Positions 1-64,000 of a stretch of 64,000 nt of DNA are shown here, piece after piece. The notes beneath the pieces were generated by a model that worked only from the letters and a program-made list of their open reading frames with translations, was not told the DNA's origin and did no database searches. How positions within the stretch are numbered: the stretch's first letter is position 1; each line of letters starts with the position of its first letter. The translations under genes and the position numbers were made by a program. Source of the DNA: an uncultured Bdellovibrionales bacterium (lineage in GTDB: Bacteria > Patescibacteriota > Minisyncoccia > Moranbacterales > GWC2-37-73); NCBI GenBank assembly GCA_964500125.1, contig CAZCMV010000001.1, positions 54,119-118,118 of the forward strand, in the 5' to 3' direction.

Positions 1-273
1 GCACATATTTCGCTGTTATATCAATTATTTCTTGTTTATTCATATTATTTTGTTCAATTAAAATCGTTATTTTTATTCTATCACAGTTCTAACTTTCCAT
101 TCTCCCTACAAAAAACAAGGTTTGTAAAAGCCTTATTTTGTCGAGCACGCCATCGTAAAGGACGTTAGAACCTGTTTTAGTTAATTATTTTCTTTAGATT
201 GATATAGTGTTATAGCTTTTTTGATATACAATCGGTCTTTTTCATTTTTCTCTTCAACTAGATCAGTTAACTA

Positions 274-474
274 TTATTTACTAAAAAACTTAAGGACTGG
301 CTTTATTGCTAAAATAAGCCATACTGCAATAATCCACCAAATACTGATTTCTAATAGTCCGGGGATTAGTCTAGCGAGTATTATTCCAAAAGCGAAACAG
401 GCCATCTTTGTCAAACCCATATCTATCCAACTTAATTTTTTTAACTTTTCGTCTGTATAAGATGCAAGGCTCAT
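274..474 (-). CDS. small hypothetical membrane protein (66 aa)
   Basis: ORF with two hydrophobic helices; no recognisable family. Confidence 0.25.
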   Translation of the reverse strand: MSLASYTDEKLKKLSWIDMGLTKMACFAFGIILARLIPGLLEISIWWIIAVWLILAIKPVLKFFSK

Positions 475-594
475 ATTTTATCTATTTTAATATATTAATC
501 TGACCTTTATTTTATGTTATAACAAAAAACCGTCTATAAGGCAATTTTTCTTAGCTCGGCGGGATAGACACCATTAGAACCTGCTTTATTAAGT

Positions 595-1173
595 CTAGAA
601 CGATTTAGCTAAGCTTACAATAATAAAAATACCTATTGAATTTAGCAAAAATGTTATTAAAATAAACTGCCATTTTTTTATTTTAGACAATCCCATTAAA
701 CTGACTCCGATTTCATCCGGTAATGGTGAAGCGATTATGACTGCGCCTAAAATGGGAATGATCCAGGCAAAAAATGGACTTTGAAAAATAACTCTTAAAA
801 AAGAAAATCTAGCTTTTTTTAATATTGGGTATAACTCCTCAAAAACCTGGTCTTTAAGGATTTTAAGTATAAGATAATCTCCAACAACAGCTCCAATTCC
901 GGCAGTAGCGGCTACTAGGTATGGGTTTAACACCTTAGCAATATCAAAAAGTATTGCCGAGGCTGGAACAACTGTGAAAGTTGAAACAAACATTACACCG
1001 CTAAGGAAGCTTCCAATATAACCTAGCGAGCCGAGTATCTTGATGAAATTCTGGATAATTGGCTCATTGATGAGATAGAAAAATAAGACTAAGCTTAAAA
1101 ATAAGAGTGTTGTATTCTTGTATTGCCAACTTTTCCACTTTCCGATTGCATTACTAATGTTTTTGTAAACCAT
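595..1173 (-). CDS. integral membrane protein, possibly VTT/DedA-like or DUF-type (192 aa)
   Basis: Multiple predicted TM helices; G/A-rich helix pairs (AATAGIGAVVGDY, GAVIIASPLPDE); weak family call. Confidence 0.4.
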   Translation of the reverse strand: MVYKNISNAIGKWKSWQYKNTTLLFLSLVLFFYLINEPIIQNFIKILGSLGYIGSFLSGVMFVSTFTVVPASAILFDIAKVLNPYLVAATAGIGAVVGDYLILKILKDQVFEELYPILKKARFSFLRVIFQSPFFAWIIPILGAVIIASPLPDEIGVSLMGLSKIKKWQFILITFLLNSIGIFIIVSLAKSF

Positions 1174-1337
1174 TTTTAAATTATATCACAAAAAGTTCTA
1201 TCGTCCTATCCGGGTATAAAAAATAGGGCTTTAAATAAGCCCTAAAAAAGTTTGCACGCTGTGGTGGAGGAGGTCATAACAATCTTTGAAAACAAAAACG
1301 AGTATATTTACATACCCGATTTAAGGAAAAACCATTT

Positions 1338-1985
1338 TTAATTTTCTTCTTCTGGCAGAAAAGGCACATATTTCATATCACCCTCACTTCTCAATTTGTC
1401 ATAATGTCTCTTTTCTTGCCTTAAAAAATAATCAATTCTTTCCATAACTCTTTTTGAATCTTTTTCAGATTCTTCATTAAAACCATCAAGGGAATAACTA
1501 TGTGTATTTTCAGGATGAAGACAATGCAATAGTTCTTCTGTTATCCCAAGGATTTTTTCAACAGCTCCATATTTTATGGGGAATTTTTTTAATATATCGC
1601 CAGGATTCAACAAATGTTGTGCATTATAGTGTGAAAGTTGATGATGCCTTAAAACTGCAAGATTTTTCAATGTATCACCATTTTCAGCAATAATCTCTTC
1701 CGCTCTCGCCTTTCTTTTAATGTCTTTCTGATTAGCAATAAGAGAATAAACAGAAATAATTTTATCTTGCTCGCTATATTTTGAATTTTCAAAAATGTTT
1801 GCCAAAGCCTGAAGCCAAGTCTCTTCCAAGGAAAACATTGTGGCACCCCAAAAATTCTTATCCCTATCGAATTGCGGTTGATATGCTTTGTCTTGCAGAC
1901 CTTTCCAAACATAAAAGCAAAGGTGTGCCCTAGTTAAAAATTGGTATAATTTTTCGAATCTATTTTTATATTCTTTATTATCCAT
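1338..1985 (-). CDS. hypothetical protein, possible Abi/HEPN-like accessory protein (215 aa)
   Basis: Intact ORF directly downstream of the 422-aa HEPN-motif gene on the same strand; contains LRHHQLSH (R-x5-H-like); no confident family. Confidence 0.45.
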   Translation of the reverse strand: MDNKEYKNRFEKLYQFLTRAHLCFYVWKGLQDKAYQPQFDRDKNFWGATMFSLEETWLQALANIFENSKYSEQDKIISVYSLIANQKDIKRKARAEEIIAENGDTLKNLAVLRHHQLSHYNAQHLLNPGDILKKFPIKYGAVEKILGITEELLHCLHPENTHSYSLDGFNEESEKDSKRVMERIDYFLRQEKRHYDKLRSEGDMKYVPFLPEEEN

Positions 1986-2058
1986 AATTTTACAAAACCC
2001 CCGAATGGGGGGAGGGGGTGTTTTATATGAGCTATAGCCAGAAATTCTTCTGAAAATC

Positions 2059-3327
2059 TCAATTCAAACTCTTTATCCAGGAAACAACTTCCCTATTCTT
2101 TTCAATCGCATCTTCCGCCTCTTTCTCATTTATTTCTTTTCCTTTATGAATTACTTCGTTTCTAGTTTCATTGTAAATTAAACGCCATACATTCCAAAGC
2201 GTTTGATTATTAACAGAAAGAGACTTCCCAGTTGCTTCCTTGAGTAAATCCTTCAACCTTTCCTTAGTTCGCCATTTTTGTTCGAGTTTATCTTTTATTT
2301 CTGCCTCTAATAATCCTTTACTAGTAAATTTATTTATTAAATAATTTTCCAAAAAAATTTCCAATGCCTGAAATGATTCAACGACAGCTAAGGTAAACAT
2401 CTTCTTTTTGAGAGAATTGGAAGCATTCAAAAATAAAAGTTCATAAAGTTCTGGGCGAATGTTTTCTTTTAGCATTTTCTCAATTTCTTCAAGTTCATCT
2501 CTGGAACGATTCATAACCGCACTTTGAATATGTCCGTAATTAGAAGAAGTTAACAAAAATCCAGAATTATGTTCAAAAAATAATATGTGAGTTGTATTCA
2601 AAAAACCTACTCTATCAACAAAATCCTCTTCCGTTACAACTTTATAAATATCCAGAAATTTATTAACAATCAACTGGGCTTTTTCATCCAAAACCTTAAA
2701 GATTCCTTTATTAGAATGATCTGCATTATCGATTTCTTCTTTTTTGAAGTTAGTATCAAAAAATATGTTTAACCTAGAATAACGGAAATATCCGTTTGTA
2801 TCTCTAACCTTTTCAATATTTTTTCCTGTAAATCTCAACTCCCATCCAACATTTTCTTCTTGAGGAAATCTGGGAGTAATAATGTCTGGCTTATTAAAAT
2901 AACATATTTTATCTTTTGCCAAAAAATCAGACTCATCGGAGCCAGTCGCTTTGTCAGTCCATATTTTTTTCGACTCAATACAAGCTTTTTCACCATCACC
3001 CAAATCCACTCCAAGTGGGTAATAATTTGGTAAATGTAAACAATATGGAAGATTAACTTGAACTAATGTATTAAATCCATAGTTTTCTATTTTTAATTTA
3101 TCCGAAGGTTCATAAGGAACTGTAATTCCAGTAATAATTAAGGGTTTATCAGCATTAACATTTTTAATTTGTTCTTTTATATCATTCTCAAGTTTTTCTT
3201 TTTCATTTCCTTCTAATATTTCCCTGGGACCAAAAATAAAAAAATCTATTTTTTCTCCCGTATTAGGCATTTTTGCATTTATTATTATTTCTGCTATTTT
3301 TTTATTTCTCTTTTTTGTTTCAGTCAT
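2059..3327 (-). CDS. HEPN-motif (RNxxxH) protein, putative abortive-infection/defence RNase (422 aa)
   Basis: C-terminal alpha-helical region contains ETRNEVIHKG, the canonical R-N-x3-H HEPN motif; large N-terminal domain of unknown function. Confidence 0.55.
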   Translation of the reverse strand: MTETKKRNKKIAEIIINAKMPNTGEKIDFFIFGPREILEGNEKEKLENDIKEQIKNVNADKPLIITGITVPYEPSDKLKIENYGFNTLVQVNLPYCLHLPNYYPLGVDLGDGEKACIESKKIWTDKATGSDESDFLAKDKICYFNKPDIITPRFPQEENVGWELRFTGKNIEKVRDTNGYFRYSRLNIFFDTNFKKEEIDNADHSNKGIFKVLDEKAQLIVNKFLDIYKVVTEEDFVDRVGFLNTTHILFFEHNSGFLLTSSNYGHIQSAVMNRSRDELEEIEKMLKENIRPELYELLFLNASNSLKKKMFTLAVVESFQALEIFLENYLINKFTSKGLLEAEIKDKLEQKWRTKERLKDLLKEATGKSLSVNNQTLWNVWRLIYNETRNEVIHKGKEINEKEAEDAIEKNREVVSWIKSLN

Positions 3328-3681
3328 ACTTTTTTGGATTTAATTTAAGCTAAGCCTATCTATCGAAAAAGCTTTTTTAAGCAAAGCAATCTTAACCCTC
3401 CTATGCAGGAAGAAACAGATTTATTCTGCAAAACAAGATAGCCTTTAGCTTGGGCATTGGAACAGTGGCACCGTTCAATCTGCTCCGAGGCTGAGTTTTC
3501 TTCCTCCTACGGCGGAATTATACTTTACAGCTTCTTTTTATGCGGTGCGGTGAGAATTTACCCCTCGTGTCTCATTGATGGCTTCTGAGGTCAGTTTCTG
3601 CCTCGCCTCCCTTTCGGGATACTTGTCAAACTTTCTTTGTTGAAGTTAATTTTATTATACAATACTCAGTCAAAAACACTA

Positions 3682-4080
3682 CTATCCAAGCTTGAAACTC
3701 TTTGCTTTCTTTCTTATCCCCAATTTCTCATCTTTTAATCTTTTTATAGCAAAATATCCCAAAAAAATTCCTATTACAGCAAACCAAAAAAGTCCAAATA
3801 TTCCATAAAACCAACCTACTTTTTTATCAGTAAATTTATAGCCAAAATATCCCATCAACAAAATCATTGCCGATATGGCTACAAACTGAAAGATAATAAC
3901 CATCAATGCTTCCGTGCTACCAACGACTCCTATGCCAGACACTACGTCTTTTTCCATAGCTCTCGCAAATATTGTTGATGATACTTTTGTGAAAAAAATA
4001 ATCCAAAACCACCTATTAAACATTTTCCATAATTTAGAAATGTCGCTGTCCTGATTTAATCCGCAATTTTTACAAAACAT
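3682..4080 (-). CDS. membrane protein with N-terminal zinc-ribbon (CxxC) (132 aa)
   Basis: MFCKNCG at N-terminus followed by three hydrophobic helices. Confidence 0.4.
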   Translation of the reverse strand: MFCKNCGLNQDSDISKLWKMFNRWFWIIFFTKVSSTIFARAMEKDVVSGIGVVGSTEALMVIIFQFVAISAMILLMGYFGYKFTDKKVGWFYGIFGLFWFAVIGIFLGYFAIKRLKDEKLGIRKKAKSFKLG

Positions 4081-4101
4081 ATTTTTAATTATTTTGAAAG
4101 C

Positions 4102-4599
4102 TTATTTTTCCAAACCTTTTTCCCGAAGGCATTTTTTGTACAGAGTATCGCTATACGATTTCGATGAGCAATCTTTCCTTGCTTGGCTTGGTCTAATTTC
4201 AAACCAATAAAAAATGATTCCTAAAATAATCAAAATAATCAAAATTATTTTATAATTTTTTATATTTTGCATATTTTTATTTATAAATTTATTATTCACA
4301 ATGTTTACAAACCATATCAATATTTTTAATAATAAAAAGATTAGAAAACAAAATAAAAAAACAGTTCCTATTACAAAAAATACGCTAAAATTTATCTTAT
4401 AATCACTAACAAAAATTTTTCCGAAAATATTAAACAGTATTGTTGATATAATTGTTGTAATTAAAAAAGACAAAAAAATTTCTATTATGCTAGCCTCATA
4501 TATATTCAACGAATATTCTTTTATTTTATAAATAATTGATTTAAACATATATTTTTCAATATCTTCTTGGAGCAACAAATGAAGAAATGGAGATTCCAA
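4102..4599 (-). CDS. hypothetical membrane protein (165 aa)
   Basis: Highly hydrophobic AT-rich ORF; start uncertain (overlaps next ORF). Confidence 0.35.
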   Translation of the reverse strand: MESPFLHLLLQEDIEKYMFKSIIYKIKEYSLNIYEASIIEIFLSFLITTIISTILFNIFGKIFVSDYKINFSVFFVIGTVFLFCFLIFLLLKILIWFVNIVNNKFINKNMQNIKNYKIILIILIILGIIFYWFEIRPSQARKDCSSKSYSDTLYKKCLREKGLEK

Positions 4600-4786
4600 T
4601 TATTAGATAAATAACCCCGAACTTTATTCCGTGATTGTAAAAAACACTTATTACGAAACAAAAGAACACAAAAGGACTCAGTAATCCCCCCATCTTTGAC
4701 ATTGTACTACTATATCCATTGGCAAACACACTTCTTCCCATAATAATTACAACTATTGCAGAAATAATAATAAATGTTGTGCTCAT
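4556..4786 (-). CDS. small hypothetical membrane protein (76 aa)
   Basis: Two hydrophobic helices. Confidence 0.25.
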   Translation of the reverse strand: MSTTFIIISAIVVIIMGRSVFANGYSSTMSKMGGLLSPFVFFCFVISVFYNHGIKFGVIYLIIGISISSFVAPRRY

Positions 4787-5044
4787 ATTATTTATAGTAT
4801 GTTAATATATTTTGAAAACAAAAAAGGACAACCCTACTAGTTGTCGCACCCAAATAGACAGGTTATGCCTAATTGTTTTAAGTAAGGTTGCCCTATTCTG
4901 GGCACAACCTTACATTTTGCCTATCTGGCAAAATCCTATTTATTTGAATGCGACACCTAAAGAATACTGCATCGGGAGGCAAAAAGCAAACCTCGCATAG
5001 TTTGATTTTGAGCTAAATTTGGAGTAAATTAAAAGTATACAAAT

Positions 5045-5782
5045 ATGAGCTTAGAATCACTAAAACAAAGAAAGTGGGTGCTTGAAAGGATTGTTAATAA
5101 TTTCGAGAATTATTCCGAAATTGGAGACAAGACCTGGTTTGGCGTTGACCACGAAATAAAATCTCCATCTGTTGATATGCAAAGAGAACTTATTAAAAAA
5201 GTTTTCAATGTTATGGAGGCGATAGAAATTTTAGATACAAGATTTTCTAAATACGAAAAAAACACAGATGAAAAACCAGATGAAAATTGGTTTGAAATAA
5301 AAATAAAAAGACCCGAGTTTACCAAGCTATGCGAAGAATACGGAATCGCATTTGGAGAAAAGCCAAATCCAGCTCAACTAAGAAACAACCCTGAAAATGA
5401 AAAGTTAGAATCATCGAACGAGGAAAATAATAATGGACATCAAGCCATAAGAAAGAAAAATGGAAACTTTTTCTGCGGAGAAGATACAATAAATTTTGGA
5501 GAAAACACACAATATAAGGATTTATTTGATATTATATACAGCAACTGTATCCAAAATAACTTCGTTTCTTACGAAAAAATAGACGAGGAACTCCAAAAAC
5601 TTGGGTGGAAATCATCTCCAAAAAAGAAAAGAAATAAAAGAATACAAAACGCAACAACCAATGGTATATTTAGATTTGCAAAAATTGGAAATAAAAAGTT
5701 CGAGAATTTAAATCCACTAAACGGAAAACCACTTATTGAGATGATACGAGGGAAAGGCGTAAGATTTAATAACTATCGCTAA
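5045..5782 (+). CDS. hypothetical protein, mobile-element cargo (245 aa)
   Basis: Intact ORF co-oriented with downstream wHTH and recombinase genes. Confidence 0.45.
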   Translation: MSLESLKQRKWVLERIVNNFENYSEIGDKTWFGVDHEIKSPSVDMQRELIKKVFNVMEAIEILDTRFSKYEKNTDEKPDENWFEIKIKRPEFTKLCEEYGIAFGEKPNPAQLRNNPENEKLESSNEENNNGHQAIRKKNGNFFCGEDTINFGENTQYKDLFDIIYSNCIQNNFVSYEKIDEELQKLGWKSSPKKKRNKRIQNATTNGIFRFAKIGNKKFENLNPLNGKPLIEMIRGKGVRFNNYR

Positions 5783-5956
5783 AATCTTATAACGGCTTAC
5801 ATCGGCTTATAATGGATTGTGGACAACTCTTTCAAGGGTTGTTTTTTTGTTTTTTCTAAGCATTTTTTATAAAATGATAATCCAAAAAAGTAATTAAAAG
5901 TAATTTGCTTTGGGCAAATAATGAAAACATAAGAAATTTAAGTTTAACTCAAGGTT

Positions 5957-6148
5957 ATGTTTTCTGATGCACAAATCAAAAAATTTCAGATTATATACAA
6001 AAACCTCTACGAGGTTGAACTTAATCTTTCGGAAGTATGCGAAAAATTGGAAAGCCTAGTAAGAGTGATTGAGCTTACCTACAAACCAATGACTGAGAAA
6101 GAAATGGAACTGGTAAAAAAAAGACGTAAAGAAATGAAAATAATATGA
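5957..6148 (+). CDS. small hypothetical protein (63 aa), coiled-coil
   Basis: Stop overlaps start of next gene (ATGA coupling at 6145). Confidence 0.3.
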   Translation: MFSDAQIKKFQIIYKNLYEVELNLSEVCEKLESLVRVIELTYKPMTEKEMELVKKRRKEMKII

Positions 6149-6876
6149 GAGAGCCAAAGCACATTAGAAAGATAATACAAAAATCAGCATATGAAATGAC
6201 ACACGGAGGATTTGTTCCCAATTTACCAATAAGAAAAAAAGGCAAACAAAAAAGATTTTTTATTGACAATGAATACTATGAATGGGGCTATGCCAAGAAT
6301 CTTTCAAGGCAAGCCACGCTTGTTTATTTTTTATTGGCTAAATATGCAAATTCAAAAACTCAGGCGTGTTTTCCTGGAATGGATAGAATTGTTAAAGAAG
6401 GAGGAATTTCCAATAATCGGTATGTGTCCAGGGGATTGAAAGAACTTGAAAAATACAACCTGATTTTTGTAAACCGACCTGGAGCAGGAAAGGTAAATAA
6501 TTATTATCTACTGGACACTTCTGTTTGGAAAAAACTTCCTGGTTATGAAAAAGTTTCAATTTCCACAAAATCAAGTGTCAAAATGAACAACCCTGAGAGT
6601 CAAAAAGAACTACCAACCAAGGTCGAATTTGACCCACTAAATCATAGGAGTAATTCAACGGAAGAAATCATCACAAAAAAAGAAAAAACCATAGAAAAAC
6701 CAGAAGCTAAATTCATTTCTTTTTTTAATGCAAATTACAAAGAACAAGATATTTTATTGGCATTAACTGAAATTAACAAAGAAATCAAAGATATAGGATT
6801 TCAAGAAGTCCGATATAAACTCAAACAACTTACAGTGGAAGGAAAAATAAATCCTATAAGAGCACCATCCTGGTAA
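6145..6876 (+). CDS. winged-helix DNA-binding protein, possible element replication initiator/regulator (243 aa)
   Basis: Segment FPGMDRIVKEGGISNNRYVSRGLKELEKYNLIFVNRPG is a typical wHTH of phage/plasmid Rep or DnaD-like N-domains; sits immediately upstream of the recombinase. Confidence 0.5.
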   Translation: MREPKHIRKIIQKSAYEMTHGGFVPNLPIRKKGKQKRFFIDNEYYEWGYAKNLSRQATLVYFLLAKYANSKTQACFPGMDRIVKEGGISNNRYVSRGLKELEKYNLIFVNRPGAGKVNNYYLLDTSVWKKLPGYEKVSISTKSSVKMNNPESQKELPTKVEFDPLNHRSNSTEEIITKKEKTIEKPEAKFISFFNANYKEQDILLALTEINKEIKDIGFQEVRYKLKQLTVEGKINPIRAPSW

Positions 6877-6995
6877 TTCGTTTTCAATGCGAAAAACAAT
6901 AAAAAAATTCCGTTGTAATTTTCACTTTTGCTGAAAATGTATTTAGAGTCTACCTTTTTAGTAAAATTAAATAAGTTAATAAATTATAAAAATAT

Positions 6996-8660
6996 ATGAC
7001 TACAAATAAAACACAGGAAATCAAGTATTTCCTTTATGCGAGAAAATCTTCAGAAAGCGAAGACCGCCAGGTGCAATCAATCGACGACCAGGTTGGCAGA
7101 TTGGAGCGGTTAGCCAAGGAGAGAAACTTTCACATTAAGCACATTTACAAGGAATCAAAATCAGCGAAGAAACCAAACAATCGTCCCCTTTTTGATGAAA
7201 TGATGAAAAGAATTGAAAGCGGAGAGGTGGACGGAATTTTATGCTGGCACCTCAATCGTCTTTCCAGGAATCCGATAGACAGCGGGAAAATAAGCTGGCT
7301 CTTGCAACAAGGAGTTATCAAGTCGATTCAAACGATGGAAAAAGAATTTAGACCCGAAGACAATGTTTTGCTTTTTAGCGTTGAAAGTGGAATGGCAAAT
7401 CAATTTTGCCGAGAATTAAGCGTGAATGTAAAACGAGGCAATCAAAAGAAGCGAGAGGACGGCTGGAGACCTGGAATTGCACCCACAGGTTATTTAAACG
7501 ACCTAGCAACCCACACGATGCCCATAGACCCGTTGCGATTCAGATTGCTTCGCAAAGCGTGGGATTTGATACTTACTGGAAATTACACCGTGCCACAAGT
7601 TGCCGACAAACTTAATAACGAATGGGGATTCCGAACGATAAAGAAAAAACGACTTGGAGACAAGCCATTGGCATTAAGCGGGATGTATAAAATTTTCACC
7701 AATATCTTTTATGCAGGAATAATTGAACACAATGGAGTTCACTATCCAGGAAAACATAAGGCGATGATTACCTTGGATGAATTTGACCGTGCACAAATCA
7801 TACTTGGACACAAAGGGAAACCCAGACCCAAAAAACATCACTTCCCTTTCACAGGATTATTCCGTTGCCCTGAATGCGGTTGTATGTATACCGCTGAATT
7901 GAAAAAAGGGAAATATGTTTATTATCATTGCACACACAAAAATAAAAAAGTTAAATGTTCACAAAGAAAAGTTCTGGAGGAGAAAAAGCTCTTAGAACAA
8001 CTTGAATACGAACTTGGAAAATATACCATACCCCAAGAACTGCTCGCTTTGGCATTGGAAATAATCGAAAGCAGAAAGGAGACCAAAGCAGACGATGAAA
8101 AAATAATAGCCGAGACTCGCCAGCAAACTTTAGAGAAATTGAAAAACCAACAATCAAATCTCATAAGAATGCGAAGCAACGATATGATTGATGATGAACA
8201 ATTCAAAGTCCAAAGCGAACCGATAAAAAAAGAGATTGAGAGATTAAGTAATGAGCCTATGAGTGCCAAAGACCGAAAAGAAAAAACCCTAGAGCTAACT
8301 GAAAAAACTTTTGCCTTTTATGCTTACGCCCACAAAGCGTTTCTGACTGGCAATGATGAAACACGAAGAGAGCTTATATTTCATTTAGGTTCGAACCACG
8401 AAATAAAAGACAGAATAACCTCCATACAAGCCAAAGAATGGTTTTTGCCCGTAGCAAATAAGCGCAATGATATAAAGCGAGAATTTGAAAGGTTAGAACC
8501 GATGAAAAGTGGCTGTATAAAAGCAAAAAGCGGGCAATTAAGCCCACTTCTTAGCACTATGCACGGGGCTATGGACACGACTAGGAACAATATTTTGGAA
8601 AACTGGGACAGGATTGATGTCAGATTACAGCGCGCTCAAGCCTTATTACAGCGAATTTAA
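6996..8660 (+). CDS. large serine recombinase (resolvase/invertase catalytic domain + recombinase domain + zinc ribbon), element 1
   Basis: N-terminus YARKSSESEDRQVQSIDDQ (catalytic Ser motif), CWHLNRLSRN, and C-terminal CxxC...HC zinc ribbon; 554 aa. Confidence 0.85.
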   Translation: MTTNKTQEIKYFLYARKSSESEDRQVQSIDDQVGRLERLAKERNFHIKHIYKESKSAKKPNNRPLFDEMMKRIESGEVDGILCWHLNRLSRNPIDSGKISWLLQQGVIKSIQTMEKEFRPEDNVLLFSVESGMANQFCRELSVNVKRGNQKKREDGWRPGIAPTGYLNDLATHTMPIDPLRFRLLRKAWDLILTGNYTVPQVADKLNNEWGFRTIKKKRLGDKPLALSGMYKIFTNIFYAGIIEHNGVHYPGKHKAMITLDEFDRAQIILGHKGKPRPKKHHFPFTGLFRCPECGCMYTAELKKGKYVYYHCTHKNKKVKCSQRKVLEEKKLLEQLEYELGKYTIPQELLALALEIIESRKETKADDEKIIAETRQQTLEKLKNQQSNLIRMRSNDMIDDEQFKVQSEPIKKEIERLSNEPMSAKDRKEKTLELTEKTFAFYAYAHKAFLTGNDETRRELIFHLGSNHEIKDRITSIQAKEWFLPVANKRNDIKREFERLEPMKSGCIKAKSGQLSPLLSTMHGAMDTTRNNILENWDRIDVRLQRAQALLQRI

Positions 8661-8814
8661 CTCTTGCGCATCTCATTAAATGACAAATATAAATTAGCGA
8701 GTGAATCTAGCCATTCATCAGCCGTTTCACTTGATACATTCAAGTCATGATTTGCCTTGAAATAAGCGATTAATCTAATCCTTAATTCTTCTGAATATTT
8801 ATATTGCATATAGC

Positions 8815-9327
8815 TTATAACTTTTCATGATTAGTTCCACCTTTTAAATCATTACTAATCGCCTGCGCTAATTCTAGAAAGTTTCCACCCACTTGAATAT
8901 GTTGTATGGGCAGACTTATTGCTGAATATAATTCATCCACGAATTGATCACGATTTTTTCGTCTTGGGTCATTGTGTGATTTTCCATCCAATTCAATGGC
9001 AAGCAATGGTTTTGTTGTGGCATGATTGCACACAAGAAAATCAACATGGCGCGATTTGATTTTGCCACGAAGACCCCAATGACCATTACTGGATATATTC
9101 TTCTTGTCCACATCTACAAAGTCCTCAATGCGCACCTTAGACAATACAATATAAGCGTCTCCCAGCGCCTTCTGCAGATTAATGAATAATGCTTGCTCTG
9201 ATTCATTCATCACCCTGTCCTTCTTCTGATATGAAGACAAGCTCGTCAGTCTTTCCTTCTTCTCAATGAATGCCTTAGCAAGAGCAACAGCGACAATGAA
9301 GACGATTAAGATAATTGTCCAAGTCAT
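8815..9327 (-). CDS. DUF2726-family (restriction-endonuclease-like fold) protein with N-terminal TM anchor (170 aa)
   Basis: RHVDFLVCNHATTKPLLAIELDGKSHNDPRRKNRD matches the DUF2726 core (VDF..., ELDG.SH); N-terminal hydrophobic helix. Confidence 0.55.
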   Translation of the reverse strand: MTWTIILIVFIVAVALAKAFIEKKERLTSLSSYQKKDRVMNESEQALFINLQKALGDAYIVLSKVRIEDFVDVDKKNISSNGHWGLRGKIKSRHVDFLVCNHATTKPLLAIELDGKSHNDPRRKNRDQFVDELYSAISLPIQHIQVGGNFLELAQAISNDLKGGTNHEKL

Positions 9328-9413
9328 GGTTTTATTATTATTGAATTATATTTAATGAAACACGAAAACAAATCAACCCCGCTGTTTATCATGCAATAGT
9401 TGAAGAAAAAATA

Positions 9414-10214
9414 TTACTTTCCAGAAACATTATTTTCATAAACAAATACTGCACCATTTTTTTCAACAACATCCTTAACACATCGCATCCTTTCAATGAA
9501 ATTATCATCTGATTCATTTAAACTTTTCTTACAATCGTCACTCCATTTTTCCAACAAAAGAAGCCCTGCATGATGTAAAATTTTTTCAAAATCATCCGAA
9601 GAAAGAATTTGCACTTTATTGTTAATTGCATTAGTAATCTTTTCACTTTCCTTGTCATACAATGGAACTAATCCAATTTTGTTAACAGAGAAGAAATGTG
9701 TCAGTGAATTCCTTAAATCACGCAGATTTTTTGCACTTATTTTTCCTGCTCTTTTTGGGTTCTCCATTATCCACTTATTCTCCCTGCATAGGCAAAATTC
9801 GTTTATAAATTGATCCATCGCACCATCCGAAGCATCTCTGAGTTCCGCACTATCGCTCGTTTTTTTCTGATATGCAGTATGAAGACAACGAAGTGTCTCA
9901 AGATGAGCGAAAAGTACAATAAACTCCGACCTAACAGGACGAGGGAAATGGAACTTATCGGCTAACGTTTCCGGATTTTCAGAGAGTGTAAAGTTTAAAT
10001 CGTCCGGCGGATTCATTTTTGACATAAGAGCCAATAGTTCTCTGCATTGTCTTTTTATATCTTTCAGTCTTTTCTTATAGCCCATTAACTCATTAACTTC
10101 TGCTTCAATCTGAATTAAAAAACGAAAGACAACCCCAAATTCTGGATGAATATCAATTCTGTTTTGAACCTTATCCATAATCACAAATGGCATATTTTCT
10201 ATATTCTTGTTCAT
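9414..10214 (-). CDS. HEPN-motif (RNxxxH) protein (266 aa)
   Basis: NLRDLRNSLTHF contains R-N-x3-H; 4-nt ATGA overlap with upstream gene (translational coupling). Confidence 0.45.
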   Translation of the reverse strand: MNKNIENMPFVIMDKVQNRIDIHPEFGVVFRFLIQIEAEVNELMGYKKRLKDIKRQCRELLALMSKMNPPDDLNFTLSENPETLADKFHFPRPVRSEFIVLFAHLETLRCLHTAYQKKTSDSAELRDASDGAMDQFINEFCLCRENKWIMENPKRAGKISAKNLRDLRNSLTHFFSVNKIGLVPLYDKESEKITNAINNKVQILSSDDFEKILHHAGLLLLEKWSDDCKKSLNESDDNFIERMRCVKDVVEKNGAVFVYENNVSGK

Positions 10215-10828
10215 ATTGAAAAAGTTGTATTTTCAATGGTATCACCGACAATAAGTGAAAAGCTTTTGGTGGATGACACACCATTTTGAGTATTTACAGT
10301 AATTGTTATCTTGTATTTTCCACGCTCAAGTTTATGACTAGGATTTTTCCAGTCATAAACATATGATTCATTATTCCAACCATATGCCTCCTTGTCTTTT
10401 TCGTATTTTGTAATCACATCTAAAAATTCCTGATTACCGGCTAAAATTGTGACAGGATCCGGTTCAAAAAGTCTCAAAATGGCGTTGTCCTTTAAAAATG
10501 GTAGCTCTGGCGTTGACGCCCAGCGCCCCTTGAACGAAAGGTGTGTTTTATTATCAACTCCAGAAATATTTATCATTGCCCTGCAATTTTCAGCAGTTTG
10601 ACGAACAAGCCATGTTAATAAAAATGGCATTCTCTGATTAACGACAGCAACTCTGAAAAATTTCCATCGTTGACCAGAATGAGAACTGCTATTTTGATAA
10701 GTATTATCAGAATGAGCTTCTTCTGTAACTAAAATTTCAATCGCAGGCATCCTCATCCGATCAAACCACAATGCAAGCAAAATTCCAAAAAAAGTTGTAG
10801 CGATCGATAAAATTATATTTTCAAGCAT
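10211..10828 (-). CDS. single-pass membrane protein of unknown function (205 aa)
   Basis: N-terminal TM helix; 2 nt after the MTase stop and overlapping the next gene start. Confidence 0.45.
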   Translation of the reverse strand: MLENIILSIATTFFGILLALWFDRMRMPAIEILVTEEAHSDNTYQNSSSHSGQRWKFFRVAVVNQRMPFLLTWLVRQTAENCRAMINISGVDNKTHLSFKGRWASTPELPFLKDNAILRLFEPDPVTILAGNQEFLDVITKYEKDKEAYGWNNESYVYDWKNPSHKLERGKYKITITVNTQNGVSSTKSFSLIVGDTIENTTFSI

Positions 10829-10830
10829 AT

Positions 10831-13800
10831 TTATTTAATGCAATTATTTACTACCTCAACCTCTTCCATTGTAAGTCCGTAAAATCCAAAGATGAGCTTA
10901 TCAATTTGTAATTCAAATTCTCTAATATCGGAGCCATCATTCTCCCTCTTAATATCTAAAATGCGCTCGACAATACTTATAACTTCTTCCTGTTCTTTTT
11001 TATTGCCAATAAAAATAGGTATTTCAATAATTGGATCCTTGTCAATTTGATAATTATTACCCTGCATCTTTCCTTTATTGTGAAGCCAAAAAGCAATTAG
11101 TTTAGAATTCAATATTCCAGTTAAATACTTTTGATTAATTCTACTTGTTTTTATAGAAAAAAATGCCCTAGAAACATAACAAGGAAAATCCGTGTAGGTA
11201 AATGTTGGACATGCACATTTTCTAACGGACATTATTTTTTCTCCTTGAAAAAAAGATTCTTTCCTTGGTCTATTTAAACCATAAGGTCCATTCTCAGATG
11301 TAATAATATCCTTAAATTTATCTAGATGCTTTTTTACCTCAGGATAATCATTGATTTTATCAGCTTTTTTAAATGATGAATCCGTATAGATGATCCAGAA
11401 CTTATTTTTTTTATTTCCAAAAATACCCTTTAATTCTTTTGTTGTATAATATGGTTTTAATAATTTATTTTCTTTTTCTGACAACTTAATGTTTTCTTTT
11501 TCATTATTTGAAAGAACAAATATACCATCTCCTATTTTAAAATTATTGCCAATTTCTTTTAAGGATTTTTTATTTACAAAATCCTGAAGAACATCAATTC
11601 CAGACATTAACTCACTTTTACCATCAATGAAAAACTTACCCTTTTCTGAAATCTTATTCAATATATTATTATCCTGAAGACTGCTAAAGACAAAGGTTTT
11701 ATTCTCGAAATAAGAACGATTGAAATTAGGATTAAGGTAGCAAAACTTATCATCCTTAACTTTATTTAATATTTTATTTACACAATTCAATGAAATTTTA
11801 TCATCAATTATTTTTCTATAATCAAATTGATACTCATTTAAACTATTATTTCGCTGAAGCAACATTATCATTGTTTGAATATCAGCACTTTCAAAAATTT
11901 TATAATTACCAAAATCAATAAAAGAAATCATTTTGGCATCTTTTGCGATCTTTAATCTAAGCTTAGAGGCCCCCGCATTTGTAACCCAATTATTAGAAGC
12001 AATAAAAGCAAGCACGCCAGTATTGGTCTTAAGTAAATCAATGAAAGTACAGGCAAAAAGATACCACAAATCCATTTTCCCTTGATAATACTGACTTTCA
12101 CGAAGTCCATCGAAAGCAGATTTATCTGTATGCTCTTTAATATAAGGTGGGTTCCCAATAACTACATCAAAACCACCCTTCTCTCTGAAAACGTCACTAA
12201 ACTCAAGCTTCCAAATAAAAAATGGACGGATATTCTTACGCCTAAGTTCTTTTATTTCCTCAAGCTTTTCCGTTTTACCCTGTTCTGCCAGTGTAATCTC
12301 AATCAGTTCCCACTTTAAATTATCAATCTCTTCTTTCAATTCTTGCTTATGTGTTCTTCGTGATTCACTTATGTATTGTTCAATTTTATTATGCAGAAGC
12401 TTAGTTTTCTCTTCTGCAATTCTCCTTTTTTCTGGAATTCCAAAAAGATTATTACTACTCGTATCAGAATTTTCAGATCCCTTGGAAAATAATTTAAGTC
12501 TTGATTGTAATGATTTTATTTCCCTCTCAATTTCCATCTTTCTAATTACTGTCAACTTGCCCTTATAATGCAGATCAAAATACTCCCGTTGAAATTTAGA
12601 AATTTCATCATTGACTTCTACTTTTTCTTTTTCTAAAGATTGCGCACTTTCAAGTATTGAATCATCAAATAATTTAATGCCTTCATATTCGGAAATAAGA
12701 CTATTACCTTGCATTATTTTATGCTCGAGATTTGGCAAGGGGTGCGGAATGTTTTCATCAACAACCAATGACAGCCAGAGGCGAAGCTTAGCGATTTCAA
12801 CCGCACCAGGATCAAGATCAACACCATAAATGGAATGGGAGATAGTGTGAAGTTTTAATTCATAATCAGAAATATTATCATCAAGATATATATTTAAGAC
12901 CTTTCTAGCTCTAACTATCTCATTAATCATGCCAAGCGGAAATGCGCCCGAACCAACAGCAGGATCAGCAATTTTTATATTTTCTAAGAGCTGATCTAAC
13001 AAAATTGCTTTTGATCTAATAGAGCCAGGCAGAAGTAATTCATATTTACCTCTATATTCAAAACCGCTAATTTCCTTTTCCCTTATCTTTTCTAGAGCAA
13101 CTTTGTCATTATCAATGATTCTATCTCCCCTACGTATAAGCAACTCTAAATCCTGCCTTGCAATATCAGTGCCGACTTCAGCTTCCAAATAGTTAATAAG
13201 ACTTTCTTGGCACATATAATGTACAATTTCACGAGGAGTGTAAAAAGCGCCCTTGCTTTTTCTATCTTTGATATCAAGCAAGTTTTCAAAAACTTTTCCA
13301 AGCATTTCAGGATCAACCGCAACCTCTTTTTCTAAAGGCTCATTTTCATTTACAGTAAAATTATATCTATCAAAAATATCAAAAATACCATCTCCGATAT
13401 CCCCTTCTTTGGTTCTATTATTATTAGAAAAAAGATCGTCAGGAAGAACAATGTTGGTGGTTTCCCATTTATATCCATTCATTGGTTCAAATAATCCACC
13501 ATTTAAAAATGGCATCCTGCAATTATTTAATCTAGGATAAATCGATTCCTTGCCACGATCTTGTGCAAGAGCTTCGTAAAATAATGGCTCCAAAACATCA
13601 TTAAAGAAATTTTTACCATATTTTTTTCGGCGTTCGAATAGTTCGCGTATGAATTTCTTAGGTCCCTCGCCCCATTTTTTTTCAGGCGAAACACCAAACC
13701 AGCCTTTTTTTTGTAAAAAATAAAGGAAGACAATTTGCCCTAAAGTTTTTTTTGCAAAATCAACCGTTGAAATTTCCTTTTCTTCAAATTCTTTTTTTAT

Positions 13801-14445
13801 CTTTTCATCATTAAGAAGAACAGCATCCAAACATTCCTTGAGATGAAAATATAACTCGGTATATTTACTAAAAAATTCTTTTGTTATTACTTCAATATCA
13901 AAAGCAAGTTCCAATTCTGAAAGATTTGGATTTTCATTACTTATAAGCAGATTCATAAATCTACTTTGTGCTGTATGACTACCTTCATTTTCACCAACCA
14001 AAAATGACCATCTCCGAGCAGGGGTTATTTCTGCCTTGGTTTTTAATTTTTCATTTACAACCTCCAAGGAATGTTCCAATTTTACAAGTGAAAGACGCCA
14101 ATCTCTATTTCCAGGAGAAACAAACGCTACCAAAGCTGCTTCCTTGTTATTTGTCTTAAGATACTCGGCTACAAAATTTCGTTGAGCTGTTCTAGCTCTC
14201 TCAAGAGTTGAATTTTTGTTAAGAGCAACTTCCAATATGTCTATTTTATTCCCAAAGCAATCCTCAAAATATCCAATTACCTTATATTTAAGAATAAATG
14301 GAAGAAATGAATGTTTTATGATCGGCTCAAAACCACTCGACTTATACTCCTTAAAAAGATTTCTAACGAAAAGTAGGAAGTTATTTTCATCAAACTTATC
14401 ATTAAACGCAGATGCAATAATTTTTTTTGCTTCTTCCTTTGTCAT
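10831..14445 (-). CDS. gamma-class N6-adenine DNA methyltransferase, Eco57I/PglX/DrmMI-like (1204 aa); possibly a Type IIG R-M fusion
   Basis: GAFYTPREIV (motif X), DPAVGSGAFPLG (SAM motif I), VVIGNPPYIKEH (NPPY motif IV); long C-terminal TRD-like region; ~170-aa N-terminal domain of unclear function. Confidence 0.85.
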   Translation of the reverse strand: MTKEEAKKIIASAFNDKFDENNFLLFVRNLFKEYKSSGFEPIIKHSFLPFILKYKVIGYFEDCFGNKIDILEVALNKNSTLERARTAQRNFVAEYLKTNNKEAALVAFVSPGNRDWRLSLVKLEHSLEVVNEKLKTKAEITPARRWSFLVGENEGSHTAQSRFMNLLISNENPNLSELELAFDIEVITKEFFSKYTELYFHLKECLDAVLLNDEKIKKEFEEKEISTVDFAKKTLGQIVFLYFLQKKGWFGVSPEKKWGEGPKKFIRELFERRKKYGKNFFNDVLEPLFYEALAQDRGKESIYPRLNNCRMPFLNGGLFEPMNGYKWETTNIVLPDDLFSNNNRTKEGDIGDGIFDIFDRYNFTVNENEPLEKEVAVDPEMLGKVFENLLDIKDRKSKGAFYTPREIVHYMCQESLINYLEAEVGTDIARQDLELLIRRGDRIIDNDKVALEKIREKEISGFEYRGKYELLLPGSIRSKAILLDQLLENIKIADPAVGSGAFPLGMINEIVRARKVLNIYLDDNISDYELKLHTISHSIYGVDLDPGAVEIAKLRLWLSLVVDENIPHPLPNLEHKIMQGNSLISEYEGIKLFDDSILESAQSLEKEKVEVNDEISKFQREYFDLHYKGKLTVIRKMEIEREIKSLQSRLKLFSKGSENSDTSSNNLFGIPEKRRIAEEKTKLLHNKIEQYISESRRTHKQELKEEIDNLKWELIEITLAEQGKTEKLEEIKELRRKNIRPFFIWKLEFSDVFREKGGFDVVIGNPPYIKEHTDKSAFDGLRESQYYQGKMDLWYLFACTFIDLLKTNTGVLAFIASNNWVTNAGASKLRLKIAKDAKMISFIDFGNYKIFESADIQTMIMLLQRNNSLNEYQFDYRKIIDDKISLNCVNKILNKVKDDKFCYLNPNFNRSYFENKTFVFSSLQDNNILNKISEKGKFFIDGKSELMSGIDVLQDFVNKKSLKEIGNNFKIGDGIFVLSNNEKENIKLSEKENKLLKPYYTTKELKGIFGNKKNKFWIIYTDSSFKKADKINDYPEVKKHLDKFKDIITSENGPYGLNRPRKESFFQGEKIMSVRKCACPTFTYTDFPCYVSRAFFSIKTSRINQKYLTGILNSKLIAFWLHNKGKMQGNNYQIDKDPIIEIPIFIGNKKEQEEVISIVERILDIKRENDGSDIREFELQIDKLIFGFYGLTMEEVEVVNNCIK

Positions 14446-14447
14446 AT

Positions 14448-17400
14448 CTAGTTGATATTAAAATATTCAGAAAGTATAATCTCCTTTTTTGCAGATACAC
14501 CATCATTTTGCTCGTTTTGATTTGGCATCAAGAAATCAGCAGGAAGAGTGGTTTTTAAGATTGCCAGAAGTTTAATTGGGTTCGCAATAATTTCTGGCAT
14601 TTCCTGAATTTTATTATAAATTGTTTGAGATATTTTCTTTGGAATTCCACCAGTGTTAAGCTCCTCAATAACTTGTCTAATATAAGATTCATCATCCTCT
14701 GTAAAGCCCTTAAAATTTCTAATTTCTTTTGCGCTCAAAAGCTTGTGAAGACGTGCGGCATTATCCCTACTTCCACGCTTAGATGAAAATTCTTCCTCCT
14801 CATTCTCGCCAACATTTTTCAACATTTCCAAATTCTTATCAAGCAATTCATAGAATAGTTTATCTTGTTTGTTTTTTTTCTCATCTGGCTGAGCCGATAG
14901 TGTTTTTGCCGCTTCCGTAAAATCAATCTCGGAAGAAACTGAGACTGCACCATTTTCCACAATGAAAAACTTTTGTAATTTTCCTTTTCTGAAATATGTT
15001 AGTAATTTAACAATACTATCTTTTGATTCACGAACTGTTCTTGCCTTCTTTGGAAGTCTTTTTATTTTTTCAAATAATTCAGGATTTTCATCCCTTATCC
15101 TTCTGATCTCTTGCAAATACCCAAGCTCACTTTCTCCCTCATCCATCTCACCCTCAATCATTTCTTTTGATAAGATTTGACTGAAAAGGCTGTGCCCTTC
15201 TGGGACTTCACTTTCAGTTAGAAGTTTTGCGTCAGCACCAAGCAATGTGATGAATGCTTGAATTTTAGCTTCTGCCATTTCTTTTAATTTAATCTGCTCA
15301 TTTGATTGGTCTGTTGGAAAAAAAGTATATGTATAAATTTTGTCATGTTTTGCATCGACTCTGTTTATGCGACCGACTCGTTGCATTATACGTGTAGGAT
15401 TCCATGGAATATCATAATTTATAACGACATTCGCCTGATGTAAATTAGCACCTTCAGACAAAACATCTGTTGTTATCAGAAGCGTGAAATCATTCTTAAT
15501 ATTTTTTGCATTTGCATCAAAATTCTCCATCACTATTTCTCGTTCCGCCTGTGAACTCTCTCCTGAAAAATACAGGATTTTATCTGGAAAAATATCTTGC
15601 AAATTCTTCACCAAATATTGTGCTGTTTCTTTTGATTCGGTAAATATTATAGACTTTCCAATTTTTACAGGCTCCTCAATGGCAAGCTTTTCCTTAAATG
15701 CTATGATTTTAGGATCGCGATCGATACCTTTCCATAATTCCTGAATATCTTTCAGGATATTCAAATCATTATTAAGATCAACAATAAAGTTTTCATTAAA
15801 TTCATCACTAGAAAATTTCTCCGCTTTGCCATTCGCAATAAGCTGATCAATAGCATCCAAATTATCGTTCTCTAAATAATCAAATATTTTTTGAATATTT
15901 TTTTTGCTCACATATACATTGCCAGAATTGAACTCATTTATAAATTTTTCATATGACGCAACAAAGCGATTTATCGATTGACTAAATGCAAAAAAACTAC
16001 TTTCTAATCTTTTAATCAAAAGCATTCTCATGAATTTCATCATGTTCTTTTGTTGTTGCTCCTCTGAACTCAAAAGCCCCTTATGATAAAGTAACGGCGT
16101 ATAGCGAGAATACTTGAAATCATTGGTTATAATCTTAATTGTCTCAAAAAAAACATTGTCTTCTTTTTCATTGAATTCATAAAAAATCGGCTCTGGATTG
16201 GCAATTTCAGGAAAACTCATTTTTTGTTTTTTCAAATCATCTCCGTAATATTTTGTGATTTCCGTTCTGGTGCGTCTAACCATTAAATATTTCAATACGC
16301 GCTCTCTAATCAATTTAGAGTTTTCTTTTGTAATGGAAATATATTCTTGTTTATCTTTTTGCCTGTCGAGCCCTTTAAGTTTTTTCTCTAAATTCTTAAA
16401 AAACCCCTCAAGATCAGGAAGACTTGGAATTGTACTTTTTCTTGAGCGCTGAAAAAGTTTAATCTGTGCTAACAAATCAGATGGCGAATTATTATATGGT
16501 GTAGCTGTCACCAAGATAACTTTTTTGCCCCTGCAAATCTGCGCAAGCTTTGCATAGGTATCAGTTTCCTCTGTTCTGAATCGATGCGCTTCATCAATAA
16601 GAACAACATCAAAATCCTTCTGCAAGTCCTTTTTTATTATCTTATCCAAAATCCCAATCGACATGCATTTGTAATCTTTTGCTCGAAATCCAAAATTGCG
16701 AAAAGCGTTTTCCCAGCTTCCCTCATTGCTCTCGCTAATCAAGTGTGGTGGCGCCAAAACCAATGTCCTGCCCTTTAACTCCTGACAAAGCATTGTGCCC
16801 ATGAAGGTTTTACCAAGACCCACAACATCCGAAAGAAAAACACCACCATATTCCTCCACAATTTTTCGAGCGTTAATAACAGCATGATCCTGATATTTTA
16901 ACTCCTTAAAATTGTGCGGACGGAAATTGTGCTCCAATGATTGGCTCTCATTAATCTCTTCCTTAAAATATTCATACAGAAATTTTAGATAGAGCTCGTA
17001 TGGAGTGATATCTTCGCGAAGCCATGTATCTTTTTTTATCGTTTCTAGATATTTTTCACTCACATCAACTCCTTTTTCCCATAACTCTTCAAATTTAGAC
17101 TTGGCAAATTCATAATCAGAAGGATTCTTAAGCTCAACATTAAATTCCAAATTATCCACCAAGCCACTTTGTGTAAAATTGCTTGAGCCAGTAATAACAC
17201 GACCAAGATCCCGATCATCTTCATCGAATGTCATTATGTACAATTTGGAATGAATCTTTTCTTCAGGATAAGCTCGGATTTCTAATTTATCACTAGACAG
17301 CCATTCAATAAATTTCAACACCCCTTCTTCTACTTTTACATTGTTTTCACAATCTTCCATTTCTTTTTTTACCTCCTCACCAATCTGTTCTCCTATTTCC

Positions 17401-17687
17401 TTGTGTGATTGAATTTTTTGAAGCAAATCATAAGTCTGATGATTAGTGCTAATTCCAATCAGAATTCTTATTTTTTCAGTTTTTTCCAAACTAGGATAAA
17501 TAGCATAAAAACCGCTTGTATAAAAATAACCAACCAAGACATCAAAAAAACGTGTGTCTTTAATTAAAACTCTGAAACGATCAGCAAGATTATTGTTTTT
17601 TTCATTGGTTAAAAATGTAAGATCTGTATTCATGTTTTTATTGAAAATAGAAAAATTATAAATCAGTCCATTTAAATTCAAAGGCAA
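14448..17687 (-). CDS. PLD(HKD)-family nuclease fused to SNF2-family helicase (1079 aa)
   Basis: N-terminal PLD: YFYTSGFY..., HSKLYIMTFD (HxKx4D), GSSNFTQSG. Helicase: GLGKT (motif I), VLIDEAHRFR (DEAH), C-terminal QRVGRINR (motif VI). Confidence 0.85.
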   Translation of the reverse strand: MPLNLNGLIYNFSIFNKNMNTDLTFLTNEKNNNLADRFRVLIKDTRFFDVLVGYFYTSGFYAIYPSLEKTEKIRILIGISTNHQTYDLLQKIQSHKEIGEQIGEEVKKEMEDCENNVKVEEGVLKFIEWLSSDKLEIRAYPEEKIHSKLYIMTFDEDDRDLGRVITGSSNFTQSGLVDNLEFNVELKNPSDYEFAKSKFEELWEKGVDVSEKYLETIKKDTWLREDITPYELYLKFLYEYFKEEINESQSLEHNFRPHNFKELKYQDHAVINARKIVEEYGGVFLSDVVGLGKTFMGTMLCQELKGRTLVLAPPHLISESNEGSWENAFRNFGFRAKDYKCMSIGILDKIIKKDLQKDFDVVLIDEAHRFRTEETDTYAKLAQICRGKKVILVTATPYNNSPSDLLAQIKLFQRSRKSTIPSLPDLEGFFKNLEKKLKGLDRQKDKQEYISITKENSKLIRERVLKYLMVRRTRTEITKYYGDDLKKQKMSFPEIANPEPIFYEFNEKEDNVFFETIKIITNDFKYSRYTPLLYHKGLLSSEEQQQKNMMKFMRMLLIKRLESSFFAFSQSINRFVASYEKFINEFNSGNVYVSKKNIQKIFDYLENDNLDAIDQLIANGKAEKFSSDEFNENFIVDLNNDLNILKDIQELWKGIDRDPKIIAFKEKLAIEEPVKIGKSIIFTESKETAQYLVKNLQDIFPDKILYFSGESSQAEREIVMENFDANAKNIKNDFTLLITTDVLSEGANLHQANVVINYDIPWNPTRIMQRVGRINRVDAKHDKIYTYTFFPTDQSNEQIKLKEMAEAKIQAFITLLGADAKLLTESEVPEGHSLFSQILSKEMIEGEMDEGESELGYLQEIRRIRDENPELFEKIKRLPKKARTVRESKDSIVKLLTYFRKGKLQKFFIVENGAVSVSSEIDFTEAAKTLSAQPDEKKNKQDKLFYELLDKNLEMLKNVGENEEEEFSSKRGSRDNAARLHKLLSAKEIRNFKGFTEDDESYIRQVIEELNTGGIPKKISQTIYNKIQEMPEIIANPIKLLAILKTTLPADFLMPNQNEQNDGVSAKKEIILSEYFNIN

Positions 17688-17814
17688 TGCCTATTGATTA
17701 AGGCAAATTTTGGCTTTGTTTCAAGTTTTTCCGTGCTTTAATGGTATCACTAAGTCAGCATTTATTCAAGCTATTTGACAAGAATCGCCACTTGTATATT
17801 ATTGAGGTAAGAAA

Positions 17815-18028
17815 AAGGTTACCCTGCACCGGACTCGAACTAGGAATTCGGAAAAGTCTATGGCAGGGAGTGTTTCCTCGGAGCAAGAGAAAAAAGAATT
17901 GCTCCTGTAATGCGCAGATTGCCAATGCTGCCGGGACACTTTAAGGCACAGTCAAGATCCCTCTTTATGATGTGGTTTTGTATGTGCTCAGATTCTTTTT
18001 CAAGAACCGCATCATATGCGGTTTTTTT
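17815..18028 (+). ncRNA. candidate small RNA ending in an intrinsic terminator; contains a tRNA T-arm-like fragment
   Basis: GC-enriched, non-coding; ggactcgaac (T-loop-like) at 17828-17840; hairpin ggagcaa-N12-ttgctcc at 17878-17905; terminator aaccgcatcatatgcggttttttt at 18005-18028. This orientation would be divergent from the defence operon promoter. Confidence 0.25.
18005..18028 (+). terminator. rho-independent terminator
   Basis: 8-bp GC-containing stem aaccgcat/atgcggtt, 3-nt loop, followed by T7. Confidence 0.5.
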
Positions 18029-18055
18029 GTCGTGAAAAATAAAAATCAAACAAAA

Positions 18056-18232
18056 ATGCAATCCCAATTCAGCCCAGCATTAATAGCCAAGTGCCAAAAA
18101 GTGATCTTCCAGAAATCAGGCAAAAAAATCAGCAAAGCGAAAGCCGAGCTGTATCTGGAAAAATTCGCGCGATATTTCATGCTGGCCGTGAAAGTTTTGG
18201 ATCAAGAAGCAAAAACTAAAAAATTAAAATAA
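18056..18232 (+). CDS. small hypothetical protein (58 aa)
   Basis: ATG at 18056 in frame with listed ORF; lysine-rich C-terminus. Confidence 0.3.
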   Translation: MQSQFSPALIAKCQKVIFQKSGKKISKAKAELYLEKFARYFMLAVKVLDQEAKTKKLK

Positions 18233-18239
18233 AAATCCA

Positions 18240-18515
18240 ATGGCAAAAATCATTAAAATTGACGAAATATCCCAAATTAAACTCCTTTCTGGCAATATAA
18301 TGCTTCAGCATTTGAAAAAATCTAAAACTGGACGAATAGCGTGGGTTACAGACGGCAATTTTTCCACATGGGCATCAACGTGTGAGTTCTACATTTTTCA
18401 GGCACCATACCGCACCATTGAAGGCACAGCGCAAATTGAGAGACTAATCGAAGTCGTGATAAGGTCGACCGACCAGATCAGTCAGGTTTTAATAGATAAC
18501 AATTTAAACAATTAA
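18240..18515 (+). CDS. small hypothetical protein (91 aa)
   Basis: ORF immediately following previous small ORF; same strand. Confidence 0.35.
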   Translation: MAKIIKIDEISQIKLLSGNIMLQHLKKSKTGRIAWVTDGNFSTWASTCEFYIFQAPYRTIEGTAQIERLIEVVIRSTDQISQVLIDNNLNN

Positions 18516-18527
18516 TAACAAAACAGT

Positions 18528-18710
18528 ATGACTGATGAAAAAGCTGAAAAATTCCCTGATGGAATCTGTCCGTTCATGAGCACACCGGAAAATCCGGTAC
18601 CATGTAGCGGAATATGCCAACTTCACAGAAAAGGCAAAAAAGGTTTTGCCTGTCCATGGCATGATCTTGCCATTATTGCCTGGAATTTGAAACCCGAAAA
18701 CAGACGCTAA
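18528..18710 (+). CDS. small cysteine-rich (zinc-ribbon-like) protein (60 aa)
   Basis: CPF...PCSGICQLH...CPWH gives 5 Cys/2 His spaced like a zinc-binding knuckle. Confidence 0.35.
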   Translation: MTDEKAEKFPDGICPFMSTPENPVPCSGICQLHRKGKKGFACPWHDLAIIAWNLKPENRR

Positions 18711-18720
18711 AGCGTGACGG

Positions 18721-18970
18721 TTTCGAAAAAGAAAGGCGCCCCAAAGAAAAACACTATATATACAAAATGCATCCATGTTCAAGAATTGAACTTTCGAAAA
18801 GAAACGATGTACATATAACCATATATTATATATACATTATGTTCCCATGTTCAAGAATTGAACCTTCGATGAGAAAAGATGTATATATAAACATTCAATA
18901 TATATAAATAGCCACCCCATATATATTTTTTGTTTTTTTCCATGTAAGGGCGCCGAACTTTTTCGAAGGT
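18721..18970. repeat. AT-rich cassette: two ~70-bp direct repeats, each with a TTCAAGAATTGAA palindrome, flanked by ~20-bp imperfect inverted repeats (GGCGCC...CTTTTTCGAA)
   Basis: Direct repeats at 18771-18844 and 18845-18910; left flank tttcgaaaaagaaaggcgcc (18721-18740) and right flank gggcgccgaactttttcgaa (18948-18968) are reverse complements with 3 mismatches. Confidence 0.5.
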
Positions 18971-19099
18971 TTAAAAAAAACGGAATTCATTAAAAGATTT
19001 AAAAGAAAAATAAAAATGCATCTGAAATCTGACAAAATCGCGCGATAAGTGCTACAAGCTAGACAGGATTTGTTTTATGGCTCAAAGAAGCCATTATTC

Positions 19100-19900
19100 A
19101 AACACTAACTGGTGAGCCTGATTAAGAGAGCAATTTTCCGCCAGCCCGCACCCGCAACGAACCGCAGACTTCAGCAAATTCACAAAACCAAACAGAGGCG
19201 CAGTTGAGCATTTTGAGAGTTGCTGTCACGCATTCCAAAAAGAAATTTTCTGAGCAGGTGCCTTGTTTTTCTCTTGGCGACCACGGGAGCACAAGAGCAA
19301 AAAACAAGAGCATCAGCGGAGGGAAATTTCGTCGTGACAGCAACGGTCAAGAAAAAGGAGCGGAAAGATTGTGCTTGGAGGACGATTAAGTCCGACAAGC
19401 TTTCATTATCCGCGACCACCTTTGACACGATTGAGAAGCGAACCACCAGCGTTGATTGCAATGAGAGGGAGAGCGAACGACCGTCCCTGCAGAGCGACCA
19501 CTTCTTTTGAAGTCGTTGCAGTCTCAAGCCCCTCAAGACTGAGGGGTTGGGGGTGTTGAAAGTCCAAGCGAGAAAAGAAAAGAGTGTCTGACAATGCTGC
19601 ATTCTTGCGACATTCCAAGCTGTCAAAAATGACGCCGAGGGAACGCAGAAGGAAATTTTTGAAACAGCTTGTGCCAATGTCGCAAAATGTCACATTGTCA
19701 GAGGGTGAGAAACACCTTCCTTCAGAATGTTAAATCGTCAAAGTGTTTCTCAATCCCCTTGCACCTTTTCTTTTCAACTCCTTGAGGGATTGGAGTTTGA
19801 GGAAAACCGCAGTGGTTTTCTCTCATTTTTAAAGAGTTTTTTCAAAATCTATAAAAATAGTGCGGTGAGAAACATTTTTCTATTCGAAAAGAATTGAAAC
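19100..19900. other. GC-rich (~50%) non-coding island; candidate large structured RNA or decayed foreign DNA
   Basis: No convincing ORF on any frame (overlapping low-complexity ORFs on both strands); perfect hairpins e.g. cccctca-agac-tgagggg (19531-19548); long-range complement tgcgacatt (19606)/aatgtcgca (19677); motif ggtgagaaaca twice (19705, 19867). Confidence 0.3.
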
Positions 19901-19935
19901 TTGCCTGTCTGATTTTTCCGGTAATCCGGAAAATA

Positions 19936-20337
19936 TCAGTCTGGCAAGTTCTCCTCTGTGTATTTATATTTTCGAATAGAAAAATGTTTCTGACCGCTTT
20001 CCTTAATGATTGATTTTGAAAAGACCTCCGCTTTGTATTTAAAGAGTTTGGCGAGAATTAAGACTGCTTTTTCGGAAAAATCTTTGCCGAGCCAACTCCC
20101 TATTTGGAGCCGTAGAAGCACGGAAAGTATCACTAGAAATAAATAAAATACTATGATATTATTGATGTGGACACAACTAAAATACTCATCGAAGACAGAA
20201 AGGGCAACCTTTGCTGCAATCTTCGATGAGAAGTTGTGTCCAAAGCGGGGTTGTCCTTTTTGTTTTGCAAAAAATATGAATCTTCTGGACACAATTTCTT
20301 TATCAAATAGCGGAATGGCCAGCGCAGGCGAGCTCAT
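19936..20337 (-). CDS. hypothetical membrane-associated protein (133 aa)
   Basis: ORF divergent from recombinase 2; one hydrophobic helix. Confidence 0.3.
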   Translation of the reverse strand: MSSPALAIPLFDKEIVSRRFIFFAKQKGQPRFGHNFSSKIAAKVALSVFDEYFSCVHINNIIVFYLFLVILSVLLRLQIGSWLGKDFSEKAVLILAKLFKYKAEVFSKSIIKESGQKHFSIRKYKYTEENLPD

Positions 20338-20399
20338 CTTGTTTTTCGGTGTGATCGCACTAATGATTTTTGACGAAATAATTTCTAAAAATAAATAAT

Positions 20400-21989
20400 A
20401 TGAAATACGTCATTTATGCCCGAAAATCAACCGAGAGCGAAGACCGCCAAGCGCTCTCAATTCAATCTCAAATCTTTGAGATGAAAGAAGTCGCCAAGCG
20501 CGAACATCTTAAAATTGTTGAGGTTCTGGAAGAATCCAAATCCGCCAAACAACCCGGCCGACCGATTTTCAATGATATGATTAAGAAATTCAAAAGCGGA
20601 AAATATGAAGGAATTCTCTGTTGGAAAATAGACCGACTCGCCAGAAATTCACTCGACGCAGGAATGGTGCAATGGCTTTTGGAAAAAGGAACAATCAAGC
20701 AAATAAAAACCTTTGAGCGCGATTATAATCCAAGCGACAACGTCGTGATGGCCAGCATTGAGTTTTCAATGGCCAACCAATATGTCCGCGACCTTTCCAA
20801 GAATGTGAAGCGTGGACAGGCGGAAAAGATTCGTCGTGGCGAATATCCTGCCACTCCCCCAGTCGGATATCTCATCGATTATAAAACCAAGAAAATATAC
20901 ATCGACGAAGATAAATGGCATCACATCAAAAAAGCTTTCCAGCTTTATGCGACTGGAAATTATTCAATTCCAAAACTGGCCGAGAAACTTTCAAAGGAAG
21001 GTTTTCGCTCACGCAATGGCCGACCAGTCCACGGATCCGGAATATACCAAGTTCTCAATAATCCTATTTATTACGGATGGTTTCGTTGGAATGACCAAAT
21101 CTATAAAGGAATTCATGCTCCGATGATTTCCAAGGATTTGTTTGATGCGGTGCAAGAAGTTTTTCATCCAAGAAAGCACACAGTTGAACGCAACGTTCAC
21201 AATTTTGTTTTTCGTGGGCACTTGGTTTGTGGAGAATGTGGATTGAAAATAACTGCAGAAACTCAAAAAGGTCATGTGTATTATCACTGCACAAAATCAA
21301 AAGGCGTGGACAAATGTTCACAGAAATATTTGCGCGAGGAAGATTTGATCACAGAAATCGACAGCCGTTTGGCAAAACTAAAAATTGACGAGGATGTGCT
21401 CGACCTTATGATTGAAGCATCAAGAGAATTGAGCAAGCATGAATGGAACGACATCCGCGAAATAGAAAAGAAACATCAAGCACTTCTGGACAATAATAAA
21501 TTCAGACAGGACTCACTCATTGAAAAGTACATCAGCAATGTCATTCCGGATGAGCACTACAATCGCAAATTGGCAGAGCTTCGCAATGAAGAAGCGGACA
21601 TCGAAGACAATCTGCGAAGCACCAAGGAGAATTTTCACAATGTTTTTGAGAAGATTGAATTGGCTGCGAGATTCGCCAAATTTGCCAAAAAGATCTTTGG
21701 GCGTGGCGATTTAGAAATCAAAAAAGAAGTTGTGGCAATCCTGACTTCGAACATTATCATAAAAGACAAGCAAATAAAGGAATTTCGCCTCGCTGAGCCA
21801 TTCGCCAGCGTGATGAAAGATGTTGAAATCACAAAGGGAAAAGGCAACGGAAAATCCAGTATCGAACTTGGCAGTTTTGCTTTATCTAAAACTAAAACAG
21901 CCCCCAAAAGGGAGGCTGTTTCACTTATGCACGGGGTGAGGGAATCGAACCCCCGCCAAAAGTTTTGGAGACTCTCGTTCTGCCACTAA
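20400..21989 (+). CDS. large serine recombinase, element 2 (paralogue of 6996-8660)
   Basis: YARKSTESEDRQALSIQSQ catalytic motif, CWKIDRLARN, zinc ribbon CGECG...HC; about 45-50% identical to recombinase 1 over the N-terminal 170 aa; 3' end reads through the tRNA-Trp 3' half (…HGVRESNPRQ…). Confidence 0.85.
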   Translation: MKYVIYARKSTESEDRQALSIQSQIFEMKEVAKREHLKIVEVLEESKSAKQPGRPIFNDMIKKFKSGKYEGILCWKIDRLARNSLDAGMVQWLLEKGTIKQIKTFERDYNPSDNVVMASIEFSMANQYVRDLSKNVKRGQAEKIRRGEYPATPPVGYLIDYKTKKIYIDEDKWHHIKKAFQLYATGNYSIPKLAEKLSKEGFRSRNGRPVHGSGIYQVLNNPIYYGWFRWNDQIYKGIHAPMISKDLFDAVQEVFHPRKHTVERNVHNFVFRGHLVCGECGLKITAETQKGHVYYHCTKSKGVDKCSQKYLREEDLITEIDSRLAKLKIDEDVLDLMIEASRELSKHEWNDIREIEKKHQALLDNNKFRQDSLIEKYISNVIPDEHYNRKLAELRNEEADIEDNLRSTKENFHNVFEKIELAARFAKFAKKIFGRGDLEIKKEVVAILTSNIIIKDKQIKEFRLAEPFASVMKDVEITKGKGNGKSSIELGSFALSKTKTAPKREAVSLMHGVRESNPRQKFWRLSFCH

Positions 21990-22000
21990 ACTAACCCCGC
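21930..22000 (-). tRNA. tRNA-Trp(CCA)
   Basis: Reverse complement folds as cloverleaf: acceptor GCGGGGT/ACCCCGT (G1-U72), anticodon stem AGAGT/ACTTT with loop CUCCAAA, T-arm GGGGG-TTCGATT-CCCTC, discriminator G. Confidence 0.75.
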
Positions 22001-22166
22001 ATACCCACGCTACGCGTGGAATTTCTAATTTTGAATTTCCAATTCCCAACAAAATTTTAAATCCAAATGACAAAAATTGAAAAAATCATGCATTTGAAAT
22101 TTGAAAATTATTTAGAAATTAGATATTAGAAATTTGAAATTTCATGACGCCATGAGCATCATGATG

Positions 22167-22331
22167 TTATTTCATTTCCTTATGCAGCGTGTGCTTGCGG
22201 CACTTGTTGCAGAATTTGTTCACCTCAAGCTTCTCTTTGATCTTCTTCTTATTGCGTGAAGTGTAATAGTTTATCTCCTTGCATTCACTACAACGGAGCT
22301 TCACCATATTTTCTTTAGTCTTTGTAGCCAT
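22167..22331 (-). CDS. rpmG: 50S ribosomal protein L33
   Basis: Translates to [54 protein letters not shown] (54 aa) with the CxxC...CxxC L33 zinc-ribbon pattern; below the ORF-track length cutoff. Confidence 0.8.
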
Positions 22332-22449
22332 ATAATTAGCTAGGCATTAGCTATTTAGCTTTTTGGGGAGCTAACAGCAAAAACCGTATATATTAACGCA
22401 GAATTATTTCCTATACATGGTGCCGACTGGCAACTGTCGACAAACCTAG

Positions 22450-22522
22450 AGCCGTTGTGCGGGATCGAACCGCAGACCTCATCCTTACCATGGATGCGCT
22501 CTACCAACTGAGCTACAACGGC
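22450..22522 (-). tRNA. tRNA-Thr(GGT)
   Basis: GCCGTTG...CAACGGC acceptor, D-arm GCTCAGTTGGTAGAGC, anticodon loop AUGGUAA, T-arm TGCGG-TTCGATC-CCGCA. Confidence 0.85.
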
Positions 22523-22866
22523 ATATTTTCTTTTTTTAGATAATTACTCAGTTGTTTTTTCAAAAATCTCCTACCGGACCCTGATTTAAGAAATTTTTCC
22601 CTTCCAAGAGCATCTTTTTTGACCAAATATAATTCCGCATAAATCAATCGCCAACTACCCTTTAGTTTATGCGTATATGTACTCTTCCCGTGATTATGAT
22701 CTTGTATTCTCTTTTTGAGATCTGTCGTAAAACCTATGTACCATGAAAAATTCAACTGATTCTCGATCACATATACAACGTAATATTCTTGGCCGTGCCG
22801 CGTAATCATGAGCGGTCCTTTAAAAATACGTAGTCCCCGTAAAATAATTTGATTACAAATTATCAC
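22513..22866 (-). CDS. GIY-YIG nuclease family protein (YhbQ/UPF0213-like)
   Basis: YYVVYVIENQLNFSWYIGFTTDLKKRIQDHNHG is the GIY-YIG core; true start probably the internal Met (MITRHG...); stop lies inside the first 10 nt of tRNA-Thr. Confidence 0.65.
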   Translation of the reverse strand: MIICNQIILRGLRIFKGPLMITRHGQEYYVVYVIENQLNFSWYIGFTTDLKKRIQDHNHGKSTYTHKLKGSWRLIYAELYLVKKDALGREKFLKSGSGRRFLKKQLSNYLKKENMPL

Positions 22867-22908
22867 GGGGCGCTTAAATCATTCGCCAAAGCTCATGATT
22901 TTACGCGG

Positions 22909-22991
22909 TGGGCAGTGAGGGATTCGAACCCCCGAAGACCGAAGTCGGCTGATTTACAGTCAGCTGCGATTGACCACTCCGCCAACTACCC
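22909..22991 (-). tRNA. tRNA-Tyr(GTA)
   Basis: Class II tRNA: acceptor GGGTAGT/ACTGCCC, anticodon loop CUGUAAA, long variable arm GACTTCGGTCTTCG, T-arm GGGGG-TTCGAAT-CCCTC. Confidence 0.8.
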
Positions 22992-23079
22992 ATTAAACAA
23001 GTATCAAGTATTGGGTAGAATGTATAAAGTATTTCCATACATCATACATACTACATTATACATAATACCACTCCTATTG

Positions 23080-23152
23080 AGCCACCTGTCGGACTCGAAC
23101 CGACGACCCACTGTTTACAAAACAGTTGCTCTACCAACTGAGCTAAGGTGGC
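23080..23152 (-). tRNA. tRNA-Thr(TGT)
   Basis: GCCACCT...AGGTGGC acceptor, anticodon stem ACTGT/ACAGT with loop UUUGUAA, T-arm GTCGG-TTCGAGT-CCGAC. Confidence 0.85.
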
Positions 23153-23158
23153 GCTCGC

Positions 23159-23839
23159 CTATCTTTTCGTCAATAGTCTTTCCAATTTGCGTATTTTCAA
23201 TTTCACTTTATAATGCGCCGGGCTCAGCTTCAGCACTTGTCTATAACATTCCAGCGCATCCTTGGCATTTTCCTGATCAGAATAATAATCACCTAATCGC
23301 TCATAAGCCTCAATATCGCGTGGATTCATAGCAATTCTTTTTATTAAAACATCCTCCATTTTTTCCTTTGTTTGCTGCTGTTCGTTTTCGAATTTTTTTT
23401 GAGGCATTGTTGCTTCTCTGCGAACCATTGGGGCAACTTTATTCATCTTTGATTTTCTGGCAAAAACAACTTCATTATCTTCCAATTTCGTATTTTCTGC
23501 ATTTTCAACTTTTTCTGCTCTTTTAAAGTGTTCACTTGGCACTTTTTCAGCTTTAGCAGCTTCACGTTTAGCCCTTATTGAACGCACCCAATCATTGCTA
23601 ATATTATGAAAACGCAATGATAATAATTTCACTCTACGCATCAACCATTCTGCTATTGCCAAGAAAAAACGACCGATAGCCGAAAAAACAGCCATAACCT
23701 TACCTCCATAAAAGCCTTTGGCTCCAGAGTTTGTATTTACAATTCCTTGCTCAAGCAAAGACACCTTACGAAAAAGATACCAGGTCAACAAGGAAAGGCT
23801 TAGCACTATTATTATTGGTGGTACTATATAATATAACAT
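23159..23839 (-). CDS. membrane-anchored TPR-like protein (226 aa)
   Basis: N-terminal TM helix; C-terminal NPRDIEAYERLGDYYSDQENAKDALECYRQVLKLSP looks like a TPR repeat. Confidence 0.4.
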   Translation of the reverse strand: MLYYIVPPIIIVLSLSLLTWYLFRKVSLLEQGIVNTNSGAKGFYGGKVMAVFSAIGRFFLAIAEWLMRRVKLLSLRFHNISNDWVRSIRAKREAAKAEKVPSEHFKRAEKVENAENTKLEDNEVVFARKSKMNKVAPMVRREATMPQKKFENEQQQTKEKMEDVLIKRIAMNPRDIEAYERLGDYYSDQENAKDALECYRQVLKLSPAHYKVKLKIRKLERLLTKR

Positions 23840-23878
23840 GTTTACAAAAAATTTTTGTTGCTAGAATTTGCTATCTTG

Positions 23879-24655
23879 TTACTTTACATCACATTTTGGA
23901 AAAACCGTATATTTACCATCTTCCAATCTCACCTTTATCTCTTGCGTAATTGCATTTATCTCTATAACCTCCCCTTTTCCATCAGGTGTTTGCACTTCCG
24001 AATGAATCTCCGGCATGCCCTGAAGCATTTCCTTATATTGACAAGACTCGTAGGAGAGACAACACATAAGTCTGCCGCAAAAACCTGAGATTCGTTCACT
24101 GCCACGATGTGCGACTTGTTGTATTCTAGCCATGTCGATTGAAATACTTGGCAAATTACCAGCTAAGCGCAAACAACATAGGTCTCTGCCACAAACTCCA
24201 CATCCACCACATTTCCTTGATTCATCTCGTGAACCAATTTGGTGCATCCGCACACTACGATGGAAAATACGTGCCAAATTCTTCACCAACTCGCGAAAAT
24301 CAACTCGTTCTTCAGCAGTAAATATAATGATCATATTACTGCCATCCATACTTACGCGTGCATCAATAACTTTCATTTGAAGTTCAAGTCTCTTTGCTTC
24401 AACTCGAGAAAGCTGCAACACTTCTTTTTTCTTTTCTTCATTCTTTTCAAAGTTCTCTTTTTCCTTTTCTGATGCAGCACGAAGAATTTGCTCCGTACAT
24501 TCTTCGGATGTCTCAATCGGTCCGCCAATTATTTGACCTATCTCCAAAGAATCATCATCGCGAACGATAACCATTTCTCCTTTTACAAAACCATCTTCAC
24601 CCTCACAAAGCCAGGGGCTTTCCCAATTATATACACTTACTGAATATTTTGCCAT
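23879..24655 (-). CDS. PSP1 C-terminal domain protein (YaaT/RicT-like)
   Basis: Cys cluster CGGCGVCGRDLCCL and CGRLMCCLSYE typical of YaaT/PSP1 family. Confidence 0.65.
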   Translation of the reverse strand: MAKYSVSVYNWESPWLCEGEDGFVKGEMVIVRDDDSLEIGQIIGGPIETSEECTEQILRAASEKEKENFEKNEEKKKEVLQLSRVEAKRLELQMKVIDARVSMDGSNMIIIFTAEERVDFRELVKNLARIFHRSVRMHQIGSRDESRKCGGCGVCGRDLCCLRLAGNLPSISIDMARIQQVAHRGSERISGFCGRLMCCLSYESCQYKEMLQGMPEIHSEVQTPDGKGEVIEINAITQEIKVRLEDGKYTVFPKCDVK

Positions 24656-24678
24656 AGCATTTCGCTCAACGTGCCTTA

Positions 24679-25275
24679 TTACAATTCAAAACGAACAAAA
24701 GAACCTATTTGAATATTCTCGCCAATCTTACTTATCTTTTCAGTCAGCAATTGTTCAATCGTCATTGATGGATCCTTGACGAACGCTTGCGTAAGCAATG
24801 CCGCATCCTCGCGGAATTTTTTCTCTTTTCCTTCCATTATTTTAGCAATCATTTCTTTCGGCTTCCCTTCTTGTTCTAATTGTTTTGCCCAAATTTCTTT
24901 TTCCTTCTCAACCACTTCAACAGAAATTTCTTCCGGCTTAATAACCGTTGGACTCATAGCGGTCACATGCATTGCAATATCCCGAGCCAGAGCCTGAAAT
25001 TCCTCATTGCGCGCGACAAAATCAGTTTCGCAGAAAAGCTTCACTAACGCACCAACTCTGCTATTGGAATGAATATAGGATACAACCACACCTTCTCTGG
25101 TTTCACGATCAGCACGCTTCAGTGCCTTTCCATGACCTTGCTCGCGCAAGATCCGAATGGCTTTTTCTTCATCACCACCAGCTTCATCGAGAGCTTTCTT
25201 GATATTCACCACTCCCGCACCTGTTTTTTCACGTATTTTTTTGATAAGATCTAACATATTTATAGCAATTTCCAA
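24679..25275 (-). CDS. tsf: elongation factor Ts (short form)
   Basis: LIKKIREKTGAGVVNIKKALDEAGGDEEKAIRILREQG UBA-like N-domain; directly downstream of rpsB. Confidence 0.85.
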   Translation of the reverse strand: MEIAINMLDLIKKIREKTGAGVVNIKKALDEAGGDEEKAIRILREQGHGKALKRADRETREGVVVSYIHSNSRVGALVKLFCETDFVARNEEFQALARDIAMHVTAMSPTVIKPEEISVEVVEKEKEIWAKQLEQEGKPKEMIAKIMEGKEKKFREDAALLTQAFVKDPSMTIEQLLTEKISKIGENIQIGSFVRFEL

Positions 25276-25374
25276 TGTTCAATTAACAATGATCAATAAA
25301 TTTTCAATGAATAAATTAAAAAATTTAAAAATTGAGCCTTAATTGAAAATTGATAATTAATAATTGATAATTTT

Positions 25375-26142
25375 TTATTTTAATGCTTTACAAGCATAGC
25401 TCATAATCGCACGCAAAGATGAAACCGCATCATCATTGGCCGGAATAACATAATCGATTCCGGAAGGATCAACATTGGTATCCGCAATAGCCACTATCGG
25501 CACACCAACTTTCTGAGCTTCCTTAATTGCCAAATTATCTTCTTTGATACTCATGACAAATATAGCAGCAGGTAATTCAATCATGTGTTTAATTCCGCCC
25601 ATACGCTTTTCCATCTTTTCAAGCTCTTCAATCTTTTTCATCTGTTCAAACTTGGTGTATTTTTTGAATTCACCTCTGGCAAATTTGTCCTGTGAGTCCA
25701 CCAAATATCTCGCACGCTGACGAATTATCTTAAAGTTAGTAAATGTTCCTCCTAGCCATCTTTCCGTCACAAAAGGCATATTAGAGAATTCAGCAACGTT
25801 GCGAGCCAAATCACGAGCCTGGGTTTTTGTCCCCACAAAAAGAATCTTCTTGCCCGATTTTTTAATTTCTGCCAAAAAATCCATTGTTTCGCTCAACTTT
25901 TCTGCAGTTTTTTGTAAATCAATTATGTTAATACCCTTACGAGTTGTAAAAATATACTGGTCCATTTTTGGATTCCTACGAGCTTTTTGATGGCCAAAAT
26001 GAACTCCATTTTTAAGAAGATTTTCCAATGTTAGTTCCAATTTGTCCAAATCAATACTAGCGAAATAGTTTTCCGCCTCTTCTGTCTTTTTAGAAGCTAT
26101 TGCTTCAGGCGCAGATACTGCCATGTCTTTTTTCATTGTCAT
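25375..26142 (-). CDS. rpsB: 30S ribosomal protein S2
   Basis: GVHFGHQKARRNPKMDQYIFTTRKGINIIDLQKT and VGTKTQARD conserved S2 blocks. Confidence 0.9.
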   Translation of the reverse strand: MTMKKDMAVSAPEAIASKKTEEAENYFASIDLDKLELTLENLLKNGVHFGHQKARRNPKMDQYIFTTRKGINIIDLQKTAEKLSETMDFLAEIKKSGKKILFVGTKTQARDLARNVAEFSNMPFVTERWLGGTFTNFKIIRQRARYLVDSQDKFARGEFKKYTKFEQMKKIEELEKMEKRMGGIKHMIELPAAIFVMSIKEDNLAIKEAQKVGVPIVAIADTNVDPSGIDYVIPANDDAVSSLRAIMSYACKALK

Positions 26143-26520
26143 TACTTTTATTCCTTAATGTGTTACTTACTCGCCATTTGGCAAGCTGTCTGAAAAATCA
26201 GACCGTAAAACCTCCTACCCAAGCCATTTTTGGCCACATTCCCCCAATGAGGGACAGGATTGACCAGGTCTTGGATATAATGGATCGCGCTCCGGATCTA
26301 TCCGTCCAGCACGTATATGGCTCAGTATAGCGAAAGACTGAGCACTTGTCAATTTTCCTTCTATATGCTACATTATCCAAGCGCTATCAAATCATTATAA
26401 ATGAAATTCGAGTCATTCGAGTGCTTATTAGAAAATTAGCGTCACCATTTGTGCAAATTCAGCAATAGTGACCCTAATGCTCTAGTTTTCACACTAATAA
26501 CTCAAATAGATGACTATTTT

Positions 26521-26790
26521 ATGAAAAAAAATATCCATCCCGAATACCATGAAGACGCTAAAGTTATCTGCTCTTGTGGAGCAATTCTGGAAACCGGGTC
26601 AACCCTAAAAGAAACGCATGTGGAAATCTGTTCCCAGTGCCACCCTTTCTATACTGGCAAGAAAAAAGTTATTGATACTACCGGACGCGTTGATCGTTTC
26701 AAAAAACTTGCCCAAAAAGCTGCAGCAGCTAAAAAAACAACTAAATCAAAGAAGGAAAAGCTTGCAAAGAAAACTGAAAAGAAGAAATAG
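26521..26790 (+). CDS. rpmE: 50S ribosomal protein L31
   Basis: [11 protein letters not shown]...CSCG...[24 protein letters not shown]; start taken at internal ATG 26521 rather than the ORF-track start. Confidence 0.85.
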
Positions 26791-26804
26791 TTTATCAATA
26801 TCAC

Positions 26805-26835
26805 AAAACCCCGCTCAAAGCGGGGTTTTGTTTTG
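26805..26835. terminator. bidirectional intrinsic terminator between rpmE and mscL
   Basis: aaaaccccgc-tcaaa-gcggggtttt hairpin flanked by A-run and T-run. Confidence 0.55.
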
Positions 26836-26841
26836 TAAAAT

Positions 26842-27225
26842 TTATTTTTTGAGCAAATCTCGAATTTCACGTAGCAGCAAAATTTCCTCTGTCGGTTTTG
26901 CCATTTCTTTTTCTTCTTGTTTTTTAAGTTTTTCCAATTGTTTAATTACTACAAAAATCGAAAAGGCGATAATCAAAAAATCAATCACTGAATTGATAAA
27001 TAAACCATAGTTGATCGTAACCGCCGGGATATTACCAGAAGCTTTTTTGAGCGTAATGGCCAAATTCGAAAAATCAACACCACCTGTAAGCAAGCCAATT
27101 GGTGGCATAATGATGTCGGAAACAAAAGAACTTACAATTTTACCAAAGGCACCACCAATAACAACACCGACCGCTAAATCAACAACATTGCCTTTCATGG
27201 CAAATTTTTTAAATTCTTTAATCAT
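26842..27225 (-). CDS. mscL: large-conductance mechanosensitive channel
   Basis: [44 protein letters not shown] is the MscL TM1 signature. Confidence 0.85.
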
Positions 27226-27257
27226 ATCATTAACCTACTTCCACATATTACTTAAAA

Positions 27258-28400
27258 CTAAAAAATATCTTTTAACTTTCCTATGAGATCAAATTTTAGA
27301 AAATCGCGATACGTTACGAATATCATTAACCCTATCAAAATAGCAAATCCCGCTGTGTGAAAAATCTGTTCTACTTTTTGACTTACCGGGGATCCCTTTA
27401 TTTTTTCAATTAGTATAAACAAAACCCTTCCACCATCCAAGGCAGGAAAAGGGAAAGCGTTAATAATACCTAAATTGACGCTCAATATCGCTGCAAAACG
27501 CAAAATATGAGCAATTCCCAATGGGATAACTTCGCCCGTATACACGGCAATACCAACCACGCCTGTAACCTCCAATCCTCCACCTTGTCCCAAAAGCAAC
27601 ATTTTGAGAACCATAAATATCATCAAAAACACATTACCCAGTTCAACAAATCCTCGCCAAAGCGCAGGAAAAAATGAATATGACACTTTTGCAACTTGTA
27701 CCAAACTCACACCAATTCTTCCTTTTTCACTATCTGGAGAAATTTCAGGAGTGCCTTTTAATGCCATTTTTTCATCTCCTCTTTTGATATTGAGACTTAT
27801 TTCTTTTCCGGTATTTGTACCGATAAATTCTTGCACCCCTTCAACCCCTTTAATATTATATATTTTTCCATCTGGACCTTTTTGCTTCGTCTCAATGACA
27901 TCTCCCATGCGCAAACCCATCTTCTGAGCCGGCGAGCCATCCTCCACTTTTTCAATCAACACATATGACCCTTTAGTGTTGGCATTTTCCACTTCTTGCG
28001 GAATTCCTAGCATATATCCAACTGAAAACAATAGCCAAGCAAAAACAAAATTCATCACCACGCCAGCAATCAAAACCTTACTGCGTACCCATGGACTCTT
28101 GCTGGCAAAACTGTCTTCTCCACCTTCATCACCATTTTCTCCCTTAATACGCACAAACCCGCCAATCGGCAACCAATTAATAGAATAAATTGTGTTCTTT
28201 GATTCAACATGCTTGCTGCCCCAAATCCAATCCCACTTCCCTGTCTGATCGTTTTTCACCACCCCCAAGGCACGCGGTGGGAATCCAAAACCGAATTCAT
28301 CAGCCTTGATGCCATTCCTTCGCGCCACCACAAAATGCCCAAACTCGTGGACAAAAACCAAAAAACCGAGAATTATGATAAAAACCAATATTGTAAGCAT
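27258..28400 (-). CDS. rseP: RIP zinc metalloprotease (site-2 protease, M50) with PDZ domain
   Basis: HEFGHF zinc-binding motif in TM1, central PDZ-like segment, LDGG motif near C-terminus. Confidence 0.8.
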   Translation of the reverse strand: MLTILVFIIILGFLVFVHEFGHFVVARRNGIKADEFGFGFPPRALGVVKNDQTGKWDWIWGSKHVESKNTIYSINWLPIGGFVRIKGENGDEGGEDSFASKSPWVRSKVLIAGVVMNFVFAWLLFSVGYMLGIPQEVENANTKGSYVLIEKVEDGSPAQKMGLRMGDVIETKQKGPDGKIYNIKGVEGVQEFIGTNTGKEISLNIKRGDEKMALKGTPEISPDSEKGRIGVSLVQVAKVSYSFFPALWRGFVELGNVFLMIFMVLKMLLLGQGGGLEVTGVVGIAVYTGEVIPLGIAHILRFAAILSVNLGIINAFPFPALDGGRVLFILIEKIKGSPVSQKVEQIFHTAGFAILIGLMIFVTYRDFLKFDLIGKLKDIF

Positions 28401-28492
28401 TATCTTGTTGTTTAATTAACGAGTTAAAGTGTTAACGAGTTTTACGCATAAACATCCCAACACACTAACTCGTGAACTCTTTAATAAATAAT

Positions 28493-29050
28493 TTACACCG
28501 TCATAATGTCTTGTTCTTTCTTCGCTCTGATTTCTTCAATTTTTTTATTATATTGATCAATAACTTCCTGCAATTTGTCTTTGCCTTTGAATTTATCATC
28601 TTCAGAAATCTCACCAGCCTTCTCCATATCCTGAATTTCTTTGAGAGCATCCTCTCTTGCCATACGCACCGCAATGCGTGCATCTTCCGCTTTTTGATTA
28701 AGCACTTTTACTAAGTCCTTGCGACGTTCTTCCGTAAGAGCTGGAACATTGATGCGGATCACCACTCCGTCATTGTTTGGATTAAATCCTAAATCAGATT
28801 CACGAATTGCTCCTTCAATTATGGCTAATGCACCACGATCCCATGGCTGAATCATGATTGTACGCGGTTCCGGTGTGTTAATTGTTGCAATTTGCTTGAG
28901 TGGAGTTTTGGTGCCATAATAATCAACCTTTAAATCCTCAACTAATGATGGCGTTGCTCGTCCGGTTCTTAATCTTCCAAGCTCAATCTGAAGATGCTCA
29001 ATCGTCTTTTCTAAATCAGTTTTTTTTCTTTCAATCACTTGTGCGTACAT
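28493..29050 (-). CDS. frr: ribosome recycling factor
   Basis: 185 aa; TGRATPSLVEDLKVDYYG and RINVPALTEERRKDLVK conserved RRF blocks. Confidence 0.9.
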   Translation of the reverse strand: MYAQVIERKKTDLEKTIEHLQIELGRLRTGRATPSLVEDLKVDYYGTKTPLKQIATINTPEPRTIMIQPWDRGALAIIEGAIRESDLGFNPNNDGVVIRINVPALTEERRKDLVKVLNQKAEDARIAVRMAREDALKEIQDMEKAGEISEDDKFKGKDKLQEVIDQYNKKIEEIRAKKEQDIMTV

Positions 29051-29103
29051 GTTTTTAGAGTTATGAATTATGAATTTATGCCACTTATTATGTAAAGTTA
29101 TTT

Positions 29104-30171
29104 TTAGATGTTCCTCAGCCCCATATATACCTTTTGTGAATCAACAGGACTGAATTTTATTACGCCAACTCCCTTCTTAGTATCAAGTTGATAAGTAGAC
29201 CATTTTATTCCACCATCTGTCGTACGATAGATTGCCCGTGCCGCGACATAAATAATTTCCTTATTATTTTTAGGATTAATAGCTAATCCGCGAATGGCAA
29301 ATCCTTCACTACTAGCAATCACATTCAGAGACTCCCATTTACTACCTCCTTCAGAAACTTTTATTACACCTTTTTTTGTTCCTACATACACAACACCTTT
29401 GACCTGAGGATCTGCAATAACAGAATATACATCACTTCCCGTTATCCCCGAAACAATTCCTTCTTTTGCAACCATGTCAGACATTGTGGCGCCACCATCA
29501 ACTGTTTCTAAAATACCTTTTTGAAAAACCCCGAAGTATAAGTGAGTGCCGCCACCAGCATCAAACACGATACTTGTCACTGGTCCGTCAGCTTTTTGGA
29601 GATTTTTCCAGGTGTCCCCACCATCTGATGATTTTATAATAACTCCAGTAGAAATTCCAGCATATATATAAGAGTTATTTAATTCATCTACTGCCAGAGA
29701 GGTAATCAAAGTGCCATCAGCTGGCTCGGTATATATTTCCTTCCATTCGCCATCTCCCTGCTTCTTAAAGATCTTACCGCGATTATTATATGCTCCTCCC
29801 GCATAAATCGTTTCCGTATCATTAGGATCAAACGATATGGCATAAACTTTTTGTGCAAACGCCTCCACCTGCCACGTCTCAGCTCCATCCACACTTTTAA
29901 GTAAACCGTTCTTCTCGGTACCAGCATAAACTATATTTGCATCAGTAGGATGTACAGCAATTGTTAAAATGTCAGCGGCAGTTATATTCTTTTCATCATC
30001 CACTTTTATCTTTGGATTCCAATTTACGCCACCGTCCGTAGACACAAAAAAATTATTAGCCGACTTTCCTGATACTGAGGCACCAGTATTGCCAGGCACC
30101 AACGAGCATCCGGAAAGAAAAATTACTACAAATAATATACTACCTAATAAATATATATTTTTCATAATCAA
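29104..30171 (-). CDS. BNR/Asp-box repeat beta-propeller lipoprotein (Ycf48-like)
   Basis: Lipobox LSGCS after signal peptide; repeated SxDGGxTW/NW motifs (STDGGVNW, SVDGAETW, SSDGGDTW, TTDGGIKW). Confidence 0.6.
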   Translation of the reverse strand: MIMKNIYLLGSILFVVIFLSGCSLVPGNTGASVSGKSANNFFVSTDGGVNWNPKIKVDDEKNITAADILTIAVHPTDANIVYAGTEKNGLLKSVDGAETWQVEAFAQKVYAISFDPNDTETIYAGGAYNNRGKIFKKQGDGEWKEIYTEPADGTLITSLAVDELNNSYIYAGISTGVIIKSSDGGDTWKNLQKADGPVTSIVFDAGGGTHLYFGVFQKGILETVDGGATMSDMVAKEGIVSGITGSDVYSVIADPQVKGVVYVGTKKGVIKVSEGGSKWESLNVIASSEGFAIRGLAINPKNNKEIIYVAARAIYRTTDGGIKWSTYQLDTKKGVGVIKFSPVDSQKVYMGLRNI

Positions 30172-30271
30172 ATAATAACATAAAAAAACAACTCTGTTTA
30201 GAAAAGGCTGATAAAGTTTGACTTTCCCCTTTCATAAAGCTATAATCACACTGTTATTATAACAAAAAATC

Positions 30272-31339
30272 ATGAGAAATCAATTAAACACCATTAAAAA
30301 CGAATACCAACAAATTACCGAGCAACTCAGCTGCCCTGAGATTCTTTCCAATTCTCGCAAAATGGCCGAACTTGGCAGAAGACAATCTGAACTTTCCGAA
30401 ATAATCAGCAAAATAGACCACTTGGAAAAAATAGAGCACGACATGAAAGGCAATGCACAAATAATCAACGCTGGAGATGATGCGGAAATGAAGCAAATGG
30501 CCTTAGATGAAAATGTTCAACTTGCCCAAGAAAAAGAAACTCTGGAAAAAGAAATTGAAACGCTACTTCTCCCCAAAGACCCCAACGACACAAAAAATTC
30601 AATTGTAGAAATCCGCGCCGGCGCGGGTGGCGATGAATCAGCGCTTTTCGCCGCTTCCATCTTCCGCATGTATTTAAAATACGCCGAAAACAACGGCTGG
30701 CAAACATCAGTACTGAATTCCAATCAAACCGAACTAGGTGGTTTCAAAGAAGTAGTATTTGAAATAAACGGCCAAGGCGTATATGGCAAAATGAAATATG
30801 AGTCCGGCGTACACCGAGTGCAACGAGTGCCAGAAACCGAAAAAATGGGTCGCGTGCATACTTCCACTGCTACTGTTGCCGTTTTACCTGAAGCTGAAGA
30901 AGTTGAATTAGTTATCAATGAAAAAGATCTGCGCATCGACACTTTCGCTTCCTCCGGTCCTGGCGGACAATCCGTCAACACCACTATGAGCGCCGTACGC
31001 ATCACACATCTTCCAACCAGCACCGTTGTTTCCTGCCAAGATGAGAAATCTCAGCATAAAAACAAAGACAAGGCGATGAAAGTTTTGCGCTCGCGCTTGG
31101 CTCAATTGGAAGAAGAGACACGTGCCAAAGAATTGGGAGAAGCCAGAAAAAGCCAAATTGGCACTGGCGACCGCAGCGAAAAAATCAGAACATATAATTT
31201 CCCGCAGGACCGCATCACCGATCACCGCATCAAGCAAAATTGGAGCAACATCGAAGGCATTCTCGCTGGAAACCTTGAATCAATCATCAGCGCACTCCAA
31301 GAAGAAGACATCCGACTCAAGATGTTGAGAGCATCTTAA
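30272..31339 (+). CDS. prfA: peptide chain release factor 1
   Basis: GGQ motif ([12 protein letters not shown]) and PET tripeptide (RF1-type PxT) in QRVPETE. Confidence 0.9.
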
Positions 31340-31443
31340 AGATTTCAAAGTTCTAATTCCCAATTTCCAATTAAATCCCGATTATCAAATAATTAAATAA
31401 AATAAGGGCATTGAGACAATGTCTCAATGCCCTCGTAAGCATA

Positions 31444-32493
31444 CTATAAAGCACCGATTTTGCGAGCACAATCTAATATATTTGTGCCCATTTTTAAGCC
31501 CGTAAAAGCTTTGGGATTCCTTACCCAGGCGTTCCTGTTTCTTCCAGAACTTTTTGCTGCATACAGAGCAACATTCGCAGCATTCATCAAGTTTTTGATG
31601 CCCTCTTCCAAAGAATATATCTCCTTGGAAAAAGGACAGATCCCTGCGGAAAAAGTAAGTCTTCTGTCGATAATCTCCATCTGCAAAATATCGCATCGCA
31701 GCTGTTTAAGCATCTTTTCTGCAGAATCACTTGGCATATAAAATGCAAACTCTTCTCCTCCTATTCTTGCAAAAAATGCCTTTGGATATTTCTCTTGTAT
31801 TTTACGAATGCTTTGAGCAAAAAATACCAACACATTGTCTCCGACAGAGTGTCCGTATTCGTCATTGATTTTCTTAAAATAATCAATGTCAATCATTCCA
31901 AAAACATAACCCTCCCAGAAAATCCCTTCCTCCCTTGTTTTCTTTTCCCAAAATCTCCTGTTTGGAAGTTGCGTCAAATCATCAATATAAATACGCGTAT
32001 CAGGAAAATCAGGCTTGCTGTGCATAATCATCATTTTCAGCAACATCGTTTCTCGAAGCAAACCACATATCATCTTTAATTCATTCTCACGATATGCATA
32101 GTTGCGAGCATTTTCAGTATCATCGATTCCAACCAAAAAATATGCCGGCGATTCTCCATATGTTACCAAAAAAGTGAATGTAACATCATTACCAATTCCT
32201 TCTCTTGCTGACACTTCTAAAAAACCATCGACAGGCTCTCCTTCTGGAATATCTTCCAATTCATACAAACCAGTCATTTTGAAAATACCAGTGGAAGCTA
32301 TTAATATCCACCGCTTTTGCAATGAATCGTATTTCAGCAATGAGATACGGTTTGCATCAGTTAAATCAGCCAAATCGTCGAGGATAACATCCAAAAATGC
32401 TTCGAATTGATAAGTGCGTATAGCATTAAGCCATCGCCAAAATTCCTCTCCTATAATTTTGATTCCAAACTGCTCAAATGCTTTTTTGAACAT
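31444..32493 (-). CDS. GGDEF-domain diguanylate cyclase with N-terminal sensor (GAF-like) domain
   Basis: RIGGEEFAFYM (GGEEF active site) and upstream DxLTQLPNRR I-site-like segment. Confidence 0.75.
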   Translation of the reverse strand: MFKKAFEQFGIKIIGEEFWRWLNAIRTYQFEAFLDVILDDLADLTDANRISLLKYDSLQKRWILIASTGIFKMTGLYELEDIPEGEPVDGFLEVSAREGIGNDVTFTFLVTYGESPAYFLVGIDDTENARNYAYRENELKMICGLLRETMLLKMMIMHSKPDFPDTRIYIDDLTQLPNRRFWEKKTREEGIFWEGYVFGMIDIDYFKKINDEYGHSVGDNVLVFFAQSIRKIQEKYPKAFFARIGGEEFAFYMPSDSAEKMLKQLRCDILQMEIIDRRLTFSAGICPFSKEIYSLEEGIKNLMNAANVALYAAKSSGRNRNAWVRNPKAFTGLKMGTNILDCARKIGAL

Positions 32494-32641
32494 TTTGCGA
32501 CACCTCCTTTTTGGTTTTTATTCTTTTGGGAAATAACTTACAAAGTAACGCATTAAAACCTACCATACAAACAAGTATAAATCAAGACTTTACACAATAC
32601 CAACATTTGCCTATAATCCACACATCTATAATATATTTCAA

Positions 32642-33574
32642 ATGAAGCAAATATCCCAAAAAACAATTCTGAACATAACAAGAGGAAATCAGAAAAAGCT
32701 AGCTTTGTTTGAAATTCAGCTTCTTTGCGCTGAGGTTATTGGCAAATCGCGCGAATTCGTCATAACACATCCAGAGTATGTCCTATCCTCCTCCCAACTA
32801 TCAACTCTCCAATCTCAAATCCGTCGACGCCTTAAGGGGGAGCCGATTGCTTATATTTTAGGCCACAAAGAATTTTATGGACTAGCTTTTCTAGTAAACA
32901 AGCACACACTTATTCCCCGCCCAGAGACAGAGTTGGTCACAGATTTGGTGCTTGATAAATTACGTAACTTATTACGTAACAAGTTACGTAATACCTCGAT
33001 TATTGATATAGGAACCGGAAGTGGGAATATTATCATATCTATTGCGCATAATATACAGCATGAAACACATAACATAAAACATGCAACAAAATTATACGGG
33101 ATTGATATTTCCAAAGAAGCATTGAAAGTTGCACGCAAAAACGCCAAATTACACAAAGTAAACGAGAACATAAAATTCCTCCAGGGAGATTTGTTACTAC
33201 CCATATCAAAATCCAAAAACTATAAACCAGAAGCTGGAAACTTAATCATTACTGCCAATTTGCCATATCTTTCCAAAGAAATTTATAACAGCACACCACG
33301 CGACGTCAAAAACTTTGAACCAAAGTCCGCCCTCCACTCCCCTAAATCCGGTCTAGCGCATTATGAAAGACTGCTAAAACAAATTCAAAAAATGCTCAAA
33401 GAATGTTACATGTTACACGTTACATGTTACATGGAAATTAGTCCCGAACAAAAACCCCTACTGCTCTTACTTGTTAAAAATTTTTTTCCAAAAACAAAAA
33501 TACGATTTCACAAAGATCTTGCAGGTAAATGGAGAATATGTGAAGTATATAATTTACATTTTCTGCAATACTAA
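32642..33574 (+). CDS. prmC: release factor glutamine methyltransferase (HemK/PrmC) with in-frame repeat insertions
   Basis: IDIGTGSGNI SAM motif, ITANLPY (NPPY-type), FEPKSAL; unusual inserted segments LRNLLRNKLRN and ECYMLHVTCYME. Confidence 0.75.
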   Translation: MKQISQKTILNITRGNQKKLALFEIQLLCAEVIGKSREFVITHPEYVLSSSQLSTLQSQIRRRLKGEPIAYILGHKEFYGLAFLVNKHTLIPRPETELVTDLVLDKLRNLLRNKLRNTSIIDIGTGSGNIIISIAHNIQHETHNIKHATKLYGIDISKEALKVARKNAKLHKVNENIKFLQGDLLLPISKSKNYKPEAGNLIITANLPYLSKEIYNSTPRDVKNFEPKSALHSPKSGLAHYERLLKQIQKMLKECYMLHVTCYMEISPEQKPLLLLLVKNFFPKTKIRFHKDLAGKWRICEVYNLHFLQY

Positions 33575-33614
33575 TAATATTTGCGATTATATCCAAATCG
33601 ACCTGAAAAAACAT

Positions 33615-33640
33615 AAAACCCCGCTATAAACGGGGTTTTA
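33615..33640. terminator. bidirectional intrinsic terminator
   Basis: aaaaccccgc-tataaa-cggggtttta perfect hairpin between convergent prmC and the lysine-rich gene. Confidence 0.5.
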
Positions 33641-33688
33641 TGCATGTCGGCTTACGATGAAACCGAACAAGAGCTATTCAAGAAAAAA

Positions 33689-33859
33689 TTATTTTCTTTT
33701 TTTTGCTACTTTTTTAACAGTCTTCTTTTTTGGAGCTGCCTTTTTAACTGCCTTTTTTACAGTTTTGGTAGCTTTCTTTACTGTCTTCTTGGCAACCTTC
33801 TTTTTAGCTACTTTCTTGACTGTTTTTTTAACTGCCTTTTTAGCTTTTTTTACGGCCAT
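33689..33859 (-). CDS. lysine-rich histone H1-like small basic protein (56 aa)
   Basis: Minus-strand ORF MAVKKAKKAVKKTVKKVAKKKVAKKTVKKATKTVKKAVKKAAPKKKTVKKVAKKRK with GGAGGTG Shine-Dalgarno 6 nt upstream; below ORF-track cutoff; the plus-strand ORFs here are antisense artefacts. Confidence 0.5.
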   Translation of the reverse strand: MAVKKAKKAVKKTVKKVAKKKVAKKTVKKATKTVKKAVKKAAPKKKTVKKVAKKRK

Positions 33860-34462
33860 GGAACTCACCTCCTTCTATACATCTTGTCTATTCTATATTC
33901 ATACTGAACACCTAAGTCCCGCATCCTTTTTTGAGTGTCATAGCTCAATTAAAGAAAATACGAAACCAAATATATTCAGCGAAAGAATTTTTTTTGACTA
34001 AGATATTTTATTTTTTATTTTCTGTGAGAATTTACTCTCACAATTTAATTATAGATTATAATTTCCAAAATGCAACAAGAAAAAGTTATCCACAGTTGCA
34101 GAAATTAAAAATTAAAATACGAAAATCAAAATACATAGAAAAACACTGGGTAAAATAAAACATTTTCATCTTCCAAAAATTAAATTGCCACTCCGTAATA
34201 TTTCATACACAATAAACTAAAATTAATTTCAGACACTTCTTGCTAGTTGCAAATTTAAAATCATAATTTTTATTTTCACATTTTTCATGTTTCATCTTCG
34301 CATAAATTTCGTCTTAGAAAAATATTATAAATTTTTTTCAATTTTCACTTGGATGAATTTACCGTCTGATAAACTTTCGCTCCCCATATTTTTTATTGCA
34401 TAACATATATCTTACAATCCAAATGATTGAAAAATTATGCCAAAAATTACAATATTGTCCAG

Positions 34463-34491
34463 TTGACGCTATTAATCGCCCTATGTAGAAT
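34463..34491 (+). promoter_or_regulatory. sigma70-like promoter (TTGACG-17-TAGAAT)
   Basis: Near-consensus -35/-10 with 17-nt spacer about 95 nt upstream of the 34585 ORF; a 22-codon uORF (MSSDYVRDCFNESVLYQEVTLI) lies between. Confidence 0.3.
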
Positions 34492-34584
34492 GTAGAAGAA
34501 GAAGGAAATGAGCTCTGATTATGTCAGAGACTGCTTCAACGAAAGCGTCCTTTACCAAGAAGTAACTTTAATCTAGAAAGGAAG

Positions 34585-35292
34585 GTGATACGAATTATGA
34601 TGGAAGAATATACACCAGGTTCCGAATCTGATGAATCACAAACAGGACAACTTAAGCAATGGATTCAAGAAAATCTCAGAATTATCGTAAGTATTTTTAT
34701 TGTGGTTGTAATCGCAGGAGGGATTTATTCATATTCTAAGCGCAGTGACAATCAGATAAACAAAGAAGAAAGTGTTGCTATTGAAGAAAAAATTGAAGGA
34801 GATGATGTTGTCCAAATAGCAGAAGATTCCCAGCAAGAAACGAAGGAATCAGCTGAGTCAATTCAGGGAGAAAAGACGAAGGAATCAACTGAATCAACCC
34901 AGGGAGAAGAAGCTAAGCCCATTGAGAAAAAAGAGGCTGAGGTTAAAACCGAATCTCCAAAGGAAAATGTGTCTTCCGCAGCAACAAGCAAGGAGACCAC
35001 TGAGGCATTCATAGAAACAGCAGCAGAAGGTAATGGAACAACACACCTAGCCCGCAGAGCACTTGCCAACTATCTCGAAAAAAATCCGGATAGCGCTCTA
35101 ACCAAAGAGCATAAGATTTATATCGAGGATTATCTGCGTAAGAATATAGGACACCGTGGAAATGTTTATGTCGGAACACAGATAGAATTCAGCAAAAGTC
35201 TTATTCAGAAAAGCATAGAACAGTCTAAGAAATTAAGTGAAGGTCAACTCAAGAATCTTCAGAAGTATTCATCCTCTGTGTCTGTGATGTAA
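34585..35292 (+). CDS. hypothetical membrane-anchored E/K-rich protein (235 aa)
   Basis: One TM helix then acidic low-complexity repeats (KESAESIQGEKTKESTESTQGEE) and a C-terminal globular part. Confidence 0.45.
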   Translation: MIRIMMEEYTPGSESDESQTGQLKQWIQENLRIIVSIFIVVVIAGGIYSYSKRSDNQINKEESVAIEEKIEGDDVVQIAEDSQQETKESAESIQGEKTKESTESTQGEEAKPIEKKEAEVKTESPKENVSSAATSKETTEAFIETAAEGNGTTHLARRALANYLEKNPDSALTKEHKIYIEDYLRKNIGHRGNVYVGTQIEFSKSLIQKSIEQSKKLSEGQLKNLQKYSSSVSVM

Positions 35293-35398
35293 AAGATAGA
35301 ATCACAATATAAATCGCTCTTTTGTGAAAATTATTTCTTTTTATAACAAAAAGTCCGCAACTGCGGATTTTTTGTTTAATAAAATCAAAAAAAATTCA

Positions 35399-35866
35399 TT
35401 AAAACTCAAGCTTATCACCTTTTTTTAATTGATATCTTTCGACTGCACCCGCATTTAATTCCAAAACCATATCAACATCATTGTTATACGAAAATGTTCT
35501 CGAATCATTCTCTGATATTTCACGTTCAATATGAACAATTGTGCCATTTCGAAGCCAAATAATATCAAGAGGAAATTTCATGCCTTTCATCCAAAAATAA
35601 CGAATGCCCGGTTCTTGAAATTGAAACAACATACCACAATCAATACATATACTGTCTCGCCCCCCTAATCCTTTTTGCATTTTTTCATCATCAAAAACGA
35701 CTTCGGCTCGCACAATTTTGTTATTTATATTTATCTCAACGATCTTGTTTCCTTTAGGCAAGGAACTTTCCAATCCAACAAAAATCCAAAGTAAACCCAA
35801 AATTAAAATAGTCAAAAAAACAACTGAAAATATTTTTGTAATTTTTATTCTTATTTTCTTGTCCAT
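35399..35866 (-). CDS. DUF192 family protein
   Basis: GLGGRDSICIDCGMLFQF...MKGMKFPLDIIW matches the DUF192/COG1430 core; signal anchor. Confidence 0.55.
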   Translation of the reverse strand: MDKKIRIKITKIFSVVFLTILILGLLWIFVGLESSLPKGNKIVEININNKIVRAEVVFDDEKMQKGLGGRDSICIDCGMLFQFQEPGIRYFWMKGMKFPLDIIWLRNGTIVHIEREISENDSRTFSYNNDVDMVLELNAGAVERYQLKKGDKLEF

Positions 35867-36903
35867 GTTTTTTGTCTTTCTTTGATCAAAACAGCAATTC
35901 TTAGGTAAAAAAAGGCTACAATTATCAAAATAAAGGATATTATAATAGCAAAAGCTTTGCCTATTGCGTGAGTGAAAATTGCAACAATCCCAATAAACAT
36001 TGTCACAACACTAAAGAAAATAACTATTTTAAACTGACTCCAACCAAGTTCAAGAAGTACGTGATGTATATGTCTCTTATCAGGAGTAAAAATTGATTTG
36101 CCCTTTTTAATTCTTTCAACAATAACCCATAAAGCATCCACAACGGGAATAGCAACAACCAAAAGAGTTGTAGCAATTTTTGTTCCAGCAATAATACTCA
36201 GTGCCGCCAATATAAATCCAAAAAACAAAGATCCACTTGTCCCTGCAAATATTTTTGCCGGATAAAAATTAAAGACCAAGAAACCCAAAATAGCACCAGC
36301 CAAAATAATTGCAATTATGGCTATTGGCGGCTGATTAACTTCCGGTTTAAGCGAAAGCAAAAAGATAACTAATGAAGCGACAAAAGAAATACCTCCGCTA
36401 AATCCATCTATGCCATCAATCCAATTCATTGCGTTCATAAGCAATAAGATCCAAACAAAAACAATGACTGAAGAAGTTATTGTTCCCCAAATGTTATCAT
36501 CAAATACAATCGCCTCGCCAAAAGGATTTGGAATATAAGACAACTCGAAGCCAAAAAGAAATATCAACCCAATAATAGCCGCCTGCAAAAATAATTGTAC
36601 TTTCCAGTCAAGCTCACACAAATCGTCCCAGATCCCCACAATAACAATAACCATGCTGGCAACAATAACCCCCAAGATCTGTGATGTGATAACCAAATTC
36701 TTATCTAAAAAAATTGTCAGAATAAAGGCTGAAATAATTGCAACACCTCCAAAACGGGAAATATGCTTTTTATGTATGTGCCTATTTTCCCTTCTAATGT
36801 CGCACTTCCTATTTTTTTGCATAAAAACAAAAAAGGCACACAGGAGCGCCGAGATAAAAAATGCAATAAAAAATGGTAATGTATACAAGTCGTAAAACAT
36901 CAC
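35851..36903 (-). CDS. glycosyltransferase family 4 (WecA/MraY-like polyprenyl-phosphate sugar-1-phosphate transferase)
   Basis: About 10 TM helices; NAMNWIDGIDGFSGG motif; GIWDDLCELD. Confidence 0.75.
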   Translation of the reverse strand: MMFYDLYTLPFFIAFFISALLCAFFVFMQKNRKCDIRRENRHIHKKHISRFGGVAIISAFILTIFLDKNLVITSQILGVIVASMVIVIVGIWDDLCELDWKVQLFLQAAIIGLIFLFGFELSYIPNPFGEAIVFDDNIWGTITSSVIVFVWILLLMNAMNWIDGIDGFSGGISFVASLVIFLLSLKPEVNQPPIAIIAIILAGAILGFLVFNFYPAKIFAGTSGSLFFGFILAALSIIAGTKIATTLLVVAIPVVDALWVIVERIKKGKSIFTPDKRHIHHVLLELGWSQFKIVIFFSVVTMFIGIVAIFTHAIGKAFAIIISFILIIVAFFYLRIAVLIKERQKTWTRK

Positions 36904-36938
36904 AATAAAAATACGGCTAACAAGAAAAATAACCCTTT

Positions 36939-38630
36939 TTATTTCCTAATTTTTTCCGTTACCCAAAATTCTCCAAAATATTTTTTTATCAAAATTCTGG
37001 TTTGCGAATCAATAGCAGGCAAAGCGCCCAATGTTGGAGCTATAATAGGCGTGAGAAACCATTGCAAAAACATATAAATATATCTTTTGCGTGAATATTT
37101 TGCCGGACGTGGCGGTAAAAGCATAAAACTGAGGAACATTGAAGCAATTAATCCACCCATAGCAAGCATCATCAGATATCTCGTTACAAAAGGCAGATTA
37201 TGCGCTAGAACACTTTCATTAAAAGCAGGTCCTCCAATAAGCAAAGGGAGCCATCCTAAGAGAGCTAGAATCAAAGCAGAAGTGGCCCAAGAATGATGTC
37301 CTTCTAGCATTTCAAAAGCGACACCTAATTTCTTACGCAATTTAATTTTTTTATCCGGCCAAATAGCGCGCATGATTATTGGAAAATTTTCTACACCATA
37401 GGCCCATCTCCTCTTTTGTTTATATTGATTTTTAATTGTTTTCCAATATGTTGATGCAAGTACCGCATCCAAAGAAATTGGCAGGTAAATAGGTTTTACT
37501 TGATAATCCCCATGATAATAAGCAAAACACTTCCAATAAATAATAGAATCTTCACTGATCATATTAACCGGCCAAAAATTGACCTTAACCAAGGTATCGA
37601 ACGGTTCACTATGTGAAGAAAAAGTTACCATTTCTAAACGAGTACTTTGATACATATGCCAAAAAGATGAGCTGGTAACAATCACACGCACAAAAGCGTT
37701 TGTATCCCAAAGATTATTATGATACATAGGCAAGGGTTGATATGAACGCTGCAAGCGCTTAGGGTCCGTTATATAAGCATAGGTTAATGCAGCAAAATAT
37801 TGAGGGTGACAAACACTATCACAGTCAAAATTGGAAAATATTACCCTATCATAAGGGATATTTCTTTCATCGAGGTATATCATTAACTTTTTAGCAGCAT
37901 AGGTAGCATTGGAAGCCTTACATTTCATTTCACCATCAGCCACTTCATGCGTAGTAACCAAAAAATCGCGAAAGGTACCGTGAAATTTGTTCTTGAGATA
38001 ATTAACCTTTTCCAGGCGTTGTTGCTCAGACTCTCTTTCTTCAGTAGCAAGCAATATGATAATTTGTTGATTTGGAAAATTACAATCAGCAATAGCCTGA
38101 ATTGCTGGTTCAATCACATCAGCAGGTTCATTAGCAGTTGGCAACATAACTACATGTACAATGCTGCGCCAATCCCAAATATGATTTTTTATCCTTTCCA
38201 GATCTTCAACTTCACAGGAATACGTTCTTATTTTCAATAATTCTTTTTTAATTTTTCTCCTCTCAAAAAAGGTTATTCTCTCTGACAATATTTCTCTTAA
38301 TGAAACTACCCTTTCACGCAATATAGCTTTATATGCTGTAGGATTGCTAATATTTTGACAACGATCCCACCAATCAATCTTTTTGCCGGTTTGAAATTTA
38401 CGATAGGCAGAAATCGAATAATAGGTAATAAAGATAGTTCGACATATCCAATACACGTCAAATGCGATAACAAAGACAGCGACCCATATCGGTAACAAAA
38501 AAGACAAAGCAAACATGCCTACAAATGTGCTCCAAGTAAGAATACCAGGGATCATTTCCAATATTCTTTGTATTTTACGTTGCTTGGGATTCTTAGTCTT
38601 CGGATCAGGAAAGTCAAATATTTTGTTCAT
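36939..38630 (-). CDS. membrane glycosyltransferase family 2 (processive, QxxRW type)
   Basis: DCDSV (DxD), KQKRRWAYG (QxxRW), N- and C-terminal TM bundles. Confidence 0.7.
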   Translation of the reverse strand: MNKIFDFPDPKTKNPKQRKIQRILEMIPGILTWSTFVGMFALSFLLPIWVAVFVIAFDVYWICRTIFITYYSISAYRKFQTGKKIDWWDRCQNISNPTAYKAILRERVVSLREILSERITFFERRKIKKELLKIRTYSCEVEDLERIKNHIWDWRSIVHVVMLPTANEPADVIEPAIQAIADCNFPNQQIIILLATEERESEQQRLEKVNYLKNKFHGTFRDFLVTTHEVADGEMKCKASNATYAAKKLMIYLDERNIPYDRVIFSNFDCDSVCHPQYFAALTYAYITDPKRLQRSYQPLPMYHNNLWDTNAFVRVIVTSSSFWHMYQSTRLEMVTFSSHSEPFDTLVKVNFWPVNMISEDSIIYWKCFAYYHGDYQVKPIYLPISLDAVLASTYWKTIKNQYKQKRRWAYGVENFPIIMRAIWPDKKIKLRKKLGVAFEMLEGHHSWATSALILALLGWLPLLIGGPAFNESVLAHNLPFVTRYLMMLAMGGLIASMFLSFMLLPPRPAKYSRKRYIYMFLQWFLTPIIAPTLGALPAIDSQTRILIKKYFGEFWVTEKIRK

Positions 38631-38722
38631 ATAGTGTATAACCCATCTGCTAATTTATTATTCTCCTGCTTTATATATTAATGTTATATTAGCAAAAAAT
38701 TAGTATTCCGGTATTTATCTTT

Positions 38723-39124
38723 CTAATAGTTTATCAATATTATTCCAACCGCAGCGATAGCTAACAAAATTTGTGCTATACAGGTTGCCAAAAGCAATAA
38801 ATGAGATATTACTCTTTCCTTTTGATCATAAAAAACTATTCCTAAAATTGTATTCACCACCATAATACACATTCCTATTGTAGGCAAAGCATAAATTTGC
38901 CACCAGTCACCAATCATATCCACTCCGAAATAAGCATTGTAGTGTAAAACTATGGGAAAATCAACCGGTCTAACAAAATAAGCCAAAACACCCCAAAGAG
39001 TCGCATTTACAATTAAAGCGCTTATTAAAGCCCAATGCACGACACTTGATCGAAAAAACTCTTTAGAAAAGAAATGTTGCATAATACAGGATGTCCTGCG
39101 CCATACCAGCACACGGAGAATCAT
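38723..39124 (-). CDS. hypothetical membrane protein (133 aa)
   Basis: Four hydrophobic helices. Confidence 0.35.
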   Translation of the reverse strand: MILRVLVWRRTSCIMQHFFSKEFFRSSVVHWALISALIVNATLWGVLAYFVRPVDFPIVLHYNAYFGVDMIGDWWQIYALPTIGMCIMVVNTILGIVFYDQKERVISHLLLLATCIAQILLAIAAVGIILINY

Positions 39125-39144
39125 CCATGAAATTGTACGGCCTT

Positions 39145-39750
39145 TTAATATTTTTTCAGATTTATAATCAGACGCTTAAGTCCAGGAATTTTATTGACAA
39201 CTTCGTCATGTGGACCCTCAAGAAATTCAAGTAGAAATCTATCCAACATATCCATACGGTATTTAAATTCTTCTGAATTCATCAACACAAAACTGATTTC
39301 TCTGCCAACCTCCGCCTCCAAGCCATTCATTAGCGTTCGCAATTTGCCACGATTTATGTTATTGGCAACCAATATCATATCCGCCTTACTTTTTGGATAG
39401 TTCAAAAACAACCCACTTACCAATAAAAGTTTAACATCACCGACAGCCTTCACCTTAGCAAGTGATTTACACTGTGGAGTAGCATTTGCCTTTGCCATTA
39501 AGCTTTTTAATTCTGGATAAAAATGATAATCATTATTAAGTGAATAGGAACGCACTTTCTTTTTAATTTTTAAATTCAAGAATTTGATCTTAGCAAGATC
39601 ATTTAATTCTTTGCGTGCACTGGCAAAAGGAACCATATTACGCTTTGCCACCTCTGCGACTGAAAATTCTCCTTCCTGATTAAGTAAGAAAAAACGCAGA
39701 ATTCTCGCACGTGTACGAGACCCAAAAAGCACATCGAGTGTGTCAGACAT
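39145..39750 (-). CDS. hypothetical protein, possible wHTH regulator (201 aa)
   Basis: N-terminal RARILRFFLLNQEGEFSVAEVAKR resembles ArsR/MarR-type wHTH. Confidence 0.35.
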   Translation of the reverse strand: MSDTLDVLFGSRTRARILRFFLLNQEGEFSVAEVAKRNMVPFASARKELNDLAKIKFLNLKIKKKVRSYSLNNDYHFYPELKSLMAKANATPQCKSLAKVKAVGDVKLLLVSGLFLNYPKSKADMILVANNINRGKLRTLMNGLEAEVGREISFVLMNSEEFKYRMDMLDRFLLEFLEGPHDEVVNKIPGLKRLIINLKKY

Positions 39751-39957
39751 ATCGGTATAATAAATTTATATTATCATTTATATATGCGCCATAGTACAAT
39801 TTCTCACACCCCCTTAAATCTAAGTATATATCACTAATGCCCTTACGTAAACCCCGTCAAAAAAATAAGGACCCGAGATACTGCCAATGATTCACTATTT
39901 GATGTTAAAATTCCACGCGGTATGTTATAATATACTAGAGCTATACCTAATCGAGAA

Positions 39958-42414
39958 ATGGACAAGATTAATAATACACAGAGGGAGCTACAGAAGCAAT
40001 ATACGCCCATAATGGCTTTTAGCAGCGCTTCTCGTAAACCTTACATAGAATCTTTCTACTACGAACCAGAGAACATAGTGCAGCAACCACTGGGCACTCT
40101 TTTGGGTTATTTTGAGGTGCGTGAATACAGTGAAGAATCAGCATACATAGTTAATTTTCTAAATTCTGTATTAAAGAAAGAATATTACATAAATCCAAGA
40201 CGTTCCGTTGGCGAAAGTTTGGATGCTGCCTTACACAAGGTAAACGTTGCTCTTTCGGAAATAGCCAAACACGGAAACGTTGACTGGCTTGGAAATCTCG
40301 ATGCTGCCATATGTGTTTTAGAAAAAAACAGCCTTCATTTTTCAGTATCCGGAGAAGCCAAAATACTTCTTTCCCGCGGCGACACTTTTAATGAAATCAG
40401 CGATGGACTTTCTTCTGAAATTATAGAACCTCACCCTCTTAAGACTTTTGTTAATGTAGCAAGTGGAAGATTGGAAACAAAAGACAGATTAATAATCGCC
40501 TCTCGGGATATTTTTTCTCTTTTCACATCACAGCAACTCAAAAAAAACAACGACCGACTGGATGATAACCAATTCATACAATTTCTAAAAACAGCATTGG
40601 TCAATAATTCCAACACAACCCACGTTGGTGTTGTTCTACTTTCTGAAAAAAAATTGCCCCCTAAAAACAAAAAAAAAGAAAAATTGATCATATCAGAAGA
40701 AAAAAGCACAAACGTCTTTAGTCAGCAAGCCTTCGTCTCTCCAGAACAAGCAGAAAGCATGGCTGACAAAAAAAATACACAAACCACTGAGGAAAAACCC
40801 GAATATATCGATAGCAAAACCGGTCATATATACGTAAAAGGAGAGCAACAGTCTGAAAAATCAGAAAGTTATTTTAGCGAATCAATATCCACAATCTGGG
40901 AAAACATTGCTGATTCCCTACAGCACCTCAAAAACAAATTACGCCGAAAATTAATAATAGCCCGCAAAAGCTTACATAAATCATCTATTCACACTGAAAA
41001 AACAATAGAGGAGCTGAGACCTGAAAAACAAATTGAACAAACACCTGAACTAAAAATAAAACCAGAAATAACAAAATCACACACCACCGTCCTGTCCGAA
41101 AAAATACCAGCAAAAATCAAATCCGAGTCAACTGTCCATTCGGAACCAAAAAAAGAAAAGAAGATCATTTCAACGCCAACTGAAATATCCGCCAAAATTG
41201 AACCTAAAACCAAATTAGAAAGACCCAGCTTTTTTGAAAACTACAAAAAACAGTTTTCGGACGTTTTAAAAGAAAAAACTCCACAATTATCCGAAAGCTT
41301 AATGAAAAAAATCTCAAATTTTGTCGGGATGTTTTTCAAAACTGCTTCAAATACTGTTGCAAGGTTGATTGGATTTATAAAAAACACTTTAGAAAAACGC
41401 AAAGAGACCCAGATAAAATCTTCAGAAAAGAAAGAATTTAAAGAAAAAGAGCAAAAATTTCGTTTATTGCCAAGTTTGGCAAGGCTTAAAAATACTTTTT
41501 TTTCACTTAATTCAAAACAAAAATTGTGGGGACTCATAGCGATAGCAGCAATAATAATCCTTCCAATGATTCTAGCGGCTATTACCAATAAAAATAATAT
41601 TCCTGAACAAGCACAAACCACTCAGGCACCAAGTCGTGAAGATCTGTTGATAAATGAAAAAAACATATCATTCTCAACCTCCCTATCCTCAATAAACACA
41701 CTTACTGATATTATTTTTATACTACCCACAGAAAACAATACTATTTTTATCAATAAAAACAGTTTATTCATTGATGAAAACCAACAACAAGTGCCATTAC
41801 CATCGAGTGATATTATTTCTGCTGCCTATATGAAGGACCTATCTCTTGTATTTTTACTTACATCTGACAATAAAATTATTTCTTTCAGTCCAAATACAAA
41901 GCAATTTAAAGAAAATAGCATTGAATTTCCTTCTGGCTTCAAACCAAAAGAAATTGGCACCTATCTGACCTACCTATACGTAACTGATGCCAATAGCAAT
42001 CAAATATACCGTTATCCTCGCGCCGAAGGTGGTTTTGGCACAAAAACAAATTGGCTCAAAGACACTGCCGACATCTCGCTTGTCAGCGACATGACTATTG
42101 ATGACAGTGTTTATCTTGCATATTCAGACAAATTAATTAAATTTTTCAAAGGAAAACAGGACCATTTAAACTTCGAAAACTCCGCTACTCCTATTGTGTT
42201 TTCCGCCATATATACAGACACCAACCAGTCAAGCGTTTATGTTTTGGATAAGCAAAATTCACGAATAATAATTTTCAACAAAACTAACGGGCAAATTAAA
42301 AAACAATATTATAATGAATCATTCACTTCAGCCACCTCTATAGCTGCTAATGAAAAAAGCAATCAAATATACATAGCAACCCCTTCTAAAATGCAATCCA
42401 TTGCTATTGAATAA
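39958..42414 (+). CDS. large membrane-anchored hypothetical protein (818 aa)
   Basis: Cytoplasmic N-domain, long K/E-rich linker, single TM (LWGLIAIAAIIILPMILAAI), extracytoplasmic C-domain. Confidence 0.45.
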   Translation: MDKINNTQRELQKQYTPIMAFSSASRKPYIESFYYEPENIVQQPLGTLLGYFEVREYSEESAYIVNFLNSVLKKEYYINPRRSVGESLDAALHKVNVALSEIAKHGNVDWLGNLDAAICVLEKNSLHFSVSGEAKILLSRGDTFNEISDGLSSEIIEPHPLKTFVNVASGRLETKDRLIIASRDIFSLFTSQQLKKNNDRLDDNQFIQFLKTALVNNSNTTHVGVVLLSEKKLPPKNKKKEKLIISEEKSTNVFSQQAFVSPEQAESMADKKNTQTTEEKPEYIDSKTGHIYVKGEQQSEKSESYFSESISTIWENIADSLQHLKNKLRRKLIIARKSLHKSSIHTEKTIEELRPEKQIEQTPELKIKPEITKSHTTVLSEKIPAKIKSESTVHSEPKKEKKIISTPTEISAKIEPKTKLERPSFFENYKKQFSDVLKEKTPQLSESLMKKISNFVGMFFKTASNTVARLIGFIKNTLEKRKETQIKSSEKKEFKEKEQKFRLLPSLARLKNTFFSLNSKQKLWGLIAIAAIIILPMILAAITNKNNIPEQAQTTQAPSREDLLINEKNISFSTSLSSINTLTDIIFILPTENNTIFINKNSLFIDENQQQVPLPSSDIISAAYMKDLSLVFLLTSDNKIISFSPNTKQFKENSIEFPSGFKPKEIGTYLTYLYVTDANSNQIYRYPRAEGGFGTKTNWLKDTADISLVSDMTIDDSVYLAYSDKLIKFFKGKQDHLNFENSATPIVFSAIYTDTNQSSVYVLDKQNSRIIIFNKTNGQIKKQYYNESFTSATSIAANEKSNQIYIATPSKMQSIAIE

Positions 42415-42442
42415 ACCATGTGGAAGGCATTAAATAATCCAA

Positions 42443-42467
42443 ATACCGCCAATCACGGCGGTATTTT
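42443..42467 (+). terminator. rho-independent terminator
   Basis: ataccgcc-aatca-cggcggtat hairpin followed by TTTT. Confidence 0.5.
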
Positions 42468-42492
42468 AAAGTATTTTTAAGTATTTCCATAG

Positions 42493-42648
42493 CTACCACT
42501 CTCCTCCGACGCTTACGCCTCCACTGCTTCTAAAAGAAGTTGATGCATTTGTTGCAATAGCTGATGATAAACTTTCCATGGAAGAAGAAAAACTGTCTGC
42601 ATTAAAGGTTCCGGTATTTCCGACATACTTCAATTCAATATCTTTCAT
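42493..42648 (-). CDS. small Ser/Gly-rich peptide (51 aa), speculative
   Basis: Minus-strand ORF MKDIELKYVGNTGTFNADSFSSSMESLSSAIATNASTSFRSSGGVSVGGEW; not in ORF track (<60 aa). Confidence 0.15.
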   Translation of the reverse strand: MKDIELKYVGNTGTFNADSFSSSMESLSSAIATNASTSFRSSGGVSVGGEW

Positions 42649-42815
42649 AAAATTACTAATATTTTTTTCAAAAAATATTTTTTAGCAACTTCACATTATC
42701 ATTTTCCCACTTTTCAAAAACACTTGCAAACAAATTATCACATTCGTGTATATTTTATAATTAAATAAAAAAAACAGCTCTTGGTAATTTCCTTGAGCTG
42801 ATTAAATTCATTTAT

Positions 42816-43448
42816 TTAAAAGCAAAGTTGCTTGAGATCCATGGGATCATCAAAGACAAAATCGGGCTTGAAAATCTCAAGCTGACTTCTCTTTCCCATG
42901 CCCCAAGTCACAGCTGCTGTTTTTACTTTAGCACTCTTGCCAGCTATAATATCGGCATGGGTGTCTCCGATCATAATTGTCTCCGAAGCATCAATACCCG
43001 TCGCATTCATTATGAGAAATATTCCTTCAGGATCTGGCTTAACCATTCTAACATCATCACTTCCCAGAACATAAGCAAAATATCCCAACACATTTTTGAG
43101 TGATTTTTTGACACTTGTGGAAGATGCTGCTGAAAGAACTGCCAAACAATGACGTTTTTTCAATTCTTGCAACATTTCATTCACCCACGAAAAAACTGTA
43201 ATTTGCGGGTCATATATTTCATGAAATATTCTTATTATTTCAGAATAATCACTACCTTCGGGCATACCCATTCTTTCGAGATTGTGTTGCCAACGCATTA
43301 AATTTACCCAGCCTTTGAAACATTCAGCATTTTGCCAAAATTCCAGCGGGTCTCTTTCTAGATATAAAGCGATGGCCTTGTATGCATCATACATAGCATT
43401 TTGGCAGGTTGACCTCAGAACGCCGTCACAGTCGAAAATCACTAACAT
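42816..43448 (-). CDS. HAD-superfamily hydrolase (phosphatase)
   Basis: MLVIFDCDGVL (DxDGV motif I), S/T motif II, GDTHADI motif IV. Confidence 0.75.
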   Translation of the reverse strand: MLVIFDCDGVLRSTCQNAMYDAYKAIALYLERDPLEFWQNAECFKGWVNLMRWQHNLERMGMPEGSDYSEIIRIFHEIYDPQITVFSWVNEMLQELKKRHCLAVLSAASSTSVKKSLKNVLGYFAYVLGSDDVRMVKPDPEGIFLIMNATGIDASETIMIGDTHADIIAGKSAKVKTAAVTWGMGKRSQLEIFKPDFVFDDPMDLKQLCF

Positions 43449-43584
43449 GCTTTTGCCCTCCTTTCTTTGAATGTTTTTAAGCTACTGAAATCATTTTTAT
43501 GTTCACCCATCCTATAACAAAACCGCAAACTCGTAAAGCCTGCAGCTGTTTTAAGTCAATCTCGAAATAGCAGCTTCTTTTTTT

Positions 43585-46053
43585 CTAAAACTTCTCCGCC
43601 AATTTAACCCGTTCCATGATTTCCCGGTTGACTATGCGCGCATCACGACCATAAGTAAGACGCGAAAGCTCTTTTAGATACACTGCCAATTTTTCATCGC
43701 CAGGCGTTGGCGGATATGTCTTCATACTGAAAGGTTTAGAAAGTTCATTATTGAGCAACACCCTGGCAAAAAAGTTGTAATTGTCAACATTAACAATATC
43801 TTGAGCACCAAAAACCGGGGCAAATTGCTTTTCCAAAAATTCCGCATCTTCCGGTCCCACACGAAATGAACACATGGAACCGACATTACCGAACACTGCC
43901 TTGGAAATCTCTTCACTCAATTGACCGATAAATTGATGCGCAATCGTGAGCGACAAGCGATATTTGCGCGCTTCAGAAAGAATCTGCGAAATAGAGTCCG
44001 TAGTTACATTTTGGAATTCGTCGATATAGAGATAAAAATCCTTACGCTCATCTTCCGGCATATCCACACGCGAAAGCGCCGCCATCAAAATCTTGCCAAC
44101 AATAACAAGCCCGAGCAGATGACTGTTAATTTCACCAATTTTTCCTTTGGATAAATTTACAATCAAGATCTTGCCCTCATCCATGACTTTGCGAAAATCC
44201 ATTGTACTCTTTTGTTGTGCAATAATCGGACGCATCATGTCATTAGAAATGAATGTGGTGAGTTTAGAGGTAATATATGGAACCATATTAGCCAGTGCAG
44301 CTTCTCCGCCTGCTTTTTCCGCTTCCTTGATCCAAAAATCGCGCACCACCGGATTTTGGCATTTGGTCAACTTCATGCGGCGAAAATCCTCATCCGCAAG
44401 CACTTTGGAAATTTCCATCAGCGTCGAACCGGATTCTGGATCTTCCATAATAAGCAACATGGCGTTACGCACATATTGTTCAAACATCGGTCCGCCAGTT
44501 TGTTTTAGATCATACAAACGGTCAAATATATTAATCATTTCATTAATCACAAACGTTTTTTCTTCCGGACGTGAATATTCCAACATATTTAAACCAAAAG
44601 GTCTCTCCATATCAGAAGGATCAAAATAAATCACATCCTCGGCACGCTCTTTGGGAACAGCCGCCAGAACATCTGTTGCAAAATCACCATGCGGATCAAT
44701 AACGCAGACGCCTTTACCGTTTCTAACATCCTGTTTGGCCATTTCTTTGAGCAACACAGACTTTCCAACACCGGTCTGACCAATAACGTACATATGCCTC
44801 CTTCTGTCGCCATCCGTAAGTCTTATATCCGTTTTAGTACCGCGATAATCATTATGGCCAAGCAAAATTCCCTGCTGCGGAACATTAAGCGGGGGAGGGG
44901 CTGCGCCAGCCTTGAGCCATTTGATTTTTGGTGTCTCCGTTGTGGAAATAGGAAAATGATAAATACTGGAAATCTCTTCTGAGTTTAATATCATGACATG
45001 ATCTTCATCATATGCCCTAAAGATATAATCAAAAGATATCTTTTTTTCCTTAAGCCTCTTGGCAATTCTAAAATGATTTGACTGAGCATATTCAAATTGA
45101 GCAAATGCATTTTCCAAATGAGCCAATATTTCATCGGCACGATGCTGCGTCGAAGCCGAAGCAAGCAAGCGAATATTCACGGAAAAACCAGCTTTATTTG
45201 TCTTTCCCTCTATTGCCTTAACCAATTCTTGTTCTTCTGGTGTAAGCTGAACTTGTTGCGATGAAAAGGGCTGGTGTTGCTGATCGGATGAGCTGGCCAA
45301 TATTTTAAATGATTCTTTTGCAATTTCTTTCGCTAAGGAATTGGTATATGCATCTTTAAGCTGCTTCCCTTGTTGCATCCTATGCGCAATCATTCTTCCT
45401 GACTTGCGCCATTCTGTTCCTGCAGGCCTCAAAATCAACTGCACAGCTGCTCCCTCTTCCACTGTTTCCAATTTACTTAAGGCATTGGAAATTTCATTAA
45501 GCGGATCAATATCCATGCGTTCGTATGTCTGAATCGGCAAAGCATATTTATCCTTTAACTCAAGCATTGCTGCAGACGTGTATCCCCCAGATGTAAAAAT
45601 AGTATAATCGGGAACCTTTTCCACCATTGCATGAGGAAAATAACTATGTACTTGCTTTTCTATGCTCTCGCGAAATTTACGAGGTACTATCAGATAAAAA
45701 GAAATTTCTTCACTATTGGAAGGATTAGCTATTTCCAAAGCCACATGGGGATTATCATATAGAAAATAAGCAAAAAAAGACTTTTTTTCCTTTAGATTAG
45801 CCAAAGTGGTAAGCAATTGTTCCATAGCACCAATCTCTTCTTTCCACACTTGAGGATTTTGCGCTTGTTGCGAATGATCCTTGTTTATTTTGGTGACTTT
45901 AACCACCTCTATATCCATGTTCAAGGAACGATTAATTTGTGCACGATAACGAAAAAAGCTGCGTATAACCAAAAGCACACCGCTCACAAAAGCAACCAGC
46001 GACAACAAAATAACTACCGGAACAAAAAGATAGTTGAAATCAAATGTCTCCAT
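43585..46053 (-). CDS. VirB4/VirD4(TraG)-like P-loop ATPase with N-terminal TM anchor (822 aa)
   Basis: Walker A GQTGVGKS followed by VIDPHGDF, Walker B YLYIDEFQNV; single N-terminal TM helix. Confidence 0.6.
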   Translation of the reverse strand: METFDFNYLFVPVVILLSLVAFVSGVLLVIRSFFRYRAQINRSLNMDIEVVKVTKINKDHSQQAQNPQVWKEEIGAMEQLLTTLANLKEKKSFFAYFLYDNPHVALEIANPSNSEEISFYLIVPRKFRESIEKQVHSYFPHAMVEKVPDYTIFTSGGYTSAAMLELKDKYALPIQTYERMDIDPLNEISNALSKLETVEEGAAVQLILRPAGTEWRKSGRMIAHRMQQGKQLKDAYTNSLAKEIAKESFKILASSSDQQHQPFSSQQVQLTPEEQELVKAIEGKTNKAGFSVNIRLLASASTQHRADEILAHLENAFAQFEYAQSNHFRIAKRLKEKKISFDYIFRAYDEDHVMILNSEEISSIYHFPISTTETPKIKWLKAGAAPPPLNVPQQGILLGHNDYRGTKTDIRLTDGDRRRHMYVIGQTGVGKSVLLKEMAKQDVRNGKGVCVIDPHGDFATDVLAAVPKERAEDVIYFDPSDMERPFGLNMLEYSRPEEKTFVINEMINIFDRLYDLKQTGGPMFEQYVRNAMLLIMEDPESGSTLMEISKVLADEDFRRMKLTKCQNPVVRDFWIKEAEKAGGEAALANMVPYITSKLTTFISNDMMRPIIAQQKSTMDFRKVMDEGKILIVNLSKGKIGEINSHLLGLVIVGKILMAALSRVDMPEDERKDFYLYIDEFQNVTTDSISQILSEARKYRLSLTIAHQFIGQLSEEISKAVFGNVGSMCSFRVGPEDAEFLEKQFAPVFGAQDIVNVDNYNFFARVLLNNELSKPFSMKTYPPTPGDEKLAVYLKELSRLTYGRDARIVNREIMERVKLAEKF

Positions 46054-46102
46054 TTTTGTTTCTGTTTTTTATAAATTCCACATTATTGACCATTGAAAAT
46101 TT

Positions 46103-46567
46103 TCACAGTTCTTTCAACATTCCCTTTTCAACAAGCGCATCATGCAATTCCTCTGCCATCATCTTGTCATGGAAAGTATCGAGCACATAGTTATTTTCTA
46201 AATGTTTGGCAACATTGACTGCATGTACGACTCCCTTATTAATTGCTATATCCACCAAATGCTGTACTTGCGCTTGAGTGTCAGCTTTATTTGCTACTTC
46301 ATCGGCATCCTGACTGACTGCAGCCACACCAAATGATTGCTGTTGAGTTTGGATTTTGGACAAAATATTATTATAAGCATTGTCTCGTTCCGCGCCAACT
46401 ACTTCCTTTGGCGTTTCCTTTTCCACTGCCACTAGTGCTATTTCTGCTTCGCTGCCATTACCCATTACATTGTCTTTTTTCAAATGTCTCTCCAAATTCA
46501 AATCATCTTCGCTAATTGGTTCAAGATTTGATTTAACTGGCTCCATATTGGTAAAATCAAAATTCAA
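46103..46567 (-). CDS. hypothetical protein (154 aa)
   Basis: Co-directional, close-spaced with ATPase gene. Confidence 0.35.
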   Translation of the reverse strand: MNFDFTNMEPVKSNLEPISEDDLNLERHLKKDNVMGNGSEAEIALVAVEKETPKEVVGAERDNAYNNILSKIQTQQQSFGVAAVSQDADEVANKADTQAQVQHLVDIAINKGVVHAVNVAKHLENNYVLDTFHDKMMAEELHDALVEKGMLKEL

Positions 46568-46662
46568 AAATCAAAATGTCATTCCAAAAATCAAAAATAA
46601 ATTTTTCATTTTACATTGTCATTTTGCTCCGCCAACCGGCGAATTAATATTTGCATTTTGCA

Positions 46663-46983
46663 TTAAGAATTATTAGCTTCCATCATCTCCCTCCTGAATC
46701 CATCAATTGTCTGCTGAATCATATCATCATAATTAGGTATGCGCTGTTTGAAAAAACCCTGCGCTTCCTCCGGACTTATATTATCATTTTCCAGAAATTT
46801 TTCATATTCTGCACGACCTTCCTCGCCCAATTTTTCCATAGTCTCCACAAAAATGCGCTTAAGCAGCACTTCTGTCATTTTAATAAGCAACTCATTGCGC
46901 TTATCTTCCGGTAATGTGTCAATACCCATATCCTTAACTAACTGATCCAGTGCTTGAGATTGATCTTGTGTTATCTGATCCAT
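46663..46983 (-). CDS. hypothetical protein (106 aa)
   Basis: Acidic helical protein in same operon. Confidence 0.35.
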   Translation of the reverse strand: MDQITQDQSQALDQLVKDMGIDTLPEDKRNELLIKMTEVLLKRIFVETMEKLGEEGRAEYEKFLENDNISPEEAQGFFKQRIPNYDDMIQQTIDGFRREMMEANNS

Positions 46984-47038
46984 AAAAAATTTTTTAATTG
47001 TAAATTATATTTTCAAATAAAACCCTGCAATAACCCAG

Positions 47039-49489
47039 TCAAGCGGCAATTTTATATGAGTTATCCATATTCAATAAGCCATCTTCATATTTTTTAGAAG
47101 CCATCATGGAAATACGCCCTATATAATGACCTAGACTTTCTTTCCCACCAAACTTTGGTTTCATTTCTTCTTTGCTTAAAATATTAAGGTATTTCATTGA
47201 TAATTTATTGATGTTAAACTTCAACTCCTGCTGACTAAAAATATCATTACATGGAATATTTTGAATGGATTGCCATTTTGCAAAATTACCATTGGTAATT
47301 TCCTTGGCCGAAGCTGTGGCAATCGTACGAAAATCACCATTTGTAATCTTCATCTCTCTTGCAAACTTCATAAATTCCATATTCCCAGTTTCAGGAAAAT
47401 AATAATCTGCATTTTCAATTCTTCCTTCAATATCATTACCTTGGTATTCATTATCAACTTTTTCAGGTTCAGCAGAATCAATAACATTCATATCCTTACC
47501 ACGGTCATCGATCAATTTCTCATTATTTTGATTTTGATAATCATCATCCTGAGAAACTTCATCTGAAATTTCTATCTTTGAGCTATTATCAACATCATGA
47601 AAATCATGTTCGTTACCATCAAAATTTAAATTTTCGATATGATAACCATCTGCACCACCTTCTGCAAGATCAAAATCGGCAAATTTAATGTGGTTCAATT
47701 TATCAAATGGTATACCGTGCTTATCTGCATATTCCAAAACCATACGATGTGCTACCGCTCCGGAATTATCCACACCTTTTTCTTTCAATGTTTCTATAAG
47801 AACATTTTCAATTCCCTTGCCACTTCCCGCTGTTACTTCCAAATGCATTCCTGCAACTTCAACAGTCGGCTCATCGACAATCTGCTTTGTGATTTCCCCT
47901 TGGCGTGCAAAGTCTTTGATATTATCATCAGCAACCATCGAATCTTGCGTTGGCACATGCTCAACAAATGGAGAAGGAATCGACTGCGGCTTAATGAAAG
48001 AATCAGTAACCGGAGTATTTAATTTAGATTCACTAGAATCAAAAACTTTTTGAAGGAGTTGCTTATTGGGAATTGCTGTCTTATCGCTAAAATAATCCAC
48101 AGCCGCGCACGTAGCAGATGCTCCAAATAATATACCACTAGTAAAAGCAACGACTTTATTTATTCCTGACCTTTTTATATATTTTCTATACCTGCCGTCT
48201 ATATCATCAACTTTGCCATAAAGAGCATCCTTTAATTTTTGAAAATCAGCAGAACCCTCTTTCTCCATCATACCAAGCGCAAACTTATTTTTATCATACC
48301 AATTGACCCCTCTATCCTTTTGCTGCATTAATTTATCCAAACTCATACCTCCCACAGAAACCATCATGAAAGCTCCCCACATCCTCTTAGCTGAAATTAG
48401 GGCTGTAGCTCCCGTAGCAAAAACTGTTCCAGCCATTCCGAGTTTTACATACCAAGGCAATTTATTGTAACCTTCTGCAAGTTTTGCCGATTTTGATTTT
48501 ATCCAATTCCAACCACGCTCAATTTTTCCATTACCTTTCCCTTCCTTCTCTGCAAGATAATTCATTTTTGATTCAGTGCGGGCATCATATAGATTCAAAA
48601 ATTCCTTATAATTAACCATGGTGTACAGTTCTGCTAAATCTTTGCTGAGTTCTGCACCTTTTTTGCCACTTTCCTCAAGTTTTTTAACTTCAGAATCAAT
48701 ATATTCTTTCAAAGTTTCTTCATATGCCTTGCGCATTTGCCCCACCTCCGGACTTTCTTTGTCACTTTTGAGCGCAAAAAATTTCTTCAGTGGCCCCCAT
48801 TCTTGCCTATTGCGAAATTCAATATCGGCAAATGCACTTCTCGCATTATTTAACTTTTCCAAAAGCGGATCTTTTTCTTCTTCTTTTATTTCTTCGTCCC
48901 CTCTTTCCGATAATCCTATTCTTTCCGTCCTGCTTTCATGATAATTATTCCATTCTATAATTGCCGCCAAAATAGGGCCATTTGCTTGATTTAGGAAGTA
49001 AATCATGTCTTGCTTTTCACTTCCAGTCAAACCTTCAAAAAACACTTCCACATCAAAATCTCCCCTTTTCAAGATATCTTTATCTTTATCAAGCAAACCA
49101 TTGTCTTCATGAGATCGATTTTTTATTTCCTCAATTTTTGCATTCACTAAATCATTAAAAGGATTCTCCCTCTTTTTTTCTTTTTCTTTAACAACAAGTT
49201 CTTCTTCCCTGCTTCTTATTACTTCCTCAATAGCTTCATTTGCGCCTAAGTCTGGCTTGGTGTAGATTGCATATTTTGCTTTCTCTTCTTTCAATATTTT
49301 CTCCTTCTCTCTCTTTTCTTCTTCATTTTTTACATAGTCCGACACTCCTAAATCAGGCTTTGTGAACAATGCATATTTTTCATTTTCCGCATGTATATTA
49401 TCAATTTCAACATCTAAACCATCCCCGTGCTTCTCCGAGGATTTGCGAAAAGCTTCTTCCAATATTTTTTGAGTATTTTTGCTTGTCAT
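47039..49489 (-). CDS. large hypothetical membrane protein (816 aa)
   Basis: Coiled-coil N-half, central TM helices (WYVKLGMAGTVFATGATALI..., VVAFTSGILFGASATCAAV), acidic C-half. Confidence 0.45.
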   Translation of the reverse strand: MTSKNTQKILEEAFRKSSEKHGDGLDVEIDNIHAENEKYALFTKPDLGVSDYVKNEEEKREKEKILKEEKAKYAIYTKPDLGANEAIEEVIRSREEELVVKEKEKKRENPFNDLVNAKIEEIKNRSHEDNGLLDKDKDILKRGDFDVEVFFEGLTGSEKQDMIYFLNQANGPILAAIIEWNNYHESRTERIGLSERGDEEIKEEEKDPLLEKLNNARSAFADIEFRNRQEWGPLKKFFALKSDKESPEVGQMRKAYEETLKEYIDSEVKKLEESGKKGAELSKDLAELYTMVNYKEFLNLYDARTESKMNYLAEKEGKGNGKIERGWNWIKSKSAKLAEGYNKLPWYVKLGMAGTVFATGATALISAKRMWGAFMMVSVGGMSLDKLMQQKDRGVNWYDKNKFALGMMEKEGSADFQKLKDALYGKVDDIDGRYRKYIKRSGINKVVAFTSGILFGASATCAAVDYFSDKTAIPNKQLLQKVFDSSESKLNTPVTDSFIKPQSIPSPFVEHVPTQDSMVADDNIKDFARQGEITKQIVDEPTVEVAGMHLEVTAGSGKGIENVLIETLKEKGVDNSGAVAHRMVLEYADKHGIPFDKLNHIKFADFDLAEGGADGYHIENLNFDGNEHDFHDVDNSSKIEISDEVSQDDDYQNQNNEKLIDDRGKDMNVIDSAEPEKVDNEYQGNDIEGRIENADYYFPETGNMEFMKFAREMKITNGDFRTIATASAKEITNGNFAKWQSIQNIPCNDIFSQQELKFNINKLSMKYLNILSKEEMKPKFGGKESLGHYIGRISMMASKKYEDGLLNMDNSYKIAA

Positions 49490-49498
49490 AAAATATAA

Positions 49499-50986
49499 CT
49501 AACCCTGATTAGGTTTTTTAATTTCGCTAAAAATTTTTTCAGCCATTTCCTTAATTAAATATTCAACAGCTTCTCCGTCTGCAGATTGAAGTCCAATCTT
49601 TTCTTTATTTCCACCAAGCCATTCTGAAATTCCTCTTTTTATAAAACCAGCTACGGATAAGTCTATTTCATCCGAAGAAAGATCTTCACCATTGTCAATA
49701 CAAATATTATACATGTCTTCACCTAAACCTCTCCCAAACTTCTCTATAGCCAATCTATACCTGACATCCAACTCTATTTTGTTTTCCCTCTTTTCATTCT
49801 TAATTTCTAAATATTCCTTCAGTTTTCCTTCGGGAATAAATTCCCCGTCCGTCATCTTATTTAATATTTCCTGTAATGTAACATGTAATTCTTCTTCGTC
49901 AGCATTGTTTTTTACCCACATGCGTTCCCTCACCCTCAACCCCTGTGAATATGTTTCCGCTATTGGCGTTACTGATGATGAAATTTTAAACTTCTTGTTT
50001 GCAGGATCCCAAGTTACCAAAGCATCCGCGCCAAATGCTCTAACAGCTTCAAAATCTCCTGGAATATTTTTCTTTCCATTTCCATTCCCTTTATCATTAC
50101 CATCTTTTTCCACATTTACAACTATCTGACCATATCTTTTTGATGGAACAAAAAACCCATCTTTTTGCATTTGCTCAAGTCTTTCACGTGACACTTCAAC
50201 AACTCTTTTTTGATTTTCACCCCTATCTTTTTTACCTGAAACAAATCCATATTTTCTCATTTCATCTTCAGTGAGTTCCCTTTTGGGATCAGGATTTTTA
50301 TCTTTGGAAAAAAAATTAAGCAAGCACGGTCCAGAAATATATCGATAAAGTCCGGCTATTGTTTTCCAGGAATTGTTGTAGTAATTTTCATTATCAGGAT
50401 ATTCACCACTATCCACACTAGTAACAAAATCAATCATGGCATCCAATTTTTTGTTTTTTTTAAACAGTCCCAAATCCGCAAGCATTCTATACGCGAAAGA
50501 AGCTGCGGAACTCCCGAAAGGGGATTCCTTTGCATGATGATCAATAAACGCTGTTTTATTCCAATCGACACCCTGAGTAGAAATTGTTCTTTCTGTAGAA
50601 ACACCATGTTTTCCTCCCGTATCCAGGTTTATTCTACCCTCTTCATAATCCCCAGGAGCTATATACTTTAAATCTTCATTTAATGCATCTTTATTTATCC
50701 CGGCTAACTTAAATAATTCCAAACAACATTTTCCATCAAGATCCGTATTACTATCAACATACAATTCATTTGTCTTTTCGTCTCTTTTGAGAAAACCATG
50801 CACAGCAAACTCTTTCCAAAGTTCTCTAGTCTTAGCCAGAAAAATCTTATTCCCCTCGATTAAGTCTGGCGCATTGAGTTCCTCAAAACTATTTACTCTG
50901 CCTAGAGTTATTTCTGCACCAGCTCTAGAAAATCTATACCTTTCTGCTTTTTCTGCATCATTATATTTTAACACTTTTTTTCCCAT
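49499..50986 (-). CDS. hypothetical protein (495 aa)
   Basis: First gene of the ATPase-containing minus-strand operon. Confidence 0.45.
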   Translation of the reverse strand: MGKKVLKYNDAEKAERYRFSRAGAEITLGRVNSFEELNAPDLIEGNKIFLAKTRELWKEFAVHGFLKRDEKTNELYVDSNTDLDGKCCLELFKLAGINKDALNEDLKYIAPGDYEEGRINLDTGGKHGVSTERTISTQGVDWNKTAFIDHHAKESPFGSSAASFAYRMLADLGLFKKNKKLDAMIDFVTSVDSGEYPDNENYYNNSWKTIAGLYRYISGPCLLNFFSKDKNPDPKRELTEDEMRKYGFVSGKKDRGENQKRVVEVSRERLEQMQKDGFFVPSKRYGQIVVNVEKDGNDKGNGNGKKNIPGDFEAVRAFGADALVTWDPANKKFKISSSVTPIAETYSQGLRVRERMWVKNNADEEELHVTLQEILNKMTDGEFIPEGKLKEYLEIKNEKRENKIELDVRYRLAIEKFGRGLGEDMYNICIDNGEDLSSDEIDLSVAGFIKRGISEWLGGNKEKIGLQSADGEAVEYLIKEMAEKIFSEIKKPNQG

Positions 50987-51286
50987 AGGCGCCGTACCAT
51001 AGAAGAAACCTTTTATTAAATTATATTTATTTTATTCACCATAAAAATTTCACTCACCAAACAACTCAAAACTTCGTTGATTTATATATTGGAATATCAT
51101 AAGCATGTTTGAATTGTTGTTTACAATTATACCATAAAAAAATTACCTTGCACAATTTTTACTTTTTACTTTGTGCATAACTCAAGTCTTGTGGAATTTC
51201 ACTACAAAATATGTTAAAATTATATTGTAAAGAATTCGTAGATTATGTAGATTATTATGATTCGTAATTAGTAGAACAAAACAAAA

Positions 51287-52906
51287 ATGAAAAAAATTCA
51301 AAAATACTCGCCTTGGATCATTGCAGCTATAATCTTCAGCGCCGCACTTTTTCTGAGAGCATACGATATCAACAACATTCCCGCCGGAATATATCCAGAC
51401 GAAGCAGTCAATGGAATCGATGCTCTTAAGGCCAACAATACCGGGGATTACAAACTTTTTTATGAAAACAACTACGGACGCGAGGGTTTGTTTATAAATC
51501 TGCAAGCCCTTACCATCAAAGCTTTTGGTAATACCATATTCGGGCTAAAATTTTGGTCGATTCTTTTTGGAGCACTTACCGCATTTGGCGTCTTTCTACT
51601 TACAAAGGAATTATTCAAAAGCTCCCGTGCTGGACTAATCGCTTCCTATTTCACCGCCTTTTCCTATTGGGCTATCAATTTTTCCCGCATTGGATTCCGC
51701 GCCAACATGGTTCCCTTAATCCTAACTTTCACTTTTTACTTTATTTTCCGAGGATTGCGCACAAAAAAATATAGCGACTTCATATTGTCAGGTCTAATTT
51801 TCGGCTTAGGCGTGCATACCTACATTGCTTTTCGCGTTTCACCTTTAGTAATGGTTGTGCTTTTAATTGGTTTAGTTTTATCCCATGAGAACTTTCTCAA
51901 AAATTATTGGCGTCACATCTTGGTTTTCATTATAGCTATGCTAATTACCTCCGCACCAATGCTCATGGATTTCTTCTATTTCCATCCGGAGCATTATGCT
52001 TCACGAACCGGAGGTATTTCTGTGTTGAATTCAGATGTGAATAAAGGCGATCTTTTGGGCACCCTAGTAAAAACATTTGGGCTTTCCTTAGCTAAATATA
52101 ATTTTTGGGGAGATCAAAATTGGCGTCATAACTACCCACCATATCCAATTCTAAATCCACTAATTAGCATCTCCTTCTTAATCGGACTTTTTTATATTAT
52201 TGCAAAAATTGTCCGTCTCTCTTGGTTTAGATTGGTTGAAAAGATTCGCAACGAAAAACTTGCTATCTACATCTTCTTATTGACTTGGTTAATTATTTTA
52301 CTTATTCCTGAGTTTCTTGCATATGAAGGCAACCCCCATGCCTTGCGTGCCATTGGCACAATTCCTGTAGTATTCATTATTGCCACCATCCCCGTACTTT
52401 GGGTTATGGCAAGAATCAGGAATTATGGCATAGGATTCAGGTCATTTGCTATCACTATTTTGCTTGGATCTTTTATTTTTATTGGATTGTTCGACCCTAT
52501 CAAATATTTTGTCTATTTTGGCAATAATCCAAATCAATATGCGGCGTTTGAATCAAGATTTACCTATATGGCAAAATATCTAATGACTTTACCACAAGAG
52601 ACAAAAAAATATATCATTGCTAATGCAGGTGGCAAAGAGATGAATGACAGCCTCCCTGTAACCGCCGAGCCAATAAAATATCTAACTGCAGGAAAAGTAC
52701 AGAATATCTCATTTTTAGTATGTGAAAACAATCCTGATAGCGACTTGTTGCCTGAGCTAGAAACTCCTTCAGAATTGATAATGATGCAATATAATCAAAA
52801 AATAATAGACCAAATAAACCAAAATTATCCCAATTCAAGTTTTGAAAAAATAGACTTCATACCAGGAAAACAGTCTGATTTCTTTGTAGCACACATAAAC
52901 AAATAA
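51287..52906 (+). CDS. GT39/GT83-family (ArnT/PMT-like) membrane glycosyltransferase
   Basis: YPDEAVNGIDA (DE motif in first periplasmic loop), >10 TM helices. Confidence 0.65.
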   Translation: MKKIQKYSPWIIAAIIFSAALFLRAYDINNIPAGIYPDEAVNGIDALKANNTGDYKLFYENNYGREGLFINLQALTIKAFGNTIFGLKFWSILFGALTAFGVFLLTKELFKSSRAGLIASYFTAFSYWAINFSRIGFRANMVPLILTFTFYFIFRGLRTKKYSDFILSGLIFGLGVHTYIAFRVSPLVMVVLLIGLVLSHENFLKNYWRHILVFIIAMLITSAPMLMDFFYFHPEHYASRTGGISVLNSDVNKGDLLGTLVKTFGLSLAKYNFWGDQNWRHNYPPYPILNPLISISFLIGLFYIIAKIVRLSWFRLVEKIRNEKLAIYIFLLTWLIILLIPEFLAYEGNPHALRAIGTIPVVFIIATIPVLWVMARIRNYGIGFRSFAITILLGSFIFIGLFDPIKYFVYFGNNPNQYAAFESRFTYMAKYLMTLPQETKKYIIANAGGKEMNDSLPVTAEPIKYLTAGKVQNISFLVCENNPDSDLLPELETPSELIMMQYNQKIIDQINQNYPNSSFEKIDFIPGKQSDFFVAHINK

Positions 52907-53020
52907 ATATCATCGTAAATTTACCATATTTAATTAATATTATCTCATTTAATAAATTAATTTTTGTAGACCAAAATTCAATTTGTTTTTAATTAAAAAA
53001 TAAAAAATAACATTAAAAAA

Positions 53021-54850
53021 ATGACAGGAATCAAAAAAATTGCGCCGTATATTGTCGGCATCATTCTAACAGCATTCGTAGCTGTATCTCTGGTAGTTTC
53101 ATCACAGGAATCAACCACTATGGATGAGCAAGCCCATATCCCTTCTGGTTATTCTTATGTAAAATACCATGACATGCGCTTAAATCCAGAACACCCTCCT
53201 CTACTAAAGGATTTGGCAGGTATACCCCTTCAATTCCTCAACGTCAATTTTCCTGTTGATGATCCCCAATGGACGAATGGAGTCAATGCGCAATGGTATA
53301 TGGGCAACACTTTTTTGCATACCAACGACGCTGATGCAATAACTTTTTGGTCACGTTTTCCAATTATACTAGTCGGCGTATTGCTTGGTTTTTTCGTTTA
53401 TCGTTGGACTCGTGAATTGGCAGGTACAGCCGCAGGACTTATTGCTTTGATTTTATATGCCTTTAATCCAAATATCCTTGGTCACAGCCACTATGTTACC
53501 ACAGACATTGGAATAGCAGCGTTTATTTTCATTTCTTTCTATTACTTCGTCCATTTTATCAAAAGGCCTTCTTGGAAAAACACTGTTCTTGCAGGAATCT
53601 TTTTGGGAATCGCCCAACTAACAAAGTTTTCAGCAGTTATGCTTTTCCCTATGTTTGGTTTAATAATTACCATCTACGCATTTGCCCAGAAGAAACCAGA
53701 CAATGATCCCACCCCTCAATGGAAATACTCTCTGAAAAAATTTTTGGAATATGTCTTGAAATATGCCATAGCCATAATCATCTGCTTTATCCTCATTTGG
53801 GTGTTATATGTGTACAACACCATATCAATGCCGCCGGAAAAACTGCATGATATTTCCAATTATGTTTTCAGCGACAAAGGCGCCGGCAAATATGCAAAAG
53901 CTTTTGTTATCTATACCAGCAATATTCCAGTCCTCAAACCCCTGAGCGAATATTTTTTGGGCGTATTTATGGTTTTCATCCGGGTAACAGGCGGAAACAC
54001 TTTCTATTTCCTTGGCGAAGTTTCCAATCATGCCTCAAAAGCATATTTTCCTGTTGTTTATCTGATCAAAGAAACTTTGCCAATGCTTTTGCTGCTACTC
54101 TCAGCATCAATCATCACAATCTGCCAATTCATAAAGCATATATCTGCAATGCAAGGCAATATATTGAAAAGAGTTTGGGCAGTAACACTTAATTATCTCC
54201 GAACAGGCGTTGCACAATATTCCATGATTGGATTCGTCTTACTATATGCATATGTCAGCATCACCGGCAATCTCAATATTGGCTTTAGGCATTTATTTCC
54301 AATATTGCCATTTATATATATCCTTACGGCCAAAAAAATATTCGAGTTCTTGCGTAATGTTTCCTCTCCAACCAAAAAAGTTGCCTATGCAGCATTTGGC
54401 ATTATTATGATTTGGGTAATCCTGGAACCGATAATTTTCTTCCCTAGTTACATGTCCTATTTCAATGAATTGGTAGGCGGGCCATCAAACGGCTACAAAT
54501 ATGTAACCGATTCCAATGCTGATTGGGGCCAAGACCTCAAACGCCTCCGCAATTGGGTAGCTCAATATGATAGCGAACATCCGAATGCTCCGATCGATAG
54601 AATTAGGGTCGACTATTTTGGAGGCTCCAATCCTCAATATTATTTTGGCGACCGTTATATTTCTTGGCACGCCGATCTTGCTCCAGAAGCCGGTTGGTAT
54701 GCTATTTCCGCAGGCTTCTTGCAAGAAAGCACTCACAAACAAAAGAATCCGGGCGACATGAGCTATAACTGGATCCTCAATTATACTCCTGTAACCAAGG
54801 TGGGTGATTCCATATTTGTCTACTACATTCCCGAAACACCACAATTGTAG
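53021..54850 (+). CDS. GT39/GT83-family (ArnT/PMT-like) membrane glycosyltransferase, paralogue
   Basis: MDEQAHIPSGYSY DE-motif loop, polytopic, C-terminal periplasmic domain. Confidence 0.65.
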   Translation: MTGIKKIAPYIVGIILTAFVAVSLVVSSQESTTMDEQAHIPSGYSYVKYHDMRLNPEHPPLLKDLAGIPLQFLNVNFPVDDPQWTNGVNAQWYMGNTFLHTNDADAITFWSRFPIILVGVLLGFFVYRWTRELAGTAAGLIALILYAFNPNILGHSHYVTTDIGIAAFIFISFYYFVHFIKRPSWKNTVLAGIFLGIAQLTKFSAVMLFPMFGLIITIYAFAQKKPDNDPTPQWKYSLKKFLEYVLKYAIAIIICFILIWVLYVYNTISMPPEKLHDISNYVFSDKGAGKYAKAFVIYTSNIPVLKPLSEYFLGVFMVFIRVTGGNTFYFLGEVSNHASKAYFPVVYLIKETLPMLLLLLSASIITICQFIKHISAMQGNILKRVWAVTLNYLRTGVAQYSMIGFVLLYAYVSITGNLNIGFRHLFPILPFIYILTAKKIFEFLRNVSSPTKKVAYAAFGIIMIWVILEPIIFFPSYMSYFNELVGGPSNGYKYVTDSNADWGQDLKRLRNWVAQYDSEHPNAPIDRIRVDYFGGSNPQYYFGDRYISWHADLAPEAGWYAISAGFLQESTHKQKNPGDMSYNWILNYTPVTKVGDSIFVYYIPETPQL

Positions 54851-55035
54851 CTTATAAAAAAATAAAAAAACCAAGTGTTAGAAAGCTTGGTTTTTTATTC
54901 GTACATATTTACACTAAATTAACTGATTCCATAGCATCATCTTGAATTTATTTTAGGGTATACCGTGAAATTTATTCAAGAATCTAAAAACGGACAAAAC
55001 ATGGGTTATAGAAACCATCTCCATAGCAATTCGTA

Positions 55036-56010
55036 TTATCTTTTTTTCTTTTTCTTCTTGCTACTAGCATCATTGTCTTCATTTTTATCTTTTGAAGTTT
55101 CTTCTCCTGCAACCATAGATTCACCATTCTCCCCATCTTGAGGCTGCTCTCCCTTTAATTTGTAAAAAACGCGATTTTCAAAACGAAGATCCAAATATTC
55201 CAAATTAGCTTTTTCATTATCATCAATTTCTTTTTTCATAAAAAGTACCAGCGTTTTCATTGTTGTTTCAAGTGGCAAATTCATAGATAAAGAAATATCA
55301 ACTCCATCTGTTGTTTTACAAGAAACCTCTTCGGCTAAAGCTGAAGGAGCGTGACATTCTCCGGACATAGCAAAATTATGTTCACTGGAAAGTCTTTGAT
55401 TAGCGCCAATAATGAAATCTATATATTCAACTTTCAGAACTTGTTCGCCCAAGCTAACCGGTTTAGCTCCTGTGTTTATTACTACTATCAAATTATTTTG
55501 TTTGATTTCAGGAGATTCAAAATCCGCTCCCGTATACGCAAAACCGTTTTCATCAATAATATAGCACGGTCCGCCACTACACCAAACCAAAAGCGAATCT
55601 CTTTCCTCTATTTTTATGCGCACTTTGTTGGGAAAAATTCGTTCAACATCAACACTGCTTATTTTTCGAAAATTTTGTTTCAATAATCTCTCTATTTTAT
55701 GTTCAGGAAATAATAGGAGATTGTTTTTAGGCAAAAAACCCAGCATCTTTCCTTCATACAAACTTTCGGCAAATAAAATAATTTCGCTTTTAGCAAGAGA
55801 TTTTTCTCCCTCCAGGGAAACAGCATTTACTTGCATGTAGGGAGAAATGATCAATATCCAAAAGCAAGATGTGATAAAAAGCGCAGCCATAACAAAAAAA
55901 AGTATCCGCGACCAAAAAGAGGCTGAGGCCTTTTCTTTTTTACCTTCAAATTGCACAACCTGACAACCTTCAGGTACCCTCCTTTTTTGTTTTTTCTTTC
56001 TTCCAAACAT
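55036..56010 (-). CDS. FtsQ/DivIB-like cell-division protein (POTRA)
   Basis: Basic N-tail, single TM, POTRA-like VSLEGEKSLAKSEII...VRIKIEER; acidic low-complexity C-tail. Confidence 0.45.
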   Translation of the reverse strand: MFGRKKKQKRRVPEGCQVVQFEGKKEKASASFWSRILFFVMAALFITSCFWILIISPYMQVNAVSLEGEKSLAKSEIILFAESLYEGKMLGFLPKNNLLLFPEHKIERLLKQNFRKISSVDVERIFPNKVRIKIEERDSLLVWCSGGPCYIIDENGFAYTGADFESPEIKQNNLIVVINTGAKPVSLGEQVLKVEYIDFIIGANQRLSSEHNFAMSGECHAPSALAEEVSCKTTDGVDISLSMNLPLETTMKTLVLFMKKEIDDNEKANLEYLDLRFENRVFYKLKGEQPQDGENGESMVAGEETSKDKNEDNDASSKKKKKKR

Positions 56011-56110
56011 TTTTATTTAAGACTCTAATATACTAATTTCGCCAGCTGGCGAACGATCTAATGACTCAAATGGAATATTTATTAGAGTCATTAGGGTGCA
56101 AATTCGCTTA

Positions 56111-56980
56111 TTAGAGTCGCAGCAACATACTTTCCAGCGCCAATCGCGCACTAGCATTGGTCTTTTCCAAAGCTTCAATGCAATTTGACAATACTTGCGA
56201 TTTTTCATCAAGTGAAGCTAAATACAGCCTGTCAGCCGAATTGCTAATTTCTCTCTCAATCAACCAAAGCCAGAGTTGCAAAACCAAAATCGCACCAGCC
56301 ACGTCTTTGGATATTTTTTCCGCAAAAAAAAGTCTTTCGCTCATATTTACACCATCTAATTTCCTGAAAAACATCTCACCATCTTTTAATCTTTCCAACA
56401 AATCAGCACTCCCTTCAAGTAATTTTACCATTCCCGGCCTGCCCATGGCCAGCTCAACCATTTCATTGTCTATATTATTCTCAACCAAAGAAAAATTGAT
56501 TTTTTGCATGCGCGAATGCAAAGTTGACAAAATCCTCCCTGGCTGATGCGTTACCAAGATCAAAACAGATGTAGAATTTGGCTCTTCCAGGGTCTTGAGC
56601 AGAGCGTTTTGCGCGCCAATTGTGAGACGATGTGCATCATCAATAATCAATACTTTTTTCTTGCCACCATAGGGATATTGCGCCAACAGTTCTTGAACTT
56701 CTCTTATTTTTTCAACTGAGATATCTTTGATTTTTATAATGCCTTTCTTTTCTTCCCTTTCCGGCTCAATCAAAATAAAATCCATTGCATACGCCTTGTC
56801 ATTTTCCAAAGCTAGCTCCAATTTATCCATCCCGATTATCAGAGCACGCGCAAAAACCTCAGCCAAAGTTTTCTTGCCCACATGTTCCGGACCGGAAAAA
56901 AGATAAGCCTGTGCGACATTTCCGGTCTGCAGACTCCGACTAAGCGATTCAACTATTTTGTTGTTACCAATAAATTTCAT
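56111..56980 (-). CDS. holB: DNA polymerase III delta-prime subunit
   Basis: AYLFSGPEHVGKKTLAEVFARAL (degenerate Walker A of delta'), LIIDDAHRL, LKTLEEP. Confidence 0.75.
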   Translation of the reverse strand: MKFIGNNKIVESLSRSLQTGNVAQAYLFSGPEHVGKKTLAEVFARALIIGMDKLELALENDKAYAMDFILIEPEREEKKGIIKIKDISVEKIREVQELLAQYPYGGKKKVLIIDDAHRLTIGAQNALLKTLEEPNSTSVLILVTHQPGRILSTLHSRMQKINFSLVENNIDNEMVELAMGRPGMVKLLEGSADLLERLKDGEMFFRKLDGVNMSERLFFAEKISKDVAGAILVLQLWLWLIEREISNSADRLYLASLDEKSQVLSNCIEALEKTNASARLALESMLLRL

Positions 56981-57096
56981 GCAAAAAATCTAAAATCTAA
57001 AATCCTAATAACAAATAAATTTTAAAGTCTCAATGATAAAAAATTTGAATTTTGGATTTTAGATTTTATTGGAAATTTGATATTTAGATTTAAGAT

Positions 57097-58284
57097 TTAA
57101 GATTTATTAATGATTCTATCAATATATTCCCCAAATTTCTCAATAAATCTCTCCCTGCTAAACTCTCCCGCTCTAGCTCTTACAACTTCCCTGTCATATT
57201 CCCCTTCTTTCTCCAAAAATCTCCGTACTCCATCAGCTAACACTTCCGGGGTTTGGGCATCAAAAAACTCACCGGTTTTTCCTTCGATAACTGTTTCACA
57301 TACTCCTCCACTGCGATAGGCAATAACCGGCACACCGCAAAACATTGCTTCCACTGCCGTAATGCCAAAATCATCTTCCGCCGGGAAAATAAAAGCGCGT
57401 GCATTGGCATATAATTCAGCTATTTCCTCATCATTTTTCCAACCGACAATCTTCACGTTTTCTTTGGCAATTTTGCGCAAATGCTCCAATTGCTCCCCTT
57501 CACCCACAACCACAAGCGGTAACTTTAACTTATTGAAAGCCTCCACCACAATATCCACCCGTTTGTATGGAGAAAGCCGAGAAACAACCAAGAAGTATTT
57601 AGTATTTAGTATTTGGTATTTGGTATTTTTCAAGCCCTCGTCTCTTGCATTTTGCATTTTGTTACATGTTTCATGCTTCATGTTACATGTCTCTTGTGCA
57701 ACTGGTGGATATATAACCTCCGCTTCTCTCCGATAATACTTTTGGATGCGCTTTTGAGTGTATCTAGAATTAGCAATCAAATAATCAGGCCGGTCCGCCG
57801 CCAAACGATCCCATACCCGCACATAGTTCAAAACAACCCGTGCCAAAAGCGACAACTTCTTTTGTTTTATTTCCTTGGCATATTTATCATTGTAATCCCA
57901 AACAAAACGCATCGGGGAATGCAAATAGGCCACATGGATTGTATCCAACTTGGTCACAATTCCCTTGGTCCATGCCCCGGAAGAAGAAATGACCAAATCA
58001 TAGTCGCGAAGATCGAACGCCTCAGGCATAACCATGAAAAATGGCAGAAGCCAACGATGACGTCTGCGCAAAAAATTAGGAAATTTTTGTAAATAAGAAG
58101 TTTTTATGCGTTTCTCATCAATCATTCCGCGCATTTTTTTTCGGTCATACAAAAGCGTATAGATAGGCGCCTCGGGATACATCTCACCAAATACTTTCAA
58201 AACCCTTTCTGCCCCACCATATTGGTTGAGAAAATCATGCACCAATGCCACTTTTAGTTCTTTGTTATCCATATGTCTTCTCAA
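57097..58284 (-). CDS. glycosyltransferase family 4 (GT-B) with repeat-derived linker insertion
   Basis: VVGEGEQ, EDDFGITAVEAMFCGVPVIA (EX7E region); insertion QETCNMKHETCNKMQNARDEGLKNTKYQILNTKYF encoded by tandem heptamers. Confidence 0.75.
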   Translation of the reverse strand: MRRHMDNKELKVALVHDFLNQYGGAERVLKVFGEMYPEAPIYTLLYDRKKMRGMIDEKRIKTSYLQKFPNFLRRRHRWLLPFFMVMPEAFDLRDYDLVISSSGAWTKGIVTKLDTIHVAYLHSPMRFVWDYNDKYAKEIKQKKLSLLARVVLNYVRVWDRLAADRPDYLIANSRYTQKRIQKYYRREAEVIYPPVAQETCNMKHETCNKMQNARDEGLKNTKYQILNTKYFLVVSRLSPYKRVDIVVEAFNKLKLPLVVVGEGEQLEHLRKIAKENVKIVGWKNDEEIAELYANARAFIFPAEDDFGITAVEAMFCGVPVIAYRSGGVCETVIEGKTGEFFDAQTPEVLADGVRRFLEKEGEYDREVVRARAGEFSRERFIEKFGEYIDRIINKS

Positions 58285-58548
58285 AAATTAACTAAAACAA
58301 GCCAATTTTACCTTAGCTCCAACTATCCCTATTATACCAATTATCCCCATATCCTTCAATCGCCCCTCGCCCACCCTCTTTCGCACAGAGTATTAGCATT
58401 TCTGGTCTTTTTTTGCTATTATTAAAGCATCAATGATATACAAACGAGTTATACGCAATTGCGAAAAAGCCCCATTTATTCCCCGATAATCACCGAGAAT
58501 TCAACATGGCTTAAAAGATGAATTATTTTATATTTTTTAAATGAGCTT

Positions 58549-59598
58549 ATGAATGATATTAACTTAGATACTTTCTCAAAACTTGTATCAGAAAAGCTTG
58601 GTAAACAAATAACTTTTTCTGAAATCGAAAAAATCGGTGGCGGTTATCATTCTGACGGCTTCAAATTAAGCACGACCGACGGCAAATCTTTCTTTTTAAA
58701 ATATGTCAGGTCTCACGACCTGGGCTTTGAATTTCCCGAGCGTCATATTATGTCCTTAATGATTAGCAATGGTATGGGGCAAAGGGCTAGAAATAATCCT
58801 GCTTCTGTCGGGGTTGTCATTCAGAACGAACATGAAGAAATAATGCTTCCGGAAATAACAGATTCAACAAAAGTTTTCCATCTTCAAGAATTCGGTGGAA
58901 TAGGCACGAGTTACTCTACATTATTGAATGGAAACATTAACAAAAAATCAGTAGATAAAGAGGACAAGAAACAACTTAACGCTATTGCCGACAAGCTGAT
59001 AGAAATACATTCGGTCAAACACCCCTCAAAGGATAGAGATAAGCTCAAAGCAGTATATGATGATGGGCTACGAAATATGCTCATTAGTCCGGAGTTATCA
59101 ATCATGGTACTTTCTGAATTTCCAGATGATTATAAAATTCTTGATTTGGAAGGACAAAAGGAAATGATTTCATTGATGTATGAAAATATCAAGGCGTGCA
59201 TGGGCCGATTTGATAGATTAACGGCACTACATGGTGACTTTTGGGGAGCTAATATTTTTTTCAAAGATGATGGCAACATATTTATAATCGATTTTTCTCG
59301 CATACCATGGGGCGATCCCGCCATTGATGTTGGTTGGTTCATTACTGAGTATCTTTGGTATTATCATTCAACAGGAAACAAGTATTTCAAGGATTTGACT
59401 GAAACATGGCTAAGAATTTACGAAGAAAAATCAGGCGACAAAGAACTCCGCAAATTCATGCCTATTGTCATTGGTTGGCTTGGAATTGTGAGAATTTATC
59501 CACGCTGGTTTCCAGGCCATGAAATTGAAATTGCCACTCGTTTTATAAATCACGTGAAAGACATATTAAGAAAAAAAGAATTTATATGGAACGATTAA
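58549..59598 (+). CDS. APH/choline-kinase-family protein kinase-like phosphotransferase
   Basis: HGDFWGANIFF (Brenner motif), IIDFSRIPWGDPAIDVG (DFS...GDP). Confidence 0.7.
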   Translation: MNDINLDTFSKLVSEKLGKQITFSEIEKIGGGYHSDGFKLSTTDGKSFFLKYVRSHDLGFEFPERHIMSLMISNGMGQRARNNPASVGVVIQNEHEEIMLPEITDSTKVFHLQEFGGIGTSYSTLLNGNINKKSVDKEDKKQLNAIADKLIEIHSVKHPSKDRDKLKAVYDDGLRNMLISPELSIMVLSEFPDDYKILDLEGQKEMISLMYENIKACMGRFDRLTALHGDFWGANIFFKDDGNIFIIDFSRIPWGDPAIDVGWFITEYLWYYHSTGNKYFKDLTETWLRIYEEKSGDKELRKFMPIVIGWLGIVRIYPRWFPGHEIEIATRFINHVKDILRKKEFIWND

Positions 59599-60452
59599 GC
59601 CCAGAACCAAATCTAAGCAAAAAAGAATTGAAAGTTAATATTGTTCGTCATGGCCCATCATCTTATCGACAACCCGAATGGAATGATGTAAAAACTGCCG
59701 ACGACTTGAACACCATTGGCCGATATGTCGATGGTCAAAAAACAGGCGAAGAAATCTTAAAAGGAAAAATTGAGGCTACTGAAATAATAGAAAAGACAGC
59801 TGAAAAAATCGCAGCTGAGGTTGAATCGGATGAAGAAGTTGCTATTTGGTCATCTCCAACGGGCAGAACGCTCGAAACAGCCAGAATAATCAGCGAGGTT
59901 CTGCAAGAAAAGGGCATCAAGCTTAGAACGAAAAAAGCTTCTGACGAATACGGGATCAAAACTTTTGAAAAATTGGGGGAGGTTAAAAATTTCTCTTGGC
60001 CACTTTTTGAACCTTTGATGAATGGCGGAGAAATAGAATATGGTGAAGTTAAATTTAAAATCGAAAAGTCATTGTCAAATCCAAATAATCTTGGTTATCC
60101 TGATTATTTCACATCTGATGCAATCAAAAACATTCCTGATGAAGTAAAAGCAATGTGGCCCAAAAGTTATGTGGACGAAATTGAAAAATTTGAAAGTTTT
60201 GCAGAAGTGAATAAAAGAATGATTGATACACTAAGTCACCTTAAAAAAGTTGGTGACAAAAAATACAGGGTAATTATTGTTACACACGACGCGCTCACGG
60301 GAGGAATTGTAAAAACATTTACCCATGATAAATTTGCAGGAATTGACCCCGGTCAACTCATTTCCATAGAAAGAAAAGATGATAAATTAGTAGCAACACG
60401 AGTTGGCAATATTTCCGAGGGTGATAGCGAAAAAGACATTACGGAGCAATAA
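59586..60452 (+). CDS. histidine phosphatase superfamily (PGAM-like) protein
   Basis: VNIVRHGPSSY (RHG catalytic motif) and later TGRTLETA, VIIVTHDAL. Confidence 0.6.
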   Translation: MERLSPEPNLSKKELKVNIVRHGPSSYRQPEWNDVKTADDLNTIGRYVDGQKTGEEILKGKIEATEIIEKTAEKIAAEVESDEEVAIWSSPTGRTLETARIISEVLQEKGIKLRTKKASDEYGIKTFEKLGEVKNFSWPLFEPLMNGGEIEYGEVKFKIEKSLSNPNNLGYPDYFTSDAIKNIPDEVKAMWPKSYVDEIEKFESFAEVNKRMIDTLSHLKKVGDKKYRVIIVTHDALTGGIVKTFTHDKFAGIDPGQLISIERKDDKLVATRVGNISEGDSEKDITEQ

Positions 60453-60476
60453 GAAGTTTTAAGTTTGATATAATTA

Positions 60477-61706
60477 TCACTTCAAAATACCGGCAATTTC
60501 TTCCGCGCATTTTTCCCAACTGAATCTCTTCACATTTTCCAATCCCCTTTGCACATATTCTTCGCGCAAAGAGCGATCATCGATAAGCAAAGCCATGGCT
60601 TTGGCAATGGATTGGGCGTCATGCACATCCACCAAGACTGCACTCTCCTCAGCAACTTCCGGTATGGAAGAATTGCGACCGGCAATAACTGGGCAACCCA
60701 CGCTCTGTGCTTCCAAAACCGGAATGCCAAAGCCTTCATATAATGTTGGAAACACAAACGCCTCCGCACTTTTCATTAACTCAAACTTCTCTCCATCACT
60801 AACGTAACCAAGTTCCATTATATCATCCTGAAACCTAGAACCTAGAACCTGAGACCTTATTTTTTCATAGCCATAGCCAGGCTTTCCTGCTAAAACTAAT
60901 TTATGCAACACCTGATATTTTTCCTTCAGAATTTCAAATGCCTTAACAATATTTACCACGTTCTTCCGCTCTTCAATCCGCCCAATGAATAACAAGAATT
61001 TTGAATTTTTAATTTTTAATTTTGATTGAATTTCCAATGTTTCAAATTTTGAATTTTTAAAATTCTGATTTGATTCGAAATTCGAAATTCGAAATTCGAA
61101 ATTCTTCTCGTATCCTTCATACACTACCTCAATCTTATTCTCCGAAACTCTATATAACCGCTCCAAATCAAACCTTGTATTTTGCGAAACGGAGATAATT
61201 TTATTGGCCCACTTGCAAGACATTTTTATGCTTAAGCGCATATACAGTCGTTCCCAAAAAGAATATGCATTTGGGCAGAATTCATATTCAAGTCCATGTA
61301 TTGTAACAACTGTATTTTTCGGATGAATCCAAGGCACAGTATGCGCCGGCACAAAAAGCGCATCAACCGGATGAATCAACATTTCCCAAGCCAATCCTAC
61401 CTGCGTCCAAAGTCTCGGCATTTTTACAACCCTGACTCTCCAATTCGCTGGAATTACAATTTCCCCATCTTTTATATCCGCACTTTCATTTTGATTTTTG
61501 ATTTTTGATTTTTGATTTTTTCTAATATACAAAACTACTTCGTAATCACGAAGTTCATCCAAAAGATGCCTAATAACCTGATAAGAATATTCCTCTATCC
61601 CTGTGCGCTTATCCAAAAAAGCACGGGAGGCGTCGATACCAATAATCATAAGCGACTCTAATTTACTAATAAGCACTCTAATGACTCCAATAACAATTCG
61701 GGTCAT
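60477..61706 (-). CDS. glycosyltransferase family 4 (GT-B) with repeat-derived linker insertion
   Basis: EGFGIPVLEAQSVGCPVIA; inserted low-complexity NFEFRISNFESNQNFKNSKF and KNQKSKIKNQNES encoded by gaaattc and gattttt tandem repeats. Confidence 0.75.
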   Translation of the reverse strand: MTRIVIGVIRVLISKLESLMIIGIDASRAFLDKRTGIEEYSYQVIRHLLDELRDYEVVLYIRKNQKSKIKNQNESADIKDGEIVIPANWRVRVVKMPRLWTQVGLAWEMLIHPVDALFVPAHTVPWIHPKNTVVTIHGLEYEFCPNAYSFWERLYMRLSIKMSCKWANKIISVSQNTRFDLERLYRVSENKIEVVYEGYEKNFEFRISNFESNQNFKNSKFETLEIQSKLKIKNSKFLLFIGRIEERKNVVNIVKAFEILKEKYQVLHKLVLAGKPGYGYEKIRSQVLGSRFQDDIMELGYVSDGEKFELMKSAEAFVFPTLYEGFGIPVLEAQSVGCPVIAGRNSSIPEVAEESAVLVDVHDAQSIAKAMALLIDDRSLREEYVQRGLENVKRFSWEKCAEEIAGILK

Positions 61707-61736
61707 TCGAGTGAAAATTCGAGTATTAGAGTCGCC

Positions 61737-62744
61737 TTATTTAGCCAATAGAACTGTCTTTTTATACAAATCCAAATTATCCAAAGCCATGCCAATTCCC
61801 TTGATCACACAAAAAAGCGGGTCATCAGCAACATAGGTAGGCACTCCGATTGTCTTGGTAATCAATTGATCGAGATTGCGCAAAAGAGCCCCCCCACCTG
61901 AAAGCACCATACCTTTATCCATTATGTCCGCAGCCAATTCCGGCGGCGTTTCTTGGAAAACTTTCTTCACCGCATTGATCACTTCGCGAAGTTCATCTTG
62001 CAAAGCCTCTGTCACCTCATTAGAAGAAATACGCACAGTCTTTGGCAAACCTCCCATTAAATCACGTCCGCGCACATCCATGTATTCCTCTTTCACTTGC
62101 GCAATTGCACTGCCAATCTCAATCTTAATTTCTTCAGCCGTACGATCACCAATCGCCAAGCCATGTTTGCGCTTGATATAGTCTGAAATTGCTTGATCAA
62201 AACGATTACCACCCACACGCGCACTATGTGCCGCCACCACGCCACCCAAAGAAATCACCGCAATTTCCGAAGTACCACCGCCAATATTAATAATCATGTT
62301 CCCCTGCGCATTATGGATTGGAATACCTGCGCCAATTGCAGCAAGTAATGGTTCTTTCACAACATAGGCGGATTTAGCACCTGCTTTTACCGCCGCGTCC
62401 ACAACCGCACGACGCTCCGTTGAAGTAACCCCAGCAGGAATAGAAATCATCACTTCGGGACGCACTAAACGAAACTTGCCGCTAATCTTGTTTATAAAAT
62501 AGCGCAGCATCGCTTCTGTTACACGATAGTCGGCAATCACGCCATCTTTCATTGGTCGCGAAGCCATGATATTGTCAGGTGTGCGTCCCAACATTTCCTT
62601 AGCTTCGTTTCCAACCGCCAAAACCTTATTCTCAATCATTGAAACAGCCACCACCGATGGCTCATTAACGACTATTCCTTTACCAGGAACAAATACCAAA
62701 GTATTGGCGGTTCCCAGATCCACACCCATTTTTCGAATAAACAT
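61737..62744 (-). CDS. mreB: rod-shape determining protein MreB
   Basis: GVDLGTANTLVFV, actin-fold phosphate motifs, 335 aa. Confidence 0.9.
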   Translation of the reverse strand: MFIRKMGVDLGTANTLVFVPGKGIVVNEPSVVAVSMIENKVLAVGNEAKEMLGRTPDNIMASRPMKDGVIADYRVTEAMLRYFINKISGKFRLVRPEVMISIPAGVTSTERRAVVDAAVKAGAKSAYVVKEPLLAAIGAGIPIHNAQGNMIINIGGGTSEIAVISLGGVVAAHSARVGGNRFDQAISDYIKRKHGLAIGDRTAEEIKIEIGSAIAQVKEEYMDVRGRDLMGGLPKTVRISSNEVTEALQDELREVINAVKKVFQETPPELAADIMDKGMVLSGGGALLRNLDQLITKTIGVPTYVADDPLFCVIKGIGMALDNLDLYKKTVLLAK

Positions 62745-62800
62745 ATTTCAAAATCAAAATGCAAAAGTCAAAAATCAAAATGACAATGCAAAATTCAAAA

Positions 62801-63250
62801 TTACTTCAACTTTATATATCTTTTTTGTTTATAATTCCTAATTCCCTCGCACGTAGTTTGCACCATTTTAGTAGGAAGGTTGTCTAAAGAAAACCATCGC
62901 ACATCATCACACTTTTCTGGTTCCATATTTTTAGCTTCCCCTTTTTTCAAATCTGCCAAAAAATTTATTGCTATCCAATGCTGATTTTCTTTTTTTATTA
63001 TATGATCAGTATGCGGAAGCTGCCCCCAAATATCAATATCAATTCCAATTTCCTCTTTTATCTCCCGTTTTGCCATAGCAACCGCTTTTTCACCATATTC
63101 AATGGAGCCACCAGGCTTTGACCACCATCCAGCCTCATTTTTTGCATTTTTGCTACGCTTCATCAACAATACCTCTTTCTTTTTATTGAATATCAATACT
63201 CCTCCACCAACACCAATATAATCTCTTCCCGCTTTAAATTCCTTGTTCAT
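62801..63250 (-). CDS. NUDIX hydrolase
   Basis: Nudix box GGSIEYGEKAVAMAKREIKEEIGI. Confidence 0.75.
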   Translation of the reverse strand: MNKEFKAGRDYIGVGGGVLIFNKKKEVLLMKRSKNAKNEAGWWSKPGGSIEYGEKAVAMAKREIKEEIGIDIDIWGQLPHTDHIIKKENQHWIAINFLADLKKGEAKNMEPEKCDDVRWFSLDNLPTKMVQTTCEGIRNYKQKRYIKLK

Positions 63251-63330
63251 ATGGATAAATTATTCAATCACTTCAATATATTAAAATATGAACGTATTTT
63301 GCATTTCCTAAAAAGCTAACAAGCTAATAC

Positions 63331-64000
63331 CTAAGAAGCTACCCTTTTAATCTCCGCTCCTAATTTTTGCAACCTTTCTTCAATCTTTTCATATCCCCTG
63401 TCCACCTGGTATATGTCTTCAATCACACTTGTTCCATTTGCACAGAGCGCCGCGATAATCAAAGACGCTCCGGCACGCAAATCATAACTCTTGATATTGC
63501 TGGCCTTCAATTTCACAGGTCCTTTGATCACGACTTGGTGCGGATTCAATATCGTAGCATGCACACCCATCTTTTCCAATTCGCTGACATAATTAAAGCG
63601 TCCTTCAAAAAGCGTATCGAAAATCATCGTCTCGCCCTCGGCCTGCGTCGCCAACACTCCCAACGGCGCTTGAATATCAGTCGGTATTCCCGGATACGTA
63701 CGCGTATCGATTTTTTCAATGGCTCTGAGATTTTCAGTGGGAATCACTTCTATCACATCTTTTTCAATTTTAAAATCAGCACCGAATTGACGCAGTCTCT
63801 CCAACACCAAATCCAAATCGTTCTCACGAGCATTCTGCACACGAATAGGACTTTTGGTTGCCACGCCCATAATCAAAAATGTCGCCGCCTCATTGGCATC
63901 AGGAATAATCTCATGATTTGTTCCCTTCAATATTTTATTTCCTTCGATTGTCAAAGTGTGTGTTCCCAATCCCTCAATTTTAGCGCCCATTGAAATCAAA
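63331..64000 (-). CDS. murA: UDP-N-acetylglucosamine 1-carboxyvinyltransferase, C-terminal part (gene continues beyond window)
   Basis: LRAGASLIIAALCANGTSVIEDIYQVDRGYEKIEERLQKLGAEIKRV; ORF runs off the 3' edge. Confidence 0.85.
   Translation of the reverse strand, partial: LISMGAKIEGLGTHTLTIEGNKILKGTNHEIIPDANEAATFLIMGVATKSPIRVQNARENDLDLVLERLRQFGADFKIEKDVIEVIPTENLRAIEKIDTRTYPGIPTDIQAPLGVLATQAEGETMIFDTLFEGRFNYVSELEKMGVHATILNPHQVVIKGPVKLKASNIKSYDLRAGASLIIAALCANGTSVIEDIYQVDRGYEKIEERLQKLGAEIKRVAS

Follow-up and report, generated by a model that had tools for sequence, protein, structure and literature searches.

Positions 19,100 bp–19,900 bp of the window (the whole stretch of 64,000 nucleotides that was analysed) raised the question of what a GC-rich, hairpin-rich section of DNA without a plausible protein encodes. 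The original prediction, made from the sequence alone, was that this island is a candidate for a large structured RNA, with a decayed gene as the alternative. The analysis supported the RNA: 13 syntenic, homologous, gene-free islands with compensatory changes were found, and there was no coding signal. The island most likely represents a new family of large structured RNA, a conserved, base-paired and non-coding section of approximately 1 kb. At a probability of about 0.72, we consider it to be a multi-domain structured RNA gene on the + strand that is a fixed part of the backbone of a family of Parcubacteria/Moranbacteria elements carrying a large serine recombinase (LSR).

Genetic context of the island

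The island is located in a 13.4 kb element (approximately 8568 bp–21,937 bp) that was integrated by an LSR into tRNA-Trp, beside a tRNA cluster (Table 1). The att core, atgcacgggg, was found again between 8558 bp and 8567 bp, within the 3′-terminal part of another LSR gene (6996 bp–8660 bp), where it forms the equivalent 'MHG' codons of this second LSR (37% identity). As the core recurs at equivalent codons, the arrangement points to a tandem insertion. Of the 12 homologous loci that were scanned, 11 had a tRNA overlapping the end of their LSR gene; the remaining one, L008, ends inside the LSR gene. Cargo genes, for restriction-modification and other kinds of defence, differed from element to element, while the RNA, the leader, the LSR and the small ORFs were constant. 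The mobile element setting beside a tRNA that had been predicted was therefore present, although the carrier is an LSR integrative island with defence genes and not a recognisable prophage. Searches of phage and plasmid collections returned no similar DNA, and IMG/VR contained neither a relative of the LSR nor a match to the motif GCATTCTTGCGAC..CGCAAAATG.

Three small backbone ORFs upstream of the island showed approximately 70% DNA identity to those of L001, L002, L004 and L006, and had no matches in Pfam or PHROG. The 91 aa protein has 13 homologues, none of which is named, and comparison of its AF2 model (pLDDT 85) with the PDB using Foldseek gave no significant match; the model has a weak, non-significant PC4-like (ssDNA-binding) topology. 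No recognisable RNA-binding domain was found in the backbone proteins by Pfam or PHROGs, or by AF2/Foldseek for the 91 aa protein. The AT-rich tandem repeat that follows these ORFs is flanked by a 20 nt inverted repeat (18,722 bp–18,741 bp and 18,948 bp–18,967 bp), and short AT-rich repeats were present here in every homologous locus, differing from one locus to the next. Downstream of the island, the LSR contains the domains Resolvase (PF00239, E = 7e-19), Recombinase (PF07508, E = 2e-15) and Zn_ribbon_recom (PF13408, E = 8e-10), and peptides like the 40 aa peptide that precedes it were also encoded in L001, L004 and L039.

Table 1. Coordinates of the features of the element and of the candidate RNA in the window
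Feature	Position (bp)	Strand	Details
Candidate promoter of the backbone operon	17775–17802	+	TTGACA-16-TATTAT; 11/12 consensus matches
Three small backbone ORFs	18056–18710	+	58 aa, 18056–18232; 91 aa, 18240–18515; Cys-rich 60 aa, 18528–18710
AT-rich 72 bp tandem direct repeat	18755–18898		2 copies, 81% identity; iteron-like
5′ domain	19037–19212	+	conserved blocks common to 11–12 homologues
5′ domain blocks			ATCGCGCGAT, 19037–19046; GCAACGAAC, 19154–19164; CAGAGGCGCAG, 19193–19203
5′ domain hairpin	19077–19094	+	ATGGCT/AGCCAT
Lineage-specific hairpin insertion	19213–19520	+	arms 19213–19230 / 19333–19350 and more
Helix H1	19529–19535 / 19540–19546	+	followed by conserved G-run TTGGGGGTGTTGAAA; H1 and G-run span 19529–19561
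Three-way junction	19572–19775	+	Pa encloses M6 and P4; conserved junction CTTGC, 19758–19762
Helix Pa (long-range)	19572–19585 / 19763–19775	+	
Hairpin M6	19587–19702	+	
Hairpin P4	19703–19757	+	
Hairpin P5	19802–19830	+	GAAAACC-GCAGT-GGTTTTC and T-run; terminator-like
Domain DD	19836–20025	+	one rod-like hairpin, ~190 nt in the window
DD arms			outer, 19836–19849 / 20012–20025; middle, 19862–19890 / 19969–19997; inner, 19898–19917 / 19931–19950
Promoter-like site of the LSR operon	20134–20162	+	TAGAAA-17-TG-n-TATTAT; conserved in 14/16 loci shown
Second, smaller structured leader RNA	20168–20266	+	covariation
40 aa hydrophobic peptide ORF	20276–20398	+	abuts the LSR start codon
Large serine recombinase (LSR)	20400–21989	+	3′-end enters tRNA-Trp
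tRNA-Trp, integration target	21929–22000	−	

Composition, fold and extent of the island

Analysis of 19,100 bp–19,830 bp revealed it to have a GC content of 0.472 (47%) compared to 0.362 (36%) for the whole window. By 100 nt windows the GC content was 0.44–0.55 across 19,050 bp–19,700 bp (predicted, about 50%); the background is approximately 36%, not the 33% given in the prediction. A raised GC content is a property of structural RNAs in AT-rich genomes. When 19,037 bp–19,832 bp was folded as RNA, a free energy of −283 kcal/mol was obtained compared to −226 ± 9 kcal/mol for dinucleotide shuffles (z = −6.6). Only nine TA dinucleotides were present in the island, where 55 ± 5 were expected, and there were only four between 19,124 bp and 19,830 bp. 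The observed/expected ratio of UpA (TA) was 0.16 in the island and 0.18–0.37 in its homologues, compared to 0.46–0.71 for the homologues' loci. Such avoidance of UpA would make for a long-lived RNA and/or keep the island free of −10-like boxes.

The individual sequence features of the prediction were found in the window. The hairpin cccctca-agac-tgagggg is located between 19,529 bp and 19,546 bp; atggct-caaaga-agccat is also present, slightly outside the start that had been assigned to the island (Table 1). The pair tgcgacatt and aatgtcgca, which had been described as a long-range complementarity, represents both strands of the middle of a single long hairpin (M6). The repeated 11-mer ggtgagaaaca, at 19,704 bp and 19,864 bp, belongs to two separate helices and provides the 5′ strand of each. 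The island itself was confirmed with wider limits than those first drawn, as the structured region extends from approximately 19,037 bp to 20,046 bp, and possibly to 20,130 bp.

Coding potential of the island

The overlapping ORFs noted in the prediction exist (165 aa on the − strand, 96 aa on the + strand and 95 aa on the − strand), and no island ORF had a Pfam match above the family cut-off. Owing to the extreme TA depletion, TAA and TAG stops are missing from all six frames, which explains the long nonsense ORFs. Two frames of the island contained TGA stops only, one of them (frame +0) across 19,109 bp–19,921 bp. Recoding of TGA was considered and excluded, because the 1204 aa and 1079 aa ORFs of the element contain no in-frame TGA; the TA depletion in all frames and the lack of phase bias also spoke against it. 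Substitutions in the island were distributed by phase as 25/30/28, without codon periodicity, and seven of the ten indels were not multiples of three and break the frame; the corresponding values for the LSR gene were 197/95/64 and no indels. The minus-strand ORFs (165, 164 and 182 aa) were not conserved as protein, with 24–28% identity and many gaps, and the longest island ORF had four unnamed relatives only, among 5.8 billion proteins. The claim that no frame gives a plausible protein was thereby upheld, and the decayed gene offered as the alternative to a structured RNA found no support.

Homologous islands and covariation

Homologous gene-free islands were found at the same position in 13 distinct related elements from Parcubacteria/Moranbacteria metagenomes, adjoining related LSRs with 48–91% identity. 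The nhmmer matches covered the whole gap at the homologous loci, and the homologous non-coding regions contained the compensatory changes that the prediction had called for. The island was kept in L023, an element of at most ~4 kb, as a short natural variant (3149 bp–3706 bp of that locus). An alignment of the window with L026 showed 92.4% identity in the island compared to 76.3% in the LSR, and with L031 there was 87.8% identity in core and domain DD compared to 64.5% in the LSR gene. GC-rich gaps are present at the same place in L001, L025 and L030, although they were not detected with the core HMM; they are likely to be divergent relatives and did not enter the covariation analysis. By eye, L001 has an M6-like hairpin that is closed by a short helix.

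The covariation set consisted of 10–13 related sequences, every one of which was found via its LSR. In the core alignment (A4), which was loop-trimmed and whose structure was curated on the same sequences as were tested, 86.4% of cells across 55 pairs were paired compared to 49.5–62% for slid partners, and 95 cells had changed on both sides compared to 16–37. None of 500 shuffles reached the observed value, a control that is inflated because the sequences are related. Changes on both sides were found in nine of the 14 pairs of Pa, six of the 12 pairs at the base of M6 (M6 alone: 10 of 22) and six of the 14 pairs of P4. RNAalifold identified Pa and M6 unaided from a plain MAFFT alignment. The RNAalifold structure of DD contained 56 pairs, 38 of which had changed on both sides; 91.8% of its cells were paired compared to 38–57% for slid partners, and again 0/500 shuffles reached the observed value. 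Core and DD together comprise ~110 modelled base pairs with both-side changes in 64.

Architecture of the candidate RNA

The homologues share a modular plan. A 5′ domain is followed by hairpin insertions, which vary but occupy fixed sites, then by a core built on a three-way junction (H1, the long-range helix Pa, the ~115 nt hairpin M6, P4 and P5) and finally by the DD hairpin; helix lengths also vary between homologues. The candidate RNA would be ~0.8 kb in length to P5 and ~1.0 kb with DD. Its 5′ domain is the weakest-supported part of the model: RNAalifold retained the GGCU/AGCC hairpin and a GCGC:GCGC closure, which scarcely vary and show little covariation. The insertion that follows was found in the window and L026 only, where MFE folds it as long hairpins. 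Different hairpin modules are present at this site in L031, L002, L029, L004 and L033, and it is nearly empty in L006, L023, L028 and L035.

Helix H1 covaries (CCCCTCA/TGAGGGG, CCCCGCCA/TGGCGGGG, CCCTCGCC/GGCGAGGG and CCCTCTCA/TGAGAGGG), and the G-run (19,547 bp–19,561 bp) and C-run (19,754 bp–19,759 bp) motifs are conserved. Single-sequence MFE gave the same junction helices (Pa, M6 and P4); P4 has shrunk to GGCAACGCC in L004 and L028. P5 was kept in 11 of the 13 homologues; in the window and L002 it was scored as a + strand terminator-like site, making it a possible 3′-end of one form of the transcript. Two further pairings, that of the 5′ domain with the region after Pa (suggested by MFE) and that of CCCC (19,755 bp) with either G-run, were inconsistent across the homologues and were left out of the model. 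Inspection by eye revealed no covarying pairing of the island with the leader or the att core.

Strand, transcription and the leader RNA

The + strand fold was the more stable in 10 of the 13 sequences (mean 7.7 kcal/mol) and had more G·U pairs; in the lineage of the window, L026 and L031, both strands folded about equally well. Since G·U pairs exceeded A·C pairs, far in DD (30:7) and modestly in the core (43:29), a transcript of the + strand is favoured. The island has the same orientation as every gene of the backbone. A modest G·U excess like that of the core is also expected of + strand single-stranded DNA.

The candidate promoter of the backbone operon, whose TTGACA and TATTAT hexamers are also present at the homologous site in L002 (5392 bp–5419 bp), may drive the island as well; no + strand terminator-like sites were predicted in the window between this promoter and 19,801 bp. 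A dedicated promoter just upstream of 19,037 bp was considered and rejected, as this section held only A-rich conserved blocks (GAAAAAATAAAAA and TTGCGGAATTC) with variable spacing and no convincing −35/−10. Transcription would proceed rightward and end at P5 or after DD; it would start either at the 17,775 bp promoter, passing through the small ORFs, or close to 19,030 bp at a promoter that escaped recognition.

The leader RNA downstream of the island contains P1 (GGACACAA/TTGTGTCC), P2 and a 13 bp stem T with a U-run, which is knotted with P1/P2. Across 16 loci, 94.6% of cells in its 37 pairs were paired compared to 40–49% for slid partners; 18 pairs had changed on both sides and there were 62 G·U compared to four A·C. 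As it lies between a promoter and an ORF and has a U-run at its end, the leader is clearly RNA. The island RNA is unlikely to regulate just one gene, given that the LSR operon comes with a separate promoter and leader.

Alternative explanations

A cis-acting RNA could also account for the position of the island directly downstream of element-specific AT-rich repeats. Such a transcript would begin beside the iteron-like repeats and serve, like ColE1 RNA II, as a pre-primer or origin RNA for copying the excised circle. The backbone ORFs have no Rep, primase or other replication domain, the island persists in the minimal element L023 and is similar to the ~550 nt RNA II in its size and extensive folding, and the conserved G-run and C-run would fit such a role. 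However, ColE1-type origins use no iterons, and priming needs neither a multi-domain plan with optional modules nor a ~190 nt rod. Additionally, no conserved antisense (RNA I-like) promoter and no minus-strand promoter-like site were found in 19,050 bp–19,830 bp, −10 boxes being nearly missing from both strands because the island is almost TA-free. Rfam gave no match of any weight to RNAI or ctRNA (none to RNAI; ctRNA_p42d only at E = 8.7, elsewhere). This explanation also presupposes a putative autonomous replication of the element. We regard it as unlikely.

The hairpins might instead act in single-stranded DNA as an sso-, oriT- or attC-like site, the folded + strand being recognised by a protein. 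Structure is conserved over sequence, as in integron attC and plasmid sso, both strands fold well, and the 91 aa protein has the weak, non-significant PC4-like topology described above. The strand asymmetry is compatible with this, because G·T is the best-tolerated mismatch in DNA hairpins. At 0.6–1.1 kb, however, the island is several-fold longer than known sso, oriT and attC sites. Its three-way junction, closed by a long-range helix, and its A-rich unpaired linkers are features typical of RNA. Relaxase, rolling-circle Rep and tyrosine recombinase were absent from every locus, LSRs act on double-stranded att sites, and the neighbouring leader, which is conserved in the same style, is clearly RNA. 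Action as single-stranded DNA is for these reasons improbable.

The LSR operon might instead have the island as an outsized cis-regulatory 5′ region, the folded RNA modulating read-through from upstream and so setting the level of recombinase; this is slightly less probable again. The island is immediately upstream of the peptide and LSR operon and co-oriented with it, the backbone order is invariant, and terminator-like hairpins are present at P5 and in the leader. Against this, a conserved extended −10 promoter separates island and leader, the leader by itself has the attributes of a regulator, and the island recombines independently of the LSR (in L031 the RNA was 88% and the LSR gene 64.5% identical).

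Least of all do we favour a protein gene that has decayed or is recoded, or the insertion of a functionless, selfish (MITE-like) palindrome that DNA-level conversion keeps uniform, since the long ORFs on both strands, the two frames with TGA stops only and the long near-perfect inverted repeats are set against the coding results above (no codon periodicity, frame-breaking indels, no conserved ORFs, four unnamed protein matches, no Pfam match above cut-off and TGA not being a sense codon here), a second copy was not found in the window, the position is fixed in 13 elements with an island more conserved than the neighbouring essential gene, and the conserved bulges and G·U pairs would be erased by palindrome conversion.

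Possible role and significance

If the island is a structured RNA gene, its product may act in trans as a stable scaffold or RNP RNA for the small basic and Cys-rich proteins of the element during the excised phase, a suggestion that we make tentatively and at rather less than even odds. Such a scaffold would serve maintenance, replication or transfer of the excised element. It is doubtful that a minimal ~4 kb serine-recombinase element has this RNA as its main 'gene' and mechanistically requires it for mobility. In that event it could be an RNA cofactor or directionality switch of the serine recombinase, or a self-assembling GOLLD/ROOL-like particle that protects the excised circle or transfers it between ultra-small CPR cells; if true, this would be RNA-dependent DNA mobility of a kind not known for serine recombinases.

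Very few bacterial RNAs combine a length above ~500 nt with a complex conserved fold, and each class so far has opened new biology; these classes are the ribosomal RNAs, RNase P, group I and II introns, OLE, GOLLD, ROOL and HEARO/omega RNA. The source of this candidate is the candidate phyla radiation, where the biology of non-coding RNA is nearly unexplored. Its carrier is simple and well delimited (small ORFs, RNA, leader, peptide and LSR), so that a role could be tested by moving a few components into a heterologous host. The leader RNA that precedes the serine integrase gene is also of interest: these integrases are common tools of genome engineering, and little is known about how they are regulated in nature.

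Comparison with known RNAs and systems

A search of the window and 12 homologous loci against Rfam 15 at the gathering threshold revealed no known large RNA family. Permissive searches (E ≤ 10 on 18,400 bp–20,500 bp and E ≤ 1 on four further loci) also gave no family match, the only Rfam matches being tRNAs and chance miRNA-type matches to the long hairpin. The covariance models of GOLLD (RF01998) and ROOL (RF03087) had no match in the window or the homologous loci, and there was no covariance-model match to HEARO/omega RNA (RF02033), OLE (RF01071), raiA, group II intron (RF00029) or tmRNA (RF00023); tmRNA was not found with ARAGORN either. The island is therefore none of GOLLD, ROOL, HEARO, raiA, group II intron and tmRNA, the classes that the original prediction had singled out for comparison. 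IscB, TnpB and reverse transcriptase were not encoded between 17,600 bp and 22,000 bp of the window, and full-text literature searches turned up no account of either the RNA or the element.

Integron attC sites and plasmid single-strand origins are single hairpins of 60–300 nt that act as DNA with tyrosine recombinases or in RNA polymerase priming. The island resembles them in having a strand-specific hairpin structure that is conserved over sequence, but differs in its ~1 kb length, its multi-helix junction and the lack of such enzymes. Like the IS110 bridge RNA, the IS1111 seekRNA and the IscB/TnpB omega RNAs (HEARO), the candidate is a structured non-coding RNA beside the gene for a mobile element's enzyme. 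Those RNAs are 150–350 nt and guide the enzyme by base pairing, whereas no complementarity of the island to the att core or tRNA-Trp was seen by eye; LSRs recognise att sites through protein domains. ColE1 RNA II is a structured RNA of several hundred nucleotides (~550) with G-rich and C-rich interaction motifs, in a replicon without an initiator protein. The island is likewise heavily folded, with G-run and C-run motifs, on an element without a recognisable Rep; unlike RNA II it has no antisense RNA I or mapped origin, lies by iteron-like repeats, is about twice as long and is modular.

OLE RNA is conserved and ~600 nt in length, and forms a ribonucleoprotein with small, dedicated proteins encoded next to it, one of which is a membrane protein. 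The island similarly has small conserved ORFs upstream and a 40 aa hydrophobic peptide just downstream; OLE is chromosomal in extremophilic Firmicutes, whereas the island is on a mobile element and did not match the OLE model. No homology to the Oap proteins was seen, the backbone ORFs having no Pfam match (the 40 aa peptide was scanned within an 81 aa ORF only), and a protein partnership of the island RNA in the style of OLE is a guess by analogy.

GOLLD and ROOL are RNAs of ~600–800 nt with many helices that occur in integrated mobile elements and prophages, often by tRNA genes; their function is unknown and they were first detected through GC and conservation signals. Papers on these families include PMC5737381 and PMC12286853; recent cryo-EM of GOLLD, ROOL and OLE is reported to have shown that such RNAs can build cage-like oligomers (PMC12286853). 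The island differs from GOLLD and ROOL in its Parcubacteria host, its small LSR island carrier without phage genes and the lack of a covariance-model match, and in consisting of two long rods and a three-way junction with optional modules and extreme UpA depletion. Like them, it is a very large, many-helix, non-coding candidate RNA in an integrated mobile element near a tRNA. It has the properties of a large ornate mobile-element RNA of this type, being longer than 500 nt and non-coding, with covarying helices and a tRNA-sited element, which supports something of a GOLLD/ROOL/HEARO-like kind that lies outside those families.

A conserved, non-coding island

The GC-rich, gene-free island that precedes the large serine recombinase (LSR) gene is best explained as a new large structured-RNA family in the invariant backbone of LSR elements. 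All of the features named in the original prediction were present within 19037-20130. GC content was 0.44-0.55 in 100-nt windows across 19050-19700, and the predicted enrichment held (0.472 for 19100-19830), although the window background was 0.362 and not ~33%. The + strand RNA of 19037-19832 folded at -283.3 kcal/mol compared to -225.9 ± 8.8 kcal/mol for dinucleotide shuffles (z = -6.6, or -5.8 for the reverse strand).

The overlapping ORFs described on both strands (165, 96 and 95 aa) were recovered and had no above-cut-off Pfam match. Alignment of the island with that of the related locus L026 (92.4% identity) upheld its non-coding character, as substitutions were spread over the three phases without bias (25/30/28) and 7 of 10 indels were not multiples of three. 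The LSR genes of the same pair (76.3% identity) showed 197/95/64 substitutions and zero indels. The longest island ORFs from three loci failed to align as proteins, and the 165-aa ORF had four unnamed matches among 5.8 billion proteins, which evidently reflect this ORF being spuriously called in close relatives too, including a Candidatus Moranbacteria genome. The use of TGA as a sense codon was rejected, as ORFs of 1204 and 1079 aa were intact under table 11.

Frames +0 and -1 contained only TGA stops between the bounding TAA/TAG codons because TA was generally scarce in the island: it occurred 9 times in 19060-19832 compared to 54.9 ± 5.4 expected from mononucleotide shuffles (o/e 0.16; whole window 0.67). 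The homologous islands of L002, L004, L006, L023, L026, L028, L029, L031, L033, L035 and L039 were likewise depleted (o/e 0.18-0.37 vs 0.46-0.71 for their loci). The depletion strips TAA/TAG stops and -10-like boxes from both strands. It may reflect selection against the most nuclease- and hydrolysis-labile dinucleotide in a long-lived RNA, evasion of a UA-specific ribonuclease or, given an AT-rich genome, the shutting out of -10-like boxes and with them internal and antisense transcription.

Relatives of the island

Relatives were gathered via the LSR from genome contigs, metagenome contigs and a protein search with twelve contig look-ups, which led to Parcubacteria/Moranbacteria loci with LSR identities of 48-91%. 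Backbone order was identical in all of them, with a GC-rich gene-free gap of 0.6-1.8 kb preceding the LSR, and cargo varied; the entire element of L023 was at most about 4 kb. Within the gap blastn revealed similarity in patches only; nhmmer could align almost every locus with window 18950-20400, and 13 distinct sequences matched a core HMM. Rfam models had been proposed for identifying the RNA; a scan of the window and 16 loci with Rfam 15, at gathering and permissive thresholds, matched no known family to the gap. No similar DNA was found in phage, plasmid and IMG/VR collections.

GC-rich gaps missed by the core HMM occupied the island position in L001 (6990-7700), L025 and L030 (2400-3650) and probably represent subfamilies of this RNA that have diverged. 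That of L001 contained a hairpin like M6 of the core (GTCGCACAATCT.../...AGATTGTGCGA) with closing helix CAAGCC/GGCTTG. Additionally, L026 (1-2323) encoded a group II intron reverse transcriptase (RVT_1, GIIM) and an IS200/IS605 Y1 transposase within the backbone, upstream of the RNA.

Features of the island, its carrier element and the adjoining tRNA gene (window positions)
Feature	Position	Strand	Remarks
Element cargo (left part)	8815-17687	-	DUF2726; two unknown ORFs; type IIG restriction-modification methyltransferase; HKD/PLD-SNF2 helicase
Backbone (right part)	17775 to LSR	all +	promoter, small ORFs, repeat, island, promoter, leader, peptide, LSR
Strong promoter-like site	17775-17802	+	start of backbone
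Three small backbone ORFs	between 17775-17802 promoter and AT-rich repeat	+	
91-aa backbone protein	18240-18515	+	
AT-rich 72-bp tandem repeat	18755-18898		20-nt inverted repeat on both sides, overall 18722-18967
Island 5' domain	19037-19212		blocks ATCGCGCGAT, GGCU/AGCC hairpin, GCAACGAAC, CAGAGGCGC
Hairpin insertion	19213-19520		carried by window and L026
Core	19524-19832		helix H1, conserved G-run, Pa with three-way junction, P5
Long-range helix Pa	19572-19585 with 19763-19775		closes three-way junction with M6 and P4
Hairpin M6	19587-19702		116 nt
Hairpin P4	19703-19757		in three-way junction
Hairpin P5 and T-run	19802-19830		3' of Pa
Domain DD	19836-20025		single long interrupted hairpin
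Conserved extended -10 promoter	20134-20162	+	between island and leader
Leader RNA	20168-20266	+	between extended -10 promoter and peptide ORF; roughly 100-120 nt
40-aa hydrophobic peptide ORF (MNLLDTISLSNSGMASAGELILFFGVIALMIFDEIISKNK)	20276-20398	+	stops 1 nt before LSR start codon
LSR gene	20400-21989	+	Resolvase, Recombinase, Zn_ribbon_recom domains; 3' end enters tRNA-Trp
tRNA-Trp	21929-22000	-	overlapped by LSR gene end

Structure and covariation

A multiple alignment of the islands showed conserved blocks with lineage-specific insertions between them. The 5' domain aligned poorly and showed little covariation. At the site of the hairpin insertion, L031, L002, L029, L004 and L033 carried other hairpin modules and L006, L023, L028 and L035 had almost nothing. 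One RNA module was duplicated in L002 (6700-7080) and L029 (2720-3100) with the layout CAACGAAGC ... GAGGCG ... hairpin ... AAGCGACGAG, and its hairpin covaried between loci (GCAATTTT/AAAATTGC, GCATTTTT/AAAAATGC, GTGTTTTT/AAAAACAC). P4 was reduced to GGCAACGCC in L004 and L028, and P5 was missing from L035 and L039.

RNAalifold found Pa and M6 unaided in the unedited MAFFT alignment, and both were also present in the single-sequence MFE structure. For the covariation counts NNNN was substituted for the variable M6 and P4 tips of the core to let MAFFT align the stems. With a structure written from the majority register and curated on the same sequences as were tested, 86.4% of cells in the 55 core pairs were paired compared to 49.5-62.0% when partners were slid by 1-3 columns. 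Both-side changes were seen in 26 pairs (95 cells) compared to 10-18 pairs (16-37 cells) for slid partners, and none of 500 shuffles matched any observed measure, in a set of few, related sequences and with a shuffle control that ignores phylogeny. Pa, which was formed by four quite different sequences (GAAAAGAAAAG.., GGAAAAGAGTTGAT, GGAAAAATCCACGA, GCGGGAAT), had both-side changes in 9 of 14 pairs, and M6 alone in 10 of 22. For DD, ten sequences were aligned with MAFFT without editing and the structure was taken from RNAalifold. Both-side changes occurred in 38 of 56 pairs and pairing was 91.8% (slid partners, 38.5-56.9%); 0/500 shuffles, under the same phylogeny-blind control, reached the observed values.

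Conservation and strand

The island was more conserved than the adjoining recombinase gene. Between the RNA modules of the window (19037-20135) and L031 (2593-3707), the core plus DD showed 87.8% identity, and the LSR DNA of the two elements 64.5%; for L035, DD (2495-2805) showed 80% and the LSR DNA 61%. This difference suggests either module exchange or very different constraint; slower evolution of the island and its exchange between elements would both point to a functional island.

G·U outnumbered A·C by 30:7 in the DD model pairs and by 43:29 in the core, where register shifts in the window lineage blurred the count. In 10 of 13 sequences the + strand of the core folded better (by a mean of 7.7 kcal/mol) and formed more G·U pairs than the minus strand, and the three exceptions (window, L026, L031) were one lineage. 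The island has the same orientation as all backbone genes. No dedicated promoter was identified upstream of 19037; the 17775 promoter was kept in L002, and no terminator-like sites were predicted on the + strand between it and P5. The G·U excess, + strand folding, co-orientation and this terminator-free path from a conserved promoter together favour a + strand transcript as the likely product. A DNA-level site, at which single-stranded + strand DNA would itself fold, is a possible alternative.

A separate leader RNA

A second, smaller RNA, present in 16/16 loci (e.g. with its promoter at L002 7718-7873), preceded the peptide-LSR operon. It consisted of helices P1 and P2, with P3 as an optional third, and of a terminator-like 13-bp stem T ahead of a U-run. 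Since the P2 loop contains the 5' strand of T, this stem either forms a knot with P1/P2 or is an alternative to them. In its 37 pairs 94.6% of cells were paired (40-49% for slid partners), with both-side changes in 18 and a G·U to A·C ratio of 62:4. The leader had no Rfam match and looks like a candidate cis-acting regulator of the peptide-LSR (serine integrase) operon. The island could possibly be a giant leader, but given this small RNA it need not be the regulator of that operon. Related loci also encoded peptides resembling the 40-aa hydrophobic one, whose role may be that of a membrane partner, leader peptide or toxin.

The carrier element

The 10-mer atgcacgggg (att core) was found at the LSR/tRNA-Trp junction (21927-21936) and again at 8558-8567, within the 3' end of another LSR gene (6996-8660). 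Identity between the two recombinases was 37%, and as their alignment extended to the same 'MHG' codons, with the same att core, the sequence indicates two different elements probably inserted in tandem into tRNA-Trp. Because the att site lies within the recombinase gene 3' end, integration would exchange the recombinase C-terminal tail. The island-bearing element was read as about 8568-21937. Its cargo looks like a defence island, with a methyltransferase of 1204 aa and a helicase of 1079 aa that had DISARM DrmD- and BrxH-like matches; related elements carried different restriction-modification or helicase cargo. Outside the element, a 117-aa ORF (22513-22866, minus strand; YVVYVIEN...YIGFTTDLKKRIQDHN) between tRNA-Thr and tRNA-Tyr looks, by eye, like a GIY-YIG nuclease domain.

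The backbone proteins had no Pfam or PHROG match. A search of 5.8 billion proteins gave only 13 homologues of the 91-aa protein, for which AF2 produced a confident model (pLDDT 85; four strands and two helices). The model had no significant structural neighbour in the PDB and a weak, non-significant likeness to PC4-like ssDNA binders. Each element carried a set of short AT-rich direct/inverted repeats peculiar to it after the Cys-rich small ORF and before the RNA (elsewhere L001 6805-6870, L002 6390-6520, L035 1800-1880), which look like sites for element-specific protein binding (origin, partition or operator).

Interpretation and comparison with known RNAs

Taken as an RNA, the island may act in trans as a stable scaffold or ribonucleoprotein RNA serving the excised element, the mode of action that we favour, by inference, and to which we give roughly two chances in five. 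A replication pre-primer beside the iteron-like repeats is also possible.

The proposed structured RNA resembles GOLLD and ROOL in kind, being large, with many helices, and located on a mobile element in a tRNA neighbourhood, and resembles OLE in its possible protein partnership. It matched none of their models, and our literature search did not find it described. We place it with the large structured RNAs of mobile elements, a known kind, as a new family that is unusual in its CPR host, minimal serine-recombinase carrier, modular hairpin expansions and extreme UpA avoidance.
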